Assembly (NCBI GenBank): GCA_963755635.1
Contig: CAVWKS010000026.1
Coordinates: forward strand, 46,786-110,785
Reading direction: 5' to 3'
Source of the DNA: an uncultured Actinomycetes bacterium
GTDB lineage: Bacteria; Actinomycetota; Thermoleophilia; Gaiellales; Gaiellaceae
Length of the DNA: 64,000 nucleotides
The notes under the pieces are model-generated. The model was not told the DNA's origin, did not search any database, and saw nothing but the letters and a program-made list of their open reading frames with translations. How positions within the stretch are numbered: position 1 is the first letter of the stretch; every line of letters begins with the position of its first letter. Of the stretch, positions 1 to 64,000 are shown one piece after another. Made by a program: the position numbers and the translations under genes.

Positions 1-1269
1 ACCATGATGGTCGTCGCGATCGCGATGCTCGGCTCGCTGACGGTTCTGCCTGCCTTGCTCTCGAGGCTCGGAGACGGAGTCGAGCGGGTGCGGGTGCCCT
101 TCGTCGGCCGGATCCGCGGCAGCCACGGCGAAAGCCGCGTCTGGGGACCGATCGTCGACGCTGTCCTGCGCCGGCCGGTGCTGTCCGCCGTGCTCGCGGG
201 CGGAGCCCTGCTCTTGCTCGCGGCTCCTGTGCTGCAGCTGCGCATCTCGACCCCGGGGCCGGACACCTTCCCCAAGTCGCTTGCAGTCGTGAAGACCTAC
301 GACCGCATGCAGCAGGCGTTCCCCGGCAAAGCGCTACCGGCAAATGTCGTTGTGAAGGCACCAGACGTGAACGCACCGGCCATGCGGAGCGCGATCGCCG
401 AGCTCGAGCAGAGGGCGCTGGCAAGCGGGCAGGCCCACAAGCCGATCACGGTCGACACGAACCGCGAAGGGACGATCGCAAACATCACCGTCCCGATCGC
501 GGGCAGTGGGACCGACGCCGGTTCGCGTGCTTCCCTCGCGGCGCTGCGTGACTCGATCGTCCCGGAGACGGTCGGTGCGCTTCCGAACACGCAGGCCGGC
601 GTCACCGGGCTCACGGCCGAATGGAAGGACCAGCAGGACCAGATGAAGTCGAAGCTCCCGCTCGTCGTCGGCTTCGTGCTCCTGTTCGCGTTCTTCCTCA
701 TGCTGGTCGCGTTCCGCTCGATCGTGATCGCGGCCAAGGCGATCGTCCTCAATCTCCTCTCCGTCGCCGCCGCCTACGGCGTGCTCGTGCTCGTCTTCCA
801 GCACGGCGTCGGCAAGGGCCTGCTCGGCTTCAGCTCGACCGCGGGCATCTCGCCCGTCGTGCCCTTGCTGCTGTTCGTGATCCTCTTCGGCCTCTCGATG
901 GACTACCACGTGTTCATCGTCAGCCGGATCCGTGAAGCGTTCGACCGCGGCGAGAGCATGGACGACGCGATCGCCGACGGGATCAAGGCCACGGCCGGAG
1001 TGGTGACGAGCGCGGCCATCGTCATGGTCGCGGTCTTCTCGATCTTCATCACCCTCTCGATGCTCTTCTTCAAGCAGTTCGGCGTCGGGCTCGCGGCTGC
1101 AGTCCTGATCGACGCAACGATCGTCCGGGGCGTGCTGCTGCCGGCCACGATGAAGCTGCTCGGCGACTGGAACTGGTACCTGCCGAAGTGGCTCCAGTGG
1201 CTTCCTCGGCTCGAGCCGGATGAGCCCGAGCCCACGACGGTCGTCAACCCGGAGCCCGTCTCCGCCTAG
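1..1269 (+). CDS. MMPL/RND-superfamily membrane transporter, C-terminal part (5' end lies outside the window)
   Basis: ORF 4..1269 is open back to position 1. A soluble loop region is followed by a bundle of hydrophobic helices (FVLLFAFFLMLVAFRS, LLLFVILFGLSMDYHVFIVSRIRE), typical of the second MMPL repeat. Confidence 0.85.
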   Translation, partial: TMMVVAIAMLGSLTVLPALLSRLGDGVERVRVPFVGRIRGSHGESRVWGPIVDAVLRRPVLSAVLAGGALLLLAAPVLQLRISTPGPDTFPKSLAVVKTYDRMQQAFPGKALPANVVVKAPDVNAPAMRSAIAELEQRALASGQAHKPITVDTNREGTIANITVPIAGSGTDAGSRASLAALRDSIVPETVGALPNTQAGVTGLTAEWKDQQDQMKSKLPLVVGFVLLFAFFLMLVAFRSIVIAAKAIVLNLLSVAAAYGVLVLVFQHGVGKGLLGFSSTAGISPVVPLLLFVILFGLSMDYHVFIVSRIREAFDRGESMDDAIADGIKATAGVVTSAAIVMVAVFSIFITLSMLFFKQFGVGLAAAVLIDATIVRGVLLPATMKLLGDWNWYLPKWLQWLPRLEPDEPEPTTVVNPEPVSA

Positions 1270-1338
1270 GTCCACGCGGTCGGACCCCGGCCCTTCACGG
1301 GCTGGGGTCCGACCCGGACACGAATGAAGGGAGTAGGA

Positions 1339-2055
1339 ATGCAAGCCGAAACGCAGCCAGAGAAGCGCACCGGTCTCACGATTGGAGCGTGGGTCGCAGC
1401 CGTGCTCGGCGTCCTCGTGCTCGCGGCCGGCGTAACGGGACTCTGGGCCGACACCTCGAAGCGCGACGACAACGGCTACTTCTCCGCGCACGCGCACCGC
1501 TACCAAACCCACACGCGAGCTATTGCGACCGAGAGCATCACAGTAGGCAGCTACGTCCCCACGTGGCTCGCAGGCAAGGTCCGGCTCGACGTCGCCGGCG
1601 ACAAGCCGCTGTTCGTCGGCATCGCGCCGAAGGCCACCGCCGACGCCTACCTCGCCCGAATCCAGCACACGGAGGCGACCCATCTCAGCCTCGATCCATT
1701 CAAGGTCACGTACGTCGACCACGCGGGGACGGTCGATCCCGGCCGGCCTGCACGCGAACCCTTCTGGCGAGCAGCGGTCTCCGGAACCAACGCCCCGCTG
1801 AAGTGGAACCTTCGCTCTGGCCACTGGTCGATCGTCGTGATGAACGCCGACGGCTCTCGCGATGTCGCGGCGAGGATCGGCGTCGGCGTCAAGGTGCCGG
1901 CGCTCCTCTGGGCCGGAATCGGGCTGAGCCTCTTCGGAGGCGCGCTGCTCGTCGCCGCCGGGCTGATGTTCGCTGCCCGCTCGCGGAGCTCGCGAAGGCC
2001 TCAGGCCCGAGCGTCTGCTGCTTCTGGCTCCTCCACCGTCGGGTCGCCGATGTAG
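1339..2055 (+). CDS. hypothetical membrane-anchored protein (N- and C-terminal TM helices)
   Basis: ORF 1324..2055. The ATG at 1339 follows a GGGAG Shine-Dalgarno-like motif. Codon usage is coding-like. No family recognised. Confidence 0.55.
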   Translation: MQAETQPEKRTGLTIGAWVAAVLGVLVLAAGVTGLWADTSKRDDNGYFSAHAHRYQTHTRAIATESITVGSYVPTWLAGKVRLDVAGDKPLFVGIAPKATADAYLARIQHTEATHLSLDPFKVTYVDHAGTVDPGRPAREPFWRAAVSGTNAPLKWNLRSGHWSIVVMNADGSRDVAARIGVGVKVPALLWAGIGLSLFGGALLVAAGLMFAARSRSSRRPQARASAASGSSTVGSPM

Positions 2056-3761
2056 TCGAGCGCCTGCCGGGCGGGGAGCCGGCTGCGGATCGCGAAGGCG
2101 TAGACGGCGAGGCTGAGGAGCGCCACGGCGAGAATGTCCCAGCCGAACGAGAGCACGTTGCGGGGGCCGTGGAGGCCGATCAGCGGGATCGAGCTCGGCG
2201 TCCTCGTGTCGAATGAGCTGAGGTACGAGATCACGCCCATTCCGAGCAGGTAGGGCCAAAGCCACACGGCGCTTCGCCAGTCGAGCGACGGTCGCTCCCG
2301 CTCGTCGGTTGCAGTCGACACGCCGAGCAGCGCGAAGCCGATCAGGATCGCCACGACGAGCTTCCACATCACCGCCCAGCCGGTGAAGAGCAGGATCTCG
2401 CTCGCGGCGACGAACGTGGCCGGCGCCAGGAGCGATGCGGCGGGAAGCCTGAAGGGGCGCGGCCGATCGGGGTCCTGGCGCCTGAGCGCTCCTAGGGCGA
2501 GCGGCGCCATCGCGTACACGGCCACGGCCGCCGCCGAGATGAAGCCGACGAGCTGCTGCCAGCCGGGGAAGGGGAGCAGGATCACGAGGCCGCAGACAAA
2601 CGTGAACCCGAGCGCGAAAACCGGGGTTCCGCGACGCGTGAGCCGTGCGAAGGCCGCAGGGATGTAACCGCTTCGCGCGAGCGCGAAGGTCAGCCGAGCG
2701 CTTGCGCCCGTGTAGAGAAGGCCGGTGCCGCCCGGCGAGACGATCGCGTCCGAATAGAGCAGGACGGCGAGCCAGCCCAGGCCGAGCGCCGTCGCGAGCC
2801 CCGCGAACGGCCCGAACAACTGCGCCTTTCCCGAGAACGAGACGGCGCCCCAGCCGTGCGAAAGGTTCGACGGGTCGAGCGCCAGGATGAACGCCACCTG
2901 CAGCGCGAGGTAGAGAACGATCGCCAAAGCCATCCCGCCGATGATCGCGAGAGGGATGTTCCGCCCCGGATTGCGCGTCTCGCCGCCGAGCTGGACCGCC
3001 TGCTCGAAGCCCAGGCACGCGAAGACGACGCCGCCTGACGCCAGCGCGACGAAGACGCCCTTCCACCCGAAGGGCATGAACCCGCCGCCCGCGGTGAAGT
3101 TCCCGCCGTGCGCCGAGGTCGCGATGAGCGCGACGACGGTCAGCGCCGGGACGAAGAGCTTCCAGCAGACGGCGACGATGTTCGCGTCGGAGAGCCAGCG
3201 CACGCCCATCACGTTGATCGTGCAGAACACGAGCAGCAGCGCTGCGGCGACGACGTAGCCCTGGGCTGTCAGAACCGCCCGGCCGCCCGAGACGGTCGTC
3301 AGCGACGAGATGTAGTTCGACGTGTAGAGGAGCGTGGCCTGGACCATGATCGGCCCGACGGTCACGGCGCCGAGAAACGCGATCCAGCCGGTCGTGAAGC
3401 CGATCAAGCTCCCGAAGGCGAATTGCGGGAACCGCGCGCTGCCGCCCGCAACCGGGTACATGCCGCCGAGCTCGGCATGCGTCAAGGCGAGCAGCATCAC
3501 CGCACCGCCGCCGAGCACCCAGGAGATGACCGCGGCCGGGCCGGCGAGCGAAGAGGCATAGAGGGCGCCGAACAGCCAGCCGGCGCCGATGATCGACCCC
3601 AACGAGACGAACAGGAGGCCGACGAAACCGACGTCGCGTCGCAGCTTGCGCCCCGCGCGGTCGGTCGCGGTGGCAACCATGGGTTGTGCCAGCTGGGCCG
3701 CCGCTTCCTCTCCCTTAAGCGAAATGGCCTCCCGAGAGCTGCTCGGGCTGCCTCCGATCAT
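2001..3761 (-). CDS. APC-family amino acid permease
   Basis: ORF 2001..3761, with about 12 hydrophobic segments. The N-terminal signature FVSLGSIIGAGWLFGALYA is typical of amino acid permeases. The start is uncertain (ATG 3761 or ATG 3680). Confidence 0.85.
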   Translation of the reverse strand: MIGGSPSSSREAISLKGEEAAAQLAQPMVATATDRAGRKLRRDVGFVGLLFVSLGSIIGAGWLFGALYASSLAGPAAVISWVLGGGAVMLLALTHAELGGMYPVAGGSARFPQFAFGSLIGFTTGWIAFLGAVTVGPIMVQATLLYTSNYISSLTTVSGGRAVLTAQGYVVAAALLLVFCTINVMGVRWLSDANIVAVCWKLFVPALTVVALIATSAHGGNFTAGGGFMPFGWKGVFVALASGGVVFACLGFEQAVQLGGETRNPGRNIPLAIIGGMALAIVLYLALQVAFILALDPSNLSHGWGAVSFSGKAQLFGPFAGLATALGLGWLAVLLYSDAIVSPGGTGLLYTGASARLTFALARSGYIPAAFARLTRRGTPVFALGFTFVCGLVILLPFPGWQQLVGFISAAAVAVYAMAPLALGALRRQDPDRPRPFRLPAASLLAPATFVAASEILLFTGWAVMWKLVVAILIGFALLGVSTATDERERPSLDWRSAVWLWPYLLGMGVISYLSSFDTRTPSSIPLIGLHGPRNVLSFGWDILAVALLSLAVYAFAIRSRLPARQALDYIGDPTVEEPEAADARA

Positions 3762-3846
3762 TGCCCATCGCCGCCCGCGCTACAAGGGTCGAGGATCAGG
3801 GTGCCGCCCCGATGTCGGCGCGGCCGCTCCCGGTCAAGCTCAGTCC

Positions 3847-4518
3847 ATGGCCCGCGACTTGCTCAGAACGGCGACGAGCCGAACGGCCCTGACCGGGGCC
3901 TGCGGGCTGCTCGCCTTCGTCACCTTCAACGCCGGCTGGATCGCGGCTGACCTCACTCAACCGCAGGCCTTCAGCCCAACGCGCGACGACATCTCCGATC
4001 TCGGCGCTCTGACGGCGAGCAGTCCCTGGCTCTACAACCAGCTTGCCGCCAACATCTCCGGCTTGCTGCTGGTCGCGCTCGGAATCGGTCTCTGGCAGGC
4101 GCTCAGTCCGAGCCGCCTCGGCCGAGCCGGCGCCGCGGCCGTGGTCGCGATGGGCCTCGGCACGTTCCTCGACGGAATCTTCCGCCTCGATTGCCAGGGA
4201 ATCGATTCCGGGTGCAGCAACGACTCGTGGCACTCCCACGCCCACAAGATCGAGTCCGCTCTCACCGTCGGCGCGTCCTTCCTCGCCTTGGTGATCTTCG
4301 CGATCGCGTTCCGTCGCCTCGCCGAATGGCGGGGCGCCTGGCTGCCGATGCTCGCCGCCCTGCCTGCTGTGTTCGCGGCCAACGTCCTCTTCTCGCCGCT
4401 CGGACCCGGCGCCTCCACGCGCGCGGGCACCGTCGTCCTCTTCGCGGTGATCGCCTTTCTCGGGTTACGACTGACCAAGTGCACCGGTCTCGACGGGAAG
4501 ATCGGCGCGCTTAACTAG
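3847..4518 (+). CDS. DUF998-like integral membrane protein
   Basis: This is the in-frame ATG (residue 87) of ORF 3589..4518; the upstream part of that ORF is Arg/Pro-rich and non-coding-like. The multi-TM protein has the ISDLG...NISGLLLV pattern. Confidence 0.7.
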   Translation: MARDLLRTATSRTALTGACGLLAFVTFNAGWIAADLTQPQAFSPTRDDISDLGALTASSPWLYNQLAANISGLLLVALGIGLWQALSPSRLGRAGAAAVVAMGLGTFLDGIFRLDCQGIDSGCSNDSWHSHAHKIESALTVGASFLALVIFAIAFRRLAEWRGAWLPMLAALPAVFAANVLFSPLGPGASTRAGTVVLFAVIAFLGLRLTKCTGLDGKIGALN

Positions 4519-4593
4519 TGCGGAAAGTCCGCGGTCGGGTTGCGCGTGCCCACGGATTCGCGGCGTCGCGATTGCTTGCACGCTTGACTCGAG

Positions 4594-5145
4594 ATGGTTG
4601 CCCGAGCAGTCGAGCACGCAGATCGGCGCCTGCACGACCTCCGCAGGGAGGAGTGGGAGGACGCAGCGGTCGCGGTCACGGCGTTCGGGCTTGCGGTCGC
4701 CGCCGCGTCACTTCGTCCCACCCTTGCGCTGCCGCTCTTCCTCGGCGGGTTGATGCTCGCCGGGCGCGCCGCTCTCGCCGGCTGGCGGCGCTGGGATCTG
4801 CTCGACCGGCTCCTCGTCGACCCCGATGCGCAGGCCATCCCGGAAGTGCGCGCGCTCGCCGAACGAGAGGCGACCATGACCAACCGCCGCTCGCTCAGCA
4901 GCGCGATCCGGATACGCCTCCAGCGTGCGGAGAACCCCCGGATCGTGGCCAACGCCGATCAGTTCGCCGCGCTGGCGGACGAGCTGGCCGACCCGCAGCT
5001 CGAGCTGGATCCCGCCCGCGCCGCCGCTTGCTCGCGGCTCCTGACGGACGACGTCGCGAGCCCGCTCTTCAATTTCACGCTGCCGGCAGAGGACGTTCGC
5101 TCGCGGCTCGTTCAGATCCGGTCCGGCTTTCACCAGCGGGATTAG
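4594..5145 (+). CDS. hypothetical protein with two predicted TM helices
   Basis: ORF 4594..5145 has coding-like composition. No family recognised. Confidence 0.45.
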   Translation: MVARAVEHADRRLHDLRREEWEDAAVAVTAFGLAVAAASLRPTLALPLFLGGLMLAGRAALAGWRRWDLLDRLLVDPDAQAIPEVRALAEREATMTNRRSLSSAIRIRLQRAENPRIVANADQFAALADELADPQLELDPARAAACSRLLTDDVASPLFNFTLPAEDVRSRLVQIRSGFHQRD

Positions 5146-5246
5146 CGCGGCGAGCCAGTTCCCCGATTCGGCCTGCGGCGAATTACAGAGCAGGGAGTAC
5201 GGTTCTGCCTGATGCACGATCCGATGGCGCTCACGATGATTTAGAG

Positions 5247-7972
5247 ATGAGCGCCGAGGAGCAACGGCGGTCGCCGACGACTCGCGCGCCGACGCGCGCG
5301 CGGATCCGGCGCAGCTCTTCCGGGAGCTGCGCAGCTCGCCCAAAGGACTGACGACTCGCGAGGCGTCCAGGCGGCTCACCGCCTACGGTCCCAACGAGCT
5401 GGAGCGCCGCGGAGGCCCGACCTGGCCGAGGCAGGTGCTGGCGCAGCTGATCCATCCGCTGGCGCTCCTCCTCTGGCTGGCCGCGGCGCTCTCGTTCGCA
5501 ACCGGCACGCCCATCCTCGGCGAGGCGATCGTCGCGGTCATCCTCCTGAACGCCGCCTTTGCGTTCGCGCAGGAGCGGCAGGCCGAGCGGGCGATCGAGG
5601 CGCTGCGCACCTACCTGCCGCAGCAGGCGAGCGTCCTGCGGGACGGGCAGGCGCAGGAGATCGAGGCGAGAGAGCTCGTCCCGGGCGACGTGCTGCTCCT
5701 CGCGGAGGGCGACCGCGTCTCGGCCGACGCGCGGCTGCTCGAAGGGGCGCTCGAGGTCGATCTGTCGACGCTGACCGGAGAATCGCAGCCGGTCTACCGC
5801 TCGGCGGAGTTCGTGGACGAGACCGGCCCGGTCCTCGAGGCGCGCGACGTCGTCTTCAGCGGCTCGAGCTGCGTCGGGGGTGAGGCGAAGGCGCTGATCG
5901 TCTCGACAGGGATGCAGACCGAGCTCGGCCGGATCGCGGCCATGACCGAGAACGTCAAGACCGAGCCGAGCCCGCTCGAGCAGCAGGTCCGCCGCGTCGC
6001 GTGGCTGATCTCGCTCGTGGCCGTTGCCGTCGGCCTCGCGTTCCTGCCGATCGGATACTTCGCGGCTGGGCTGTCGCTGAAGGACGCGGCGACCTTCGCC
6101 ATCGGACTGATCGTCGCGAACGTGCCCGAGGGGCTGCTGCCGACGATCACGCTCGCGCTGGCCGTCGGCGTGGCGAGCCTCGCCCGGCGCGGCGCGCTCG
6201 TGAAGCGGCTGAGCGCCGTCGAGACCCTCGGCTCGGCAGGCGTGATCTGCACGGACAAGACGGGAACGCTGACGCAGAACCGGATGCGCGCCATGCGCGT
6301 CTGGACGCCGCTCGGCGAGACCGACCTCGAGGTCGGAAACGGCGACGGCAATCCGCTCCTGACGCTGCTCGGCCGGGCGATCGCCTCGTGCTCGTCCGCC
6401 GAGCTCGCCGGCGAGCCGAACAAGTCACGCGGTGAGGCAACCGAGATCGGAATGCTGGAGACCGCGCGCGCACTAGGCATAGACGTCGAGGTGCGGCGGC
6501 GCGAGCTCGCCCGCCGCCAGCTGTACCGGTTCGACCCGAAGCTCCGCCTGATGTCGACCGTGGACGAGCGGGCCGACGGCACGCTGACAGTCCATGCGAA
6601 GGGCGCTCCGGAGGAGGTGCTCGCCCGCTGCACCGCGATCGGCGGCCGGGAGAACCATCGCCCGATCACGATGGCCGACCGGGCCGAAGTGCTGGAGGTG
6701 CTCGACTCGTACGCGAAACAGGGCCTGCGCGTGCTGGCCGTGGCCCGCAGGCGGCTGCCGGACGGCGCCGTGCCGCCCGAGCGCAGGGAGGACGCCGAAA
6801 CCGAGCTCTGCCTCCTCGGGCTCGTCGCCCTGTTCGACCCGCCGCGGCCGGAGGTGGCCGACGCGGTCGCCGAGTGCCACAGCGCCGGCATCCGGATCGT
6901 CGTCATCACCGGCGACTACGGCCCGACCGCGGCGCAGATCGCGCGGCGCGTCGGGATCGCGCGAAACGGTGCCCACGTCGTCACGGGCGAGCAGCTCGAA
7001 GCGATGAGCGAGGAGCAGCTCGACACGCTTCTTCGGGACGGGGAGGAGCTCGTCTTCGCCCGCAGCTCCCCGGAGGCGAAGCTCCGGATCACGGACGCGC
7101 TGCAGGCGGAGGGGCAGGTCGTGGCGATGACCGGCGACGGCGTCAACGACGCGCCGGCCCTGCGGCGGGCGGACATCGGCGTCGCGATGGGCGTCGCCGG
7201 CACGGACGTCGCCCGCGAGGCGGCGACGATGGTGCTCACGGACGACAACTTCGCGACGATCGTCGCGGCCGTCGAAGCGGGACGTCAGGTCTTCGACAAC
7301 GTCCGCAAGTTCATCCTCTACATCTTCGCCCACGCGACTCCCGAGGTCGTGCCGTTTCTCGTCTTCGCGCTCTCGGGCGGCGCGATTCCGCTGCCTCTGA
7401 CCGTCTTGCAGATCCTCGCGATCGACCTCGGCACCGAGATCCTGCCGGCGCTCGCGCTCGGCCGCGAGCCACCGGAGCCCGGGCTGATGGATCGTCCTCC
7501 GCGGTCCCGCTCGGAGGGCGTGATCACCGGCTCGCTGCTCAGGCGTGCCTGGCTCTTCCTCGGCCTGATCGAGGCCGTGCTCGTCCTCTTCGGCTTCTTC
7601 TTCGTGCTCGTCGGCGCGGGCTGGCACCTGGACGACGTCGTCTCGGCCGGGCACCCGCTGCACAGCGCGTACCTGCGGGCGACCACGATGACGTTCGCCG
7701 GGATCGTCGCCTGTCAGATCGGCACTGCGATCGCGGCGCGGACAGAACACGCGTCGCTCCGCTCGGTCGGCTTCTTCACCAACCGCCTGCTGCTCTGGGG
7801 CATCGCCTCGGAGATCGTCTTCGCGGCGGCCGTCATCTTCGTCCCGGCGCTGCAGCACGTCTTCGGAACGGCCGCGCTCAAGCCCGTCGACCTCGCGGTG
7901 CTGGCGCCGTTCCCGCTGATCGTGTGGGGCGCCGACGAGCTGCGCCGGTACGTCCTGCGCTCGCGGCATTAG
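5247..7972 (+). CDS. P2-type cation-transporting P-type ATPase (Ca2+/CtpF-like), with a frame-disrupted or non-canonically initiated N-terminus
   Basis: ORF 5435..7972 carries [18 protein letters not shown] and PEGLLPT motifs. The conserved N-terminal domain sequence [34 protein letters not shown] continues upstream in the same frame to a stop at 5237-5239, with no ATG/GTG/TTG. The only nearby ATG (5247) is in another frame. Confidence 0.85.
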
Positions 7973-7987
7973 TAGTCGCGTCTTGGT

Positions 7988-8017
7988 GGCGGTTGTGCTC
8001 GAGTCCCGCACGCCGCC
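7988..8017. terminator. imperfect GC-rich hairpin between convergent genes
   Basis: GGCGG(tt)GTGC - 9-nt loop - GCAC(g)CCGCC, located between the ATPase stop (7972) and the YihY stop (8023). Confidence 0.3.
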
Positions 8018-8022
8018 TAGGT

Positions 8023-8904
8023 TTATGGCTCTCGTGCGCGGCGTTCGCTCAGCGTTGCGTTGAGCTCCGCGGACACCACCATCAGCCGGCCCACGAGCAC
8101 CAGCGAGAAGAGCAGCGCAGTGGCGATCCCGAGCGCGCCGTAGGTGTTGGCGCGGTTCTCGACGAGGCGGGTCGTGATGTAGACGTTGAAGACGTTGACG
8201 AACAGAAGCCCGACGCCGAACAAGAGCGCCCCGGGGAGGAGCCGCGGCCACCGAACATCGCTGTGAGGAAGTTGCACGGAGACCGCAAGCCACGAGCCCC
8301 CGACGAGCAAGAGGTAGACGAGCAGCGCGGCGAGCCCACCGAATTGATCTCCCCGGCGGATCCAGCCAACGATCTCCACTGCCCCGAGCTCGAGGAGCAG
8401 CGCCGTCGCGAACACGCCGATTCCCAGCCACGTAACCCGTACGCCGCGGCCCGAGCCGCGCCAGGCGATCGCATGCACCTTCGCGATCGCGCGATAGAGG
8501 GTGCCCATTGCGTAGAGCACGGCGGGGACCATCAGCAGGAAGACGAGGCCACGGTGGCGGCCCGAGGCCGTCGAGGCGACCTCGGAGGCAATCAGGCCGT
8601 GCAGGCCGGCCTCCTCGGCGACCTTACTGGGGCTCTTGTCGACGCTTCCCGCGTAGAGGCCGAGGCCGGAGACGAGGAGGAGAGCAGTCGGGAGCAGGAA
8701 GACGAACAGCCGGTACGCGAGCGCTCCCGCGAGCAGCCCGCCTCCGATGGCCGAGTCCCGCTCGACGACCCCGAGCCCGAGGTCGAGCGAGGAGTGGCGG
8801 GCGCGCGCCTCGTCTGTGTAGGCCCGGACGCCGCGCGCCCACTCGGCCAGGCGGGCGTACCGTCCCGTTGCCGGGGGTTCGAGCGGCTTGCGGGCATCGG
8901 CCAC
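8023..8904 (-). CDS. YihY/BrkB-family membrane protein
   Basis: ORF 8023..8904. It has six TM segments and the GGLLAGALAYRLFVFLLP signature typical of YihY/virulence factor BrkB proteins. Confidence 0.8.
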   Translation of the reverse strand: MADARKPLEPPATGRYARLAEWARGVRAYTDEARARHSSLDLGLGVVERDSAIGGGLLAGALAYRLFVFLLPTALLLVSGLGLYAGSVDKSPSKVAEEAGLHGLIASEVASTASGRHRGLVFLLMVPAVLYAMGTLYRAIAKVHAIAWRGSGRGVRVTWLGIGVFATALLLELGAVEIVGWIRRGDQFGGLAALLVYLLLVGGSWLAVSVQLPHSDVRWPRLLPGALLFGVGLLFVNVFNVYITTRLVENRANTYGALGIATALLFSLVLVGRLMVVSAELNATLSERRAREP

Positions 8905-8907
8905 GAC

Positions 8908-10923
8908 TCAACCTTTGGTCGTTGGCGAGAGCTCGATCTCCGCGGGCAGCATGCTGAGCTCGCTCTCGTCCTCGAGCTCGCCACGGGTCCTGGCGTCGAA
9001 GTATGCGTAGGCGGTGGTGAGCGCGACGAACGGCATCGCCACCGCGTAGACGAACCCTGCGATCACGTTCACGAGCCAGAAGGGCGCGCTGGTGACGAGG
9101 ATGAGCAGCGCACCGAGCAGCGGGCCGGCGACGACGACCAGGGCGCCCCCCGCGACGATCAGCGAGGTGACCTTGAGCCATCGCTTGCGCACCAGTCGCC
9201 CGCTGCGGCGCAAGGCCCCGGCTCCCGACAGGTCCTCGAGCTCGATCGCCGGCACGATCAGAGCCCACCGGCCGGCCAGCCACACCGCGATCGGGACCAG
9301 GAAGATCGAGCTCGCGAGCAGCGAGACGACGACGGACGCGACGAGCAGCGCTCCAAGGAGCGGCGCGACGCTGTCGGCGGCGAGGCGATAGGCGGCGGCA
9401 GGCCCGACCGGTTGGCCTTCGTCGATCCGGACGAGAGCCCGCGCAGAGGCGGCCTGGACGAGCCCGAGGCCGAGCAGCGCCAACGCGGTTCCGATTGCGA
9501 GCACGAGGAGCGCGAGAAGCCCGCTGTTCTCGCCGCCCGTCTGGACGCCGAGGATGCTGGTCGCGTGGAGGAAGAGGGCCTGCAGGAGCGTGATGAGCAG
9601 CGAGATCGGGATGAAGACGAGACCGATCCCTACGAAAAGCCGGATCCGCTGAACGTACATCCGCCCGGAGGCAGAGAGGATCTGGCCCCAGGACCGCCGG
9701 CGGGCCACGCGGAGCGGAGCGGCCGGCCGCCACGTCGCTCGTGAGATCAGGATGACCACGAGCAGTCCGAGGCCCGCGAGTACCAGGCCGAACGCGACCG
9801 GCTTGGCGACGAGCTGAACGAGTGCCCTCGACCCGCGCCCGATCGCACCGCAGAAGAAGTCGGTCGCGCCGTTCCCGAACGCGCTGCCGGCGGGTACCGT
9901 GTAGCTCCGCGGGCGCCAGTCCTCCGACCAACGGATCGGCTCGGTCCATTGGGTCTTGAGATTCGGCCCGGTCGGGCCGTTGAAGAACGCCGGCCGGCGC
10001 TCTCCCCAGCGGCCTTCGAACGCGATCCAGGGGAAGTCCGCCCGCGCTTGGGCGGGCTCACTCGGGACCGTCTCCACGGCCGGTCGGATGTCGAAGGTCG
10101 GTCCACGCGTGTCGTCGCAGCCGACGCCCTCCGAAGCTGAGCTGCCGAGGTAGAGCGCCTCGCCGTAGAAGTTCGCGTGCGATCCCGCGGCCGGGTGGAC
10201 GACCGGGTGCGTCCCGTCGACCCGCTCGAGCTTGTCGTCGGTCCAGGCGGCCCGCTCCGCGCCCTCGTGCTGGCTGTATCCGACCTCGACCGGCGCCTGC
10301 TTCAGCGCCTGGGCCGGCGTCGAGGCGTCGAAGACGAGCTGGATCATCTCCCAGTCGCCCTCGTGCAGGTTGTTCCAGTCGTTGAAGACGTAGAAGAACC
10401 AGTACTGGAGCGCAAGCTTCCCCGGCCGCTCGGCGTCGGTCGCGACGTGCGCGTAGACGACCGGTGTCTGCCCCTCGACGAGCCTTCGTTCCCAGCGCAG
10501 GTAGTCGCAGCCCGGCTCGAGCGCGCTCCCCGGGAAGTCGAGGTGGTAGTCGAAGAGACCGTTCGAGAGGTCCTTCGCAGTCGGGCCGATCTTGACCAGG
10601 TCGCCGGGGCCCCAGGGCCCGCGCAGGGCAACGGTGGGCTCGCCGAAGAGCAGGTTGACGTTGATCGGCAGGTACGGCTTTCCCGGCTGGCAGTCGGTGT
10701 GTGAGACGAGCCTCACGACGGGCGCGTATCGCTGCGCAAGCGCTGCCTCCTGGGCCCGGTCGCCTGCTGCTGCGGGTGCCACGACGAGCGCCGCGAACGC
10801 GACGAGCGTCACAGCTACGAGCCGCGTCAAGCCGCTGGCTCCGAGGCGCACGACGACAATGATCGGCCCGGGAGGACCGCGACCGCGGCCGGCAGCACGT
10901 TTCCTATCGCTTGGCCAGCCCAC
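8908..10923 (-). CDS. secreted Vps62-like (DUF946-type) domain fused to a C-terminal polytopic membrane domain
   Basis: ORF 8908..10923 with a GTG start. It has a signal-like N-terminus. QRYAPVV...YLPINVNLLF and QYWFFYVFNDWNNLHEGDWEMIQLVF match the Vps62 pattern. The C-terminal half has at least 6 TM helices and ends in YAYFDARTRGE. Confidence 0.7.
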   Translation of the reverse strand: MGWPSDRKRAAGRGRGPPGPIIVVVRLGASGLTRLVAVTLVAFAALVVAPAAAGDRAQEAALAQRYAPVVRLVSHTDCQPGKPYLPINVNLLFGEPTVALRGPWGPGDLVKIGPTAKDLSNGLFDYHLDFPGSALEPGCDYLRWERRLVEGQTPVVYAHVATDAERPGKLALQYWFFYVFNDWNNLHEGDWEMIQLVFDASTPAQALKQAPVEVGYSQHEGAERAAWTDDKLERVDGTHPVVHPAAGSHANFYGEALYLGSSASEGVGCDDTRGPTFDIRPAVETVPSEPAQARADFPWIAFEGRWGERRPAFFNGPTGPNLKTQWTEPIRWSEDWRPRSYTVPAGSAFGNGATDFFCGAIGRGSRALVQLVAKPVAFGLVLAGLGLLVVILISRATWRPAAPLRVARRRSWGQILSASGRMYVQRIRLFVGIGLVFIPISLLITLLQALFLHATSILGVQTGGENSGLLALLVLAIGTALALLGLGLVQAASARALVRIDEGQPVGPAAAYRLAADSVAPLLGALLVASVVVSLLASSIFLVPIAVWLAGRWALIVPAIELEDLSGAGALRRSGRLVRKRWLKVTSLIVAGGALVVVAGPLLGALLILVTSAPFWLVNVIAGFVYAVAMPFVALTTAYAYFDARTRGELEDESELSMLPAEIELSPTTKG

Positions 10924-10980
10924 GCCCTATCAGCGCCACGGAGACTCACCCCGTGGAAGCTACAACGCTCAGCGCCGGGT

Positions 10981-11020
10981 CGGCATCTGGCTCTTGGTTG
11001 CGCGACCGACGCAGATGCCG
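10981..11020 (-). terminator. hairpin downstream of the two-component operon
   Basis: CGGCATCTG (10981-10989) pairs with CAGATGCCG (11012-11020). It lies 43 nt after the response-regulator stop on the minus strand. Confidence 0.3.
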
Positions 11021-11062
11021 GCACAGCCTCAGCCGTAGAGCGGCGAGGGCAACCGGGCCTTC

Positions 11063-11737
11063 TCAGCGACCCGTGCCCGACGAGCCCGGCGCGACGAGGC
11101 CGGTTTCGTAGGCGTAGATCACGGCTTGAACCCGATCGCGGAGATCGAGCTTCTGGAGGATGCGCGCGACGTGTGTCTTTGCCGTCGCTTCGCTGATCAC
11201 CAGCCGGCGGCAGATCTCCGGGTTGGAGAGGCCGCGCGCGAGGAGGTCGAGGACCTCTTGCTCGCGCGGCGTCAGCTGGTCCAGCTCGGGTGACGGTGCA
11301 GGCGGTGAAGCGGGTGACTGCCGGGCGAATTCCTCGATCACCGCGCGCGTGATCGCCGGAGCGAGCAGCGACTCGCCGCTTGCGACGATGCGGACGGCGG
11401 CGGCGATCTCCTCCGGCGGGGCGTCCTTGAGCATGAAGCCGCTGGCTCCGGCACGCAATGCCTCGTAGACGTAGTTGTCGAGCCCGAAGGTGGTCAGGAT
11501 CAGCACGCGCGTCTCGGGCCGCTCGCGGACGATGCGCCTGGTCGCCTCGATCCCGTCGAGCACCGGCATGCGAATGTCCATCAGCACGACGTCGGGCTCG
11601 AGCCGGCGAGCGACCGAGACGGCGTCCTCGCCGTCGCCCGCCTCGCCGACCACGCTCGCGTCGGGCTCAGCTTCGAGGATCTTGCGCAGGCCGACGCGGA
11701 CGAGCGCCTGGTCGTCGGCGATCAGAACGCTCGTCAT
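11063..11737 (-). CDS. NarL/FixJ-family response regulator (REC + LuxR-type HTH)
   Basis: ORF 11063..11737. It has the receiver motifs VLIADDQ and DVVLMDIRMP plus a C-terminal LTPREQEVLDLLARGLSNPEI HTH. Confidence 0.92.
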   Translation of the reverse strand: MTSVLIADDQALVRVGLRKILEAEPDASVVGEAGDGEDAVSVARRLEPDVVLMDIRMPVLDGIEATRRIVRERPETRVLILTTFGLDNYVYEALRAGASGFMLKDAPPEEIAAAVRIVASGESLLAPAITRAVIEEFARQSPASPPAPSPELDQLTPREQEVLDLLARGLSNPEICRRLVISEATAKTHVARILQKLDLRDRVQAVIYAYETGLVAPGSSGTGR

Positions 11738-12864
11738 CGGGTGGGCAGCAGGACACGGACGGCGAAGCCGCCGGTCGGCCGTCGGCCGGCGTCGAGGCGC
11801 CCGCCGTACAGCGCCACTCGCTCGCGCATCCCGACCAGGCCGTGCCCGCCGCTCGCGACCGGTGCCTGCGCGCCCGCGCCGTCGTCGACGATCTCGAGCT
11901 CGAGCGAGTCCCGCCCGTAACGGACGTGGACGCTTGCCTGCGCCTGTCCGGCGTGCTTGAGCGCGTTTGTCAGAGCTTCCTGGACGATCCGGTACGCCGA
12001 GAGCTCGATCCCGACCGGGAGCTCCCGCTTGTCGCCCTCGACGCGGAGCTCGACCGGCAATCCCGCCTCGCGCACCCGCTCGACCAGGGCCTGCAGGTCG
12101 TCGAGCCCCGGCTGCGGCGAGAGCGGATCGCCCGCGTCACTGCGGAGCATCCCGACCAGGCGGCGCATTTCGGTCAGCGCACCCCGGCCGATGCGCTCGA
12201 TCGTCACGAGCACGTCCTTCGTCGACCCGCTGGTGTCGTCGAGCACCCGGCGCTCTGCCCCGGCCTGCACGACCATCATCGAGACGTTGTGGGCGATCGC
12301 GTCGTGCAGCTCGCGCGCGATCCGCGCCCGCTCCTCGACCACTGCCTCCCGGGCGGCGAGATCGCGCTCCCGCTCGGCGAGCTGGGCGCGCCGCTCGCGA
12401 TCGCCGAGGACGCGGCGGACGAGCAGCATGACGACGAGCGCGACGACCGTGAACAGCGCTGTGTTCCCGGGGCTGCCCTTCGGCCCGAAGCTCGTGATGA
12501 GGAAGCCCACGCCGAGAAGCCCGAGCCCGAGCGCGAATTGCCGCGGCGTCGTCCAGACCGCGAGGGCATAGAGCGCGCAGAAGTATCCGACGCTCGCGAG
12601 GATGATCTGCGGGTCGCCCCAGAAGCCGAGCTCGATCGAGTAGAGCAGCGGCACGACGATCCCAACGAGCATCGGAGAGCGACGGCGAACGGCGATCGAC
12701 GCCGTGGCGACGAAGGCGACGAACGCGGCCACAGGGCGGTGTGAGCCCGCGCTGCTCCCGAGCCAGACCTCGAGCTGGGCCGCGATCGTGAGCAGCACGG
12801 CAACGGCCAGGTCGACGGTCGCCGGATCCGGCCGCGAGAGGGAGGGGGCAAAGCGGGTGCGCAC
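11734..12864 (-). CDS. sensor histidine kinase (HisKA_3/DesK-NarX type) with a multi-TM N-terminus
   Basis: ORF 11734..12864. The H-box is ARELHDAIAHNVS and there is an HATPase_c region (GHGLVGMRERV). It shares an ATGA stop/start overlap with the response regulator. Confidence 0.9.
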   Translation of the reverse strand: MRTRFAPSLSRPDPATVDLAVAVLLTIAAQLEVWLGSSAGSHRPVAAFVAFVATASIAVRRRSPMLVGIVVPLLYSIELGFWGDPQIILASVGYFCALYALAVWTTPRQFALGLGLLGVGFLITSFGPKGSPGNTALFTVVALVVMLLVRRVLGDRERRAQLAERERDLAAREAVVEERARIARELHDAIAHNVSMMVVQAGAERRVLDDTSGSTKDVLVTIERIGRGALTEMRRLVGMLRSDAGDPLSPQPGLDDLQALVERVREAGLPVELRVEGDKRELPVGIELSAYRIVQEALTNALKHAGQAQASVHVRYGRDSLELEIVDDGAGAQAPVASGGHGLVGMRERVALYGGRLDAGRRPTGGFAVRVLLPTR

Positions 12865-12899
12865 GACATGAAGGTAGACGGATTGGCTCGCGCTGTCAT

Positions 12900-12913
12900 C
12901 GGCCGATCGGCCG
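12900..12913. promoter_or_regulatory. 14-bp perfect palindrome CGGCCGATCGGCCG upstream of the kinase gene
   Basis: Read directly from the sequence. It lies 36-49 nt upstream of the kinase GTG (12864), in the divergent intergenic region. Confidence 0.25.
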
Positions 12914-13034
12914 ATCCCGGGCCGTCCAAAGATCAGCCGGTCGGATGACCGAAAGATCGCCGAGCCGGCCGACGACGCGCGGCTCGCCTCGTCGTACGGT
13001 CGTCTCGATGTCCAATCGCCAAGGAGGAACCGAG

Positions 13035-13695
13035 ATGAAACAGCTTTGGGATCGCTGGGCGCCGCTCGCCGGAGTGCTCTCCGTCGCGTGCTCGCTCGTC
13101 GGGGTCCTGTTCGTGCTGAACCAGCCGCAGGACAAGGACTCGAACGCCAAGATCGTCGCCTACTTCGCCCAGCATTCGCATCAGGTGCGCGGCGTCGTCG
13201 GCTTCTTCGTCTTCTTCGCCGGCATCCTCTTCCTGCTTGCCTTCCTGGGCTCGCTCCGGGAGCGGCTGCTTGCCGCCGAAGGGGAGCCGGGCCGGCTCAG
13301 CACGCTTGCGTTCGGAGCGGGCATCGCGAGCCTGCCGCTCTGGGGCGTCTCGATGCTGCTCGCCAACGCGGCCAGCCTCGCCTCGGGCGAGTCCTCGAGC
13401 TTCCGGCTCGACCCGAACACTCTACCGGCTGCTCTCCACGACCGCCTACTTCGCGTGGGTCGCGGCCCTGATCGTGAGCGCCGTCGTCGTCTGGTCGACG
13501 TCGGCGCTGGCGCTGCGGACCGGGGTGCTGCCGCGGTGGTACGGGCGGCTCGGGATTGTCGCCGGCATCATGCAGCTGTTCGGGATCTTCTTCTTCCCGT
13601 TCCTCGTGTGGTGGCTGTGGATCGTCGTGACGGCCGTGTTGCTCGTCACGCGGCGCAGCCTCGCCCCGGCGCGGGCTGCTCAGCCGGCGCTTTGA
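13035..13695 (+). pseudogene. hypothetical polytopic membrane protein split by a frameshift near 13419-13425
   Basis: The N-terminal part is in the frame of ORF 12945..13967 (AGGAGG then ATG 13035, MKQLWDRWAPLAG...SSSFRLDPNT). The hydrophobic C-terminal part (LYRLLSTTAYFAWVAALIV...VVTAVLLVTRR) continues in the frame of ORF 13237..13695. Confidence 0.6.
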
Positions 13696-13702
13696 TCGGC
13701 TT

Positions 13703-13728
13703 CCGGGGGCGGTTACGGCCGCCCCCGG
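13703..13728. terminator. GC-rich hairpin between convergent genes
   Basis: CCGGGGGCGG - ttacgg - CCGCCCCCGG, a 10-bp perfect stem between the stops at 13695 (+) and 13747 (-). Confidence 0.55.
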
Positions 13729-13746
13729 CTGCATCCGCGCACCGCG

Positions 13747-15156
13747 CTAGCAGCCGGTTCGCGGCGGCAGGTCGTCGGGCACGTCGACGAGGTCGACGAA
13801 CTCGGCGGCGAACTCGGCGAAGCGCTCGATGTCTCCACGGTTCGTCGCGATCCCGAGCGAGGCGCGTACGGCACCGCCGGACGGGAGCCCGATCGCCGTC
13901 ACGTAGTCGTCGAGGCTCATGCCGTCGCCGAACTCCCCGCCCAGGAGCGTCTCGCGCGAGATGGTGAAGGCGATCTCGCCCGCGCCGGGGTTGCAGAAGC
14001 AGCCGGTGCGCAGCGAGATCGAGTGGCGCTGGGCGATGCGGTCGACGTAGCGCTCGTCGACGATGCGGCCGTCCGGGTGGAGGAAGTTGAACGCGATCGT
14101 GGCGCCGCGACGCTCGACGGTGTCGGGGCCGTAGACCGCGGTCACGGGCGATCCGTCCGCGTGGCGCAGCCCTGTGATCACGCGCAAGAGGCGCTCGGCC
14201 TGCGCCTGCACGTGCGTGTGGATCCGCTCGATTCCGAGCCGTTGGTCGAGGAAGCGCAGGCCGATCTCGACGGCCGGGAGGTTGAGGAAGTTGACGGTGC
14301 CGTCCTCGAAGTGGGCGGGGCCGGGAGCCGACTGGTACCACTCGCGCTGGACGAAGGCGGCGACGATCGTCCCGCCGGAGAACCAGGGACGCTCGAGCTT
14401 GGCGAGCGCATCCCGGCGCGCGATCAACACGCCGACGCCGGTCGGCCAGCCGAACATCTTGTAGAAGGAGAGGCAGGCGAAGTCCGGCTTGGCCTGTGAG
14501 AGGTCGAGCCGGTTGGTGGGCACGAAAGCCGCCGCGTCGAGCAGGACGTCCCAGCCGTGCTCGTGCGCTTCGTCGATCCAGGAGAGTGGGTGCTGGACGC
14601 CCGAGAAGTTCGACTGGGCCGGGTAGGCGAACAGGTTGTGGTGCTCACCGACGACGTCGGTGAGGTAGCGGGGCAGCAGCGTCTCGTCGACGCGAAGCTC
14701 GGGGCCGGCGCTCGGGACGTACGTCGTCTCTGCGCCGCGGGCGCGCGCGAACTCGCGAATGCCGTTGACCGAGTTGTGGTTGTCGAAGGTGAGCAGAAAG
14801 CGGTCGCCCGGCCGGAACGGATAGGCCTCGCCGACCAGCCGGAGCGCGCCGGTTGCATTCGGCGTGAAGATGGCCACGTACTCGTCGGGCGAGGCACGGA
14901 AGAATCCAAGGACGGCCCGCCGCGCCTGCTCGGCCAGCTCGGTCATCGCCGCGGAGGTCGGATTGGCTGAGTGCGGGTTCCCGAAGACGTTGTCGCGCAG
15001 CAGCGCCAGGTGCTCGTCCAGCTGCGAGTGCGCGTAGAGGCCCGCCCCGGTGTAGTCGAGGTAGACGTGTCCGCCGGCGTCGAGCCGTCCGAACTCGGTC
15101 CGCCGCAGCTCGTCAAACAGAGGGTCGGCGGCCGGCGACGACACGAGCTGGCTCAT
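13747..15156 (-). CDS. class V PLP-dependent enzyme resembling the NifS-like domain of molybdenum cofactor sulfurase (stand-alone, no MOSC domain)
   Basis: ORF 13747..15156. It has the PLP-lysine context SFYKMFGWPTGVG and the active-site cysteine context RTGCFCNPGAG. Confidence 0.8.
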   Translation of the reverse strand: MSQLVSSPAADPLFDELRRTEFGRLDAGGHVYLDYTGAGLYAHSQLDEHLALLRDNVFGNPHSANPTSAAMTELAEQARRAVLGFFRASPDEYVAIFTPNATGALRLVGEAYPFRPGDRFLLTFDNHNSVNGIREFARARGAETTYVPSAGPELRVDETLLPRYLTDVVGEHHNLFAYPAQSNFSGVQHPLSWIDEAHEHGWDVLLDAAAFVPTNRLDLSQAKPDFACLSFYKMFGWPTGVGVLIARRDALAKLERPWFSGGTIVAAFVQREWYQSAPGPAHFEDGTVNFLNLPAVEIGLRFLDQRLGIERIHTHVQAQAERLLRVITGLRHADGSPVTAVYGPDTVERRGATIAFNFLHPDGRIVDERYVDRIAQRHSISLRTGCFCNPGAGEIAFTISRETLLGGEFGDGMSLDDYVTAIGLPSGGAVRASLGIATNRGDIERFAEFAAEFVDLVDVPDDLPPRTGC

Positions 15157-15209
15157 GCGCTCTTCCTACTCCCTTTCCGCCTCGACCGCAACGATTGGGG
15201 CCGGTTTGT

Positions 15210-15262
15210 CATCTCTCTACGACTATACACCTATACAACTACATTATGCTATAGTGCAGTTC
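15210..15262. promoter_or_regulatory. AT-rich divergent promoter/operator region
   Basis: This is the only strongly AT-rich patch in the neighbourhood. It holds a tandem CTATACA-c-CTATACA (15223-15237) and an inverted pair ACTATA (15222-15227) / TATAGT (15250-15255), directly before the arsR-family ATG (15263). Confidence 0.4.
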
Positions 15263-15604
15263 ATGGAGAAGCTTCCGCACCCGCTCCCACACGACCTGGT
15301 CGAGTTGATCGCCCGCCGCTTCCGCGTCCTGGGCGAGCCGAGCCGAGTCCGGTTGCTCGACCATCTGCGCGAGGGCGAACGCTCGGTGAACGAGCTCGCC
15401 GCTCACCTCGGCGCGGGGCAGCAGAACGTCTCCAAGCACCTGTCCGTCCTCGCCGAGGCGGGCATCCTCGCCCGGCGCAAGGACGGCAACCACGTCTACT
15501 ACCGAATCGTCGACGACGGCGTGCTCGGTCTCTGCGAGCAGGTCTGCGGCTCGCTCCAGCAGCAGCTGCAGACCCTGGCGCTGATCGTCGGCGGCTCGGC
15601 CTAG
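15263..15604 (+). CDS. ArsR/SmtB-family transcriptional regulator
   Basis: This is the in-frame ATG of ORF 15155..15604. It has a winged-HTH (SVNELAAHLGAGQQNVSKHLSVLAEAGIL), no alpha-3 CxC metal site, and a C-terminal CEQVC pair. Confidence 0.9.
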   Translation: MEKLPHPLPHDLVELIARRFRVLGEPSRVRLLDHLREGERSVNELAAHLGAGQQNVSKHLSVLAEAGILARRKDGNHVYYRIVDDGVLGLCEQVCGSLQQQLQTLALIVGGSA

Positions 15605-15616
15605 GAGGAGGTCGAG

Positions 15617-15841
15617 ATGACCAAGCTGACCAAGAACATGAGCAACCTCGATCGCACGGTCCGCGCTCTGATCGCGGTGGCCGCGCTCGTCGTGGCGATC
15701 GCCATCGGCGTCGGTTCCGTCGCCGGAATCGTGCTGCTCGTCGTCACCGCGCTCATGGGCGTGACCGCAGCCGTCGGCTTCTGCCCGCTGTACGCGCTCT
15801 TCCATATCGACACGCACGGCCGCAGGCTGCTGCCGCACTGA
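15617..15841 (+). CDS. DUF2892 / YgaP-like two-helix membrane protein
   Basis: ORF 15617..15841. NLDRTVRALIA...GFCPLYALF matches the membrane domain normally fused to the rhodanese YgaP. Confidence 0.75.
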   Translation: MTKLTKNMSNLDRTVRALIAVAALVVAIAIGVGSVAGIVLLVVTALMGVTAAVGFCPLYALFHIDTHGRRLLPH

Positions 15842-15852
15842 AAGGAGCACAC

Positions 15853-16206
15853 ATGGATGTCACCACCGAAACGTTCGAGCACGAGGTGATCGAGCGCTCG
15901 CACGAGATTCCCGTCGTCGTCGACTTCTGGGCGGCCTGGTGCGGGCCCTGCCAGATGCTCGGCCCCGCGATCGAAGCCGAGGTCGCGAAGCGCGAAGGTC
16001 GGATCGAGCTCGCCAAGCTCGACGTCGACGCCGAGCCGGAGATCGCTGCCCGCTACGGCATTCAGTCGATTCCAACCGTGGCCGTCTTCCGCGACGGCGA
16101 GCCGGTGACGGGCTTCGTCGGCGCCTACCCGCCGGCGACGATCGGCCAATTCTTCGACGAGCAGGTGCTCGCCGAGCAGGCCGAGCCGGCGCAGACGACG
16201 GCATGA
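15853..16206 (+). CDS. trxA: thioredoxin
   Basis: ATG 15853 follows AAAGGAG. The 117-aa product carries the WCGPC active site. Confidence 0.92.
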   Translation: MDVTTETFEHEVIERSHEIPVVVDFWAAWCGPCQMLGPAIEAEVAKREGRIELAKLDVDAEPEIAARYGIQSIPTVAVFRDGEPVTGFVGAYPPATIGQFFDEQVLAEQAEPAQTTA

Positions 16207-16219
16207 GCGCGGCGGTGGC

Positions 16220-16834
16220 GTGACGCCGCCGGTCGGGCGCGAGGAGTGGGACCGCCGCTACGCCGGCAGCGAGTTGCTCTGGAGCGCGCGTCCGAGTCGC
16301 TTCCTCCTCGCTGAGGCAGGCGATCTCCCGCCGGGGCGAGCGCTCGACCTCGCCTGCGGCGAGGGTCGCCACGCTGTTTGGCTCGCCGAGCGAGGCTGGC
16401 AGGTCACCGGCGTCGACTTTTCGGAGGCCGCGCTGGCGAAGGCGCGAGAGCTCTCCGCCGCGCGCGGGATTCGGGCGAACTGGGTGGCGGCCGATCTGCT
16501 GGACTACCGGCCGGAGGAGCGCGCCTACGACCTCGTCCTCCTCTTCTACCTCCAGCTGCCGGAGCCGCAGCGGCGGAAGATCCTCCGCGCGGCCGCCGAC
16601 GCAGTCGCGCAGGGTGGCCTGCTGCTGCTCGTCGCGCACGACAGCAGCAACCTCGCGGACGGTCACGGCGGGCCCAAAGACCCTGCTGTCCTCTACACCG
16701 CCGGCGACGTCGTCGCTGACCTCGACGGCACCGGGCTCGAGATCGAGCGCGCCGAAATCGTCGAGCGACCAGTCGCGACCGCAGACGGCGAGCGTACTGC
16801 CCTCGACGCGTTCGTCCGCGCCCGGCGCGACTGA
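16220..16834 (+). CDS. class I SAM-dependent methyltransferase (TehB/TPMT-like small-molecule type)
   Basis: ORF 16220..16834. Motif I is ALDLACGEGRHAVWLAERGWQVTGVD. Confidence 0.8.
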   Translation: MTPPVGREEWDRRYAGSELLWSARPSRFLLAEAGDLPPGRALDLACGEGRHAVWLAERGWQVTGVDFSEAALAKARELSAARGIRANWVAADLLDYRPEERAYDLVLLFYLQLPEPQRRKILRAAADAVAQGGLLLLVAHDSSNLADGHGGPKDPAVLYTAGDVVADLDGTGLEIERAEIVERPVATADGERTALDAFVRARRD

Positions 16835-16857
16835 CGAACTGAAGGCGCGGCGAAGCG

Positions 16858-17979
16858 TCAGGCGCCCGCCGGCAAGGGTGCGTGCGGCGCAGCGGCAACG
16901 GCCGCGGCGGCGAGGACGAGGTGGAAGCCGCCGGCCCGCCGGCCGTCGAGTGCCGTAGTCGCCGCGTAGTCACGCTGACGGTCGAGCAGCTCGGCGATCG
17001 CCGCGAACGCAGGCATCTCCGGTTGGTCAGGGCCGACCTCACAGGCAAGGCGCGCCAGCTGGACGAGGCCGTCGGCCGGCCGTCCTTCGAGCATCCGCGA
17101 CAGGGCTCCCACGAGTAGCGCGAATGTGCGCTCGAGCAGCGGCGGGCGCGGCGGAGGCGGACCGGGCGGCGAGCCGCAATCCAGGGGTGGGTCTCCGGCG
17201 AGAAGACGCTCGAGCTGGCCGCCCGCGACCGACGACACCTGCGCACCCGTCAGCCCGACCTCGAGCGCGCAGCGGATCGCGACGATCGCCGCGGCGGCAG
17301 GGGTTCCGAAGGGGAGGTCGCTACCGAGCAGGATCTGTCCCGGAGGGACGAGCGAGAACAGCGCGAGGTGATCGGCGGGGTTCCACCAGGCCGTGTCGAA
17401 GTAGACGCTCGGGTGGTCGTCGAGCTCTCGCCAGATCCAGGAGAGCTCGGTGACACCGACGTGGGCAAGCACCAGCGGCGCCTGCGGGTGCCGCTCGGCG
17501 AGCGCGAGGGCGTCCCGGCCGAGCGAGGGAATGCCGAGACCCGAGTGAATCGTCACCGGCAGCCTCTGCTCGTCGGCGACGGCGAAGATCGCCGCGACGC
17601 CGGGATGCCGCAGATCGAACCGCTCCGCGCGCGGGTGCAGCTTCACTCCGCGCGCGCCCGAGGCGAGACACCGCTCGAGCTCGCCGACGGGGTCGTCGTG
17701 TGGATCGAGGCGGCAGAAGGGCACCAGCCGACCATCCGACGCGGCCGCGGCGGCGAGCACCGCGTCGTTCGCCTCTCGGTAACCGGCCTGCTCCATCAGC
17801 GGGAACACGACCCCTCGCGCGTCGGTCAAGGCCAGCGCGTCGATCAGCTCATCCGATGAGCACGTCCATCCTTCCGGATCGTTCGCACCCAGGTGCATGT
17901 GCGCGTCGAACAGGCGCAGCCCCGGCAGCTGCTCGACGAGACAGCGCAGCCACGGCAGCAAGAGCTCGTCTGCGTACAC
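16858..17979 (-). CDS. amidohydrolase-family (TIM-barrel metal-dependent hydrolase) protein with a C-terminal extension
   Basis: ORF 16858..17979. It has the FDAHMHLG metal motif, plus VKLHP and HSG further downstream. Confidence 0.75.
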   Translation of the reverse strand: MYADELLLPWLRCLVEQLPGLRLFDAHMHLGANDPEGWTCSSDELIDALALTDARGVVFPLMEQAGYREANDAVLAAAAASDGRLVPFCRLDPHDDPVGELERCLASGARGVKLHPRAERFDLRHPGVAAIFAVADEQRLPVTIHSGLGIPSLGRDALALAERHPQAPLVLAHVGVTELSWIWRELDDHPSVYFDTAWWNPADHLALFSLVPPGQILLGSDLPFGTPAAAAIVAIRCALEVGLTGAQVSSVAGGQLERLLAGDPPLDCGSPPGPPPPRPPLLERTFALLVGALSRMLEGRPADGLVQLARLACEVGPDQPEMPAFAAIAELLDRQRDYAATTALDGRRAGGFHLVLAAAAVAAAPHAPLPAGA

Positions 17980-18037
17980 GCCGCGTTCACGCTAACCGAC
18001 CATCGCGGGGCGTCGGCCAGCTTCGCTGTTTCTGGGC

Positions 18038-18881
18038 CTAGACGGTCGCCTGTCGGGACGCGGTCCTGACGCGGAGAGCACCGGGTCGGATCGCGAACCG
18101 GAGCGGCGAGTCGAGGTCGACCGCCTCGCCGTCGATTCCGGCGTGGACCGGCGCGGGGGCGTTCACCTCGAGCTCCGTTGCGGTCCAGGAGCGCCCCGGG
18201 CTGCTGCCGGGGCCGGGCGCGTCGAGCACGACGACGCCGAGCCGGCCGCTGTCGAGCGTCGGCCGGGTGCCGGGCGCACGCCCGGGCTCCGGCGAGTAAG
18301 GGTTGTTCGACACGAGCACGACCGCGGGGTCGCGATGCGGCCGGCCGCGGTCGTCGACGACCTCCAGGTCGTCTTGCGGCCGCGCTCGGCCCGAGAACGT
18401 GCGCAGCCGTCTCGAGGAGCGTGCGCGCCTTGGCGTCCCGGTAGGCCGGCTGTCGAACCGCGTCGCCGTAGACCCCGAGCGAGACGTTGTTGAGGAAGAG
18501 GCGGCCGTTCACCTCCGCGACGTCGATCCGGCGCTCGACACCGTCGCCGAACGCGTCGAGCGCGCCGATCACGTCGTGTCGATCGATCCCGAGGTCGAGC
18601 GCGAAGTGGTTGCGCGTCCCGGCCGGGATGCAGACGAACGAGAGCCCGTGCGCGACGGCCGCCGAGGCAACCACGGCGAGCGACCCGTCGCCGCCCGCGA
18701 CGCCTAGGGTGTCCGCGCCGCGCGCCACGGCGTCGGCGACGAGCGTGGCGAGGTCGTCGTCCGGCTGCAGGACGACGACCTCGATGCCGCGTTCGCGTGC
18801 CCGTTCGGCGAGGCCCGCACGCGTGGCCTTGCCGTCACCCGATCTCGGGTTGACGAACAGCACGGGCTGTCGCGGCAACAT
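18038..18881 (-). pseudogene. diacylglycerol kinase-family lipid kinase (YegS/BmrU-like) split by a frameshift near 18373-18386
   Basis: The N-terminal catalytic part is in ORF 17844..18881 (GGDGSL and the IPAGTRNHFA motif) up to ...AHVLGPS. The conserved C-terminal part, DDLEVVDDRGRPHRDPAVVLVSNNPYSP...RFAIRPGALRV, continues in the frame of ORF 18038..18319. Confidence 0.75.
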
Positions 18882-18949
18882 GGCGATTCACCCTACGCCG
18901 CAGCACTGTTTTGGGCGTGCGAGACTCGCCCGGAGGAGGCAAGTCGCAT

Positions 18950-21790
18950 ATGCAGGAGCTGCTCGAGATCCGGCTGCTCGGCCCCTTCGAGGTTCTCGTG
19001 GGCGGGGCATCTGCGGACGTGGGCGGCTCGAAGCGTCAAGCGCTACTGGCGATGCTCGCGCTCCGGAACGGCCACCTCGTCGACGTCGATGCGCTGGTCG
19101 ACGGCCTCTGGGGCGAGGAGCTCCCCAGCGCGCCGCGGAACGCGCTCCATCACCACATCGCACGGCTTCGGGCGGCGCTCGGGGACGAGTCGATCGTCGG
19201 CTTCCCCGACGGGTATGCCCTGAAGGACGCACGCGTCGACGCGGTCTCGTTCGAGGAGCTGCTCGCGGAGACGCGTGCCGCGCTGCGCGACGGCGACGTC
19301 GGTGCCGCCGCGGACACGTCTGCATCGGCGCTCGACCTCTGGCGTGGGCCCGCGCTCCAGGGCCTGCCTGCGACGACGTGGTTCACCGCCGAGACGCGGC
19401 GGCTCGAGGCGCTGCGCGTCGACGCGCTCGAGGAGCAGTTCGAGGTCGGTCTCGCGCTCGGCGAGCAGCGGGAGCTGACCCCGGCGCTCCGTTCGGCGCT
19501 CGCGGACGACCCGTTCCGGGAGCGGCTGTGGGGGCAGCTGATGCTGGCGCTCTACCGCAGCGGCAGGCAGGCGGATGCACTGGAGACGTTCCAGGAGGCG
19601 CGGCGCGTTTTCGCCGACGAGCTCGGGCTCGAGCCGGGGCCCGAGCTCCGGGGGCTGCAGGAGGCGATCCTCGCGCACGACCCCGCGATCGCCGCCGCTC
19701 CGGTCGTCCGCAGGCGCCGCGGCAATCTGCCCGCGCCTTCGACGTCGTTCGTGGGCCGCGCGGACGAGCTCGCCCAGGTCGCCGGCCTTCTGCACGAGAA
19801 CCGCCTCGTGACGCTCACCGGCCCGCCGGGGGTGGGCAAGAGCCGGCTCGCGGTCGAGGCCGCGCGTTCCCTCGAGGCCGACTTCCCGGATGGCATCTGG
19901 CTCGTCGACTTCGCGCGGGCGGGCGGCGCTGAGGATGCTGTCCGCCTCCTTGCACACGCCGTCGACGTTCGCGGCCCCGATCCGCTCGCGCACGCGACGT
20001 CACGGCTCCGCCACGCAGCGGCTCTCCTCGTTCTCGACGCGTGCGAGCACGTGCTCGAAGAAGTGGCGCGGATCGCGTCGACGGTCCTAGCGGAGTGTCC
20101 CCAGGCCCGGATCCTGGCGACGAGCCGCGAGTCGCTCCACGTCGCGAGCGAGGTGAGAGTCCCCGTGGCGCCGCTCGAGGCCGCGGCCGCCGACCTTTTC
20201 CTCGAGCGTGCGCGTGCCGCGCGACCCGGTTTCGAGCCGGACGCCGAGGCTGTCGCGCTCGCCGGCGAGATTGCCCGGCGCGTCGACGGATTGCCGCTGG
20301 CGATCGAGCTCGCCGCCGCGCGCGTGAACGTGCTCGGCCTCGCGGAGCTCGTCTCCATGCTCGAGCGGCGCGAGGTGCTCCTGCGCGATAGCCCTGCCTC
20401 GGACCCGGCCCGCACCGCGCTGCAAGGGCTCGTGGAATGGAGCTACGACCTACTGCACGGGGACGAGAAGACACTGCTCCAGCAGCTGGCCGTTCACCGC
20501 GGTGGCGCGTCCCTGCCGTCGCTCGTCTCGCTTGCGGCCAGGCACGCCCTCAACGAGGCGACGGTTGCGTATCTCGTCGCGGCGCTGGTCGACAAGTCGA
20601 TCGTCTCGGCCTCGTTCACCGGCGGCACCGCCCGCTACGACATGCTCGACACGGTCCGTGAGTACGTGCTCGAGCGTCTCGCCGAGAGCGGCGGGCTCGC
20701 CGCCACGCGGGGCGCGCACGCCGAATACTTCGCGGCACTCGCCGACGAGGCGCGCGTCGAGCTGCGCGGACCGGACTGGCTGCGCTGGGAACGCCGCCTG
20801 GAGCTGGAGAACGACAATCTCTGGGCTGCGCTGGCTTACGCTCGTGACGCGCCCGATCCTGCCGTCGCGGTTCGGCTCGGCATGGTGGGGTGGTATTTCG
20901 CGCTGGCCGACCGCGTCTCCGAGGGACGGCGCTTCCTCGAGCTCGCCCTCTCTGCCACGGACGACGACGCTCCGGTCGAATTGCGGATCGAGCAGCTCGC
21001 CAACCTCTGCTACATCGCAACCGAGGAGCTCGATCCCGGCCCCGCGCTCGAGGCCGGCGAACGCGCGGTCTCACTCGCCGGGACCGCTGCGGCGCCATGG
21101 CTGCGCGGCTTCGCGCAACTGATGCTCGCGCTCGCCCTTGGGCAATCGGGCGACGTCGAACGCGCGGCCGCGATGGCGGAGGACGCTGCAGCCGCGTTCG
21201 AGGCGGCTGAAGACGACTGGGGCATGGCAGCGAGCAGCCTCATTCGCGCAATCGGTGCGGCTCACGCCGGCGACGTCTCCACCGTCACGACAAGGGTCTC
21301 GGTCGCCCGCCGCCACGCGGACGCGGTCGGGTACGACGCCTTTCGCGCCCCGCTGCTGCTGCTCGAAGCGTGGGCGGCCGAGGGACGCGGGGAGGACGCG
21401 GCAGCGGTGGATGCGTACCGGCGCGCGTTCGAGCTCGCCGGGCGAATCGGGTTCGGCGACCACGCGGCGTTCGCTCTCGCCGGGCTCGGAGCGATCGCTC
21501 TGGCGAACGGCGACCTGCGCAAGGCCGAGGAGCTCCAGCAGCAGGCGCTTGCGACGGCCGAGGAAGCCCAGGCAACGTTCGTCGCGGCCCAGGCACGCGT
21601 CCATCTCGCTCGGATCGCCGAGGCGTCCGGAAACGCGAATGAAGCCGATCGCCTGTACCGCGAGGTGCTCGAGTGGTCGACGACGCAACGGCCGCACCAG
21701 GCGCGCGAGAGCCTCTTCGTCGCCCTCGCCGGTAACCCGGCCACGGCAGCAGAGCGCGGGCTCGCGGAGCTCGTCACCCCGCTCAGCTAG
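18950..21790 (+). CDS. SARP/AfsR-family regulator (OmpR-type wHTH + BTAD + NB-ARC ATPase + TPR)
   Basis: ATG 18950 follows GGAGGAGG, inside ORF 18911..21790. It has LEIRLLGPFEV, a BTAD region, the Walker A motif GPPGVGKS and TPR-like C-terminal repeats. Confidence 0.9.
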   Translation: MQELLEIRLLGPFEVLVGGASADVGGSKRQALLAMLALRNGHLVDVDALVDGLWGEELPSAPRNALHHHIARLRAALGDESIVGFPDGYALKDARVDAVSFEELLAETRAALRDGDVGAAADTSASALDLWRGPALQGLPATTWFTAETRRLEALRVDALEEQFEVGLALGEQRELTPALRSALADDPFRERLWGQLMLALYRSGRQADALETFQEARRVFADELGLEPGPELRGLQEAILAHDPAIAAAPVVRRRRGNLPAPSTSFVGRADELAQVAGLLHENRLVTLTGPPGVGKSRLAVEAARSLEADFPDGIWLVDFARAGGAEDAVRLLAHAVDVRGPDPLAHATSRLRHAAALLVLDACEHVLEEVARIASTVLAECPQARILATSRESLHVASEVRVPVAPLEAAAADLFLERARAARPGFEPDAEAVALAGEIARRVDGLPLAIELAAARVNVLGLAELVSMLERREVLLRDSPASDPARTALQGLVEWSYDLLHGDEKTLLQQLAVHRGGASLPSLVSLAARHALNEATVAYLVAALVDKSIVSASFTGGTARYDMLDTVREYVLERLAESGGLAATRGAHAEYFAALADEARVELRGPDWLRWERRLELENDNLWAALAYARDAPDPAVAVRLGMVGWYFALADRVSEGRRFLELALSATDDDAPVELRIEQLANLCYIATEELDPGPALEAGERAVSLAGTAAAPWLRGFAQLMLALALGQSGDVERAAAMAEDAAAAFEAAEDDWGMAASSLIRAIGAAHAGDVSTVTTRVSVARRHADAVGYDAFRAPLLLLEAWAAEGRGEDAAAVDAYRRAFELAGRIGFGDHAAFALAGLGAIALANGDLRKAEELQQQALATAEEAQATFVAAQARVHLARIAEASGNANEADRLYREVLEWSTTQRPHQARESLFVALAGNPATAAERGLAELVTPLS

Positions 21791-21793
21791 GCC

Positions 21794-21858
21794 TGGCAGA
21801 AGCACCGTCGCGCCTGGCACAGCGCTGGCATCGGCGTTCGCGAGCCTTCATCGCGTCA
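21794..21858 (+). promoter_or_regulatory. TGGCA direct-repeat promoter architecture, copy 1
   Basis: TGGCA occurs at 21794, 21815 and 21826 (spacing 21 and 11 nt). This is followed by TGGCATCG-N17-TCGCGTCA (21851-21858), 25 nt before ATG 21884. Confidence 0.45.
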
Positions 21859-21883
21859 AAGAACGGACCAAAGGAGGCTCGAC

Positions 21884-22405
21884 ATGAGCACAACCACGAT
21901 CGAGGACCAGCTTGCCGCGATCCGCCGCCGGATCGACCGGCTTCAGGCGGGTGCGCAGGCCGGCCCTCGGCGGAACGGCCGTCACATCGACGCCCTGAAC
22001 CAGGAGGAGGCAGCCGTCCGCGCAGCTGTCCGCGAGGCTCCCGACGAGGTCGAGGAGAAGCTCGGGCGGCTGGAGACGCGGCTCGACGTCGCCGAGCATT
22101 CGCTGGAGGCAGATGCCTCCGGCGACTGGGCGACCTTCGCCACGGCGGTGGAGGCGGAGCTCGCGAGTTGGGACACGTACCTCGAGCGGCTCCAGACAAG
22201 TGTCGCGGCGAAGGCGTGGAAGGCACGCGAGCAGGCCGAGGCGGCGATCGGCGACGTTCGTAGCCGCCGGATCGAGGTCGACGAGCGCCTGGCACAGGGG
22301 CGCGACACCGCCGGCGATGCCTCGGAGGACGCGCGCAAGCGGGTCACCGCGGCTCGCGACCGGCTCGAGCAGAAGGCCGACGAGCTGTCGGCGGAGATCA
22401 AGTGA
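21884..22405 (+). CDS. hypothetical coiled-coil protein
   Basis: ORF 21884..22405 is preceded by AAAGGAGG. It is helical and rich in charged residues. No family recognised. Confidence 0.6.
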   Translation: MSTTTIEDQLAAIRRRIDRLQAGAQAGPRRNGRHIDALNQEEAAVRAAVREAPDEVEEKLGRLETRLDVAEHSLEADASGDWATFATAVEAELASWDTYLERLQTSVAAKAWKAREQAEAAIGDVRSRRIEVDERLAQGRDTAGDASEDARKRVTAARDRLEQKADELSAEIK

Positions 22406-22407
22406 AA

Positions 22408-22472
22408 CGGCAGCAGGACGCGCGACCGTGGCAGCGGTTTGGCATCGACGCCCCGCAAGCTCCGTCGCGTAA
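22408..22472 (+). promoter_or_regulatory. TGGCA direct-repeat promoter architecture, copy 2
   Basis: CGGCA at 22408 and TGGCA at 22429 and 22440 have the same 21/11 spacing. This is followed by TGGCATCG-N17-TCGCGTAA (22465-22472), 28 nt before ATG 22501. Confidence 0.45.
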
Positions 22473-22500
22473 TCGAAAACCCCGGAATGGAGGTAGGGAG

Positions 22501-23130
22501 ATGGAAACCATGATTGACAGCGCCGCGAAGCTCTCGCGGACAGAGGTGAAGAAGACGCGGTGGATGCTCGGCCTGCACGGCCTGGCTTCCCTCGTCTTCG
22601 GCGTGATGATTCTCGCCTGGCCCGGCATCAGCGTCTACGCGCTCACGATCGTCTTCGGTGCCTACACGCTCGCGACGGGCGTCGTCGAGCTCGGCACCTC
22701 GTTCACCGCGCAGGGGAAGGAAGAGCGTGGCTGGCTGATCCTGAGGGGCCTCCTCGGGATCACCGTCGGCGTGCTCGTCTTCGCCTGGCCGGGGATCTCG
22801 GCGCTCGCACTCCTGTACGTCATCGGCGTGTACGCCGTCCTGCTCGGGATTCTGTTCGTCGGCGCGTCGTTCGAGCTGCCGCTGGACGGCCGCGACTCGG
22901 CAATGGTGGGCCTCACGGGCCTGGTCGCGATCGTCTTCGGGACCGTGATCTTCGCCAAGCCGGGCGCAGGCGCGCTCGAAGTGCTCGCACTGATCGCGGC
23001 GTTCGGGCTCGTCACCGGGATCAGCGAGCTCGTCGTCGCGATCGGCGGCGAGAAGCTGCTCGAGCGGAAGGCGAAGAGATTCGCCCCGGCTCGCCGGTCG
23101 CCGAAGACGACTCCCCAGCCGTCGCATTGA
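22501..23130 (+). CDS. HdeD-family (DUF308 repeat) membrane protein
   Basis: This is the in-frame ATG of ORF 22402..23130, after GGAGG. It has repeated GxxxLxxGxxxIxxP-type helices (ILAWPGIS, VFAWPGIS, IFAKPGAG). Confidence 0.8.
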   Translation: METMIDSAAKLSRTEVKKTRWMLGLHGLASLVFGVMILAWPGISVYALTIVFGAYTLATGVVELGTSFTAQGKEERGWLILRGLLGITVGVLVFAWPGISALALLYVIGVYAVLLGILFVGASFELPLDGRDSAMVGLTGLVAIVFGTVIFAKPGAGALEVLALIAAFGLVTGISELVVAIGGEKLLERKAKRFAPARRSPKTTPQPSH

Positions 23131-23158
23131 CGCTCGACCTGCACGACCGCACGTTCTC

Positions 23159-23185
23159 GGAGCCGGCGACCAGGTCGCCGGCTCC
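23159..23185 (+). terminator. strong hairpin between the hdeD-like and yceI-like genes
   Basis: GGAGCCGGCGAC - cag - GTCGCCGGCTCC, a 12-bp perfect stem 29 nt after the stop at 23130. Confidence 0.5.
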
Positions 23186-23216
23186 GCGTGGCGGGACTAC
23201 TCGAAAGGAGATTGAA

Positions 23217-23747
23217 ATGACTACGACAGCAATCGAACGGACGACCGTAGCGCCGACTCGCTGGTCGATCGACCGTGACGGCTCGTCGGTCGGCTTCACC
23301 GTCAAATCGATGTGGGGCCTGATTCCGGTTCGCGGCCGCTTCGACCGGTTCGCCGGCTCGTACGAGGCCGGGCCGAACGGGACGACGATCGAGCTGACGA
23401 TCGACGCAGACAGCATCGACACGGGCAACGCGCGGCGCGACGAGCATCTGCGCTCCTTCGACTTCTTCGACATCGAAGACCATGCGCAGGTGCGCTTTCG
23501 GTCCACGCGGGTCTACTCGTTCGGCGACCGGATGCTGCACGTCGTGGGGAACCTCGAGGTGGCCGGCATCGTCGAGCCGCTCGAATTCGCCGCGACGGTG
23601 GACCCTGTCGGCGACGACGCTCTCGCGATCGAAACGACGACGACTGTCGATCCGCGGCGGTTCGGCATGAGCAGCGGCCTGCTCGGGATGATCCGCCCGC
23701 CCGCGACGCTGCATGTCAAGGCGTTGCTGAAGCGCCCGGCACGCTGA
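23217..23747 (+). CDS. YceI-family polyisoprenoid-binding-like protein
   Basis: ATG 23217 follows AAAGGAG. The motifs SSVGFTVK, VRGRF and NARRDEHLRS..FFD are typical of YceI. Confidence 0.85.
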   Translation: MTTTAIERTTVAPTRWSIDRDGSSVGFTVKSMWGLIPVRGRFDRFAGSYEAGPNGTTIELTIDADSIDTGNARRDEHLRSFDFFDIEDHAQVRFRSTRVYSFGDRMLHVVGNLEVAGIVEPLEFAATVDPVGDDALAIETTTTVDPRRFGMSSGLLGMIRPPATLHVKALLKRPAR

Positions 23748-23758
23748 TGAGACGGAAA

Positions 23759-23784
23759 GGAGCGGCGGGCGCACCCGCCGCTCC
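23759..23784. terminator. bidirectional GC-rich hairpin between convergent genes
   Basis: GGAGCGGCGGG - cgca - CCCGCCGCTCC, an 11-bp perfect stem between the stops at 23747 (+) and 23796 (-). Confidence 0.6.
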
Positions 23785-23795
23785 TCACACCGGGA

Positions 23796-24320
23796 CTAGA
23801 AGTTGCAGTTTCCCGGGTCCGGTGCGTCGATCCGCCGCGTGGCGCCGGCTGGGATCAACTGCACCGCGACGGTCCTCGCAACCGCGCCCGATTCGTCGCG
23901 GATGATGTGGACATGGCCGTCGCCTGGATCGATGAACGCGTTGTTCGGCGTGTTCGCCGTGTAGACGTGCGGCGTGCAGGTCGGATCGTCGCCGTCGTAG
24001 GCGGTCACCGTGCCCTGCGTGACGATCACGAAGCTCGGCCCCGGATGCGTGTGCCAGCCGGTGGTCGGGATGCACCCGCCGCACGAGGCCGGGTCCCACG
24101 TGTTCTGCTGGACGTAGAGGTCCGAGTCGCCCTTCGTCTTGATGAGCTCATCCCAGGAAGCGGGGATGGTGTGGACGTGGGAGTAGATGTCTCCGTACGT
24201 CGCCCTCGCCAACGTCGTGCCGGTGAACCCCTGCGCCGACGTTGCCAGGACGGTGCCGGCGTAGAAGGTCGTCGCGAGCGCGGCGGCGAGCACGAGAGCC
24301 CAAACCCATTTCGATTTCAC
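23796..24320 (-). CDS. secreted cupin-like protein (signal peptide, 6 Cys)
   Basis: ORF 23796..24320. It has the signal peptide MKSKWVWALVLAAALATTFYAG and a GWHTHPGPSFVIVTQG cupin motif. Its GTG start overlaps the upstream stop (GTGA). Confidence 0.7.
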   Translation of the reverse strand: MKSKWVWALVLAAALATTFYAGTVLATSAQGFTGTTLARATYGDIYSHVHTIPASWDELIKTKGDSDLYVQQNTWDPASCGGCIPTTGWHTHPGPSFVIVTQGTVTAYDGDDPTCTPHVYTANTPNNAFIDPGDGHVHIIRDESGAVARTVAVQLIPAGATRRIDAPDPGNCNF

Positions 24321-24577
24321 TGCTGCTCCTTTCCGAACGAGACCGCCTCGACGACGCGAAGCGGATCGAGGCCTGCGCGCTCCGCTGCCAGAGCAGCGTC
24401 GCGAGCCGCGGGTGCTTCGAAGACGTAGAAGCAGATCTCGTCCTCGGGGACGTGGATCGCGCGGTCGAAGCGGACACGCGTCAGCTCCTGCGCTGCCGAG
24501 CGCGCCCGTCGTTCTCGGGCGGAATGCTCTCCCGCCTCGCCCTTAGCCAGGTAGGTCTCGACGAGGTAGCTCGGCAT
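24317..24577 (-). CDS. small conserved-looking hypothetical protein (86 aa)
   Basis: ORF 24317..24577 has coding-like composition and is translationally coupled to the cupin gene. Confidence 0.5.
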   Translation of the reverse strand: MPSYLVETYLAKGEAGEHSARERRARSAAQELTRVRFDRAIHVPEDEICFYVFEAPAARDAALAAERAGLDPLRVVEAVSFGKEQQ

Positions 24578-24614
24578 GCGTCGAAGCTACGGAGCCGGAG
24601 CCACGTAGGAAACG

Positions 24615-27338
24615 TCAGAACGTCTGAACTTTGCGCGCCAGCTCGGTGCGCGAGCGCACGCCCAGCTTTGCGTAGACGTGCGTCAGGTGGCTCGCAACCG
24701 TCCGCTCGCTGAGGAACAGCGCGGCCGCGACCTCCTGGTTCGTCCGGCCCTCCGCGACCAGAGCCGCGACTCGCCGTTCGGCTGCCGTCAGCCCTTCCGT
24801 CCGCCGCCGCCCGCCGATCTGCCCGAGCTCGGCACGCGCCCGTTCGGCCCACCCGGCGGCGGAGATCTGCTCGAAGGCCTCGAGCGCCTCCTCGATCGCC
24901 AGGCGTGCCGGACGCTTCTGCCGCGCGCGGCGCCTCACCACGCCGAGCCCGAGCAGTGCTCTGGCCCGGCCGAACGGGTCTCCGACCTGCTCGTGCTCGT
25001 CGACCGCCCGGCCGAGCAGCGCCAGCGCCGGCTCGACGTCGCCGGAGGCTGCTGCAACCAGGCCGCGGCAGCGCGTCACCTGTGCGAGCACCCACTCGCG
25101 GCGAACCCGTACCGCGTCCTCCTCCCAGATATCGACGAGGCGGACGGCCTCGTCGACGCGGCCGAGCTCGAGCAGCAGCTCGGCATGGTCGCCGGTCCAC
25201 CAGCGGACGCTCGGTTCGCTCCACTCCAGCATCGCGGCCCGCTGCTCCGCTTGCTCGAACTCCGCTGCCGCGGCTGGCCGGTCGCCTTTCGCGAGCGTGA
25301 CGAGCGCCAGGACGGCCGTGTGCTGCGGCGGAAGGAATCCGAACTGGGCGGTCGCCAGCTCGAATGCTCTTTCCGAGTGCTGCCGCGCGAGCTCGTACTG
25401 GCCCCGATAGACGGCAATCACCGCGTTCGGGAGGTGATCCTGCGGCAGCTCGATGCCGTACTGGATGGAGATGTCGTGGGCGCGGTCGGCATGGTCGGCT
25501 GCGTCCTCCCAGCGACCGGCCCAGAAGTCGACCCAGGCAAGGCCCCAGAGCGCACGGGCGCTCAGTCGCTCGTCACGCTCGCGCCACTCGAGGTGCTCGC
25601 GCTCGAAAAGCGCCCGGGCCTCTTCTCGCCTCGAGGACGGCGCAAGGGTGTTGACGAGCGCCTGGGTTCCCTCCTGGACCAGGCGGTCACCCCCGAGTGC
25701 GCCCGGGAGCTCCTGGACGAGGGCGGGAAGATCGGAAGGCGCTTCCGCCTCTCCGCGAAACCAGGCGAGGACCGCCTGCACCGCGCGGGCGCGGGTTCGA
25801 AGCTCGTCGTCGTCGAGCCGCTCGGCCTGCTCGAGCCCCTCGAGCGCGTGCTCGGCGCTGCCGCTCATGAAGCGTGACACCCATGCGAGGCGGGAGTGAA
25901 TGACGGACTGAAGCGCGGGGCGCGAGGCGGCCTCGTCGAGAGCGTCCTCGAGCAGCTCGGCGGCGCGATGGCGGGTCTCCAGCTCCGCGAGCAGGACGAG
26001 CGCCTCGGCCCGCCAGGAGCCGTCGTCCGCCTCCGCCAGGAGCTCGGTCGCGATCGTGCGCGCGCGCGTCCACTCGCCGGCCGCCTGGTGGGCGCGAGCG
26101 GCCGCGAGCGCGCGGCGGGTGCGGTGCTCGCCTGCGGTCTGCGGGGTCAGCCGGACCGCGTGCTCGGCGAGCTCGGCCGCCGCGGCCGAAGCCCCCCGGC
26201 CGAGAGCGACCGCTGCAGCCTCCTCGAGGCTGGCGGCGAGGCCCGCGTCAGGCGTCTCCGTCGCGAGCGCGAGGTGGCGGGCGCGAAGAAGCGGGTCGTC
26301 CACCACCTGCGCGATCGCCCGGTGAACGCGGGGCCGGTCGGGGCCGAGCTCCCGGTAGAGCACCGACGCCAGCAGCGGGTGGGTGAACCGGATCGTCCCT
26401 TCGGTGCGCTCGATCACGTGCGCGGCAACCGCAGGCTCGAGCGCCGCCGGCGCGACGCCCGCCCGCTCGAGGAGCGACTCCGACGCGGTGCCGAGAGCGG
26501 ACGCCAGCGCGAGCGCCTCGCGCGTGGACGGCGGCAGGCCCGCGAACCTCGCGCGCAGCAGCTCTTCCAGCGTCTCCGGAACAGGCAGCGGCTCGAAGGG
26601 ATCGACGTCCGCCTCCAGAGCCCGTGCCAGCTCGAGCGCGAAGAACGGATTGCCACCGGACCGCTCGTGGATCCGGAGCAGCGTTTGCCTGGCGAACGAC
26701 CTGCCGAGCCGGTCGCGCAGGACGTTGTGGAGCGCACCGACGCTGAGGGGGCCGACGCGCAGTCGCCGGACCCGATCCGCGGCCAGCGCCTGCTCGAGCC
26801 CCGGCCTCTGCGCTTCTTCAGAGAGCCGCCGCGCGAGCAGCACGGCAACCTCGCTGCTGCCCGTGAGCCTGCGCAGGGCGAACGCGAGCGCGCTCGACGA
26901 GGACGGGTCGAGCCACTGGACGTCGTCGACCGCGAGCAGGACCCGGCCGTGCTCGGCGAGCATCTCCAGGACGTCGCGCACAGCGACGGCGAGAGCGCGG
27001 TCGTCGAGCCGGTCGCCCGACTCCTCGTCGCGCAGCATCGCGATCTCGAGCGCGCGCCGCCTCGGAGGAGTGAGCGCGGGCAGCACGTCGTCCAGGACGT
27101 CCTCGAACAGGTCGCCGAGCCCCACGTACGCGAGGGACCGTTCGGCCTCGGCCGGCCGCGCCGAGAGGACGCCGAGCCCCTGCGCCCGGGCATGCTCGAC
27201 CCCGGCCAGCCAGAGCGTCGACTTCCCGATCCCGGCCTCGCCCTCGAGCACCAGCGCCGCAGGCCCGTCCCGAGCCTCGTCGACGAACGCGGCAACGGAG
27301 GCGAGCTCCTCTTCCCTGCCGACGACCTCGAACGCCAT
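24615..27338 (-). CDS. LAL-type regulator (N-terminal AAA/STAND ATPase, TPR-like middle region, C-terminal LuxR HTH)
   Basis: ORF 24615..27338. It has the Walker A motif GEAGIGKST, Walker [12 protein letters not shown] and a C-terminal [32 protein letters not shown]. Confidence 0.9.
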
Positions 27339-27343
27339 CTTCC

Positions 27344-28072
27344 TCAGGACGATCGTGACAGAGGCTGCCCGGCCGCTTTTGACTTCCCGAGAGCTCCGCT
27401 CGGGGGCTTGCCTCGTTCGTGGTGATCACGTGGCAGGTCGATCCAGCGGTGCTGGGCGGAAACCGTTGCGCCGCCGACCACCAGGCCGCAGACCACGACG
27501 GCTGCGAGGGCGTATGCCCGAGCGGCGGTCCCACGCGCCGGCTGCCGGTTCCCCGGACGGGCATCCTCGGCAGCGCTTCTCAACGCGCGCTTCAGGTAGA
27601 CGAGCACGTGCACGCCGAGGAGCACGAGCCAGACCACCGACGCCGGGCCGTGGAGGCGGCGAGCGATCTGAAGTGCGTGTCCGTGCAGAAGGCCCATCGC
27701 GACGCCGCTGCCGAAGAGGACCACCGTCGCTGTGACGAACAACGGCGCGAGCAGGCGCATCGCTATCTGCGGTGGGCCTTGTGCGACGTATGCGCTGCTG
27801 CGGGTGTAGTAGCGCGCGAATCGCCAGCCGGTGCTCGCGAGCTTCAGGACGACGGCTGGGATCAAGGCGAGGCCGACGAACACGTGCAGCGACATGAACG
27901 TGTGCACGCCGAGCAGGACGGTTGCGGCCTCGACGACGACGGGGGCGAGCACGAGCAGGCCGACCGCCGCCGTCAAGCGCTCGTTTCCGACCGGGTTCAC
28001 CCGACGATCGCGATTCCGCTCCGGATCCTTCAAGCCTCTGCATCTTGGACGAAGGATCCCGCCGCCGAGCAA
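27344..28072 (-). CDS. hypothetical 4-5 TM membrane protein, first gene of the LAL operon
   Basis: ORF 27344..28072 stops 5 nt before the LAL start. The start is uncertain (TTG 28072 or GTG 28000). Confidence 0.55.
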
Positions 28073-28097
28073 CCGAGGCGTTCTTTGCCTGGGAGCC

Positions 28098-28283
28098 TTA
28101 GTCGGCGCCGATGACCTTGAAGTTCTGGTTGACGAAGACGTGGTGGGGCCAGTTGACGCCGATGTTGTGGACTTCGTACTCGCCGTTGCCGAGTTTCACG
28201 ACACGGTCGAGGATGCCGCCGGGGTAGGCGGCCAGCCTTCGACTGTGCCGGCTGCCCCTCCTGCGGCGGGGCCCGAGCGGCCC
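28098..28283 (-). pseudogene. 3' relic of a small PepSY-like secreted protein (no start codon, N-terminal half missing)
   Basis: This frame is open only from 28283 to the TAA at 28098-28100 and contains no start codon. The last 44 codons read AAYPGGILDRVVKLGNGEYEVHNIGVNWPHHVFVNQNFKVIGAD, a PepSY-type C-terminal pattern. Confidence 0.4.
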
Positions 28284-28308
28284 CTACCCGAGCCGGGCTG
28301 GCCGTCGG

Positions 28309-28854
28309 CTACGAGGCAGCGGTGACGGGCTCCGCCTCGGCCACCGGCCGCTCCATCTCCTTCTCCTCCACCTCTTGCTTGGCTGCGCGGAGCACGGCGG
28401 CCGATCCGGCGGCCCCTGCGGCGAGCGCCGCGAGGGCCCAACGCGTGCCCCAGCGGCTCCTCCCCAGCGCGCCGTCGATCGACCACTGACCCGGACCGTT
28501 CTCGGTCAGGCCGAAGACCGCGGCGAGCAGAACGAGGTTGTACTCGTAGCCACCGGCGCTCACCCAGACGCCCTTCTCCCAGTGGACGGTCTTGATCGCC
28601 GTGATCATCGCGCCCGAGACCGCCGCCGCGCCGAGCGGCGTGGCGGCGCCGAGGGCGAAGAGAAGTCCACCACCGGCTTCGGCGGTACCGGCGGCCAGGG
28701 CGTAGCGGCGCCCCGGTCGAAGGCCCAGCTGCTCGAAGAACCCGCCGGTCTCGTCGAGCCCACCGCCGCGGAACCACCCGAAGAGCTTCTGCGTGCCGTG
28801 GCCGACGAAAAGCAGTCCGATCGTCGTTCGTGCCAGAAGGCGAAACAGTCCCAT
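28309..28854 (-). CDS. DoxX-family membrane protein
   Basis: ORF 28309..28854. LLARTTIGLLFVGHGTQKLFG is the DoxX signature. Confidence 0.85.
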   Translation of the reverse strand: MGLFRLLARTTIGLLFVGHGTQKLFGWFRGGGLDETGGFFEQLGLRPGRRYALAAGTAEAGGGLLFALGAATPLGAAAVSGAMITAIKTVHWEKGVWVSAGGYEYNLVLLAAVFGLTENGPGQWSIDGALGRSRWGTRWALAALAAGAAGSAAVLRAAKQEVEEKEMERPVAEAEPVTAAS

Positions 28855-29919
28855 TACGACTCCTTTCTCTCGTCACTGTCGGTGGAGGACGCGTAGGCGG
28901 CCTCGCGCACCGCATCGTCCGACTCGAGCCCCGCGCCGAGCGCCCCACCCACGGTTGCAAGCGAGGCGGTGAACCAGGCGAGCGTGGCGTAGTCGCCTGT
29001 CCCGACGGCATGGCCCAGCCCTGAGCCAAGGGCTTGAGCGCTGAGGAGCAGCTCGGCCGCGGCGAAGATCATGAGGAAGAGGGCGGCGTACAGCGTGGCG
29101 ATCCCGATCAGGATCGTTGCTGCTGTCGCGAAGTTGAACAGGATGACCTGGTCGCGGAGGTGGCGGTCGGGCGCTCGCTCCCAAAGGCCGTGCGCCACGA
29201 TCACTGCTCCGCTCGTGAGCGAGATCGAGGCGATGGACGCGAGCGCGAGTCGCGTCGACCCCGCCGTCGCCGAGATCCGCCAGATATCGGAGGTGACGAG
29301 GCCGTAGGCGCCGGCGACGACCGCCGCGAGCAGGGCGCGGTAGAGCCGAGCCGCCAGGCGCCAGGGGCGATTTGCCCGCACCATTCCGAGCAGGAGGCGA
29401 AGGTGGCTCGCGAGAACCTCCGGGACAAAGAGGAATCGCAGCGCCCCGGGCCGATCTGCGGTGTCGGTGGCGAGCTCCTGGAGCACGCCGCGTCCCCAGC
29501 GGCGTCGCAGGTGCGCGAGCGCACCATCGCCGCTCCACCGGTCGCCGCCCTCGCCGACCAGCTCGCCGACGAGCTCGAGGAGCGTCCGCCGCAATCGCGG
29601 CGCGAGGTGCAGCGCGCCGAGGGCGGGAAGCGAGACGACGGCGATCCCGTGCGTCGGGCTGACCTGCCGCGAGACGGGGCGGCGGCCGACCCGCAGCGGG
29701 AGGTCGGTGACGACGACGCCGAGATCCCAGTCTCGCATCCAGCAGCTTGCGCCGCGCCGCATCGATGATCTCGGTCGTCTGAGCCGGAGGAGCGACGAGG
29801 CGGTCCACCGTCAGCTCGGTCCGCCACTCGACACCCAGGTCCAGCGCCTCGAGGTCGTGCGCGAGCTCGCTGGCGATCTTGGCGGTGACGTCGCGTGCGA
29901 GACCCGGCGCAACGATCAT
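28854..29919 (-). pseudogene. conserved hypothetical membrane protein split by a frameshift near 29733-29741
   Basis: From ATG 29919 the sequence MIVAPGLARDVTAKIASELAHDLEALDLGVEWRTELTVDRLVAPPAQTTEIIDAARRKLLDA reads in one frame. It then continues as RDWDLGVVVTDLPLRVGRRPV... to the stop at 28854 in the frame of ORF 28854..29762. Confidence 0.6.
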
Positions 29920-32681
29920 GCCGAGGGCAATGTCCGGTTGCTGCTCCGCGCGGTGTTGGTCCGCGGAAGCGGCTCCGTGGCTTGTCGACGCCGCCTCCAC
30001 GATCGGAGCCTCGTCAGCGCGGGACAGGCTCCGCGCTGACCTCCCGCTCGTCGGCCCTCCTCCGCCTCCCGGGCTGCACCCGTATCGACGTCGAAGCGCA
30101 GCTCGCCCTCGAGGGCGTCGACCGTGACGCGGTCGCCGGGCCCGATCGCGTCGCGCGAGCACCATCCGCGAGAGCTCGTTCTCGATCATGCGCTGGATCG
30201 TCCGCCGTAGCGGGCGCGCGCCGAACTCCGGATCGAACCCTTCGTGGGCAACGAGCTCGATCGCCTCGTCGGTGAAGACGACCTCGATCCCCTGGGCGTG
30301 CAGCCGCCGGACCAGCCGGTCGAGCAGCAGCTTCGTGATCTCGGCGAGCTGCTCGTCCGTCAGCGCCCGGAAGACGATGATCTCGTCGATCCGGTTGATG
30401 AACTCCGGGCGGAAGCTGCCGCGCAGAACCTCCATCAGCTCCGCTTTCAGCTCCTCGAACGATTCGCCGCGACGGGCATAGTCCTGGATTCGGGCTGCGC
30501 CGAGGTTCGAGGTCATGATCACGACCGTGTGCTTGAAGTCGACCGTTCGCCCCTGGGCGTCCGTCAGGCGGCCGTCGTCGAGGATCTGGAGCAGGATGTT
30601 GAAGACGTCTGCGTGGGCCTTCTCGATCTCGTCGAAGAGCAGCACCGAGTACGGCCGCCGCCGCACCTGCTCGGTGAGCTGCCCTGCCTCCTCGTAGCCG
30701 ACGTAGCCGGGCGGCGCCCCGACCAGGCGAGAGACCGTGTGCCGTTCCTGGAACTCGCTCATGTCGAAGCGGACCATCAGGTTCTCGTCGCCGAACAAAG
30801 CCTCGGCGAGCGCGCGGGCGAGCTCTGTCTTCCCGACGCCGGTCGGGCCGAGGAAGAGGAAGCTGCCGACGGGTCGCTGCGGATCGCCGAGACCCGCGCG
30901 CGAGCGCCGGACCGCCTCTGCGACCGCGGAGACGGCCTCCTCCTGTCCCACGATGCGGGCATGCAGCTCCTCTTCGAGTTTGATCAGCCGCTCGCGTTCC
31001 TCGGCCGTCAGCTGCGAGACGGGGATGCCGGTCGCCCGTGACACCACCTCGGCGATGTCCTCGGGCGTGACCTCCGCGGCCCGCTGGCGGCCAGTTCGCC
31101 GCTCATCGAGCTCCTGGCGGCGCGACTCGGCTTGCTCTCTGATTTGGCTGGCCCGCTCGTAGTCCTCGGCCGCGGTCGCCTGGTCGCGCTCGCGCGCGAG
31201 CCGCCGTAAGTCCTCTTCCAGCGACCGCGTGTCGTCGTCCTTGGTCTTCGTCCGCAACCGCACGCGTGCGCTGGCCTGATCGATCAGATCGATCGCCTTG
31301 TCCGGCAGGAAGCGGTCGCGGATGTAGCGGTCGGAGAGCTCGGCGGCGGCGACGATCGCCTCGTCGGAGATCCGACGCGGTGGAAGGCCTCGTAGCGGTC
31401 CTTGAGGCCGTGGAGGATGTCGATCGTCTCCTCGACCGTCGGCTCGCGGACGAGCACCGGCTGGAAGCGGCGCTCGAGCGCCGGGTCCTTCTCGATGTTC
31501 TTGCGGTACTCGTCGAGCGTCGTCGCGCCGATCACGTGCAGCTCGCCGCGAGCGAGTGCGGGCTTGAGCATGTTCGAGGCGTCCATCGCCCCCTCGGCGG
31601 CTCCCGCGCCCACCACGGTGTGCAGCTCGTCGATGAACACGATCAGCCCCTCCGAAGCGCCCCGGATCTCGTCGATCACGGTCTTGAGCCGCTCCTCGAA
31701 CTCGCCGCGGTATTTCGTCCCGGCGATCATCCCAGCCAGGTCGAGTCCGATGATCCGCCGGTCGGCAAGCGTCTCGGGAACCTCGTCGTTGATGATGCGC
31801 TGCGCGATACCTTCGACGATCGCGGTCTTGCCCACGCCTGGCTCGCCGAGCAAGGCCGGGTTGTTCTTCGTCCGGCGCGAGAGGATCTCGATCGCCTGGT
31901 CGATCTCGTCCGCGCGGCCGATGACGGGGTCGAGCTTGCCCTCGCGTGCCTCCTGTGTCAGATCGCGGCCGTACTCGTCGAGTCTCGGAGTGCGGCTCAT
32001 CTCCCGGGCACCTCCGGTCGGCTCGACGCCGCGGATCACGCCGCCGCGGAGCTTCGTGTGCGAGGCGCCGAAGCGCTCGAGCAGCCGTCCAGCCTCACTG
32101 TCGTTATCACGCGCGAGCGCAAGCAGCACGTGCTCGGGCCCGACGTACGAGGCCCCGAGCTCGCGCGACTCGTCGTAGGCAGCGAGCAGCGCCGCCTTCG
32201 CGTCAGGGGAGAGCGAGGGCGCGACGTCCGTCCGCTGCGCCTTGTCGGCCTCTTCCTCGACCTGGGCCGCGATCGCTTCCGGGTCGGCGTCGATCTCGCG
32301 CAGCACGTGGCGGACGACGTCGTCGCGAAGGGCCGCGTGCAAGAGATGGTCGGTGTCGAGGTCGAGGCTTCCCCACTCGAGTGCCGTCTGCGCCGCGCGT
32401 TGCAGCAACTCGCGGGTGGCGTCGCTGAAGAACTGGGTGACGTCGACCCGTTCGACCTGTCGGGCGGGCGCCGCCACCCGCCCCGTCGATGGCGTTTGGC
32501 CGAAGAAGTCGGAGAAGAACTCGTCGAACAGGCTGCTGCCGCCGAGGCGGCTCGACATCCGTTCTTCGGCGAGATCGAGCTCGCAGAGATACTCGGTTTC
32601 CTGCGTCCCGTCCGGACGAAGCCGAACCCGGGACGCGACTGCCGGTCGCCCGTGACGTTGGCAAAGGTGCTCGACGGCCAT
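29916..32681 (-). pseudogene. Clp/Hsp100 AAA+ chaperone with ClpG/ClpK-like architecture, interrupted by two frameshifts
   Basis: There are three consecutive frame segments: 32681-31374, 31373-30153 and 30152-29916. It has an 83-aa N-terminal extension, two Clp_N repeats, Walker A motifs GEPGVGKT and GPTGVGKT, and a short ClpC-type linker. No (I/L/V)GF ClpP loop lies between TSNLG and FRPEFINRIDE. Confidence 0.85.
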
Positions 32682-32752
32682 CTCAACCCCCTGTCGCTAG
32701 GTCAGTGATTTGGGTTGCACACGAGGCGACCGGCAGTGACAGCGCCGTCGCC

Positions 32753-33232
32753 TCACTTCGACTTGATCTCGATCTTCTGGCGCTGCGCGCGCTCGGACTT
32801 CGGAACGCGGACGGTCAGGACGCCCTGATCGAGGCTCGCCTCGATCTTCGAGGCGTCGACCTGCTCCGGGAGTCTGACGCGGTACTCGAAGCGCCCGATG
32901 CGGCGTGTCCGCCGCCGGAGGGCGCCCTTGCGCTCCTTCTCTTTGATCTCGCCCGTGATCGAGAGCTCGTTGCCCGCGACCTCGATATTCACGTCCTCGC
33001 GCTTGACCCCCGGAAGCTCGGCCTCGAGGACGTAGGCACCGTCCTGCTCCTCGATGTCCACCGGCGGCGCCCAGCCGGCTCCCTCGGTGATCAGCGGCGA
33101 CTGCAAGCCGAACCCGCCAAACGTCTGGTCGAGCATCCGGCGCATCCGCTGGGTCATCTGCTCGAGCTCGCTCAGCGGCTCCCACCGCTGCGGCTCGGTT
33201 GTGGAACGACGCTCAGGAAGAGTCTGCGACAT
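32753..33232 (-). CDS. Hsp20/alpha-crystallin small heat-shock protein
   Basis: ORF 32753..33232. The alpha-crystallin core is PPVDIEEQDGAYVLEAELPGVKREDVNIEV...GVLTVRVPK, and AAGGAGG precedes the ATG. Confidence 0.9.
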   Translation of the reverse strand: MSQTLPERRSTTEPQRWEPLSELEQMTQRMRRMLDQTFGGFGLQSPLITEGAGWAPPVDIEEQDGAYVLEAELPGVKREDVNIEVAGNELSITGEIKEKERKGALRRRTRRIGRFEYRVRLPEQVDASKIEASLDQGVLTVRVPKSERAQRQKIEIKSK

Positions 33233-33319
33233 CAGCTGCCTCCTTGGTACTTGCTGGTTCCGGTCCGTGCCACACCTGGCGGCACGAATCCGCTATCTGA
33301 TGTCTAGCCGGAGCTTCTG

Positions 33320-33345
33320 CCGACAAACTGTCGGATCTGCGACAG
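33320..33345. promoter_or_regulatory. three-arm inverted repeat with a CRP/FNR-like 5-6-5 palindrome
   Basis: CCGACA-aac-TGTCGG (33320-33334) overlaps CTGTCG-gatctg-CGACAG (33328-33345), i.e. TGTCG-N6-CGACA. It lies midway between the divergent hsp20 (ATG 33232) and crp/fnr-family (ATG 33431) genes. Confidence 0.4.
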
Positions 33346-33430
33346 TGCCGGAATCGCGCGCCCGGTTTCCCTCGCCCAACGGAAGCCGCGGGCCGACAGC
33401 CCGCGTTTCGCTCCCTGGCTGCGCGCGACG

Positions 33431-34069
33431 ATGACACAGGGGGACTTCGAAGGGTTGCCCGGGGACGACGTCGAGGCGCTTCGTCGCTTTGCCACTCGCA
33501 GCAACTATCCACGGGGAACGACGATCTTCCGCCAGGGCGAGCGGCCGCAGGAGCTCTTGATCATCGAAGAGGGGGAGCTCGAGCTCATCTACCAGACGCG
33601 CTCCGAGCGGCTCGTCGTGCAGATCCTGTACGCCGGCTCGAGCGTCGATCACCTTGCGATCCTTCTCGACATCCCCTATCCCTACTCGGCCGTCACGTTG
33701 AGCGAGGCTACGCTCCTCCGCCTCCGTCTCGACACGATCCGCGCGCTCGAGGAGCTCTTTCCTGAAATCGCTTTCCGCTGGCTCGGCCTGCTGGCCCACG
33801 CGCTTGACCGTGCCCACCAGCGGCTTCTGGAACTGGCCGGCAGGTCAGCCGTTGAGCAAGTCAGTCATCTCCTCTTGCACGAGTCGGCCGAGCGCGACGA
33901 GCCGACGCTCGAAATAACACAGGAAGAGCTCGCGGCCACACTGGCACTGAGCCGACAGACGGTCTCGCGCGCCTTTCACGACCTGGCGAGCGAGGGCGCG
34001 ATCAAGCCGGAACGCCGCCGCGTCCGCCTGCTCGATCTCGAGAAGCTGCGCGAACATCTTCCGCGCTGA
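33431..34069 (+). CDS. Crp/Fnr-family transcriptional regulator
   Basis: ORF 33431..34069. It has a cNMP-binding beta-roll (RGTTIFRQGERPQELLIIEEGELEL) and a C-terminal HTH (TQEELAATLALSRQTVSRAFHDL). Confidence 0.85.
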   Translation: MTQGDFEGLPGDDVEALRRFATRSNYPRGTTIFRQGERPQELLIIEEGELELIYQTRSERLVVQILYAGSSVDHLAILLDIPYPYSAVTLSEATLLRLRLDTIRALEELFPEIAFRWLGLLAHALDRAHQRLLELAGRSAVEQVSHLLLHESAERDEPTLEITQEELAATLALSRQTVSRAFHDLASEGAIKPERRRVRLLDLEKLREHLPR

Positions 34070-34095
34070 GGCCGGGCCAGGCCCCGCTTACCTCT

Positions 34096-34980
34096 TCACG
34101 TGCGAGAGTCGTTTCGGGCGCGGAGGCGTTCGTCGGCGGCGGCGAGGACGCGGGTTACGTCGCTTCCGAAGCGCGCGTCAAAGCGAGTATCGCCGGCGAG
34201 CAGCGCGTCGATGGCGGCGCCAAAGGCGGCGGCGAGATCAACGTCGCCAGGCATGCGCGCCAATCCTTGGCTGCCCCAGAACAGCACCTCCGTCCGTTCC
34301 ACCGGTGCCGTCAAGCTGAGCGTGACACTGCTGGCCGCGCCCGTCGCATGCCGCAATGCAAGGTGCACCTCGTCGCCCCGTCCGCGGACGGCCGCAACCT
34401 GCTCGACCGAGCCCAGCGTCGGGAGGAGTAGCGCTAGAGCGTGCGGGCCTACATCCCAGAGAGCACCTCTCTCCCGCCGCCACGGCGACTCGCCGAACGG
34501 GTTGCCCGGTTCGAAGATCGACGAAAGGAAGACGACGCTGCCGCCGTCCCAGCCGTGACCGTCGACTTCCGTGCGGAACCATGCGCCGACCCCCGGGTCG
34601 AAGCGACGTGTGAAAAAGACGACCGTCGGCGCGTGTACGGCCTGGACAATCCGGTCGGCCGCCTCGACCGTCAGCGCGAGCGGCTTCTCGAGCAGCAGCG
34701 ATCGACCGGCTTCGGCGGCACGTACGGCCAGCTCGCCCTGGATATCCGGGGGAACCGCAAAGGCGACGGCCTCGACGGCGTCAATCAGCTCGTCGACGTC
34801 GGAGAACGGCTGCGCCGAGTGCTGCGCCGCCAGTGCCGCCGCCTTGGCCGGATCCCGGCCCCAGACACCGACCAGTTCCGTGCGCGGATGAGCAGCGATT
34901 CCAGGCGCATACACGGTCGCGGCCCAGAAGCCGGTACCGATCAGGCCGAACCGCAGCGTTCCCGTCTCCTCTTCCGACAC
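34096..34980 (-). CDS. Gfo/Idh/MocA-family oxidoreductase
   Basis: ORF 34096..34980. It has the Rossmann motif FGLIGTGFWA and the EKP motif (LLEKPLALT). Confidence 0.85.
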   Translation of the reverse strand: MSEEETGTLRFGLIGTGFWAATVYAPGIAAHPRTELVGVWGRDPAKAAALAAQHSAQPFSDVDELIDAVEAVAFAVPPDIQGELAVRAAEAGRSLLLEKPLALTVEAADRIVQAVHAPTVVFFTRRFDPGVGAWFRTEVDGHGWDGGSVVFLSSIFEPGNPFGESPWRRERGALWDVGPHALALLLPTLGSVEQVAAVRGRGDEVHLALRHATGAASSVTLSLTAPVERTEVLFWGSQGLARMPGDVDLAAAFGAAIDALLAGDTRFDARFGSDVTRVLAAADERLRARNDSRT

Positions 34981-35088
34981 GCGGGCAGACTACGCGGCCA
35001 GGCGCGGTTGGTTGGGCCGCCGCGGCGAAGGAGAGCTCTGAACGAAGATCCCAGGCAATAGGTAGTCGACGTAGCTGATTCAACTCAG

Positions 35089-36066
35089 GTGGCGCGCCTC
35101 TACACCGCAACCGGCGACGGCTTCGCCCGACTCGACGAGGCGGGCGAGGCGTGGACGGTCGAGCTCTCCTTGTCTGGAAGCGGCGCGCAGTGCCTCGCCG
35201 TCGACCCGGCCGACCCCGACACCGTCTACGCCGGTCTGCGCGAAGGCGGTGTGCGCCGCAGCGTCGACGGCGGCCGAAGCTGGATCGACTGCAAGGTGCC
35301 CGAGCCGGCGGTGTTCTCGCTCGCCGTCAGCGCCGCCGACGGCGCGGTATACGCGGGCACCGAGCCGAGCCGGCTGTTCCGAAGCGGCGACAAGGGTGAG
35401 AGCTGGCGCGAGCTGAAAGCGCTCCTCGAGCTGCCCTCGCGCCCACACTGGAGCTTCCCGCCGCGGCCGTGGACGTCGCACGTGCGCTGGATCGCCCCCA
35501 GCCCGCACGACGCCGACCTGCTCCTGGTCGGGATCGAGCTGGGCGGCCTGATGCGCTCCAGCGACGGCGGGCAGAGCTGGCAGGACCACCGGCCAGGCGC
35601 GCAACCGGACGTGCACTCCCTCGCCTGGCACCCGCGGGTGCCAGGCCGGGCGTACGAGGCGGGCGGGGGTGGCGCGGCCTTCAGCAGCGACGCCGGCGAG
35701 ACGTGGTACCCGGCCGACAAGGGCCGTGACCGCCACTACACCTGGTCGGTCGCGGTTGACACGGTCGACCCCGACTGCTGGTACGTGTCGGCGAGCACCG
35801 GCCCCTACGCTGCCCACGGCCGCCGCGACCCACAAGCACGTATCTACCGGCAACGCGACGGCGAACCCTGGCAGCCGCTCGCGGGCGGTCTACCCGAGCC
35901 ACTGCCGGCGATGCCCTACGCACTCCTCGCTACCGATGGTCGATTCTTCGCCGGCCTCGCCAACGGGCAGCTCTGGGAGAGCCGCGACGAGGGCGACAGC
36001 TGGGCACCGCTGCGACTCAGCGGGGACCTCCTCGACGCGCTCGTCGCCCTCGGCTACGCGGCTTAA
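35089..36066 (+). CDS. BNR/Asp-box repeat beta-propeller protein
   Basis: ORF 35089..36066 has five SxDxGxxW boxes: SVDGGRSW, SGDKGESW, SSDGGQSW, SSDAGETW and SRDEGDSW. Confidence 0.75.
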   Translation: MARLYTATGDGFARLDEAGEAWTVELSLSGSGAQCLAVDPADPDTVYAGLREGGVRRSVDGGRSWIDCKVPEPAVFSLAVSAADGAVYAGTEPSRLFRSGDKGESWRELKALLELPSRPHWSFPPRPWTSHVRWIAPSPHDADLLLVGIELGGLMRSSDGGQSWQDHRPGAQPDVHSLAWHPRVPGRAYEAGGGGAAFSSDAGETWYPADKGRDRHYTWSVAVDTVDPDCWYVSASTGPYAAHGRRDPQARIYRQRDGEPWQPLAGGLPEPLPAMPYALLATDGRFFAGLANGQLWESRDEGDSWAPLRLSGDLLDALVALGYAA

Positions 36067-36181
36067 CTAACCCCCTCGAACCGCGCGTGGGCGCCGCCTA
36101 CGCCGCGGACGCGGGGATGCGATCGCGCTCAGGGCCGCCAAACAGCGAACGAGCGCTCCAAAACGCCTAGCGTACTTGGCC

Positions 36182-38101
36182 ATGCCGAGAAGCTCGAGCG
36201 GCCCCGGTCCCCGCAGCCCCGAGCCCTCGCCGGGCTCGCGGTTTTCCGGACGAACCGCATGGGCGCGGAACCTGCAGACGCCGCTCCGAGAGTTCCTTCG
36301 GACCGAGACCGGCGGCGCGGTGGCGTTGCTCGCTGCGGCAACTGCCGCCCTGGTCTGGGTGAACGTCGACGCGTCGTCCTATGACTCGCTCTGGCACACG
36401 CAGCTCTCGATCCGGATCGGCGGCGCCGGCGTGACGCTCGACCTCCGCGACTGGGTGAACAAGGGCCTGATGACCTTCTTCTTCCTGGTGTTCGGCCTCG
36501 AGGCCCGACGGGAGTTCGATCTCGGCGAGCTGCGGGACCGACGGCGGTCCGCACTGCCGCTCGTGGCCGGGCTCGTCGGGATGGCTGTGGCGGTGTCCAT
36601 CTATCTCGCCTTCAACGCGGGCCGCTCGTCCGCCCACGCCTGGGGCATCGCGATGTCGACCGATACGGCCTTCGCCCTCGGCCTCCTCGCGCTCGTGGGC
36701 CCGCGCTTTCCCGACCGGCTGCGCGCGTACATGCTCACCGTCCTCGTTGTAGATGACGTCGCCTCACTCGCCGTGATCGTGGCTGTGTACACGGAGACGT
36801 TGAGGGTCGCGCCACTCCTCGCGGCTGCCGGCTTCTACCTGGTCGTCCTCGTCCTGAGGAGCATTCCCGTACGCGCCGGCATCCTCTACTTCCTTCTCGG
36901 AGTCGGCGCCTGGGTGGGCCTGCTCAAGTCCGGGGTGGACCCGGTCGTGATCGGCTTGGCGATGGGCATTCTGGCGTACGCGTATCCCGCGGAGCGGCCG
37001 AGCCTCGAACGCGCGACGGAACGATTCCGCGAGTTCCGTGAGCAACCCTCGGCGGAGCTCGCCCGCTCGGTCGGCGTGCAGCTGAGGTCGGCTACGTCGG
37101 TCAACGAGCGGCTGCAGCAGCTCTATCACCCCTGGACGAGCTACGCGATCGTGCCCGTGTTCGCCCTTGCGAACGCAGGTATAGCGCTGAACGGCGCTCT
37201 CCTGGCGCGAGCGTTCACCTCGCCGATCACGCTCGGGATCTTGCTCGGCTACGTCGTCGGCAAGCCGGTCGGCATCCTGGGCGGCTCTGCCCTCGTCACG
37301 CGGCTGAGCCGGGGGCGCCTGCGGCCACCGGTGGGCTGGGCCGCCGTCGGCGGCGCAGGCACGATCGCCGGCGCCGGATTCACAATCGCCTTGCTGATCG
37401 CCGCCCTCGCATTGGACGGGCCGCGGCTGGAGGAGGCAAAGGTAGGCATTCTGAGCGCCGTTCTCGTCGCTGCGATCGCGACCTGGCTGCTGTTCCGCGC
37501 GACCGCGCTTCTGCCTAGGCCGTTGAGGATCCGCGCCCTGCTCGGAACGGCGGAGCCGCTTGTCGATCTCGACAGAGACGTCGACCCTGACCGCGACCAC
37601 GTTCGCGGCCCGCGCGATGCGCCGGTGACCTTGGTCGAATACGGCGACTTCGAGTGCCCGTATTGCGGCAGAGCCGAGCCGGTCGTTCGGGAGCTCCTGG
37701 GCGACTTCGGCGACGTCCGCTATGTCTGGCGCCACCTGCCGCTGAGCGACGTCCACCCGAACGCCCAGCTCGCCGCGGAGGCATCCGAGGCCGCGGCCAA
37801 CCAGGGCGCCTTTTGGGAGATGCACAACGTGCTGTTCGAGCATCAGGATGCACTCGGCCCTGACGACCTGGTCGCGTACGCCGGGCAGCTCGGCCTCGAC
37901 GTCGAACGGTTCTCGGATGACCTTCGCCGGCATGCGGGCTCGGCCCACATTGCCGAAGACGTCGACAGCGCGGACCTCAGCGGCGTCTCGGGCACACCGA
38001 CCTTCTTCATCAACGGACAACGCCACTTTGGCGCCTACGACATCGACACTCTCTCCAAGGCGGTGCACACCGCCGGCGCTCGCGCGACGATCAGGAAGTG
38101 A
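36182..38101 (+). CDS. nhaA: Na+/H+ antiporter NhaA fused to a C-terminal DsbA-like thioredoxin-fold domain
   Basis: ATG 36182 lies in ORF 36176..38101. NhaA motifs are WVNKGLMTFFFLVFGLEARRE and STDTAFALGLLALVG. The C-terminal domain has VTLVEYGDFECPYCGRAEP. Confidence 0.9.
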   Translation: MPRSSSGPGPRSPEPSPGSRFSGRTAWARNLQTPLREFLRTETGGAVALLAAATAALVWVNVDASSYDSLWHTQLSIRIGGAGVTLDLRDWVNKGLMTFFFLVFGLEARREFDLGELRDRRRSALPLVAGLVGMAVAVSIYLAFNAGRSSAHAWGIAMSTDTAFALGLLALVGPRFPDRLRAYMLTVLVVDDVASLAVIVAVYTETLRVAPLLAAAGFYLVVLVLRSIPVRAGILYFLLGVGAWVGLLKSGVDPVVIGLAMGILAYAYPAERPSLERATERFREFREQPSAELARSVGVQLRSATSVNERLQQLYHPWTSYAIVPVFALANAGIALNGALLARAFTSPITLGILLGYVVGKPVGILGGSALVTRLSRGRLRPPVGWAAVGGAGTIAGAGFTIALLIAALALDGPRLEEAKVGILSAVLVAAIATWLLFRATALLPRPLRIRALLGTAEPLVDLDRDVDPDRDHVRGPRDAPVTLVEYGDFECPYCGRAEPVVRELLGDFGDVRYVWRHLPLSDVHPNAQLAAEASEAAANQGAFWEMHNVLFEHQDALGPDDLVAYAGQLGLDVERFSDDLRRHAGSAHIAEDVDSADLSGVSGTPTFFINGQRHFGAYDIDTLSKAVHTAGARATIRK

Positions 38102-38323
38102 GAAAGGAGCGGGCGTCCCGAGCCGGCCCGCGATCCTGCAGATTGCGCGCACTCAGGCCCGGTGTGGCAGTCGGAGAGGGAATTTCGGAATCCGCGGCAA
38201 GGGCTGAGGCGTGAGCGGGCCCCCCGGTCGCAGCGAAGGGGAGTTCGCGATCGCCGGCGCGACGCAGACGCATCCCGTCCTGCAAGCCCGATCTAATCGA
38301 TCGCGAGGCGTAGGATCACGGCG

Positions 38324-39340
38324 ATGCCGGTGGAGGCGATCAACAGGCAGGTGACGCTCGCCGTGCGCCCGGTCGGGGAGCCGAAGGAGTCGGATTTCGC
38401 GCTCGTCGAGGCGGCCCCTCCGGAGCCGGCCGAGGGCGAGGTGCTGGCCCGGATCCTCTGGCTCTCGCTCGATCCGTATCAGCGCGGCCGCATGAGCGAA
38501 GCGCGCTCCTACGCGCGGCCGGCCGAGCTCGGCGAGGTGATGCCGGCTCAGGCGGTGGGCGAGGTTGTCGAGAGCCGCTCCTCGCAGCTGAGCCCCGGCG
38601 ACATCGTCATGGGGCCGTTCGGCTGGCAGGAGCTCGCCGTAGCGCCGGCGCACCTGCTTCGCCGGATCGACCCTGAAGCGGCGCCGATCTCGACCGCGCT
38701 GCATGTCCTCGGGATGACCGGGCTGACCGCGTACTTCGGCCTCTTCGAGGTCGGCCGCCCGCTGCCGGGCGACACCGTAGTCGTGTCCGCGGCTTCGGGG
38801 GCCGTCGGCCAGGTCGTAGGCCAGCTCGCGCGCCTGGCGGGGTGCCACACGGTCGGAATCGCCGGCTCGCCCGAGAAGGTCGACGATCTCCTGACGCTCT
38901 ATCGCTATGACGCCGGCATCGACTACAAGCGGGACGATCTCTCGCAGGCGCTGAAGCGCGAATGCGCGAACGGCGTCGACGTCTACTTCGACAACGTCGG
39001 CGGCGAGGTCTCGGCAGCGGTGCACCGGCGCCTCGCGAGAGGTGCGCGCATCGTGATCTGCGGCCAGATCGCGGAGTACAACCAGGAGCCGCTGCAGCGC
39101 GGCCCGCGCAGCCTCGGCTTCCTGATCGTCTACCGCGCGCGGATGCAGGGCTTCCTCGTCTACGACTACGCGCACCTGCACGAGCCCGCGCTCCGGCGCC
39201 TCTCCCGCTGGCTCGCCGACGGGGAGCTGCACTATCGCGAGGACGTCGTGGAGGGGCTCGAGGGGGCTCCGCGTGCCTTCATCGGGCTGTTTCGCGGTGA
39301 GAACCGCGGCAAGCTGCTCGTGAAGGTGGCCGAGCAGTGA
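38324..39340 (+). CDS. NADP-dependent oxidoreductase of the MDR superfamily (alkenal/enone reductase, YncB/CurA-like)
   Basis: ORF 38324..39340. It has the AASGAVGQVVGQLA nucleotide motif and no zinc ligands. Confidence 0.85.
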   Translation: MPVEAINRQVTLAVRPVGEPKESDFALVEAAPPEPAEGEVLARILWLSLDPYQRGRMSEARSYARPAELGEVMPAQAVGEVVESRSSQLSPGDIVMGPFGWQELAVAPAHLLRRIDPEAAPISTALHVLGMTGLTAYFGLFEVGRPLPGDTVVVSAASGAVGQVVGQLARLAGCHTVGIAGSPEKVDDLLTLYRYDAGIDYKRDDLSQALKRECANGVDVYFDNVGGEVSAAVHRRLARGARIVICGQIAEYNQEPLQRGPRSLGFLIVYRARMQGFLVYDYAHLHEPALRRLSRWLADGELHYREDVVEGLEGAPRAFIGLFRGENRGKLLVKVAEQ

Positions 39341-40482
39341 GGTTCGAGGGCACCGAGGTCCAGAACGCGATCTACCTCTCCGGCGCCGCCGAGTGGCCGG
39401 TCTCGCCGGCCGACTGGGAGGCCCGCGCGCAGGAGGCGCTCGAGCCAGGACCCTTCGGCTACATCGCCGGCGGGGCGGGCGGCGAGCTGACGATGCGCGC
39501 CAACCGCGAGGCGTTCGACCGCCGGCGCCTGCGCCCGCGGATGCTGACCGGGAACCGCGAGCGGGAGCTGTCGGTCGAGGTGCTGGGCACGCGCTCCCCG
39601 GCGCCGTTCTTCCTGGCCCCGATCGGCGTGCTCACGATCGCCCACCCGGACGGCGAGCTGGCCGCGGCCCGGGCCGCGGCCGCCACCGGCGTGCCCTACA
39701 TCCTCTCGAGCGCGGCGTCGTATTCGATCGAGGAGGTCGCCGAGGCGATGGGCGACGCGCCGCGCTGGTTCCAGCTCTACTGGATCAACGACCGCGACGT
39801 GGCCGCGAGCTTCGTCGCCCGCGCGGCGGCGGCCGGCTACGGCGCGATCGTGCTCACGCTGGACACGCTCATCCTCGGCTGGCGGCCACGCGACCTGGCG
39901 AACGCCTACCTCCCCTTCCTGAGCGGGCAGGGCTGCGCCCAGTTCTTCAGCGACCCGGTCTTCTGCAAGCGGCTGGCTCAGCCGCCGCAGGAGGACCTGC
40001 TCACGGCGGCCGGGACGATGCTCGCCACCTTCCCCAACCTGGGCCTCACGTGGGACGACCTCGCCTGGCTGCGCGAGCAGGTCGACATGCCGCTCCTCGT
40101 CAAGGGCGTGCTGACGGCGGAGGATGCGCTCCGCGCCCGCGACTGCGGCGTCGACGGCGTGATCGTCTCCAACCACGGCGGGCGCCAGGTCGACGGAGCG
40201 GTCGGCGCGCTCGACGCCTACGTCGAGGTCCGCGAGGCACTGGGGGCGTCGGCGACCGTACTCGTGGACGGCGGGATCCGAACCGGCGCCGATGTGCTGA
40301 AGGCGATGGCGCTGGGGGCGGATGCCGTCCTGCTCGGCCGCCCGTACGCCTACGGCCTCGCGGTGGGCGGGCAGCAGGGCGTCGAGACCGTCATCCGGCA
40401 ACTAGTCGCCGAGACCGACATCACGCTCGCGCTGCTCGGCGGCCACTCCGTCCGCGACCTCGAGCCGTCGTTCCTTGCCTGA
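39337..40482 (+). CDS. FMN-dependent alpha-hydroxy-acid oxidising enzyme (lactate 2-monooxygenase/LldD-like)
   Basis: ORF 39337..40482. FQLYW, VSNHGGRQVD and GGIRTGADVLKA are the family motifs. It has a 4-nt overlap with the upstream gene. Confidence 0.85.
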   Translation: MRFEGTEVQNAIYLSGAAEWPVSPADWEARAQEALEPGPFGYIAGGAGGELTMRANREAFDRRRLRPRMLTGNRERELSVEVLGTRSPAPFFLAPIGVLTIAHPDGELAAARAAAATGVPYILSSAASYSIEEVAEAMGDAPRWFQLYWINDRDVAASFVARAAAAGYGAIVLTLDTLILGWRPRDLANAYLPFLSGQGCAQFFSDPVFCKRLAQPPQEDLLTAAGTMLATFPNLGLTWDDLAWLREQVDMPLLVKGVLTAEDALRARDCGVDGVIVSNHGGRQVDGAVGALDAYVEVREALGASATVLVDGGIRTGADVLKAMALGADAVLLGRPYAYGLAVGGQQGVETVIRQLVAETDITLALLGGHSVRDLEPSFLA

Positions 40483-41575
40483 GCGCAGCGGGCAGGGCGT
40501 GCTCCTGAACGCCCCCGGAGAGCCGATCGCCGTCGAGGAGCTCTCGCTCGCCGGCCCCGGCCCCGGCGAGGTGCAGGTGCGGCTCACCGCCAGCGGCGTC
40601 TGCCACACCGACCTGCACGTGATCGAGACGGGCGGGTGGGGGATGCCGCCGCCGGTGCTGCTCGGCCACGAGGGCGCGGGCGTCGTCGAGGAGGTCGGCG
40701 ACGGCGTCGAGGGGCTCGCGCCCGGCGATCCCGTCGTGCTCGCCTGGCGCGCGCCGTGCGGGTCGTGCCCTGCCTGCGTCCGCGGCGACCCCCGCCGGTG
40801 CCGGAGCCCACTGCGGGCCCGCCGCCGGATCGCCCGTGCCCGCGATGGGGCCAAGGTCATGCAGACCCTGCTCCTCGGAACCTTCGCCACGCGCACGAAC
40901 GTCCACGCCGCCTGCGCGGTCAAGGTGCCGGCGGAGCTCCCTCCCGAGCAGGCCTGCTTGATCGGCTGCGCGCTCGCGACCGGCGTCGGCTCGGTGCTGA
41001 ACACGAGCCGGCCGTGGCCGGGGGCGAGCGTGGCCGTCATCGGCTGCGGCGCGGTCGGGCTCAGCGTCGTCCAGGGCGCGCGGCTCGCGGGGGCCGAGCG
41101 CATCTTCGCCGTGGACCTGCTGCCGCGGAAGCTCGAATGGGCGCTCGAATTCGGCGCGACCGACGCGGTCGACGCGAGCGCCGGGGACCCGGTGGAGGCC
41201 GTGCGCGAGATCACCGGCGGCGAGGGCGTGGACTTCTCCTACGAGGCGGTCGGCCGTCCCGAGACGGCCGAGCAGGCCGTGCGGATGCTCGGGCATGCCG
41301 GCACCGCGACGCTGATCGGCATCCCCAGGCCGGAGCAGCGCGTCTCGCTCGACCTGGAGAAGGAGCTGTTCGAGCCGCGGGTCACGATCCGCGTCTCCCA
41401 CGGCGGCGACCATCTTCCCGCGGAGGACTTTCCGCTGCTCGCGGGCCTGGCCCTCGAGGGGAAGCTCGACCTGGAGCGCATGGTCACGCGCCTCATCGCC
41501 CTGGACGAGGTCGACCGCGCGTTCCGCGATCTCGAGGCGGGCGAGGTCATCCGCTCGGTGATCCGCTTCGACTGA
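40475..41575 (+). CDS. zinc-dependent alcohol dehydrogenase (class III-like)
   Basis: ORF 40475..41575. It has GVCHTDLH, GHEGAGVVEEVG, the structural Zn cysteines CGSCPACVRGDPRRC, and GCGAVGLS. Confidence 0.85.
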   Translation: MPERSGQGVLLNAPGEPIAVEELSLAGPGPGEVQVRLTASGVCHTDLHVIETGGWGMPPPVLLGHEGAGVVEEVGDGVEGLAPGDPVVLAWRAPCGSCPACVRGDPRRCRSPLRARRRIARARDGAKVMQTLLLGTFATRTNVHAACAVKVPAELPPEQACLIGCALATGVGSVLNTSRPWPGASVAVIGCGAVGLSVVQGARLAGAERIFAVDLLPRKLEWALEFGATDAVDASAGDPVEAVREITGGEGVDFSYEAVGRPETAEQAVRMLGHAGTATLIGIPRPEQRVSLDLEKELFEPRVTIRVSHGGDHLPAEDFPLLAGLALEGKLDLERMVTRLIALDEVDRAFRDLEAGEVIRSVIRFD

Positions 41576-41597
41576 AGGCCGGAAGTACAGTACGCGC

Positions 41598-42749
41598 GTG
41601 GATCTCCGCGATTCCCCAGACGAGGCGGCGTTCCGCACCCAGGTCAGGGAGTGGCTCGAAGCGAACCTGTCCGAAGAGCTGCGCGGCGGCCGCTCGGGCG
41701 AGCGGCGCTTCGAAGGGATCGGCCGGGAGTGGAGCCGCAAGCTCCACGAGGCCGGCTACGCGGGGCTGACCTGGCCGAAGGAGTACGGCGGCGGCGGCGC
41801 CCCCTACAGCTACCAGGCGATCCTCCTCGAGGAGAGCGCGCTGGCCGAGGCGCCGCAGCACATCGGCGTGATCGGCCTCGGCATGGCGGGGCCGACGATC
41901 ATCGCCCACGGCACCGAGGAGCAGAAGCGCCGGTACCCGCCGAAGATCCTGTCCGCGGAAGAGATCTGGTGCCAGGGCTTCTCCGAGCCCGGCGCCGGCT
42001 CCGATCTCGCGTCCGTCCGGACCCGCGCCGAACAGCGGGACGGCGTCTTCGTCGTCAACGGGCAGAAGGTCTGGTCGTCCTTCGCCCACCTCGCCGACTG
42101 GTGCATCCTGCTCGCGCGCGGAGACCCGGAGTCCGAGCTCCACGCCGGCCTCACGTACCTGATCGTCGACATGCACGCGCCCGGCGTCGAGGTCCGTCCG
42201 CTGCGGCAGCTCACGGGCGAGTCGGAGTTCAACGAGATCTTCTTCACCGACGTCGAGGTGCCAGCGGAGAACCTCATCGGCACTGTCGGCGAGGGCTGGA
42301 CGGTCGCAATGACGACGCTGCTCCACGAGCGCGGCACGCTCGGCTTCGCGCTGACCGGCGTGCTCGAGGTGGCGGTGAGCAAGCTGGTCGCGCTCACCCG
42401 CGCCCGGGGCGTCGACGACCCGCTGCTGCTCGACCGGGTCGCGCGTGAGTGGATCGAGCTGCAGGCGCTCAAGCTCACCAACAACCGCGCACTGGCGCAG
42501 CTGATGCGGACGGGCATCCCCGGTCCCGAAGGCTCAGTGGCGAAGCTCCACTGGTCGGAGGCGAACCAGCGCCTGACCAAACTCGCCCTCGAGATCCTCG
42601 GCGAGGAGGCGCAGGTGCGCTCGGCGGACGGCAGCGACTGGCAGTACCAGCAGCTGCGCAGCCGCGGCAACACGATCGAGGCCGGCACCTCGGAGATCCT
42701 CCGCAACATCGTCGCCGAGCGCGTCCTCGGCCTGCCGCGGGGCCGCTGA
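41598..42749 (+). CDS. acyl-CoA dehydrogenase (large partner of an adjacent FadE pair)
   Basis: ORF 41598..42749. ACAD motifs are WCQGFSEPGAGSDLAS and NGQKVWSS, with a C-terminal GTSEILRNIVAERVLGLP. Confidence 0.9.
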   Translation: MDLRDSPDEAAFRTQVREWLEANLSEELRGGRSGERRFEGIGREWSRKLHEAGYAGLTWPKEYGGGGAPYSYQAILLEESALAEAPQHIGVIGLGMAGPTIIAHGTEEQKRRYPPKILSAEEIWCQGFSEPGAGSDLASVRTRAEQRDGVFVVNGQKVWSSFAHLADWCILLARGDPESELHAGLTYLIVDMHAPGVEVRPLRQLTGESEFNEIFFTDVEVPAENLIGTVGEGWTVAMTTLLHERGTLGFALTGVLEVAVSKLVALTRARGVDDPLLLDRVAREWIELQALKLTNNRALAQLMRTGIPGPEGSVAKLHWSEANQRLTKLALEILGEEAQVRSADGSDWQYQQLRSRGNTIEAGTSEILRNIVAERVLGLPRGR

Positions 42750-43720
42750 TGGACTTCTCCTTCACCGATGTGCAGCAGGAGCTTCGGGCGCAGGCGCGCT
42801 CCTATCTCGCCGAGCGCTGCCCGCCCGAGCGGGTCGCCGAGCTCGCCGACTCGGCGGAAGGCTGGGATCCGGGCTCGTGGCGCGAGCTCGCCGAGCTGGG
42901 CTGGCTCGGCGTCTCGGTGCCGGAGGAGCTCGGTGGCGCAGGACTCGGCTTCGTCGAGGAGGCCGTCCTGCTCGAGGAGCTCGGGCGCGCCCTCTATCCG
43001 GGGCCGTACTTCTCGACCGTCGCCCTCGCTCTGCCGGCGCTCGGCCCCGAGGAGCTCACCCAGGTCGCCGCGGGCGAGGCGCGCTGGTCGGTCTCGCTGG
43101 AGGGAGCGCTCGTCCCGGACCTCGGCATCGTCGACCGCGTCGTCGTCGTCGAGGACGGCGAGGCGCGCGCGGTGCCCGCGCGGGGTGAGGTGCTCGAGAC
43201 GATGGACTCGACGCGCAGGCTGGGGCGCCTGGAGCCGGAGGACGGCACGCCGCTCGCGGGCGACGTTTCGACGCTGCGGCCCCGCGCCTTCGCGGCGCTC
43301 GCCGTCGAGGCGGTCGGGATCGCCGAGCGGGCGCTCGAGCTGGGCGTCGAGCACGCGAAGACGCGCGAGCAGTTCGGGCGTCCCATCGGGGTCTACCAGG
43401 CTGTCTCCCACAGGCTCGCCGACACCTACGCGGAGACGCAGCTGGCGAGATCGCTCGCTTACTGGGCGGTGTGGTGCGTCGCCGAGCGAGACCCCCAGGC
43501 GCCGGTCGCAGCCGCTGCCGCGAAGTCATACGCGGCCGAGGCCGCCGTGGCCGCCTGCGAGCGCTCGATCCAGGTGCTCGGCGGCACGGGCTTCACCTGG
43601 GAGCACCCGCTGCACCGCTACTACAAGCGGGCGGAGTGGATCGAGTCGTTCGGCGGCTTCCCGGCAGCGCTCCGCGCCGAAGTCGCCGAGGCGCTCCTCG
43701 GCGCCCCTGCACCGGTGTGA
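42749..43720 (+). CDS. acyl-CoA dehydrogenase-family protein (shorter partner of the FadE pair)
   Basis: ATG 42749 overlaps the upstream TGA. The 323-aa product has the ACAD C-terminal region QVLGGTGFTWEHPLHRYYKRA. Confidence 0.85.
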   Translation: MDFSFTDVQQELRAQARSYLAERCPPERVAELADSAEGWDPGSWRELAELGWLGVSVPEELGGAGLGFVEEAVLLEELGRALYPGPYFSTVALALPALGPEELTQVAAGEARWSVSLEGALVPDLGIVDRVVVVEDGEARAVPARGEVLETMDSTRRLGRLEPEDGTPLAGDVSTLRPRAFAALAVEAVGIAERALELGVEHAKTREQFGRPIGVYQAVSHRLADTYAETQLARSLAYWAVWCVAERDPQAPVAAAAAKSYAAEAAVAACERSIQVLGGTGFTWEHPLHRYYKRAEWIESFGGFPAALRAEVAEALLGAPAPV

Positions 43721-44559
43721 CCCCGGGCGAGCGCGCGGTCCTGATCACCGGCGCCTCCTCCGGGATCGGCAAGGCGTGCGCCTTGCGGCTCGCCCGGGGA
43801 GGGTGGCGCGTGCTCGCCGGCGTGCGCAGGCGAGAAGACGGGGAGCGGTTGCTGGAGGAGGCGGGAGAGGGCCTCGAGCCGATCCTGCTCGACGTGACCG
43901 AGGCTCGCTCGATCGCGGCGGCGGCGGAGCGGCTCGGCGAGGGCGCGCTCCAGGGCCTCGTCAACAACGCGGGGATCGCGCTCGGGTTGCCCCTCGAGCA
44001 CCTTCCGCTCGACGAGCTGCGCCGCCAGCTCGAGGTGAATCTCGTGGGCCAGGTCGCCGTCACGCAGGCGCTGCTGCCGCATCTCCGCCGCGGGCCGGGA
44101 CGCATCGTCAACGTCGGCTCGATCGCCGGGCGCAGCGCGCTGCCGTTCCTCGGCGCCTACGCCGCGTCGAAGCACGCGCTCGAGGCGGTCACCGACTCGC
44201 TGCGCGTCGAGCTGCGGCCCTTCGGGATCGAGGTCGCGATCGTGGAGCCCGGGACGATCGCGACGGAGATCTGGCAAACCGCGGCCGAGACGTCGCAGCG
44301 GGTCGCCGCGGGACTGGCCCCGGAGGCGCTTGCCCTCTACGCCGAGCGGGCGGCGGCCTTCCGCAAGGCGGCGGCGGCCGCCGCCGGGCGGGCAGAGCCG
44401 GCGGATGAGGTGGCGAGGATCGTCGAGCACGCGCTCACGGCGCGGCGGCCGAAGACGCGCTACCGGGTCGGGCGCGACGCCGCGCGGCGGGCTTGGGTCG
44501 AGCGCCTTCCGGATCGGCTGCGCGACCGGGTCTACGAGCGCGTGCTGCTGCGGGGATGA
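43717..44559 (+). CDS. SDR-family oxidoreductase
   Basis: GTG 43717 overlaps the upstream stop. It has TGASSGIG, NNAG and the YAASK catalytic motif. Confidence 0.85.
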   Translation: MTPGERAVLITGASSGIGKACALRLARGGWRVLAGVRRREDGERLLEEAGEGLEPILLDVTEARSIAAAAERLGEGALQGLVNNAGIALGLPLEHLPLDELRRQLEVNLVGQVAVTQALLPHLRRGPGRIVNVGSIAGRSALPFLGAYAASKHALEAVTDSLRVELRPFGIEVAIVEPGTIATEIWQTAAETSQRVAAGLAPEALALYAERAAAFRKAAAAAAGRAEPADEVARIVEHALTARRPKTRYRVGRDAARRAWVERLPDRLRDRVYERVLLRG

Positions 44560-45335
44560 CGCTCCATCTGCACGAGTGGGGCGCGACGGGCTCGCCGCCG
44601 CTCGTCTGCCTCCACGGAGTCAGCGCCCACGGCGCGCGGTTCCGGCGGCTGGCGGAGGGGCGGCTGGCGGCGCGCTTCCGCGTCCTCGCGCCGGATCTGC
44701 GCGGGCACGGCCGCTCCACCTGGGAGCCGCCATGGGGCATCGATACTCAGCTTGACGACGTGCTCGGGACTGTCGAGGCGGCCGGCGTCGAGTCCGCCGT
44801 CTGGCTCGGCCACAGCCTCGGCGGACGCCTGATCCTCGAGCTCGCGGCGCGCGAGCCGGAGCGGGTCGAGCGGGCAGTGCTGCTCGACCCCGCGATCCGG
44901 CTCCGTCCCGACATAGCCCTCCGGCTGGCGGACCAGGCCAGGCGCGAGCTCTGGTTCTCGAGCCCGGCCGAAGCAGTCCCGCCGGGGCTCGGCGGGCCGC
45001 TCTTCCACACGCCGCCCGAGCTCCTCGCCGAGGAGCGTGAGCAGCATCTCGAGGCGTTCGGCGGCGGCTACCGCTGGCGCTACTGCACGAGCGCCGTGGT
45101 CGCCCTGCTCGGAGAGCTCGCCTCGTGGGCGCCGCCGCCCGAGCAGCTGCGTGCGCCGGTCCTGCTCGTCCTAGGGGCCGACGAGAGCGTGGTCGGGCCC
45201 CGCCAGCTCGAGCGCTACCGGCGCGCGCTCGGAGACCGCCTGCAGGTCGAGACGGTCCCGGGTGGGCACCTCGTCCTCTGGGATGCGTTCGAGGAGACGG
45301 CCGAGGCGGCGGCGGGATTTCTCGGCACGGCGTAG
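44556..45335 (+). CDS. alpha/beta-fold hydrolase
   Basis: ATG 44556 forms an ATGA overlap. It has the HG oxyanion motif (LHGVSAHG) and the nucleophile elbow GHSLGG. Confidence 0.8.
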   Translation: MTLHLHEWGATGSPPLVCLHGVSAHGARFRRLAEGRLAARFRVLAPDLRGHGRSTWEPPWGIDTQLDDVLGTVEAAGVESAVWLGHSLGGRLILELAAREPERVERAVLLDPAIRLRPDIALRLADQARRELWFSSPAEAVPPGLGGPLFHTPPELLAEEREQHLEAFGGGYRWRYCTSAVVALLGELASWAPPPEQLRAPVLLVLGADESVVGPRQLERYRRALGDRLQVETVPGGHLVLWDAFEETAEAAAGFLGTA

Positions 45336-45349
45336 AGTTTTCTCTGCAA

Positions 45350-45754
45350 ATGGGGCACACGTTCGGGATGCTGGAGGAGCTCGGCGAGGGCTACGGCTTC
45401 CGCAAGGTCAGGCGCGCGCTCGGGGTGGACGCGTTCGGGGTCAACGCGATCGTGATGCCGCCGGGCTACGACGGCTTCGAGCACTACCACGACCTGCAGG
45501 ACGAGCTGTACTTCGTCCACGCCGGGACGGCGCGCGTCGAGGTCGAAGGCGAGGTCCGCGAGCTCGGGCCCGGCGGGCTCTGCCACGTCGAGGCGACGAC
45601 GCCCCGGAAGATCTCGAACGGCGGCGACGACGACCTCGTCCTGCTCGTCGTCGGCGGCAAGGGCGGCTACGTGGAGCGCGACGGCCACCTCGTGCACGCG
45701 GACGACCTCGAGCGCCGCCGCGCGTTCTCTGCCGAGGAAGGAGGCGGGTCGTGA
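45350..45754 (+). CDS. cupin-domain protein
   Basis: This is an in-frame ATG of ORF 45125..45754. The cupin motifs are FEHYHDLQDELYFVHAG and GGLCHVEA. Confidence 0.7.
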   Translation: MGHTFGMLEELGEGYGFRKVRRALGVDAFGVNAIVMPPGYDGFEHYHDLQDELYFVHAGTARVEVEGEVRELGPGGLCHVEATTPRKISNGGDDDLVLLVVGGKGGYVERDGHLVHADDLERRRAFSAEEGGGS

Positions 45755-47355
45755 AGGGCCAGATGATGGACTACCAGCTGACGCTGCCGACGATCCTGCG
45801 CCGGGCGGAGACGTACTTCGGCGAGAAAGAGATCGTCACTCGGCTGCCGGATCGGAGCTTCCACCGCTACACCTACGCCGACTTCACGAGGCGGGCGCGG
45901 CAGCTCGCGGTTGCGTTGACGGAGCTCGGCCTCGAGCGTGGCGACCGAGTCGCCACGCTGTGCTGGAACCACTACCAGCACCTCGAGGCGTACTTCGGGG
46001 TCCCGTGCGGCGGCTTCGTGCTGCACACGCTCAACCTGCGGCTGCACGCGAACGAGCTCGCGTTCATCGCCGAGCACGGCGGCGATCGCGCGGTGATCGT
46101 CGACGCCGCGCTCGTGCCGCTGCTCGAGCAGTTCCGGGAGCGCACCGCGATCGAGCATGTCTTCGTCGTCGAGGACGGCTACGAGGAGCTGCTCGCGGGC
46201 GCGGACCCGGACACCTGGCAAGACCCTGGGCTCGACGAAGAAGAAGCCGCCGCAATGTGCTACACGTCAGGCACGACCGGGCTCCCGAAGGGCGTCGTCT
46301 ACTCGCACCGGTCGACCCTCCTGCACACGCTCGGCGTCGCCGCCGGCAACCCGCTCGGCCTCGGCATCTCCGAGGAGGACACGATCCTCCCCGTCGTGCC
46401 GATGTTCCACGCGAACGCTTGGGGCTATCCGTACGTCGCGACGATGCTGGGCGCGAATCACGTCTACCCCGGGCCGCACCTCGACGCAGAGAGCCTCCTC
46501 GACGACTTCGTGCTGGAGCAGGTGACGTGGACGGCCGGGGTGCCGACGATCTGGCTCGGGATCCTCCAGCTGCTCGACGAGAACCCGGGGCGCTGGGACC
46601 TGACGCACCTGAAGGGCATGCTCGTCGGCGGCTCCGCTGCCCCGCGCGCGATGATCGCCGGCTTCAAGCAGCGGCACGGCCTCGTCGTCTGCCACGGCTG
46701 GGGGATGACGGAGACCTCGCCTGTCGCGACCTTCGCCTCGCTGCCGGGAGCGCTCGGCGAGGCTGACGAGGAGACCCAGCTCGACTACGGGGCGATGCAG
46801 GGGATGCCGCTGCCGCTGGTAGAGCTGCGCGCCCGGGACGCCGACGGCAACGAGGTGCCCTGGGACGGAAGCACGATGGGCGAGCTCGAGGTGCGCGGGC
46901 CGTGGGTCTCGGCGTCCTACTACGAGGCGCCCGAGCAGGCCGATCGCTGGACGGAGGACGGGTGGTTCCGGACCGGCGACATCGTCTCGATCGACCCCAG
47001 CGGCTTCATCCAGATCCAGGACCGGACGAAGGACGTGATCAAGTCGGGCGGTGAGTGGATCTCCTCGGTCGCGCTCGAGAACCAGCTGATGGCGCACGAT
47101 GCTGTCGCCGAGGCGGCCGTGATCGCGATCCCGGATCCGAAGTGGCAGGAGCGGCCGCTGGCGGTGGTGGTGCTCAGGGCCGGCCGGTCCGCGACCGCTG
47201 AGGAGCTGCGCGACTTCCTGGCGCCGCACTTCGCGAAGTGGTGGCTGCCCGACCGCTTCGAGTTCGTCGACGAGATCCCGAAGACAGCAGTCGGGAAGTT
47301 CCGCAAGACCGCCCTGCGCGAGCAGTTCGTCCAGGCGCCCGTCCCGGCCTCCTGA
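45751..47355 (+). CDS. acyl-CoA synthetase (AMP-forming, FadD-like medium/long-chain)
   Basis: GTG 45751 forms a GTGA overlap (alternative ATG 45763). It has the AMP-binding motif YTSGTTGLPKGVVYSHRS and, downstream, GWFRTGD and KSGGEWIS. Confidence 0.9.
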   Translation: MKGQMMDYQLTLPTILRRAETYFGEKEIVTRLPDRSFHRYTYADFTRRARQLAVALTELGLERGDRVATLCWNHYQHLEAYFGVPCGGFVLHTLNLRLHANELAFIAEHGGDRAVIVDAALVPLLEQFRERTAIEHVFVVEDGYEELLAGADPDTWQDPGLDEEEAAAMCYTSGTTGLPKGVVYSHRSTLLHTLGVAAGNPLGLGISEEDTILPVVPMFHANAWGYPYVATMLGANHVYPGPHLDAESLLDDFVLEQVTWTAGVPTIWLGILQLLDENPGRWDLTHLKGMLVGGSAAPRAMIAGFKQRHGLVVCHGWGMTETSPVATFASLPGALGEADEETQLDYGAMQGMPLPLVELRARDADGNEVPWDGSTMGELEVRGPWVSASYYEAPEQADRWTEDGWFRTGDIVSIDPSGFIQIQDRTKDVIKSGGEWISSVALENQLMAHDAVAEAAVIAIPDPKWQERPLAVVVLRAGRSATAEELRDFLAPHFAKWWLPDRFEFVDEIPKTAVGKFRKTALREQFVQAPVPAS

Positions 47356-47356
47356 C

Positions 47357-48064
47357 GTGGAGGCGGGGAGGGCGCGCTTCCCCGGGACGGCGCTCGTCAC
47401 CGGCGGCGCCTCCGGGATCGGCGCCGCGATCGTCGAGCTGCTCGAGCGCGAGGGCTGCGCGACCACCGTCCTGGACGCGCGGGACGGCTTCGACGTGGGC
47501 GACCCGGCGGCCTGGGAGACGGTCGGTTCCGTCGAGCTCGCGTGCCTGAACGCCGGTGTCACGACGGGCGTCGCGGACCTCAAGGACGTCCCGGACGAGG
47601 CGTACCTCCGCATCCGCGGCGCGAACCTGGACGGCGTCGTCTTCGGCGTGCGGCGCCTGGCCCGCGTGATGGAGCCCGGCGGCGCCATCGTTGTCACCGC
47701 CTCCCTGGCAGGGCTCGTGCCCACGGAGCGCGATCCGCTCTACACGCTGACGAAGCACGGCGTTGTCGGCTTCGTTCGTGCCGTCGCGCCCGAGCTCGAG
47801 GCTCGCGGGCTCCGGATCTGCGCGGTCGCCCCGGGGTTTGCAGACACGCCGCTGCTCGACGAGGAGACGCGCGCCGCGATGGAGGCGGCCCGCTTCCCGC
47901 TGCTCCGCCCCGCGGAGGTGGCGGAGGCGGTGCTGCGGGCGGCGCGCGAGGCACGCACGGGCGAAGTGTGGGTCGTGCAGCCGGGCCGCGAGCCGGTCCC
48001 GTTCAGGTTCCCGAACGTGCCGGGCGCCCGCAGGCCGGACGGCGCGCCGGCACCTCCTCCGTAG
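47357..48064 (+). CDS. SDR-family oxidoreductase
   Basis: ORF 47357..48064 begins 1 nt after the ligase stop. It has TGGASGIG and the YTLTK catalytic motif. Confidence 0.85.
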   Translation: MEAGRARFPGTALVTGGASGIGAAIVELLEREGCATTVLDARDGFDVGDPAAWETVGSVELACLNAGVTTGVADLKDVPDEAYLRIRGANLDGVVFGVRRLARVMEPGGAIVVTASLAGLVPTERDPLYTLTKHGVVGFVRAVAPELEARGLRICAVAPGFADTPLLDEETRAAMEAARFPLLRPAEVAEAVLRAAREARTGEVWVVQPGREPVPFRFPNVPGARRPDGAPAPPP

Positions 48065-48074
48065 CCGTCGCGAT

Positions 48075-49283
48075 CTAGGTGAACTCCCAGCGGCCGCCGT
48101 CCGCGAAGGCAGCGAGGATCCGGCGGCTGACGACCATGCGGTGCACCTCGTCCGGCCCGTCGTAGATGCGGCCGCCGCGCGCCATCAGCGCCATCGCGGC
48201 CAGCGGCGTCTCGTGTGTCAGCCCGAGGGCGCCGTGCACCTGGATCGCCCTGTCGAGCACGTCGTTCAGGACGCGGGCCGCGTAGAACTTGACCAGCGAG
48301 ATCTCGACGCGGGCCTCCTCGCCCCGGTCGATCTTGTGCGCGGCGTCGAGCGTCAGCAGCCGGCAGGCCTGGATCTCGGCCGCCGAGTCGGCAATCCAGT
48401 TCTGGACGGTCTGCTTCTCCGCCAGCGGCCCGCCGAAGGCCTCACGCTCGAGCGCACGGCTGCAGAGGAGCTCGAAGCCGCGCTGCATCTGGCCGAGCCA
48501 GCGCATGACGTGGTGGATGCGCCCGGGCCCGAGCCGCTTCTGCGCGATCCGGAAGCCGGCGCCGCGCTCGCCGAGCAGGTTCTCGAGCGGGACGCGCACG
48601 TCCGAGTAGCGGACCTCGCAGTGGGTCGACCAGCCGCGGCCGCGGTGGCCGAGGACCGGCACCGCAGTGATCTCCACCCCCGGCGCGTCGGCCGGGACGA
48701 CGATCTGGCTCATCCGGCGGTGCGGCTCCTGCTCCGGCTCCGTCACGGCCATGACGATTCCGAACGCCGCGCCCTCGGCGCCTGTCGAGAACCACTTGTG
48801 TCCGTCGACCACCCACTCGTCGCCGTCCTGAACGGCAGTCGTCCGCAGCCCCGTGGGATCCGCTCCCGACACCTCCGGCTCCGTCATCGAGAAGAACGAG
48901 CGCACCTCGCCCGCGACGAGCGGCCGCAGCCAGCGTGCTTGCTGCTCCTCGCTGCCGAACAGGTGCAGGATCTCGGCGTTGCCCGCGTCGGGCGCCTGGC
49001 AGCCGAAGACGAGCTGGGCCCAGACGCTGCGGCCGATCACCTCGTTCAGGTAGGCGTAGGCCAGGAAGCCACGGCCGCTGCCACCCGCCTCGGGGCCGAT
49101 GTGCGGCGCCCAGAGCCCCTCGGCCTTCGCCTTCCCGCGCAGCTCGGCGACGAGCGCATCGGCGTCGTCGTCCTCGCGTCCGAGCGCGGGCTCGTTCGGG
49201 TAGACGTGCTCGTCCATGAACGCCCGGTAGCGCTCCCGCAGCTCGCGGACCTCCTCCGCGGGCTCGAGATCGGCGATTGCCAC
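48075..49283 (-). CDS. acyl-CoA dehydrogenase of the ACAD10/ACAD11-like subfamily
   Basis: ORF 48075..49283. CQAPDAGNAEILHLFGSEEQ, FSMTEPEVSGADPT and especially KRLGPGRIHHVMRWLG match the pattern I recall for ACAD10/11-type enzymes. Confidence 0.88.
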   Translation of the reverse strand: MAIADLEPAEEVRELRERYRAFMDEHVYPNEPALGREDDDADALVAELRGKAKAEGLWAPHIGPEAGGSGRGFLAYAYLNEVIGRSVWAQLVFGCQAPDAGNAEILHLFGSEEQQARWLRPLVAGEVRSFFSMTEPEVSGADPTGLRTTAVQDGDEWVVDGHKWFSTGAEGAAFGIVMAVTEPEQEPHRRMSQIVVPADAPGVEITAVPVLGHRGRGWSTHCEVRYSDVRVPLENLLGERGAGFRIAQKRLGPGRIHHVMRWLGQMQRGFELLCSRALEREAFGGPLAEKQTVQNWIADSAAEIQACRLLTLDAAHKIDRGEEARVEISLVKFYAARVLNDVLDRAIQVHGALGLTHETPLAAMALMARGGRIYDGPDEVHRMVVSRRILAAFADGGRWEFT

Positions 49284-49303
49284 GGCGTTAGCATTGCACG
49301 TTC

Positions 49304-50314
49304 GTGCGCCTCGGCCTGTACCTCGGCTACGCCCCGCCCGGTACGAATCCGACGGAGCTGATCGCTCTCGCGGAGGAGGCCGAGCGGCTCGGCTTCGACT
49401 CGGCGTGGGCGGCGGAGGCCTGGGGGACGGATGCGGTCACCGTGCTCTCCTTCCTCGCCGCGCGCACGACCACGCTGAAGGTCGGCTCCGCGATCATGCA
49501 GATCCCGGCGCGGACCCCGGCCAACACGGCGATGACGGCGATGACGCTCGACCTGCTGAGCGACGGGCGCTTCCTGCTCGGCCTCGGCGTCTCGGGGCCG
49601 CAGGTCGTCGAGGGCTGGCACGGGCAGCCGTGGGGCAGGCCGCTCGAGAAGACGCGTGAGTACGTCGAGATCGTGCGCGCAGCCCTGCGACGGGAGCCGC
49701 TCGAACATCACGGGCGGCACTACGACGTGCCCTACACCGGCCCGGGGGCGACCGGGCTCGGCAAGCCGCTGAAGCTGCTCGGCCGCCCGCTGCGCGCGGA
49801 GGTTCCGATCTACCTCGCCGCGCTCGGGCCCAGGAGCGTCGAGCTGGCGGCAGAGATCGCAGACGGCTGGCTGCCGCTCTACCTCTCGCCCGAGCGCTTC
49901 GACGAGCTCTTCCGACCTCACCTCGAGCACGCGCGCGAGGGGTTCGAGATCGCGGCGGCCGTGCACGTCGTTCCCGGCGACGACCTCGAGGCCTGCCGGG
50001 CCGTGGTGAAGCAGGTGCTTGCCCTCTACATCGGCGGCATGGGTGCTCGGGGGAGCAACTTCTACAACGACGCCGTCCGCCGGTACGGGTACGAGCGCGA
50101 GGCGGACGAGGTGCAGGAGCTCTACCTCGGCGGCCGGCAACGGGACGCTGCGGCCGCGGTCCCCGACGCGCTCGTCGACGAGGTCGCGCTCGTCGGCTCG
50201 CGTGAGCGGATCGCCGACCGGCTGGCGGCGTGGCGCGAGTGCGGCGTGACGACGCTCCTCTGCCAGACCCGCGACGTCGAGGCGCTGCGGCTGCTCGCGG
50301 AGCTGGCGGCCTAG
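49304..50314 (+). CDS. LLM-class (luciferase-like) F420-dependent oxidoreductase
   Basis: ORF 49304..50314. It has MRLGLYLGY...FDSAWAAEAWGTDAV...LGLGVSGPQVVEGWHG. Confidence 0.85.
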   Translation: MRLGLYLGYAPPGTNPTELIALAEEAERLGFDSAWAAEAWGTDAVTVLSFLAARTTTLKVGSAIMQIPARTPANTAMTAMTLDLLSDGRFLLGLGVSGPQVVEGWHGQPWGRPLEKTREYVEIVRAALRREPLEHHGRHYDVPYTGPGATGLGKPLKLLGRPLRAEVPIYLAALGPRSVELAAEIADGWLPLYLSPERFDELFRPHLEHAREGFEIAAAVHVVPGDDLEACRAVVKQVLALYIGGMGARGSNFYNDAVRRYGYEREADEVQELYLGGRQRDAAAAVPDALVDEVALVGSRERIADRLAAWRECGVTTLLCQTRDVEALRLLAELAA

Positions 50315-50322
50315 GCGGAATC

Positions 50323-51090
50323 GTGAACGTCCGCGAGCTCTTCGACCTCGAAGGCAAATCGGCGATCGTGACCGGCGGGGGCACCGGCATCGGCCGGCAG
50401 ATGGCGCAGGCGCTCGCCGAGGCCGGCGCGAGCCTCGTCCTCTGTGCGCGCAACGCGGAGCGCTGCGAGCAGGCGGCCGCGGAGCTGTCCGCGCTCGGGG
50501 TGCGGGCCCTCGGCCTGCGCTGCGACGTCCGCAAGCCGGACGACGTCCAGGCGGTTGTCGACCGCACGCGTCAGGAGCTCGGGCGCATCGACATCCTCGT
50601 CAACAACGCCGGCACGGTCTGGGGCGCCTCGCCTGAGGAGATGCCGCTCGAGGGCTGGCAGAAGGTGCTCGACGTCAACCTGACCGGCGTCTTCCTCTGC
50701 TCGCAGGCGGCGGGCCGGGTGATGATCGAGCAACAGGCCGGCAAGATCGTCAACGTGGCCTCCGTAGCCGGGCTCGAAGGCGCGCCCGCCGAGGTGATGA
50801 ACTCGCTCCCCTACCACGCGACGAAGGGCGGCGTCATCGCGCTCACCCGCGACCTCGCGTGGAAGTGGGCCCGGCACGGGATCAACGTCAACGCGCTTGC
50901 TCCCGGCTGGTTTCCGAGCGACATGTCGCGCTACGTCCTCGACCGGCAGCCGCAGCTCATCGAACGGATCCCGCTCGGGCGGTTCGGCGGCCAGGAGGAC
51001 CTCAAGGGCGCCGTGGTCTTCCTCGCCTCCCCGGCGTCCGACTACGTGACGGGTCACACGCTCGTCGTCGACGGCGGCCAGTCCGCGTGA
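50323..51090 (+). CDS. SDR-family oxidoreductase (FabG/gluconate-5-dehydrogenase-like)
   Basis: GTG 50323 lies in the frame of ORF 50230..51090. It has TGGGTGIG, NNAG and YHATK. Confidence 0.85.
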   Translation: MNVRELFDLEGKSAIVTGGGTGIGRQMAQALAEAGASLVLCARNAERCEQAAAELSALGVRALGLRCDVRKPDDVQAVVDRTRQELGRIDILVNNAGTVWGASPEEMPLEGWQKVLDVNLTGVFLCSQAAGRVMIEQQAGKIVNVASVAGLEGAPAEVMNSLPYHATKGGVIALTRDLAWKWARHGINVNALAPGWFPSDMSRYVLDRQPQLIERIPLGRFGGQEDLKGAVVFLASPASDYVTGHTLVVDGGQSA

Positions 51091-52076
51091 GCGGCGAATC
51101 CGCAGGCCCGCCCTGGACGGAGGAGCTTCGCGACGCGCTCGCCGAGCTGCTCGACGGCCCGGTCGAGATCGACAGCGCGCAGATGCTGCCGGGCGGCGCC
51201 TCGAAGGAGGCCTGGGCGGTCGACGTGCGCGGGCCGCAGGGGCCGCTTGAGCTGCTCGTACGACGGGCCGCCGGCGGCGTCATCCACGCCGACACGCTCC
51301 CGCTGGAGCACGAGCTGCGCGTGCTCGAGGCCGCCTACGCCGCGGGCGTGCGGGTGCCGCGCCCGGTCGGCTACCTGGGCGAGCTCGGCGGCCGCGAGGC
51401 GTTCGCGACGGCGCGCGTCGCGGGCGAGACGATCGGCAGGCGGATCGTCCGGAACCCGGAGCTCGCGGCCGCGCGCGAGACGCTGCCGCTGCAGCTCGCC
51501 GACGAGCTGGCGAAGGTGCACGCGATCGATCCCGCAGCCGTCCCGTTCCTCGGCGACCGGGACGTGCTGGAGCAATTCGAGCACGAGCTCGACTCCGTCG
51601 GCGAGCCGCACCCGGCGATCGAGCTCGGGCTGCTCTGGCTGCGGGACCACCGGCCCGAGCCGTTGCGGCCGGTCGTCAGCCACGGCGACTTCCGGCTCGG
51701 CAACGTCGTCGTCTCCGAGCGCGGGCTCGAGTACTTACTGGACTGGGAGTTCGCGCATCTCGGCGACCCGCGCGAGGACCTCGCCTGGCCGCTCGTCCGC
51801 GCCTGGCGCTTCGGCGCCGACGAGCTTCGGCTCGGCGGGATCGCCGAGGTCGAGCCGTATCTGGAGCGCTACTGCGAGCAAAGCGGGCGCGCGATCGCCG
51901 TCGCGGAGCTCTTCTGGTGGGAAGTCCTCGGCAACGTCAAGTGGGCGACCGGGGCGCTGACGCAGTCGCGACGCCACCTCTCGGGGCAGGAGCGAAGCGT
52001 CGAGCTCGCCGTTCTCGGCCGCCTCGCCGCGGAGATGGAGTACGAGCTGCTCGATCTGCTCGAGCGCGTGGCATGA
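51087..52076 (+). CDS. APH-fold phosphotransferase (ACAD10/11 kinase-domain-like, LvaA-like)
   Basis: GTG 51087 forms a GTGA overlap. It has the Brenner motif HGDFRLGN and the DWEFAHLGDP metal-binding motif. Confidence 0.85.
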   Translation: MSGESAGPPWTEELRDALAELLDGPVEIDSAQMLPGGASKEAWAVDVRGPQGPLELLVRRAAGGVIHADTLPLEHELRVLEAAYAAGVRVPRPVGYLGELGGREAFATARVAGETIGRRIVRNPELAAARETLPLQLADELAKVHAIDPAAVPFLGDRDVLEQFEHELDSVGEPHPAIELGLLWLRDHRPEPLRPVVSHGDFRLGNVVVSERGLEYLLDWEFAHLGDPREDLAWPLVRAWRFGADELRLGGIAEVEPYLERYCEQSGRAIAVAELFWWEVLGNVKWATGALTQSRRHLSGQERSVELAVLGRLAAEMEYELLDLLERVA

Positions 52077-52381
52077 GCGACCGCCCGACGGCCGCGGAGC
52101 TCGTCGAGGCGACGCGCGAGTTCCTGGAGGCGGAGGTCCTGCCGGCCCTCACCGACCCGCGACTCCGCTTCCGTGCGCTCGTCGCGGTCAACGCGCTCGG
52201 GATCGCGCAGCGTGAGCTGGAGCACGAGGGCGCCGCCGAGCTCCCGGACGACGACCTTGCGGAGCTGGCGAGGAGCATTCGCCGCGGCGAGGTGCCGGCC
52301 GGCACGCTCGCACGTCTGAAGGAGCACGTGGCGGCGAAACTGCGAATCGCGAGCCCCCGCTACCTCGACCGCTACCAATGA
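52073..52381 (+). CDS. small helical protein (102 aa), probably the DUF6285-type partner of the phosphotransferase
   Basis: ATG 52073 overlaps the kinase stop, and its own stop overlaps the next ATG (ATGA). The family assignment is from memory and is unverified. Confidence 0.6.
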   Translation: MSDRPTAAELVEATREFLEAEVLPALTDPRLRFRALVAVNALGIAQRELEHEGAAELPDDDLAELARSIRRGEVPAGTLARLKEHVAAKLRIASPRYLDRYQ

Positions 52382-53034
52382 GCAGGCGCCGGCTGTACCT
52401 CCTCCGCCACGCGGACGTCGCGTACTTCGACGAGCGCGGCCGGCCCTTGCCGCCGGACGATGCAGCCCTGACGGCCAAGGGCCGTGAGCAGGCGCTCGCC
52501 ACCGCGGAGACGCTGCGCGACGTCCGCTTCGACCGGGTGCTGACCAGCGGCCTCAGGCGCACGGTCGAGACCGCCCGCCTGGTCGCGCCGGACGCGAAGC
52601 TCGAGGCGTGGCCCGACCTGCGCGAGCTCGCTCCCGGACGCCTCACGGCCATCCCGGCGGACGAGCTGGAGGAAGCATTCGTCGGCGCCTTCCGCGGGGC
52701 CGTGCCCGAGAGTCGCAGGTTTCTCGGCGGCGAGACGATCGGCGCGCTGCTCGACCGCGTCCTACCCGCCCTCGAGCGCCTGCTCGCGGACCGGGCCTGG
52801 GACGTCGTGCTCGCGGTCCTGCACGGCGGCGTCAACCGGGCGATCCTGTCCTTCGCCCTCACCGGGCAGCGCTCGTTCCTCGGCGGGTTCGAGCAGGCGC
52901 CCGCCTGCGTCAACGTCCTCGACGTGGGAGACGACTGGATCGTGCGGGCGGTCAACGTGACGCCCTACGACCTCGTCCATCGCCACGATCGTACGACGAC
53001 GATGGAACGGCTCTTCGCGCAGTACCGGCCGTAG
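52378..53034 (+). CDS. histidine phosphatase-family protein (phosphoglycerate-mutase-like)
   Basis: ORF 52378..53034. It has an LRHA motif at the N-terminus, GLRRTVETA, and a downstream LHGGV histidine. Confidence 0.85.
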   Translation: MSRRRLYLLRHADVAYFDERGRPLPPDDAALTAKGREQALATAETLRDVRFDRVLTSGLRRTVETARLVAPDAKLEAWPDLRELAPGRLTAIPADELEEAFVGAFRGAVPESRRFLGGETIGALLDRVLPALERLLADRAWDVVLAVLHGGVNRAILSFALTGQRSFLGGFEQAPACVNVLDVGDDWIVRAVNVTPYDLVHRHDRTTTMERLFAQYRP

Positions 53035-53043
53035 GATTGAGGC

Positions 53044-53976
53044 GTGCTCGACGGGAAAGTCGCCATCGTCACGGGCGCCGGGCGCGGAATCGGGCGTGAG
53101 CATGCCCACGCGCTCGCCCGCGCGGGCGCCAGGGTGGTCGTCAACGACCTCGGCGGCGCGCTGAGCGGCGAGGGGGCGGACCAGCGCCCGGCGGACGAGG
53201 TGGCCGAGGAGATCAGGAGCGAGGGCGGCGAGGCTGTCGCGAGCTACGAGAACGTGGCGAGCTTCGAGGAGGCCGAGCGGATGGTGCGCGGCGCGGTCGA
53301 GCGCTTCGGCCGGCTGGACATCCTCGTCAACAACGCCGGCATCCTCCGCGACCGGATGCTCGTGAACATGACCGAGGACGAGTGGGACGCGGTGATCGCG
53401 GTCCACCTGAAAGGCCACTTCGCGCCGACCAGGCACGCAGCGGCGTACTGGCGCGAGCGGTCGAAGGCCGGCGAGGAGGTGCGTGGCCGGGTGATCAACA
53501 CTTCCAGCCCCTCGGGTGTCTTCGGCAACGTCGGCCAGGCGAACTACGGCGCCGCCAAGGGCGCGATCGCCTCCTTCACGCTGATCGCCGCGCAGGAGCT
53601 CGCCCGCTACGGGGTCACCGTCAACTGCCTCGCCCCGAGCGCGCGCACGCGCATGACCGAGGAGACCTTCGGCGACCTGCCCGCGCCCGACGAGGGCTTC
53701 GACCCGCTCGACCCGGCGAACATCGCACCGATCGTCGTCGCCCTCTGCGCGGACGAGGCACAGGACGTGACGGGGCAGTGCCTCTTCGTCTACGGCGGGG
53801 CGGTGAACGTGCTGCGCCCTTGGGATGAGGGCGAGGCGATCGCGAAGGATGGGCGCTGGGAGGCGGACGAGTTCCTGGGGCAGCTCCTCGCCCGCTTCCC
53901 CGAGGGCGCGGCCCCGGCAGGGATGCTCGCGCTGATGAAGCGGGCCGGCGGCCGCTCGCTCCGGGCCCAGGAATGA
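53044..53976 (+). CDS. SDR resembling the (3R)-hydroxyacyl-CoA dehydrogenase domain of MFE-2/Hsd4A
   Basis: ORF 53044..53976. TGAGRGIG, VVVNDLGG, NNAGILRDR and GQANYGAAK closely follow the HSD17B4 N-terminal pattern. Confidence 0.85.
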   Translation: MLDGKVAIVTGAGRGIGREHAHALARAGARVVVNDLGGALSGEGADQRPADEVAEEIRSEGGEAVASYENVASFEEAERMVRGAVERFGRLDILVNNAGILRDRMLVNMTEDEWDAVIAVHLKGHFAPTRHAAAYWRERSKAGEEVRGRVINTSSPSGVFGNVGQANYGAAKGAIASFTLIAAQELARYGVTVNCLAPSARTRMTEETFGDLPAPDEGFDPLDPANIAPIVVALCADEAQDVTGQCLFVYGGAVNVLRPWDEGEAIAKDGRWEADEFLGQLLARFPEGAAPAGMLALMKRAGGRSLRAQE

Positions 53977-54425
53977 CGGCGCAGCTGACGATCGCGGAGC
54001 TCGAGCGGGCCGGCGAGCTCGATCTCGGCGCCAGCTCGTGGGTGGAGGTCGACCAGCGGCGGATCGACCTCTTCGCCGACGCGACCGGCGATCACCAGTG
54101 GATCCACGTCGACCCCGAGAGGGCGGCGAACGGGCCGTTCGGGACGACGGTCGCGCACGGCTACCTCTCGCTCTCTCTCATTCCCGCCCTGCTCTCCGAG
54201 CTGCTCGTCATGACCGACGCGCGCCTGGGGCTCAACTACGGCACCGAGCGCATCCGCTTCACCTCGCCAGTGCCCTCGGGCTCGGAGGTGCGCCTGCGCG
54301 CGAGGCTCGTCTCCACGGAGCGCCGCGACGCGGGCGTCGTCTTCCGGCTCGCGGTCGAGATCGAGGTGCGCGGCCAGGAGAAGCCCGCCCTCGTGGGCGA
54401 GGTCGTCTACCTCGCCTACGAGTAG
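53973..54425 (+). CDS. MaoC-family (R)-specific enoyl-CoA hydratase
   Basis: ORF 53973..54425 has a 4-nt overlap with the SDR. The hot-dog hydratase motif is FADATGDHQWIHVDPERA...FGTTVAHG. Confidence 0.85.
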   Translation: MTAQLTIAELERAGELDLGASSWVEVDQRRIDLFADATGDHQWIHVDPERAANGPFGTTVAHGYLSLSLIPALLSELLVMTDARLGLNYGTERIRFTSPVPSGSEVRLRARLVSTERRDAGVVFRLAVEIEVRGQEKPALVGEVVYLAYE

Positions 54426-55594
54426 CGGTCGCCGTCGAGCCGCTCGACGAGCATCGCCATTCCCTGGCCACCGCCGACGCACATCGTCTCGAGCCCGATC
54501 GTCCCGTCGACCGCCTCGAGACCGTTCAGGAGCGTGCACATGATCCGCGCGCCCGTCATCCCGTATGGATGGCCGAGCGCGATCGCGCCGCCGTGCGGGT
54601 TCAGCTGCTCGCCGAAGGGGTCGATCCCGAGCTCCCGGCAGACCGGCAGCACCTGGGCGGCGAACGCCTCGTTCAGCTCGACCACGTCGACGTCGTCGAG
54701 AGTCATCCCGGCCCGCGGCAGCACGGTGCGCACGGCCTCGATCGGCCCCAAGCCCATGATCTCCGGCTCCAGGCCGGAGACGGCGGAGGCGAGGATGCGG
54801 GCGCGCGGCCCGAGCCCGAGCGCCCGCGCGCGCTCCTCGCTCACCACGACGACCGCGGCGGCGCCGTCGTTCAGCGGGCAGGAGTTGCCGGCGGTCACCT
54901 TCCCTCCGGGGACGAAGGCCGGTTCGAGCTCTGCGAGCCGCTCGACCGTCGACTCCGGCCGGGGCCCGTCGTCGCGCGCCACGACCTCGCCGTTCTCCTT
55001 CGGGTACGGCGTCACCTCGCGCTCGAAGAAGCCCGAGGCCTGCGCTGCGACGGCCCGCTCCTGCGAGCGCTGCGCGTAGAGGTCCATCTCCTCGCGAGAG
55101 ACGTCAAAGCGCTCGGCCACGTTCTCCGCGGTCACGCCCATCGGGATGTAGACGTTCGCGATCGAGCCCTCCTGTCCCGTGAGCCTCGGGTGGAGCTCGT
55201 CCGCGTCCCTCGGGTAGCCGTCGACCTGCGAGATCGACTCCACCCCGGCGGCCACGAACACATCTCCCTCGCCGGCCCTGATCGCGTGGAAGGCCATGCG
55301 GATCGTCTGCAGGCTCGAGGCGCAGAAGCGGTTCACGGTCGTGCCGGGAATGCGCTTCGGCAGCCCGGCCAGCAGCGCCGCCCGGCGCCCCAGGTTCATC
55401 CCCTGCTTCCCCTGCGGGAAGCCACAGCCGACCATCACGTCGACGATCTCGCCCGGGTCGAGCTCCGGTACCTGCTGCAGCGCGCTGCGGATCGCGAAGG
55501 CGACGAGATCGTCCGGGCGCACGTCGACGAGCGATCCCTTGCGCGCCCGGCCGATCGGCGTCCGCGCCGCAGCGACGATCAGCGCCTCAGGCAT
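54416..55594 (-). CDS. acetyl-CoA C-acyltransferase (thiolase)
   Basis: ORF 54416..55594. It has the NRFCASS active-site Cys, a C-terminal GGGQGMA motif and NEAFAAQ. Confidence 0.92.
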   Translation of the reverse strand: MPEALIVAAARTPIGRARKGSLVDVRPDDLVAFAIRSALQQVPELDPGEIVDVMVGCGFPQGKQGMNLGRRAALLAGLPKRIPGTTVNRFCASSLQTIRMAFHAIRAGEGDVFVAAGVESISQVDGYPRDADELHPRLTGQEGSIANVYIPMGVTAENVAERFDVSREEMDLYAQRSQERAVAAQASGFFEREVTPYPKENGEVVARDDGPRPESTVERLAELEPAFVPGGKVTAGNSCPLNDGAAAVVVVSEERARALGLGPRARILASAVSGLEPEIMGLGPIEAVRTVLPRAGMTLDDVDVVELNEAFAAQVLPVCRELGIDPFGEQLNPHGGAIALGHPYGMTGARIMCTLLNGLEAVDGTIGLETMCVGGGQGMAMLVERLDGDRYS

Positions 55595-56748
55595 CAGGCG
55601 AACGCGCTCTCGCCCGTGAGTGCCCGGCCGATGATCAGCTTCTGGATCTGGCTCGTGCCCTCGTACAAGGTGGTCACGCGCGCGTCGCGCAGGTACTTCC
55701 CCACCGGGTACTCGTCGACGTATCCGTAGCCGCCGTGCACCTGCACGGCCGCGTTCGCCGCGCGCACCGAGACCTCGCTCGCGTAGTACTTCGCGAGTGA
55801 GGACTCGAGCGTGTGCCGCTCACCGCGGTCGGCCAGCGCCGCTGCGCGCCACGTGAGCAGGCGGGCGGCGTCCGTCTCGACGGCGATGTCGGCGATCAGC
55901 TCCTGAATCAGCTGGAAGCTCGCGAGCGGCTTCCCGAACTGCGTTCGCTCCCGCGCGTACTCGAGGCAAGCGTCGAGGCAGCCCTGGGCGATCCCGACGC
56001 AGCCCGCCGCGAGGGAGATCCGGCCGTTGTCGAGAGCCGACATGGCGACCTTGAAGCCCTCGCCCTCGCGGCCGAGGCGGCTCCCCTCGGGCACGCGGAC
56101 CTCGTCCAGGAAGAGCTCCGCGGTGTCCTGCGCGCGCAGGCCGAGCTTGCCCTTGATGGGCTGCGCGCGGAAGCCCTCGCTCTCCGTCGGGACGAGGAAG
56201 CACGTGATGCCGCCCACCCCCTCGCTGCCCGTGCGGGCGAAGACGAGGGCGACGCTCGCCCAGCTGCCGAGCGTGATGAAGATCTTCGAGCCGCTCAGCA
56301 GCCACTCCTCGCCGTCACGCCGGGCGCGCGTCGCGAGGCTCGCGGGGTCGGAGCCCGAGCCCGGCTCGGTCAGGGCATAGCAGCCGAGGCCCGCGCCCGA
56401 GCAGAGCCTCGGCAGCCATTCGCGCTTCTGCTCCTCGCTCCCCCACCTGGCGATCGTCTTCCCGACCAGCCCGACGTTGACCGAGACGATCCCGCGCACC
56501 GACGAGTCGGCGCGGCCGAGCTCCTCCATCAGGAGGCAGTACGAGACGGTGTCCAGGCCGAGGCCGCCGTGCTCCTCGGGCAGGCCGGCCCCGAGAAAGC
56601 CGACCTCGGCGAGCTTGGCGACGATCGCCCGGTCCATCGTCTCCGCCCGGTCCCATTCGCGCGCGCCGGGGACGACCTCCCGCTCGGCAAACTCGCGTGC
56701 CGAGCGCCGGATCAACTCCTGCTCCGGGCTGAGCGCGAAGTCCGGCAT
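55594..56748 (-). CDS. acyl-CoA dehydrogenase (short/medium-chain type)
   Basis: This is the in-frame ATG 56748 of ORF 55594..56802. It has ALTEPGSGSDPAS and YEGTSQIQKLIIGRAL. Confidence 0.9.
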   Translation of the reverse strand: MPDFALSPEQELIRRSAREFAEREVVPGAREWDRAETMDRAIVAKLAEVGFLGAGLPEEHGGLGLDTVSYCLLMEELGRADSSVRGIVSVNVGLVGKTIARWGSEEQKREWLPRLCSGAGLGCYALTEPGSGSDPASLATRARRDGEEWLLSGSKIFITLGSWASVALVFARTGSEGVGGITCFLVPTESEGFRAQPIKGKLGLRAQDTAELFLDEVRVPEGSRLGREGEGFKVAMSALDNGRISLAAGCVGIAQGCLDACLEYARERTQFGKPLASFQLIQELIADIAVETDAARLLTWRAAALADRGERHTLESSLAKYYASEVSVRAANAAVQVHGGYGYVDEYPVGKYLRDARVTTLYEGTSQIQKLIIGRALTGESAFA

Positions 56749-56779
56749 GCGTGCGAGCGTAGTGGAATGCGAAGGCGGT

Positions 56780-56800
56780 GGGGCCGCGCGGTGCGGCCCC
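56780..56800 (-). terminator. GC-rich hairpin after the substrate-binding-protein gene
   Basis: GGGGCCGC - gcggt - GCGGCCCC, an 8-bp stem 21 nt downstream of the stop at 56821 on the minus strand. Confidence 0.45.
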
Positions 56801-56820
56801 AACCACCTTCGGAACGCCGG

Positions 56821-58047
56821 TTACTGGCGGGTGTAGGTCAGAAGCTTCCCGAACGGTACGAAGTGGCTGTTCGAGAACTTGTCCAGCCGTGCCTGGTTGA
56901 GCGGGAAGTGGTCCTTCGCGCTCGTCTTCGTGACCATTCCCGGCAACAGGAACGGATTGGCCTTCGTGTTCGTGTGCAGGAGCGCCTTCATCAGGCCCTT
57001 GCGCGTCGGGTTCTTGCCGGCGCGCTTGAGCGCGTTGACGAAGGCCCAGCCCTGGCCCATGCCGTAGACGTTGAACGCATCCGTCAGGCGCGTGCCCGGA
57101 TTCTCGGCCTTCATGATCTTGCGGTAGAGCTTCATTCCGGGCGTCTTGGCGTAGGCCGGGTCGTCCGGAATCAGCGTGTAGGCGGTGCTGATGATCCCCT
57201 TCACGGCGTCGGGGCTGCCCGCCGACTGCGCGGCGATGTTCATCAGGTCGTTCGTGCCCGAGACGGAGTTCAGGAAGATCTTCGGGTGCCAGTCCAGCTT
57301 CCAGGCGACCACGATCGCCTGGATCGCGAACGACGGAGTCGCGGCGATGAAGAACGTGTCGGCCCCGGATGCCTTGAGCAGCGCGATGTGCGTCGCGATC
57401 GACTGCTCGGTGATCGAGTACCCCTCGGACCGGACGATCTTGCTCTGGGCCTTACCGAGGCCCGCCTTGAAGCCTCGGACGTAGTCCTTGCCGTAGTCGT
57501 CGTTCTGGAACAGGATCCCGATCTTCGCGTTCTTCTGGTGCGCGACGATGTACTGCCCGTAGAGCGCGCCCTCAGCCACGTAATTCGGCTGCCAGCCGAT
57601 CGTCCACGGGTACTTCCTGTACTGCGTGCCCCAGTTGCTCGCGCCCGTCGAGACGAGCACCTGCGGCACCTTCTTGCCGTTCAGGTAGTCGCGCACCGAG
57701 AGGACGGGCTCGGTTCCCAGCTGGCCGACGATCGCGAACACGCGGTCTTGCTCCACGAGCTCCTTCGTCAGCGGGACGGTCTTCGACGGGTTGTAGCCGT
57801 CGTCGAGCGTGATGAACTTGATCTTCCGCTTGTTGACCCCTCCGTGGGCGTTCACCCACTTGTAGTAGGCCGTCTCGGCCTTGGCGATGACCCCGTAGGC
57901 GGACGCGACGCCGCTGTACGGGAACGTGGCCCCGATCACGACCCGCGTCTTCGTCACGCCTGGCGTCCTCGACTCGCGGGACGCTGCTGCCGCGGTCACG
58001 ACGAGTAGGAGTGCGAGCGCTCCCAGAACTGCAATCCGTTTCTTCAC
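56821..58047 (-). CDS. ABC transporter substrate-binding protein (branched-chain amino acid / Liv type 1 periplasmic binding fold)
   Basis: GTG 58047 follows GGAGGAAG, inside ORF 56821..58623. It has a lipoprotein-like signal (KKRIAVLGALALLLVV) and a Peripla_BP_6-like body. Confidence 0.88.
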   Translation of the reverse strand: MKKRIAVLGALALLLVVTAAAASRESRTPGVTKTRVVIGATFPYSGVASAYGVIAKAETAYYKWVNAHGGVNKRKIKFITLDDGYNPSKTVPLTKELVEQDRVFAIVGQLGTEPVLSVRDYLNGKKVPQVLVSTGASNWGTQYRKYPWTIGWQPNYVAEGALYGQYIVAHQKNAKIGILFQNDDYGKDYVRGFKAGLGKAQSKIVRSEGYSITEQSIATHIALLKASGADTFFIAATPSFAIQAIVVAWKLDWHPKIFLNSVSGTNDLMNIAAQSAGSPDAVKGIISTAYTLIPDDPAYAKTPGMKLYRKIMKAENPGTRLTDAFNVYGMGQGWAFVNALKRAGKNPTRKGLMKALLHTNTKANPFLLPGMVTKTSAKDHFPLNQARLDKFSNSHFVPFGKLLTYTRQ

Positions 58048-58091
58048 TGCTTCCTCCTTTTCGTGCCTGCCTGGGTAGTTTGACGTAGCCG

Positions 58092-59105
58092 TTACGCCGG
58101 TGTTAGGCGACGACGAGCCGCGACCGCGCTGCTCGCGCGGCGGATTCCACGCCACAACCGGCGCGCTCCGCCGACCACGCCGTGAGGCAGCACGAACATG
58201 ACGGCGATCGTGAGCACTCCGTAGATCACCGGCGGCGCGTCCTTGGAGACGCCGTGGAGGTTGGCGTAGATCGGTGTCACCCAGAGGAAGACGATCAACA
58301 GCCCGCCGAAAATCGGCCCCACCAGCGTGCCGAGCCCCCCGACCACGGCGCCCGTCAGGAGCAGGATCGAGAGCGTGACCGGGAACGAGCTCGGGTTGAT
58401 GTACGAGAGCGAGATCGCGAGCAGCGATCCGGCGATCCCCGCGTAGAACGCCGAGACGCCGAACGCCATCGTCTTGTAGAGCGGCAGCTTGATCCCGAAG
58501 GCGACGGCCGCCGTCTCGCTGTCCCGCACCGCCCGCAGCGCTCGGCCGAAGCGACCCCGCAGCAGGACCCAGGCGAGCGCCCACATCACCGCTGCGACCG
58601 ACCAGCTGAGGATGTAGATCCACACGTTCGGGCTGATGTTCCAGCCGAACGGCGCCTGCAGCTCTCCGACATGGATGCCGATCGAGCCGCCGGTCAGGCC
58701 GCTGAAGTGCTCGGCCAGCCCTGGAGCGGCGGTCGCCACCGCAAGCGTGGCGAGGGCGAGGTACACGCCGGCGAGCCGGAGCGCAGGGAAGCCGAACAGG
58801 AAGCCCGTGACGCCCGCCACCAGCCCCGCGAGCGGGATCGTCCAGACGTCCGTCATCCCGGCGTGCACCACGAGCGAGCTCGTCGTGTAGGCGCCGACGA
58901 GCATGAAGGCGCCGTGCCCCAGCGAGATCTGGCCGCAGTAGCCCGTGAGGATGTTGAGCCCGAGAACGGCGATGAAGTAGATCCCGACCTGCGCGAGCTG
59001 ATACGTGCGGAACTCGCTCACCAGGCGCGGCAGGACGACGACGAGCAGCGCCGTCAGCGCGAGCGCGGCGAGCGCAGCCGCGGCAGGACGCCGGTCGGCC
59101 CTCAT
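58092..59105 (-). CDS. livM: branched-chain amino acid ABC transporter permease
   Basis: This is the in-frame ATG 59105 of ORF 58092..59411, in an ATGA overlap with livH. It has GQISLGHGAFMLVGAY and the AVRDSETAA motif. Confidence 0.85.
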   Translation of the reverse strand: MRADRRPAAAALAALALTALLVVVLPRLVSEFRTYQLAQVGIYFIAVLGLNILTGYCGQISLGHGAFMLVGAYTTSSLVVHAGMTDVWTIPLAGLVAGVTGFLFGFPALRLAGVYLALATLAVATAAPGLAEHFSGLTGGSIGIHVGELQAPFGWNISPNVWIYILSWSVAAVMWALAWVLLRGRFGRALRAVRDSETAAVAFGIKLPLYKTMAFGVSAFYAGIAGSLLAISLSYINPSSFPVTLSILLLTGAVVGGLGTLVGPIFGGLLIVFLWVTPIYANLHGVSKDAPPVIYGVLTIAVMFVLPHGVVGGARRLWRGIRRASSAVAARRRLTPA

Positions 59106-59983
59106 ACTCGCTGCACCTTCACCTCGCCGAACAGGCCCGAGGGCCGCACCATCAGCACCAGCAGCAAGATGCCCAACGCGAGTGGCAGCTGCAGCTCCGG
59201 CGTGATCGCGGGCACGTAGGTCGTGAGCAGGTTGATCCCGACGCCGATCATGAGCCCGCCGACAACGGCGCCGAGCGGGCTCTCGATCCCGCCGAGCACC
59301 GCGGCCGCGAAGGCGTAGAGCAGGATCCCTTGCATCAAGTTCGGCGTCAGGAAGACGATCGGCGCCGCCAGCATCCCGGCGAGGGCGCCGAGCAGAGCGG
59401 CGAGCCCCCACCCGATTCCGAGCATCCAGCCGACGCGGACGCCGAGCAGGCGGCTGACCTCCGGCTCGGTCGCGCAGGCGCGCAGTCCGAGCCCGAGCTT
59501 CGTGTAGCGGAAGAGGAGGAACATCGCCAGCACGACCGCGATCATCACGCCCGTGATCTCGAGCGCGTCGAGCGGCACGGCGACGCCGCGGATCGTCGTC
59601 GTGTGCGTCGGGAACATGCTGGGGAAGAACTTCAGCGTCGTCCCCCAGATCCAGGCCGCCGCGCCGTTGAGGGCGATCAGGAGCCCGACAGTCACGACCA
59701 CGATGTTCAGCTCCGGAGCGCGCTCGACCGGGCGGATCACCGTCCGCTCGATCGCGAGCCCGAACAGGAAGCCGATCGCGAGCGTCGCGGGGAACATCTC
59801 CCAGTACGAGAACCCGTGCTCGAGCAGGCTCGAGGCGATGTACGTCGTGAACATCGCCATCTCGCCCTGGGCGAAGTTGACCACGCCGGTGGCGCGGTAG
59901 ACAAGCACGAGCGCCAGGGCGAGCGAGGCGTAGATCGATCCGCTCTCGAGCCCCAGGACGACCTGTTGCCAGAACTGCTGCAT
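59102..59983 (-). CDS. livH: branched-chain amino acid ABC transporter permease
   Basis: ORF 59102..59983. It has GVVNFAQGEMAMF and ACATEPEVSRLLGV. Confidence 0.9.
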   Translation of the reverse strand: MQQFWQQVVLGLESGSIYASLALALVLVYRATGVVNFAQGEMAMFTTYIASSLLEHGFSYWEMFPATLAIGFLFGLAIERTVIRPVERAPELNIVVVTVGLLIALNGAAAWIWGTTLKFFPSMFPTHTTTIRGVAVPLDALEITGVMIAVVLAMFLLFRYTKLGLGLRACATEPEVSRLLGVRVGWMLGIGWGLAALLGALAGMLAAPIVFLTPNLMQGILLYAFAAAVLGGIESPLGAVVGGLMIGVGINLLTTYVPAITPELQLPLALGILLLVLMVRPSGLFGEVKVQRV

Positions 59984-60693
59984 CAGTAGCCGAGGTAGAC
60001 GCGCTGCATCGACTCGTTCGCGCGCAGGGCGCCTGACTCTCCCGCCATCGCGACGCTTCCCGCCTCGAGGACGTAGCCGCGCGAGGCGATCTCGAGCGCG
60101 GCCCTCGCGTTCTGCTCGACCAGGAGCACCGAGACGCCCTCGGCCTGGTTCAGCGTGTGCACGATCCGGAAGATCTCGCGGGCGATCAGGGGGGCCAGGC
60201 CGAGCGACGGCTCGTCCAGGAGCAGCAGCCGCGGGCGGCTCATCAGCGCGCGCCCCACCGCCAGCATCTGCTGCTCGCCGCCGCTCAGCGTTCCGGCCCG
60301 CTGCCCGCCGCGGCGCCCGATCCAGGGGAAGTAGTCGCTTACTCGCTCGAGGTCACGCTTCACGCCGGCCCGGTCCCGCCGGCGGTAGGCGCCCATCCGC
60401 AGGTTGTCGCGCACGGTGAGCTGCGTGTAGACGCCGCGGCCCTCGGGGACGTGCGCGACGCCGAGGCGCGCGAGCGCCTCCGGGCCTCGGCGCGTGATGT
60501 TGCGTCCGGCGAAGACGATCTCTCCCGACCGCTTGACCGTGCCGGAGACGGCCCGCAGCATCGTCGTCTTGCCGGCACCGTTCGGGCCGAGGACGGTGAC
60601 GATCTCTCCCTCGTCGACGGTCAGCGAGACGCCGTGCAGCGCCTCGATCGCGCCGTAGCCGGCGACGACGGTGTCGAGCTCAAGCAGCGCCAT
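59983..60693 (-). CDS. livF: ABC transporter ATP-binding protein
   Basis: ORF 59983..60693. It has Walker A GPNGAGKTT, the signature LSGGEQQ and Walker B LLLLDEPS. Confidence 0.9.
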   Translation of the reverse strand: MALLELDTVVAGYGAIEALHGVSLTVDEGEIVTVLGPNGAGKTTMLRAVSGTVKRSGEIVFAGRNITRRGPEALARLGVAHVPEGRGVYTQLTVRDNLRMGAYRRRDRAGVKRDLERVSDYFPWIGRRGGQRAGTLSGGEQQMLAVGRALMSRPRLLLLDEPSLGLAPLIAREIFRIVHTLNQAEGVSVLLVEQNARAALEIASRGYVLEAGSVAMAGESGALRANESMQRVYLGY

Positions 60694-61417
60694 CGTCCTC
60701 GGCTCCGAGGTAGGCCTCGATCACCTCGGGGTCCCGTCGCACCTGCTCGGGCGTGCCACTGGCGATCAGGCGGCCGAAGTCCAGCACGTGCACCGCCTCG
60801 GAGACCGCCATCACGAGGTTCATGTGGTGCTCGACGAGCAGGACCGTCAGTGCGTAGTCGTGGCGCACCCGCTCGATGAACCTGCCGAGCTCGCCGACTT
60901 GCTCATGGTGCAGACCACCCGCGGGCTCGTCGAGGAGCAGCAGTTTCGGCTGTGAGACCAGCGCGCGGGCGATCTCGACCCGCTTCAGCGTCGCGAACGG
61001 GAGCCCCGCCACGGGGCGGTTCGCGACGTCTCCCAGGCCGACGTAGGCCAGCACCTCGTCAGCGCGACCCCGCGCTTCCCGCTCGCGCCTGCGGAATGTC
61101 TGGGCGTGCTCGCCAACGAGCACGTTCTCCCGCACGGTCATGGTCTTGAACAGTTCGACGTTCTGAAACGTTCGCGCGATCCCGCGCCCTATGACCGCCG
61201 ACGCGTGGCCGTGGAGGAGGCTCTCTCCCTCGAAGCGGATGTCGCCTGTCTGCGGCCGGTACAGCCGGGTGATCAGGTTGAACATCGTCGTCTTGCCCGC
61301 GCCGTTCGGACCAATCAGCCCGACGATCGCGCCGGGGTCGACTCCGAAGGAGACGTGGTCGACCGCGACGATGCCGTCGAACGTGCGGCTGACATCGACC
61401 ACGTCCAGCAGCGCCAT
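60680..61417 (-). CDS. livG: ABC transporter ATP-binding protein
   Basis: ORF 60680..61417. It has Walker A GPNGAGKTT and Walker B LLLLDEPAGG, and its N-terminus is LivG-like (FDGIVAVDHVSF). Confidence 0.9.
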   Translation of the reverse strand: MALLDVVDVSRTFDGIVAVDHVSFGVDPGAIVGLIGPNGAGKTTMFNLITRLYRPQTGDIRFEGESLLHGHASAVIGRGIARTFQNVELFKTMTVRENVLVGEHAQTFRRREREARGRADEVLAYVGLGDVANRPVAGLPFATLKRVEIARALVSQPKLLLLDEPAGGLHHEQVGELGRFIERVRHDYALTVLLVEHHMNLVMAVSEAVHVLDFGRLIASGTPEQVRRDPEVIEAYLGAEDDGAA

Positions 61418-61477
61418 TGGCAGCGAAGCTTACGCGGGCGCGTCCGCGGCGCCTCCGATCAGCAGCAGCCGGCCTTC

Positions 61478-61502
61478 GCTGCCGGTTGGACCAACCGGCA
61501 GC
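61478..61502. repeat. 25-bp perfect palindrome (12-1-12)
   Basis: GCTGCCGGTTGG-a-CCAACCGGCAGC, read directly. It lies 61-85 nt upstream of the livG ATG and about 105 nt downstream of the tRNA relic on the minus strand. Confidence 0.6.
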
Positions 61503-61606
61503 GCGCCTTCTCCTCCCCTCGCGCGTCTTCACGCCTTGATGACCTGGCACACCACACGAGGGTGGTGCGGCAACCGAAGCTGGCCATTGCAGGCACATTC
61601 AAGAGA

Positions 61607-61653
61607 CGGGAGCGACGGGACTCGAACCCGCGACCTCCGGCGTGACAGGCCAC
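61607..61653 (-). pseudogene. 3' part of a tRNA-Asp(GTC) gene (anticodon arm to discriminator), with no matching 5' half
   Basis: The minus strand reads GTGGC-CTGTCAC-GCCGG AGGTC GCGGG-TTCGAGT-CCCGT CGCTCCC G. This is nearly identical to bacterial tRNA-Asp from the anticodon loop onward. The required 5' acceptor strand GGGAGCG and a D-arm are absent upstream. Confidence 0.6.
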
Positions 61654-61969
61654 TTCGGCGGCCACCTCAACTAGCGCCAAAGGCCGAAGAACACGATGAT
61701 TTGCTCGGTTTTCTTGAGATCACCCGGGAGCAGCACCGCATGGTAGAGCCACGCGTCCCGCCGACGTTTGGGCCACGACTGGGCCACGGAATGATGGCTG
61801 AGTCTCCCGGAATGAGAGGTCGAGTCAGAGCACGCTCGCCCAGCCCACCGTCTGAAACGCGCTCATCGAAGAGGATTCAGCACACATGGCGTCCGAGTCG
61901 CAGACCCGTGCCTCTCGCGGCCCAGCAACTCCGCTTGCGACGAGGTCCGTCGACCTACACTGAGGCCAG

Positions 61970-62935
61970 GTGAGACCGTCGCTCGGATCCGACGCAGAGA
62001 CGGCCGGCCCGCCACCTTTCGAGAACATGCGCTGGATTCCCGCGGGCGAGTTCCGGATGGGCTCGGAGGACTTCTATCCGGAAGAGCGGCCCGTACATCG
62101 CGTCGCTGTGGACGGCTTCTGGATAGACGAGCGACCGGTGACCGCCGCCGAGTTCCGCCGCTTCGTGCGGGAGACCGGCTACGTGACCTTCTGCGAGCGG
62201 CCGCTCGACCCGGCGCTCTACCCGGACGCCGACCCCGACCTGCTCGTCCCCGGCTCGCTCGTCTTTCGCAAGACGTCAGGGCCGGTCGACGTGCGCGACT
62301 TCCGCAATTGGTGGGAGTACGTCCCCGGCGCCTACTGGAAGCGGCCCGAGGGGCCGGGCTCGACGATCAACGGTCGCGACCGTCACCCGGTCGTGCAGGT
62401 CGCCTATGAGGACGCCGAGGCCTACGCGAGGTGGGCGGGAAGGGAGTTGCCGACCGAGGCCGAGTGGGAGTACGCCGCCCGCGGTGGGCTGGAGGGCGCT
62501 GTCTTCGCCTGGGGTGACGAGCACTTCCCCGACGGGAAGCCGATGGCGAACACATGGCAAGGCGAGTTCCCCTGGCAGAACCTGAAGCTCGACGGGTACG
62601 AAGGCACCTCTCCGGTCGGCTCGTTTCCGCCGAACGGCTACGGGCTCTACGACATGACCGGCAACGTCTGGGAGTGGACGACCGACTACTTCACGATGCG
62701 GCACCCGGGCGAGGTCGAGAGCCCCTGCTGCATCCCTCGCAACCCGAGGGTCACGAGCGACGCGGCCAGCTCTGCGCCTGGTGAGACGATCCCGCGGAGG
62801 GTGATCAAGGGCGGCTCACACCTGTGCGCGCCGAACTACTGCTTGCGTTACCGGCCGGCCGCGCGCCAAGGCGAGGCGCTCGACACGTCGACGGGCCATA
62901 TCGGCTTCCGCTGCATCGTCCGACCCAACGCATGA
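61970..62935 (+). CDS. formylglycine-generating enzyme (SUMF1/FGE-sulfatase domain) family protein
   Basis: ORF 61970..62935 (alternative ATG 62027). It has RWIPAGEFRMGS, HPVVQVAYEDAEAYARWAG, LPTEAEWEYAARGG, GNVWEWT and RVIKGGSHLC. Confidence 0.85.
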   Translation: MRPSLGSDAETAGPPPFENMRWIPAGEFRMGSEDFYPEERPVHRVAVDGFWIDERPVTAAEFRRFVRETGYVTFCERPLDPALYPDADPDLLVPGSLVFRKTSGPVDVRDFRNWWEYVPGAYWKRPEGPGSTINGRDRHPVVQVAYEDAEAYARWAGRELPTEAEWEYAARGGLEGAVFAWGDEHFPDGKPMANTWQGEFPWQNLKLDGYEGTSPVGSFPPNGYGLYDMTGNVWEWTTDYFTMRHPGEVESPCCIPRNPRVTSDAASSAPGETIPRRVIKGGSHLCAPNYCLRYRPAARQGEALDTSTGHIGFRCIVRPNA

Positions 62936-62973
62936 CGTGGAGGCAGGAACGCCTCCGTGGCGGAGTGTGAGGG

Positions 62974-64000
62974 TTGGGCGGCTCGGGTCTGGTCGCGATT
63001 GCACTCCTCGTACTCGCGTACGCGGCGGTCTCGCGACGGCTTCTGGGGTCCGTGATCACTCCGGCGATGGTGTTCGTCGCCGGCGGCATCGTCGCGAGCA
63101 CGGACGTCCTGGGTTGGCTCGACCCGACGATCCGTAGCGAATCCGTCCGCTGGGTCGCCGAGGCCACGCTGACGGTCGTGCTCTTCTCGGACGCCTCACG
63201 GATCGACCTAGCAGCGCTGCGCCGCCAGTACGTTGTGCCTCTTCGCCTGCTCGGGATCGGGCTGCCGCTAACGATCGTGGCAGGCGCTCTCGCCGGTGTC
63301 GCCGTGTTCGGGCAGCTCGCGTTCATCGAGGCCGTGCTGCTTGCGATTGTCCTCGCACCGACCGACGCTGCGCTCGGGCAGGCGGTCGTTACCGACCCCC
63401 GGATTCCGTCGCGCATCCGTCAGGGCCTGAATGTCGAGAGCGGGCTGAACGACGGCATCTGCGTCCCGCTGCTGCTGATCGCGATCGCGATTGCCGAGGC
63501 GCACGAGGGCGCGGTCGGACACGGCGCGGCGGTGCACCTTGTGCTCGAGGAGATCGGGTACGGAATCATCGGCGGCGTGCTTGCCGGGGTCGCAGCGGCG
63601 GCCGTGGTCAGGCTGGGCGTCGCGAGACGACTCGTCGATCCGATCTGGCTGCAGGTCGTTCCGGTTGCAGGCGCCGCGCTCGCGTACGGACTGGCCGTCT
63701 GGATGGGCGGCAGCGGGTTCATCGCCGCCTTCGTCGGCGGCGCCGTCTTCGGAGGTTTGCGTGGCGACGTCGGAGGCGAGGTGACGCTCTTCCTCGAGGA
63801 GACCGGCGGCTTGCTCGGTGCGGTCACGTTCGTTCTCTTCGGCGCTGTCATGCTCGTACCGGCGCTCCACGACCTCTCGGGCGCTGTCGTTCTCTACGCA
63901 CTCCTGAGCTTGACCGTCGTCAGGATGGTTCCCGTCGCCCTGGCAATGCTCGGGTCGGGCGCTAGGCCGCCGACGGTCGCCTTCCTCGGCTGGTTCGGAC
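62974..64000 (+). CDS. cation:proton antiporter (Na+/H+ exchanger, CPA1-like), 3' end outside the window
   Basis: This frame is not in the ORF track because it has no stop in the window. It is open from TTG 62974 (stop at 62968-62970) to 64000. The hydrophobic product contains LAPTDAALGQAVV and ESGLNDGICVPLLL. Confidence 0.8.
   Translation, partial: MGGSGLVAIALLVLAYAAVSRRLLGSVITPAMVFVAGGIVASTDVLGWLDPTIRSESVRWVAEATLTVVLFSDASRIDLAALRRQYVVPLRLLGIGLPLTIVAGALAGVAVFGQLAFIEAVLLAIVLAPTDAALGQAVVTDPRIPSRIRQGLNVESGLNDGICVPLLLIAIAIAEAHEGAVGHGAAVHLVLEEIGYGIIGGVLAGVAAAAVVRLGVARRLVDPIWLQVVPVAGAALAYGLAVWMGGSGFIAAFVGGAVFGGLRGDVGGEVTLFLEETGGLLGAVTFVLFGAVMLVPALHDLSGAVVLYALLSLTVVRMVPVALAMLGSGARPPTVAFLGWFG

Follow-up and report, generated by a model that had tools for sequence, protein, structure and literature searches.

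The window analysed here, a 64,000-nucleotide stretch of DNA from an uncultured Actinomycetes bacterium, carries a small heat-shock protein gene followed by an Hsp100 gene, both on the minus strand. The hsp20 gene (32753-33232) has an unbroken reading frame and encodes a protein of 159 aa (Pfam HSP20, PF00011, E 9.8e-24), with the alpha-crystallin domain at residues 59-156 in the Pfam match and a C-terminal I-E-I motif; it is 96-97% identical across the orthologous loci L008-L011. The Hsp100 gene starts at 32681, 71 nt downstream of hsp20, which bears out the gene order given in an earlier, sequence-only reading of this DNA. On the other side of hsp20, a divergent regulatory region (33233-33430) separates it from a Crp/Fnr-family gene (33431-34069, plus strand; Pfam cNMP-binding domain and HTH_Crp_2) that holds the same position in L008-L011. 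The region contains an AAGGAGG ribosome-binding site and two palindromes (CCGACA-N4-TGTCGG and GTGCC-N9-GGCAC), and in an alignment of L008, L009 and the window it has 97% column identity, versus ~94% for coding DNA; a search of it for a sigma-70 consensus promoter found none. The Crp/Fnr-family protein is a candidate regulator of the hsp20-Hsp100 operon.

Two further minus-strand genes follow. The first (28854-30000) encodes a membrane protein of ~380 aa without a known family, starts at GTG 30000, as called in L008, and has a frameshift of its own at ~29732-29737. Its product has no Pfam match and no similarity to LHR orf11-like proteins. The second (28309-28854) encodes a DoxX-family membrane protein (Pfam DoxX, E 2.4e-18), and the TAATG overlap described earlier between these two genes is correct, the stop codon of the former and the start codon of the latter having base 28854 in common. 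In L009-L011 the membrane-protein gene is absent and doxX directly follows the Hsp100 gene. The doxX gene is the conserved final member of an hsp20-Hsp100-doxX block; the membrane-protein gene, whose product had been described as conserved, sits between the Hsp100 gene and doxX as a variable insert.

Compared with an intact orthologue (L008/P0003; 94% nucleotide and 98% amino acid identity to the window gene), the Hsp100 gene is divided among four minus-strand segments. Segment 1 (31374-32681, codons 1-436) encodes N1, N2 (Clp_N) and AAA1 and matches P0003 1-436 with 98.4% identity in tblastn. One base is absent relative to intact orthologues at 31375 (31372-31376; …HRV/RISDEA…). Segment 2 (30155-31371, codons ~438-843; 98.0% identity to P0003 437-843) then covers the end of AAA1, the M domain, AAA2 and D2-small. 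A surplus G at 30154, compared with L008 and L009, precedes segment 3 (30058-30152; …DAIGPGDRVTVDALEGELRFDVDTGAAREAEEG; P0003 844-876 by tblastn). GGG at 30055-30057, where intact L008 has GG, precedes segment 4 (30014-30054; ADEREVSAEPVPR), which closes with the true stop, TGA at 30016-30014. The sequence-only reading had counted two frame breaks; against L008/P0003 there are three frame-breaking 1-bp indels (31375, 30154 and 30057), and the conserved P0003 C-terminus, …EREVSAEPxxR, is recovered in the window only in the frame after the third. Because that frameshift was missed, the gene had been extended to 29916 and given both a 56-residue tail and an ATGA overlap with the next gene. Positions 29916-30013 (minus strand) are an out-of-frame read-through outside the Hsp100 gene, running over the 13 nt of spacer and into the beginning of the membrane-protein gene, so that the tail, although present, is really ~24 residues long and the overlap is a frame artefact. 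The true tail is acidic (DTGAAREAEEG..ADEREVSAEPVPR); since the genome's own ClpC carries a comparable acidic tail, this feature is not diagnostic.

We think it likely that the three indels are assembly or sequencing errors. Intact orthologues (884-899 aa) occur in the relatives G003, G006 and G013 and on many metagenome contigs, the window lineage shows 30 synonymous substitutions and 4 non-synonymous ones, and a 1-bp frameshift also breaks the canonical clpC of this genome; on these grounds, assembly errors are the probable cause of the breaks. Were the Hsp100 gene and the following membrane-protein gene instead real pseudogenes, parts of an accessory stress operon decaying beside an intact hsp20, this could account for the density of breaks: three frame-breaking indels within 2.7 kb and one in the next gene, or four in 3.8 kb, are more than the genome-wide rate predicts and amount to ~10 times the estimated genome-wide excess. 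It would also suit the accessory status of the Hsp100 gene, which most genomes of its genus and order lack. However, the window lineage has accumulated no more non-synonymous substitutions than the intact L008 lineage (31 synonymous to 8 non-synonymous), and the clpC break is of the same type. Frame switches, as scored by a crude detector, are elevated about threefold throughout this genome (117 per Mb versus 37 per Mb in isolate-genome loci), and in a population assembly coverage is lower, and the consensus poorer, where regions are accessory. We regard decay as unlikely. With the breaks read as errors, the organism probably makes a full-length protein of ~888 aa.

Pfam assigns to this protein two Clp_N matches, AAA, AAA_lid_9, AAA_2 and ClpB_D2-small, and it has the full set of Walker, pore-loop and sensor motifs, among them GEPGVGKT (Walker A), KYRGEFE (pore loop) and VFIDELH (Walker B) in AAA1 and GPTGVGKT, GYVGY and LLFDEIEKA in AAA2. 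Three features singled out from the sequence earlier were confirmed. An extension of ~83 residues precedes Clp_N. The M domain (~31042-31254, including EDYERASQIRE) is short, measuring 110 residues from LPDKAIDL to xVGQ; the corresponding figure is 179 for ClpB and 115 for both ClpC and ClpG/ClpK. Finally, the AAA2 segment at 30391-30513 (minus strand) has no ClpP-docking loop: a search of the 28 residues TSNLG...FRPEFINR for [LIVM]-G-[FL] in the window and L107-L109 found no instance, whereas the genome's ClpC has LGF in the matching segment.

In a maximum-likelihood tree built without ClpE sequences, ClpG/ClpK and the actinobacterial family are united with UFboot/SH-aLRT support of 100/99. 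Within this group ClpG/ClpK forms an exclusive clade (100/100), and the window protein lies outside it, in the sister clade. ClpB is separate at 100/100, and canonical ClpC likewise forms a separate clade. Elsewhere, the genome encodes a canonical, LGF-bearing ClpC (G000:C7) and a canonical ClpB whose M domain is long (G000:C36); the Hsp100 is therefore a third paralogue. The tree, the M-domain length and the absent ClpP loop uphold the view that it is neither ClpB nor ClpC, and phylogeny, which the sequence-only reading had called for, sets its clade outside canonical ClpC.

Comparison with individual families sharpens this assignment. ClpB shares the lack of a ClpP loop, and of the NCBIfam models that for ClpB scores highest in raw terms. 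Its 1030 bits nevertheless fall short of the TIGR03346 cut-off of 1232 and are spread over two stretches, the match being split because the two-wing M domain is missing; together with the M metric (110 versus 179), this led us to reject canonical ClpB. ClpC/ClpC1 resembles the Hsp100 in its Clp_N, its similar length and its one-wing M domain with a UVR-like motif, but it has an LGF, VGF or IGF loop and no N1, and canonical ClpC was rejected on the missing loop and the tree placement. ClpL, a stand-alone disaggregase of Lactobacillales and Listeria, also has a short M domain and no ClpP loop and falls in the same 100/99 super-clade, but its N-terminal domain is unrelated and its branch is very long (2.77), which makes its placement unreliable. 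ClpE, which forms the ClpE-ClpP protease in Bacillota, shares a short M domain and a zinc subdomain related to N1. It has a VGF ClpP-docking motif and no Clp_N domain (PMC13125188), the reverse of what we see in the Hsp100, and was likewise rejected.

These comparisons also bear on whether the protein might be a protease component, feeding ClpP as an unfoldase of the ClpC or ClpE type, and not a disaggregase that serves refolding. In JGI the orthologues carry the annotation ClpC, the M domain resembles that of ClpC with UVR Pfam matches on some orthologues, and VGF or IGF loops occur in some members of the actinomycete sister family. Against this stand the loop-less AAA2 segment of the window and L107-L109, the canonical LGF-bearing ClpC in the same genome, the separation of the clade from canonical ClpC, and the Clp_N domain, missing in ClpE (PMC13125188). 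We consider a role in feeding ClpP very improbable.

The closest overall resemblance proposed for this protein was to ClpG/ClpK. ClpG/ClpK is a stand-alone disaggregase found in Pseudomonas aeruginosa, Klebsiella and E. coli LHR/TLPQC islands. Like the Hsp100, it consists of N1 (a zinc-ribbon-like core and an FF-rich segment), N2 (Clp_N), AAA1, a one-wing M domain, an AAA2 that lacks the ClpP loop and a short disordered tail, and the cores are 52-55% identical. N1 is longer in ClpG/ClpK (~106 residues versus 83), and the tail there is a disordered, Pro/Lys-rich stretch of 20-40 residues rather than an acidic one. The Hsp100 scores 962-974 bits with the NCBIfam ClpG model and 923-928 bits with the ClpK model (NF033607/NF033606), below their cut-off of 1900 bits; these are narrow 'exception' models, and ClpG-like proteins of Burkholderia and Klebsiella aerogenes score just 1390-1440 bits, below it as well. 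The ClpG/ClpK-like identity put forward in the sequence-only reading thus stands in part. N1 homology, domain architecture and the sister-clade position speak for it; the position outside the ClpG/ClpK clade, the low model scores, two replaced metal ligands and the acidic tail do not, and by the strict marks of membership (placement in the clade, a score above the cut-off, a Pro/Lys-rich tail and an LHR location) the protein falls outside ClpG/ClpK. We describe it as a ClpG-like, sister-lineage relative of ClpG/ClpK.

The N1 core (residues 1-46; 32544-32681, minus strand) is a predicted zinc-ribbon-like beta-hairpin and helix, with putative zinc ligands C7, H10, C33 and D36 and a hydrophobic strand, VASRVRLRP. 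The comparison of the extension with ClpG N1 domains that had been suggested was run with hhalign, and N1-only profiles matched ClpG/ClpK N1 at 96.3% (E 1.6e-9) and 98.2% (E 3.9e-14). Searched against the PDB, the N1 profile found as its top match 8p66_B, from the NMR structure of ClpG/ClpK N1 (8P66; E 0.018), followed by McsA (8wtb_B; E 0.073). The N-terminal zinc finger of McsA has similar C-x2-C...RPA...C-x2-C landmarks, but McsA is a separate McsB/ClpC adaptor without Hsp100 fusion, and the match is weaker than that to ClpG N1. Single-sequence phmmer and a narrow profile gave no significant match of N1 to the PDB, and Foldseek with the N1 model did not recover 8P66 (best E 0.33). The NCBIfam ClpG model aligns to the Hsp100 as one stretch starting at residue 2. 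An AF2 model of N1 (pLDDT 78-89) places strands at residues 16-21 and 27-32 and a helix at 34-46, in agreement with the hairpin plus helix described for ClpG N1 (PMC10641755). An N1 ahead of Clp_N has been called a feature by which ClpG proteins are defined (PMC8024975). On these profile comparisons, we conclude that the extension is homologous to ClpG/ClpK N1.

The conserved Zn2+ site of ClpG, C6/C9/C31/H34 (PMC10641755), aligns to C7/H10/C33/D36, so that C-C-C-H in ClpG/ClpK becomes C-H-C-D, with His for C9 and Asp for H34. ClpG has two key hydrophobic residues for substrate binding on its first beta-strand, V17 and L21. On the hydrophobic face here (V15/V19/L21), ClpG V17 is kept as V19, whereas ClpG L21 corresponds to an invariant proline, P23. 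With two of four ligands replaced and a proline at the L21 position, N1 may bind metal or aggregates differently from ClpG, or not at all. His and Asp are able to ligate zinc, and the quartet is invariant across 85 distinct orthologue N-termini. Asp at the fourth position also occurs in ClpG-like proteins of Klebsiella aerogenes and Paracoccus, and bridging sequences with the canonical CxxC...CxxH were found in Rubrobacter (L108) and metagenomic fragments.

The second part of N1 contains an FF motif (residues 50-60; 32502-32534, minus strand), for which AF2 confidence is low (the N1+N2 model has pLDDT below 50 there). It is conserved in ClpK (GLFEDFLGSDFF) and throughout the actinobacterial relatives, where it takes the forms LFDxFFxxFF and DPFxxxxxRFFG. 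These relatives include a large actinomycete sister group, with branches in Streptomyces, Micromonospora and Mycobacteriales, that has lost the zinc ribbon and kept the motif. ClpE has a comparable arrangement, its N-terminal zinc-binding subdomain, homologous to ClpG N1, being followed by a variable second part; for disaggregation the former is dispensable and the latter essential (PMC13125188).

Taken together, we consider it reasonably probable that a Gaiellales-type actinobacterium has here an hsp20-Hsp100(-doxX) stress operon encoding a ClpG-like Hsp100 with the domain order N1, N2, AAA1, one-wing M, AAA2 and short tail. From its likeness to ClpG, we infer autonomous disaggregase activity. 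By this analogy, the sHsp would co-aggregate with unfolding proteins, and several N1 domains of an Hsp100 hexamer would bind the aggregates directly, by the hydrophobic face of their first beta-strand (V15/V19/L21/P23) and perhaps aided by the FF motif. Polypeptides would be threaded through the KYRG and GYVG pore loops, with ATP in both rings, and, because a ClpP-docking loop is missing, would be freed for refolding. The process would be independent of DnaK because the second M-domain wing, the DnaK contact of ClpB, is missing.

An altered N1 might, however, no longer confer autonomous aggregate binding, leaving an unfoldase or disaggregase that depends on a partner, be it the co-encoded sHsp, DnaK or some other adaptor. 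The Cys-His-Cys-Asp and proline substitutions, the tight linkage to hsp20, the inessential zinc subdomain of ClpE (PMC13125188) and the ribbon-less, FF-bearing sister group all point this way. Yet the invariance of the quartet argues for a maintained site, ClpG-H34A largely retains activity (PMC10641755), Asp at the fourth position has proteobacterial precedent, and the short M domain has no DnaK-binding wing. We judge partner dependence to be rather improbable. More doubtful still is a broader speculation in which an old and widespread actinobacterial sister lineage of ClpG/ClpK would use the FF motif, and not the zinc ribbon, to target aggregates or the partner sHsp, the Gaiellales Cys-His-Cys-Asp site acting as a metal- or redox-sensitive switch of the disaggregase.

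This soil actinobacterium carries a third Hsp100 that is kin to the "extreme heat resistance" disaggregases ClpG/ClpK, of which descriptions had come from Gram-negatives alone. ClpG has been described for 'selected Gram-negative bacteria' (PMC8129007), whereas this host is an actinobacterium of Gram-positive lineage. The genomic settings differ as well: the Hsp100 locus lies on the chromosome together with doxX and a Crp/Fnr regulator gene, and ClpG/ClpK resides in LHR/TLPQC islands. Among the LHR/TLPQC genes (sHsp, FtsH, YfdX, HdeD, Trx, KefB and others), the upstream sHsp alone is common to the window locus; an sHsp gene directly upstream of the Hsp100 is found in Gaiellales (L008-L011), Rubrobacter (L108), Mycolicibacterium (L135) and at the ClpK locus (L017). 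At 4-10 kb from the window locus there are a DUF308/HdeD-like gene and an NhaA-DsbA fusion, neither of them contiguous with it.

The minus strand carries, in the order described by the sequence-only reading, hsp20 (32753-33232; 159 aa, Pfam HSP20, E 1e-23) and, 71 nt downstream, an Hsp100 gene with its start at ATG 32681; no terminator-like site was found on that strand between the two. The Hsp100 frame is broken: it passes from one frame (codons 1-436) to a second (438-843), goes back to the first for 33 codons and ends in the third with the last 13. Aligned with an intact orthologue (P0003, 888 aa) in metagenome contig L008 (94% DNA and 98% protein identity), the Hsp100 gene of the window shows three indels: a base is lost at 31375, and there is one G too many both at 30154 and, within a GGG run, at 30057. 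The conserved C-terminus (...EREVSAEPxxR in P0003 and two other orthologues, P0008 and P0059) is regained only past the third shift, and the stop is then TGA 30016-30014. A gene end at 29916, a long C-terminal tail of 56 residues and an ATGA overlap with the next gene had been proposed earlier because the gene was read on in the wrong frame beyond the third indel. These three features are absent from the corrected gene, and the next gene, encoding a membrane protein (28854-30000, minus strand), starts at GTG 30000, 13 nt past the Hsp100 stop and preceded by a GAGG, in agreement with the gene call in L008.

We consider it probable that the Hsp100 indels are assembly errors. Among 25 relatives, three congeneric genomes (G003, G006 and G013) encode full-length orthologues with the N-terminal extension in single stop-free frames of 899-1059 codons that cover almost the whole query; a fourth copy (G011) is cut by a contig end, and intact copies are also found on dozens of metagenome contigs. 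Elsewhere in the window's own genome, the canonical clpC with its LGF loop (G000:C7:113100-113700) carries a 1-bp frameshift in the N domain, between the two Clp_N repeats, and reads ...LELALREEL* in place of ...REALSLGHNYIG, which suggests an indel-prone assembly. A GC3-HMM detector counted 380 places in this genome where the frame changes on the same strand with no stop close by, or 117 per Mb, versus 37 per Mb across 492 kb of high-GC isolate loci, an excess of about one per 12 kb; the detector is crude, having missed the shifts at 30154 and 30057, and these figures serve as a relative measure only. Four indels within 3.8 kb form a local excess, which could reflect real decay of the operon or low coverage of an accessory region. 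With locus L009 as the outgroup, 30 synonymous and 4 non-synonymous substitutions fall on the window lineage versus 31 and 8 on that of the intact L008; selection on the window lineage has therefore not been relaxed. In practical terms, the assembly-error reading means an assembly prone to indels and a gene that the organism probably has intact.

The encoded protein contains the Pfam domains Clp_N (two repeats), AAA, AAA_lid_9, AAA_2 and ClpB_D2-small, with Walker A, Walker B, the two pore loops and sensor 2 all intact. The genome (3.26 Mb, 37 contigs) encodes two further Hsp100 proteins, a ClpC with an LGF ClpP loop (contig C7) and a ClpB with a long M domain (contig C36), making the window gene a third paralogue. 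We scored 170 Hsp100 sequences for the spacing from the end of AAA1 to the start of AAA2 and for features of an AAA2 segment. The spacing is 110 in the window clade, 115 in ClpG/ClpK and in ClpC, 106 in ClpL and approximately 179 in ClpB, which bears out the short ClpC-type M domain proposed earlier. The segment TSNxG...FxPEFxNR spans 28 residues in the window clade, 26-32 in ClpG/ClpK, 23 in ClpL and 23-29 in ClpB, in each case without [LIVM]G[FL] (except in one ClpB, L170), versus 34-37 residues with LGF, VGF or IGF in ClpC; the window protein thus lacks the ClpP-docking tripeptide, as had been read. We rejected a C-terminal extension as a diagnostic of ClpG because the genome's own ClpC has a similar acidic tail.

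Residues 1-83 form the expected extension ahead of Clp_N, and the NCBIfam ClpG model aligns to the protein in one piece from residue 2. In ClpG, the core of the corresponding N1 domain (residues 1-46) folds into a beta-hairpin and a helix, and it binds zinc via C6/C9/C31/H34 and substrate via V17 and L21 (PMC10641755). Profile-profile comparison indicates that the two extensions are homologous: a profile of 26 N1 sequences from Actinobacteria, truncated ahead of Clp_N, matched a five-sequence ClpG/ClpK N1 profile at 96.3% probability (E 1.6e-9), and a broader 13-sequence profile matched the ClpG/ClpK N1 profile at 98.2% (E 3.9e-14). When all PDB sequences were searched with this broader profile, 8p66_B ranked first (E 0.018; 'Clp protease ClpC, heat shock survival AAA family ATPase ClpK', matching the ClpK N1 core over residues 1-46) and the McsA zinc finger second (E 0.073). 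Neither phmmer with a single N1 sequence nor hmmsearch with a Gaiellales-only N1 profile yielded a significant PDB match. Foldseek with a model of this tiny domain also returned no significant PDB match; 8P66 was absent among the 50 best matches listed, and the best (E 0.33) were zinc-ribbon-like ribosomal proteins. Residues 1-80 had 67 matches among 1.84 billion representatives, mostly N-terminal fragments that are of use as bridging sequences and not for distribution.

In the profile alignment, C7, H10, C33 and D36 of the window protein pair with ClpG C6, C9, C31 and H34, V19 and P23 pair with V17 and L21, and SLFDEFFS pairs with GLFEDFLG just after the helix in ClpK. The C/H/C/D set is kept in all 85 distinct N-termini of close orthologues. 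Canonical CxxC...CxxH occurs in Rubrobacter (L108) and several metagenomic fragments, C-H-C-C in one fragment and C-C-C-D in ClpG-like proteins of Klebsiella aerogenes and Paracoccus. N1 of the window protein may bind metal. AlphaFold2 predicts strands at 16-21 and 27-32 and a helix at 34-46 (pLDDT 78-89). Docking of the FF helix, in the second part of N1 (the FF motif, residues 50-60), on the Clp_N domain (N2) is unsupported in the AlphaFold2 model of N1 plus N2, because residues 44-79 have pLDDT below 50.

A maximum-likelihood tree (LG+C20, 793 columns, 47 rows, without ClpE), with which a quick 63-row tree agrees, recovers ClpG/ClpK as one clade (UFboot/SH-aLRT 100/100) and all actinobacterial relatives as another (96/99), the latter with ClpL inside on a very long branch. 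Together the two clades are supported at 100/99, and ClpB (100/100) and canonical ClpC fall apart from this union, placing the window protein outside canonical ClpC in the sister clade of ClpG/ClpK. Within that clade it belongs with Gaiellales, Solirubrobacterales and Rubrobacter sequences in one group (95/94), whose sister group, making up the remainder, is a large family from Streptomyces, Micromonospora and Mycobacteriales that has lost the zinc ribbon and kept DPFxxxxxRFFG at the same place, about 15 residues before Clp_N in L110-L155 (Streptomyces, Micromonospora, Actinomadura, Gordonia, Mycolicibacterium and Nocardia). Members from Micromonospora, Actinomadura and Nocardiopsis have VGF or IGF loops and those from Streptomyces and Mycobacteriales do not; the loop may have been regained or retained. 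Distribution of the gene is patchy: of 401 genomes sampled across the phylum, 42 (~10%), from 24 of 249 genera, match the N1 profile, 13 of them strongly, and one of the 25 relatives, from another family of the same order, has a 71% match beginning at residue 46.

A TAATG joins the stop of the membrane-protein gene to the start of doxX. The former, frameshifted near 29735, encodes a protein of ~380 aa without a Pfam family and, as an insertion, separates the Hsp100 gene from doxX in the window lineage and L008. It is missing from L009-L011, where doxX adjoins the Hsp100 gene directly, so that the conserved block is a divergent Crp/Fnr regulator gene followed by hsp20, the Hsp100 gene and doxX. 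We rejected an identity of its product with the 381-aa orf of LHR, the Gram-negative heat-resistance island, or with a 371-aa Roseomonas protein, as it is similar to neither. The 198-bp hsp20/crp divergent region (33233-33430) is 97% identical among loci, versus ~94% in coding DNA, and contains the palindromes CCGACA-N4-TGTCGG and GTGCC-N9-GGCAC; upstream of hsp20 we found no sigma-70 consensus promoter and, searching by eye, no HAIR or CIRCE operator. A small heat-shock protein (sHsp) gene lies directly upstream in Gaiellales loci, Rubrobacter, one Mycolicibacterium and the classical ClpK island; in most actinomycete loci the upstream gene is not an sHsp gene. The window also contains a DUF308/HdeD-family gene (22402-23130, ~10 kb from the operon) and a gene for an NhaA antiporter with a fused DsbA-like thioredoxin domain (36176-38101, ~3 kb away), which loosely recall HdeD-GI, KefB-GI and Trx-GI of LHR, possibly by coincidence.

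In the literature consulted, ClpG/ClpK is a speciality of selected Gram-negative bacteria (PMC8129007), spread via heat-resistance islands. The window protein shares with it an N1 on an Hsp100 without a ClpP loop, encoded behind an sHsp gene; unlike ClpG/ClpK, it is encoded by a patchily distributed chromosomal gene of deep-branching Actinomycetota and not by a heat-resistance island. The ClpG/ClpK-like identity first proposed is therefore partly upheld, by architecture, N1 homology and the sister clade, and the protein is no strict member for four reasons: its clade, the model cut-off, the identities of the ligands and the island context. It is related to ClpG/ClpK and probably works like it. 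By analogy with ClpG (PMC8024975, PMC10641755, PMC8129007), a hexamer would bind aggregates via several N1 domains, both ATPase rings would thread the substrate and release it for refolding, and the sHsp, presumably co-transcribed, would keep aggregates tractable. Lacking the second M wing, such an enzyme would not need DnaK, and lacking the docking loop it would not need ClpP. In ClpE the zinc subdomain can be dispensable and the variable segment after it is required (PMC13125188), a precedent that leaves room for a partner-dependent or FF-motif-centred mechanism.

Our literature search found no description of an actinobacterial ClpG-type protein, and orthologues carry the generic database names 'ClpC' and 'AAA family ATPase'. 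The ClpG/ClpK design extends to a chromosomal gene in deep-branching Actinomycetota. Together, the sister family and the N1-profile matches provide naturally occurring versions of the metal site in N1 (CCCH, CCCD, CHCD and CHCC) and ribbon-less forms that retain the FF motif alone, useful for asking what N1 needs for aggregate recognition and where ClpG came from. The window copy is frame-broken, probably through the assembly.

Two further observations concern other Hsp100 genes. Armatimonadota sequences L156-L158, placed with the ClpB side in the tree, combine a short M domain with the absence of a ClpP loop and may be another unnamed Hsp100 class lacking that loop; L156 is flanked by several sHsp genes. 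ClpG-like genes on plasmids of Burkholderia multivorans, Klebsiella aerogenes and Tsukamurella tyrosinosolvens (L012, L013 and L014) each come immediately after a gene pair for a Dyp-type peroxidase and an encapsulin.

Follow-up and report, generated by a model that had tools for sequence, protein, structure and literature searches.

We describe here a gene cluster in a 64,000-nucleotide stretch of DNA (the window) from an uncultured actinobacterium of the Gaiellaceae that, with a probability we put at roughly 0.8, has a catabolic task, channelling carboxylic acids with a 4-oxo or 4-hydroxy group along the levulinate/ACAD10-11 route to beta-oxidation. Directly observed are the protein families, the residues for catalysis and phosphate binding, the packing of the operon and the co-conservation of the genes, and homology supports the proposed core function well. 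The cluster combines a predicted two-subunit LvaA/LvaB-type kinase with a divergently transcribed flavoenzyme of the ACAD10/ACAD11/LvaC type, and carries a histidine phosphatase that recurs in bacterial clusters of this kind.

Organization of the locus

Each gene that the preliminary description had placed between 45751 and 53034 was found there, with Pfam scores far above the curated cut-offs, and the motifs it quoted are present: KRLGPGRIHHVMR in the ACAD, and HGDFRLGN and DWEFAHLGDP in the kinase. The overlaps said to chain the genes can be read directly, with GTGA at 51087-51090 joining SDR2 and the kinase, and ATGA at both ends of the DUF6285 gene, at 52073-52076 with the kinase and at 52378-52381 with the phosphatase. 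The F420-type LLM oxidoreductase and the further SDR (SDR2) lie in the same unit, as proposed. The operon reaches past 53034 to the tightly packed plus-strand genes SDR3, which starts 9 nt past the phosphatase stop, and MaoC; from the first gene, the LLM at 49304, to the last, MaoC, ending at 54425, every junction is a gap of at most 9 nt or a 4-nt overlap. The start of SDR2 is most likely the GTG at 50323, 8 nt past the LLM stop, rather than 50230, because the NCBIfam alignment begins at residue 33 and the sequence reads accordingly. The ACAD is monocistronic and divergently transcribed, its start codon 20 bp from that of the LLM, and the thiolase and a canonical ACAD are convergent to the operon. 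The wider region is a large island of fatty-acid catabolism, in which four more genes for ACADs or ACAD subunits and several SDRs are found.

Table 1. Genes of the cluster, with window coordinates and the evidence for each assignment.
Feature	Coordinates	Strand	Evidence and remarks
Acyl-CoA synthetase (ligase), putative functional analogue of LvaE, activating the acid	45751-47355	+	Pfam AMP-binding 251 bits, and AMP-binding_C
SDR1, divergent short-chain dehydrogenase	47357-48064	+	Pfam adh_short 93 bits
ACAD10/ACAD11/LvaC-type flavoenzyme, three-domain; predicted to eliminate phosphate from 4-phosphoacyl-CoA, giving 2-enoyl-CoA	48075-49283	-	PDB matches, residues, NJ tree
F420-dependent luciferase-like oxidoreductase (LLM), Rv3520c subfamily	49304-50314	+	TIGR03559 438 bits (cut-off 335)
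SDR2, LvaD-like, predicted 4-oxoacyl-CoA reductase	50323-51090	+	LvaD similarity; ORF opens at 50230
LvaA-type APH-fold kinase, predicted 4-hydroxyacyl-CoA kinase catalytic subunit	51087-52076	+	Pfam APH 100.7 bits
DUF6285 protein, 102 aa, putative LvaB counterpart (kinase small subunit)	52073-52381	+	Pfam DUF6285 51 bits (cut-off 28), E=2.4e-13
Histidine phosphatase, branch 1; conserved accessory	52378-53034	+	Pfam His_Phos_1 124 bits
SDR3, predicted 3-hydroxyacyl-CoA dehydrogenase (downstream beta-oxidation)	53044-53976	+	NCBIfam PRK07791 407 bits (cut-off 373)
MaoC-type (R)-specific enoyl-CoA hydratase	53973-54425	+	Pfam MaoC_dehydratas 86.6 bits; 4-nt overlap with SDR3
Thiolase	54416-55594	-	Pfam Thiolase_N/C; TIGR01930 449 bits
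Canonical acyl-CoA dehydrogenase, with catalytic Glu	55594-56802	-	Pfam ACAD domains; YEGTSQIQ motif

The kinase, its small subunit and the ACAD

The APH-fold phosphotransferase had been likened to LvaA, and it is indeed closest to LvaA (36% identity and 179 bits for that of the p12939-PER lva operon), with the HGDFRLGN and DWE catalytic motifs intact and invariant in 12 homologues. It is 62-63% identical to the Thermus thermophilus HB8 pTT27 kinase, ACAD11-type kinases reach no more than 26-29% (61-74 bits), and NCBIfam antibiotic-kinase models give only 20-32 bits, far under their cut-offs. The suggestion that the 102-aa protein is a small LvaB is borne out by its Pfam family, DUF6285, to which the RefSeq-named lvaB product ('4-hydroxypentanoyl-CoA kinase subunit LvaB') belongs as well (E=4.8e-24). 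LvaA and LvaB interact and both are needed for 4-hydroxyvaleryl-CoA phosphorylation, as related in PMC6692424 citing Rand 2017.

Three lines of evidence agree with the earlier assignment of the divergent ACAD to the ACAD10/ACAD11 type. Its top PDB matches are mouse ACAD11 (300 bits) and human ACAD11 (279 bits), with a lead of 115 bits over the best ordinary ACAD (185 bits). The motif RLGPGRIHHVMR is the counterpart of the phosphate-binding ACAD11 residues R626/R631/H634/R637, and YDGPDEVH aligns its catalytic Asp with D753 while the canonical catalytic Glu is missing; mutation of R626, H634, R637 or D753 abolishes phosphate elimination by ACAD11 (PMC12440821). The neighbor-joining tree, a comparison the preliminary description had proposed, places the protein inside the ACAD11/LvaC clade, and it is 46% identical to the Burkholderia cluster enzyme and 37% to LvaC of p12939-PER. 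The R..R..H..R motif was not found in the canonical ACAD at 55594-56802, which the tree groups with ordinary ACADs. Judged from sequence, the ACAD and the kinase stem from different sub-branches, an ACAD11-type ACAD being paired with an LvaA-type kinase.

Accessory and downstream genes

Two of the earlier equivalences require revision. The ligase is not an orthologue of LvaE, as it falls in NCBIfam PRK06187 (574 bits, cut-off 476) and Pseudomonas LvaE in PRK08162; it shares 34% identity with LvaE and 58% with the truncated ligase of the Thermus cluster, and is found in 40 of the 49 related loci having enough flank. Likewise SDR1, previously taken for LvaD, has only 28-32% identity to it (39 bits), and is syntenic 3' of the ligase in Gaiellales loci; the LvaD counterpart is SDR2, directly upstream of the kinase, with 38% identity to Pseudomonas LvaD (125 bits), 52% to the SDR that precedes the ACAD in Thermus (222 bits), and 42% to a Deinococcus cluster SDR. 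An LvaD-type SDR is present in every cluster compared bar the Sulfitobacter, Salipiger and Natrinema loci. The LLM is a lineage-specific accessory: 39 of 55 related loci have it, the cluster versions of Chloroflexota, Thermus and Pseudomonas do not, and LLMs in the vicinity of other clusters reach only 26-30% identity to it. The predicted function of SDR3 derives from its pairing with MaoC. MaoC genes also lie within the Thermus and Deinococcus clusters, and the thiolase is syntenic in most Gaiellales loci.

Conservation of the gene set

The preliminary description had staked its reading on co-conservation, which holds in related and distant genomes. In at least 69 of 77 related loci the kinase gene adjoins that of the DUF6285 protein, and the ACAD lies within 5 kb in 33 of 55 and is missing from the neighborhood in 21 of 55 (about 40%). 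One whole Gaiellaceae subclade lacks a nearby ACAD yet keeps kinase, DUF6285 and phosphatase, and the surroundings of five close kinase homologues (L003-L007, 77-81% identical) contain none of DUF6285, phosphatase and ACAD. ACAD, kinase and DUF6285 are encoded on a single strand in Thermus HB8, Azospirillum, Longimicrobiaceae and Pseudomonas, and every ACAD adjoining such a kinase, Sulfitobacter excepted, has the R-x4-R-x2-H-x2-R motif. The arrangement is not accidental: these genes are found together, variously ordered, across several phyla (Thermus, Azospirillum, Pseudomonas, Longimicrobiaceae, Chloroflexota and Nonomuraea).

Proposed pathway and relationship to known systems

By analogy with published assays of LvaAB/LvaC and ACAD10/11, from which every enzymatic step is extrapolated, the ligase would make the acyl-CoA and SDR2 would reduce 4-oxoacyl-CoA to 4-hydroxyacyl-CoA, a reduction that would be dispensable for 4-hydroxy acids or opened gamma-lactones. 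The two-subunit kinase would then phosphorylate the 4-hydroxyl, the divergent ACAD11-type flavoenzyme would eliminate the phosphate to give 2-enoyl-CoA, and the MaoC hydratase, SDR3 and the thiolase would finish one turn of beta-oxidation. Chain length and natural substrate are things we infer.

The Pseudomonas lvaABCDE(FG) operon (P. putida KT2440), compared through its copy on P. aeruginosa plasmid p12939-PER (locus L085), shares the LvaA-type APH kinase, the DUF6285 small subunit, the LvaD-like SDR, an acyl-CoA synthetase, and an ACAD with the catalytic Asp and R..R..H..R phosphate-binding helix. However, the window ACAD is a divergent single gene of the ACAD11 sub-branch, the ligase is from another subfamily, no LvaR-type (sigma-54) regulator or LvaFG transporter is present at the window locus, and the histidine phosphatase, F420 LLM, SDR3, MaoC and thiolase are additional. 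A second relative is the uncharacterized Thermus thermophilus HB8 pTT27 cluster (TTH_RS10060-10085), with an overlapping kinase-DUF6285-phosphatase trio (DUF6285 52% and phosphatase 46-48% identical to the window proteins); the same trio occurs in lva variants of a Stutzerimonas stutzeri plasmid and P. citronellolis LA18T (PMC6692424 for the latter). All three have the LvaD-like SDR and ligase upstream, although their ACAD is an LvaC sub-branch enzyme (RL[DA]PARLTHCMR) encoded on the same strand, an F420 LLM is missing, and the Thermus cluster has a PaaI thioesterase.

Mammalian ACAD10/ACAD11 share the two-step logic of a kinase followed by an ACAD-fold eliminase, their ACAD domain is the best structural-database match, and all residues shown to be necessary for phosphate elimination are in common. 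The window parts, however, are separate genes, its kinase, which scores 29 bits against the kinase domain of ACAD11, is from another sub-branch and has a separate small subunit, and ACAD10 has a HAD domain rather than a histidine phosphatase. The Burkholderia-type cluster (histidine phosphatase, ACAD11-type kinase, SDR, SDR, ACAD) has an ACAD of the same sub-branch, with a motif identical save Val for Cys, LvaD-like SDRs, and a His_Phos_1 gene adjoining the kinase. In contrast, it has an ACAD11-type kinase (270 bits to ACAD11) with no DUF6285 partner, and a phosphatase from a separate lineage that lacks significant similarity (26% over 62 residues). Paquay et al. assayed B. pseudomallei relatives of LvaA and LvaC; our comparison used B. 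cenocepacia (locus L081), and we assume orthology to those proteins.

The histidine phosphatase and alternative models

The phosphatase has the RH(A/G) nucleophile motif, Arg, Glu and second His, and is by sequence catalytically competent. Its gene is translationally coupled to those of the kinase subunits, lies 3' of DUF6285 in 50 of 65 related loci, and is part of the trio in Azospirillum as well as the Thermus and Stutzerimonas clusters. Phosphatases also adjoin the kinase in Ralstonia, Burkholderia and Deinococcus, and in at least five phyla or classes they recur beside kinases of both subtypes; the Ralstonia syzygii homologue, beside an ACAD11-type kinase, is 53% identical to that of the window, and the ACAD11-type kinases of Burkholderia and Deinococcus have a second, divergent type with Ser aligned to the second catalytic His. 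This recurrence rules out a peculiarity of the window locus, and the P. citronellolis phosphatase was already noted, uncharacterized, in 2019 (PMC6692424). The histidine phosphatase is an accessory that recurs among lva-type clusters of bacteria, and a conserved but dispensable kinase partner: P. putida-type operons function without it, and four further ACAD11-type clusters sampled lack it. Any likeness to the position of the ACAD10 HAD domain would be one of analogy.

Our preferred reading of its role, tentatively held, is hydrolysis of 4-phosphoacyl-CoA or of the free 4-phospho acid, which would make it a relief valve or a proofreading activity, although a phosphatase reversing what the kinase does would set up a futile cycle. 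A mechanistic role, as a phosphomutase or phosphotransferase on the phospho-intermediate or a regulator dephosphorylating the kinase or LvaB, seems to us rather improbable. The histidine phosphatase superfamily includes mutases, and the coupling to both kinase subunits, the co-variation with the kinase across phyla, and the Ser of the Burkholderia/Deinococcus type, which hints at a non-hydrolytic or binding role, are consistent with it. However, LvaAB with LvaC, and ACAD10/11, convert 4-hydroxyacyl-CoA to 2-enoyl-CoA without a phosphatase (PMC12440821, PMC11342911), APH-type kinases of this branch have no activation loop (PMC13596139), and many clusters lack the gene.

Substrate assignment in the kinase superfamily is provisional, since a 2026 preprint (PMC13596139) reports that ACAD10-type kinases, and several prokaryotic homologues, phosphorylate 1-O-alkylglycerols, and assigns the ACAD10 HAD domain ether-lipid phosphatase activity. 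A kinase/phosphatase pair would suit such a salvage scheme, and the window kinase, possibly with the phosphatase, could act on a lipid alcohol such as 1-O-alkylglycerol and its phosphate, with the ACAD only loosely connected. We regard this as quite unlikely, as the kinase belongs to the LvaA/LvaB branch and not the ACAD10 branch tested there (26-29% identity), its neighbors are a CoA ligase, thiolase, hydratase and ACADs, the partner ACAD keeps all the phosphate-binding residues needed for 4-phosphoacyl-CoA, and the cluster showed no genes for ether-lipid metabolism. Coincidental adjacency of an ordinary beta-oxidation ACAD, an APH antibiotic or small-molecule kinase and a housekeeping phosphatase, for which the catabolic island, the opposite strand of the ACAD and its absence beside the kinase in some 40% of related loci might speak, is already contradicted by the residue pattern (no canonical Glu, ACAD11-specific residues), the low antibiotic-kinase scores and the cross-phylum synteny, and has hardly any probability left.

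The locus adds a Gaiellales-like actinobacterium to an already known kind of cluster. If the phosphatase does hydrolyse the phospho-intermediate, CoA would not be trapped when elimination lags, and the released 4-hydroxyacyl-CoA could lactonise, freeing CoA.

Results

A predicted 4-phosphoacyl-CoA eliminase and its kinase

The ACAD encoded within the cluster has the three-domain acyl-CoA dehydrogenase fold, with Acyl-CoA_dh_N, _M and _1 all scoring over their Pfam cut-offs. Against all PDB sequences its four highest scores are all to ACAD11-type entries: two of mouse ACAD11, at 300 and 298 bits, one of human ACAD11 at 279 bits, and a protein of Mycobacterium abscessus at 275 bits, with the best of the ordinary ACADs at 185 bits. 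ACAD10, ACAD11 and LvaC are set apart by a catalytic Asp (D753) in place of the usual Glu, and the 4-phosphate is bound by R626, H634 and R637, which lie on one helix and whose mutation abolishes elimination (Rashan et al., PMC12440821). In the alignment YDGPDEVH of the window ACAD matches LADGPDEVH of ACAD11, placing an Asp at the position of mouse D753, and RLGPGRIHHVMR aligns with ACAD11 RLGPGRIHHCMR, so that counterparts of R626, H634 and R637 (the 'HCMR' region) are present. The other ACADs of the window differ markedly at both positions, the ordinary ones carrying EGT where the catalytic Asp would be. A neighbour-joining tree places the enzyme within the ACAD11/LvaC clade, on the side of ACAD11, Burkholderia, Deinococcus and Rhodococcus and not on that of Pseudomonas LvaC and Thermus. 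The preliminary description had proposed an ACAD10/ACAD11-type enzyme, and the PDB scores, the residue counterparts and the tree all bear this out; we regard it as ACAD10/ACAD11/LvaC-type and as a predicted 4-phosphoacyl-CoA eliminase. We also note an ACAD11-type gene (RLGPGRIFHCMR) on a plasmid of Rhodococcus sp. USK13 (L082, 5974-7209) that has no kinase within 6 kb and is flanked by Rieske, CoA-transferase and lipid-transfer genes, which suggests a different role, or a partner encoded far away, for part of the clade.

The kinase matches Pfam APH at 100.7 bits, and its H199-G-D201-F-R-L-G-N206 and D219-W-E221 motifs are invariant in 12 homologues. Searching plasmids by tblastn located a complete lva operon on P. 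aeruginosa p12939-PER, with genes for a PrpR-type regulator, a phosphotransferase, LvaB, an ACAD, an SDR, a ligase, a DUF485 protein and an acetate symporter. The window kinase is 36% identical to the LvaA of this plasmid (179 bits), and scores 61–74 bits to the ACAD11-type kinases of Burkholderia and Deinococcus and a weak 29 bits to the ACAD11 kinase domain. Pseudomonas LvaA is itself distant from ACAD11 (60 bits), in line with the 29% identity given by Paquay et al. (PMC11342911). These scores, from six sequences compared without outgroup APHs, point to two kinase sub-branches of uncertain depth, with the window kinase in the LvaA one. An LvaA-like kinase had been claimed at this position, and with the similarity to LvaA and the intact APH catalytic motifs we consider it a predicted 4-hydroxyacyl-CoA kinase of LvaA type. 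Alkylglycerols, proposed as substrates of ACAD10-type kinases (PMC13596139), are a very improbable alternative, as that proposal covers the other kinase branch and is at odds with the CoA-centred gene context here.

The 102-residue product of the next gene, which shares a 4-nt overlap with the kinase gene, belongs to Pfam PF19802 (DUF6285; 51 bits against a cut-off of 28.1, E=2.4e-13), as does the p12939-PER protein that RefSeq names '4-hydroxypentanoyl-CoA kinase subunit LvaB' (85 bits, E=4.8e-24). Direct BLASTP similarity between the two is weak (35%, 26–37 bits), and assignment to the LvaB family depends on the Pfam model because no NCBIfam model matched LvaB, the RefSeq-named protein included. 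The common family agrees with the earlier suggestion of a small LvaB. In P. putida, LvaB is reported to bind LvaA in a pull-down and the kinase step to need both proteins (PMC6692424, in a passage citing Rand 2017), and we view the 102-residue protein as the putative LvaB counterpart and predicted kinase partner.

Gene organization

The window has a G+C content of about 71%, and because DNA of such high G+C yields many false ORFs, genes were chosen by third-position G+C and then confirmed with Pfam and NCBIfam. Every gene listed in the preliminary description was recovered in this way at its own coordinates, and a tRNA scan and an Rfam scan of the window gave no matches. Among public sequences the window is closest to a contig (L001) from an uncultured Actinomycetota MAG, which has identical gene order and 84–95% protein identity, with MAGs of the Gaiellaceae and Gaiellales coming next.

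Features of the cluster and its surroundings in the window
Feature	Coordinates	Strand	Remarks
CurA-like NADPH enone reductase	within 38297-41575		397 bits, slightly under the 440 cut-off
FMN-dependent 2-hydroxy-acid dehydrogenase/oxidase	within 38297-41575		
Mycothiol-formaldehyde-dehydrogenase-like Zn-alcohol dehydrogenase	within 38297-41575		
PimC-like ACAD	41598-42749		precedes the 323-aa ACAD
323-aa ACAD without middle domain	~42749-43720		frame other than that of ORF 42768-44408
SDR	~43726-44559		frame other than that of ORF 42768-44408
Ligase	45751-47355	+	
SDR1	47357-48064	+	
ACAD11-type ACAD	48075-49283	-	single gene, GTG start
F420-dependent LLM	49304-50314	+	
SDR2	50323-51090	+	
Kinase	51087-52076	+	
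DUF6285 protein	52073-52381	+	102 aa
Histidine phosphatase	52378-53034	+	
SDR3	53044-53976	+	
MaoC	53973-54425	+	
Thiolase and ordinary ACAD	54416-56802	convergent to operon	Pfam

The plus-strand genes from LLM through SDR2, kinase, DUF6285, histidine phosphatase and SDR3 to MaoC (49304-54425) are separated by gaps of at most 9 nt or joined by 4-nt overlaps, read in the sequence as GTGA at 51087 and ATGA at 52073 and 52378, and this tight packing therefore defines a seven-gene operon. The start codons of the ACAD and LLM genes, both GTG, are only 20 bp apart, a divergent arrangement that suggests shared regulation of the two; this spacing (49284-49303) requires either leaderless transcripts or promoters that both extend into coding sequence. 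At its 3' end the ACAD gene lies 10 nt from the end of an upstream plus-strand group encoding a hydrolase, a cupin, the ligase and SDR1.

Further upstream, the PimC-like ACAD and the 323-residue ACAD probably form a two-subunit ACAD. A 546-residue ORF (42768-44408) in the same region was rejected as spurious, since its third-position GC is 0.69 and it matches no family. Three oxidoreductase genes lie upstream of the cluster (38297-41575), and their products might supply or process oxidised lipid substrates.

Other components of the lva operon

Not all of the proposed correspondences with the lva operon hold. SDR1, taken previously as the LvaD counterpart, scores only 39 bits to LvaD and gives way to SDR2, the best LvaD match among the three SDRs of the cluster (38%, 125 bits), at a similarity that leaves its substrate unfixed; an SDR of the SDR2 type is present in most of the clusters compared. 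The identification of the ligase with LvaE likewise falls, since the ligase is NCBIfam PRK06187/PRK07008 and LvaE is PRK08162 (856 bits), with 34% identity between them. A Pfam scan of the genes from 38.3 to 62.9 kb found neither an LvaR sigma-54 regulator nor the DUF485/acetate-symporter pair LvaFG; what lies downstream is a Liv-type ABC transporter. We found no HAD domain in the cluster using Pfam, and with the kinase and ACAD encoded by separate genes there is no fusion of the ACAD10 type. The F420 LLM was considered and rejected as a general component, being absent outside Gaiellales, with the LLMs near the Natrinema and Streptomyces clusters only 26–30% identical.

Conservation of the cluster

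Co-conservation was assessed by mapping the window proteins onto 80 loci with a relative of the kinase (59–92% identity), each from the genome of a different GTDB species, and counting those with enough flank. The gene directly after the kinase encodes DUF6285 in at least 69 of 77 loci (of the eight misses, three are copies that are frameshifted or fall below threshold); the phosphatase is found within 3.5 kb of the kinase in 50 of 65, and an ACAD11-type gene within 5 kb upstream of it in 33 of 55. Among these loci those of Gaiellales have the phosphatase, and those of Chloroflexota, Longimicrobiaceae and Polyangiaceae lack it. One Gaiellaceae subclade (L052, L054, L057, L058, L062-L064, L066, L067, L069-L071, L074, L078 and L080) has lost the ACAD and SDR2 from this position and has kept the LLM, kinase and DUF6285 genes, and in most loci the phosphatase; of these, L074 lies on the complete chromosome OY970171.1. 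Five MAGs (L003-L007; kinase at ~10001-10960 in each) have a kinase 77–81% identical to that of the window, located after genes for a cupin and an SDR; DUF6285, phosphatase and ACAD11-type genes are all missing within 10 kb of it, and it may be a stand-alone paralogue or part of a rearranged cluster. The expected co-conservation is thus strong within this lineage although not universal, and is clearer across phyla. In two loci the ACAD11-type genes (L029, ~7127-8206; L044, ~7264-8205) are frameshifted in their C-terminal third, reflecting either assembly errors or pseudogenes.

In Thermus thermophilus HB8, overlapping genes on a single strand of plasmid pTT27 encode ligase, SDR, ACAD, kinase, DUF6285 and phosphatase. 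The series SDR, ACAD, kinase, DUF6285 and phosphatase is found in Azospirillum, and the series ACAD, kinase and DUF6285 in a Longimicrobiaceae MAG; in Nonomuraea the ACAD gene is followed by that of the kinase, and in Bosea, Salipiger, Streptomyces and the archaeon Natrinema an ACAD11-type ACAD is accompanied by a phosphotransferase. Every ACAD paired with such kinases carries the R-x4-R-x2-H-x2-R motif, with the sole exception of a Sulfitobacter pontiacus plasmid (L086, 6959-9688), where kinase and DUF6285 are followed by a 443-residue ACAD with the canonical Glu and no phosphate-binding motif. The Chloroflexota ACADs read VDGPDEVH, and so have the catalytic-Asp motif. The AMP-binding gene of the Thermus cluster (L084, 4087-5031) encodes only 314 residues and lacks the middle of the AMP-binding domain, and this ligase is probably truncated or decayed.

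The histidine phosphatase

The LLRHAD, GLRRT, LRELAPG and VLHGG segments of the phosphatase align with the catalytic residues of fructose-2,6-bisphosphatase and are conserved in orthologues, providing the complete set [RH(A/G), Arg, Glu and the second His] of branch 1 of the histidine phosphatase superfamily. Its nearest characterised relatives, fructose-2,6-bisphosphatase, the phosphoserine phosphatase PspA and CobC, score only 34–39 bits, and for this reason no substrate can be read from the sequence.

The same phosphatase lineage follows DUF6285 in Thermus (46–48% identity), Azospirillum (41%) and the complete lva operon of a Stutzerimonas stutzeri S116 plasmid (39%). In Acinetobacter the phosphatase is about 360 nt downstream of the kinase, judged by match coordinates, and in Ralstonia syzygii a 53% identical phosphatase adjoins an ACAD11-type kinase. 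A second His_Phos_1 lineage occurs beside ACAD11-type kinases in Burkholderia cenocepacia (L081, 2640-3314) and Deinococcus grandis (L083, 10569-11267); these proteins keep RHG and have Ser at the aligned second catalytic His (SSGG/TSGG), and may be non-hydrolytic or regulatory. As this type has no significant similarity to that of the window, we reject a single origin for all cluster phosphatases. The gene is missing from P. putida-type operons and from four further sampled clusters, and it is therefore an accessory gene, recurrent beyond the window locus.

Habe et al. described a 218-residue histidine phosphatase encoded beside lvaA in a levulinate-induced cluster of P. citronellolis, and suggested that it may take the phosphate off 4-phosphovaleryl-CoA (PMC6692424); our literature search found no later paper on this phosphatase. 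For the LA18T strain (PCLA_07f0390 to 07f0393) they report that lvaB has no homologue. In the Stutzerimonas operon, whose layout matches that of LA18T, a DUF6285 gene separates lvaA from the phosphatase gene. The numbering of the LA18T locus tags would allow for such a gene, and lvaB may have been overlooked there.

Discussion

By all testable criteria the window locus belongs with the LvaAB/LvaC–ACAD10/11 system and is predicted to work like it. It is unlike the canonical lva operon in its ligase and in having no LvaR or LvaFG, and unlike the HAD-kinase-ACAD fusion of ACAD10 in its separate genes. What distinguishes it is modest: its LvaA-type kinase is paired with an ACAD of ACAD11 type that is transcribed divergently, the operon opens with an F420-dependent LLM gene, and the downstream beta-oxidation genes form a full set. 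The finding also shows that in evolution either kinase sub-branch can take the place of the other, as can either ACAD sub-branch.

Judged from assayed homologues, the ligase would convert an acid to its acyl-CoA, the LvaD-like SDR2 would reduce the 4-oxo to the 4-hydroxy form, and the LvaA/LvaB-type kinase would phosphorylate the 4-hydroxyl. The ACAD11-type enzyme would then carry out an FAD-dependent, redox-neutral elimination of phosphate to give a 2-enoyl-CoA, with MaoC, SDR3 and the thiolase serving hydration, oxidation and thiolysis. The hydrolase beside the cluster is a PcaD-like alpha/beta protein (69–72 bits to enol-lactonase models, well under their cut-offs), and we speculate that lactones or oxidised lipids would be substrates in keeping with this hydrolase and with the neighbouring cupin, CurA-like enone reductase and Zn-alcohol dehydrogenase.

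There are several considerations that lead us to a tentative proposal for the phosphatase. It is coupled to the kinase and not to the ACAD, it is retained in loci from which the ACAD has gone, and 4-phosphoacyl-CoA ties up CoA; for these reasons we favour, with low confidence, the reading that it hydrolyses the phospho-intermediate, as a relief valve or a proofreading step. In its fuller form, to which we likewise assign a probability of only about 0.3, a dedicated 4-phosphoacyl-CoA (or 4-phospho acid) phosphatase would form a controlled pair with LvaAB, the pairing being ancient (Thermus, Gaiellales, Alpha-, Beta- and Gammaproteobacteria), having arisen at least twice, with two unrelated histidine-phosphatase lineages, and being convergent in function with the fused HAD domain of ACAD10.

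The levulinate/4-hydroxy-acid phosphorylation-elimination route is extended here to uncultured soil Actinomycetota (Gaiellales) and, through the related loci, to Chloroflexota, Gemmatimonadota, Deinococcota and a haloarchaeon. The locus as such will not surprise specialists, and the one point that merits experiment is the function of the conserved histidine phosphatase. The practical worth lies in this protein, a conserved partner of the kinase that is found in the genetically tractable Thermus thermophilus HB8 and in Stutzerimonas, and its role would bear both on engineering the use of levulinate and gamma-valerolactone and on the debate over the phosphatase domain of ACAD10. If the proposal is correct, a phosphatase that holds the CoA-trapping phospho-intermediate in check would be a general requirement of the 4-hydroxy acid pathway.
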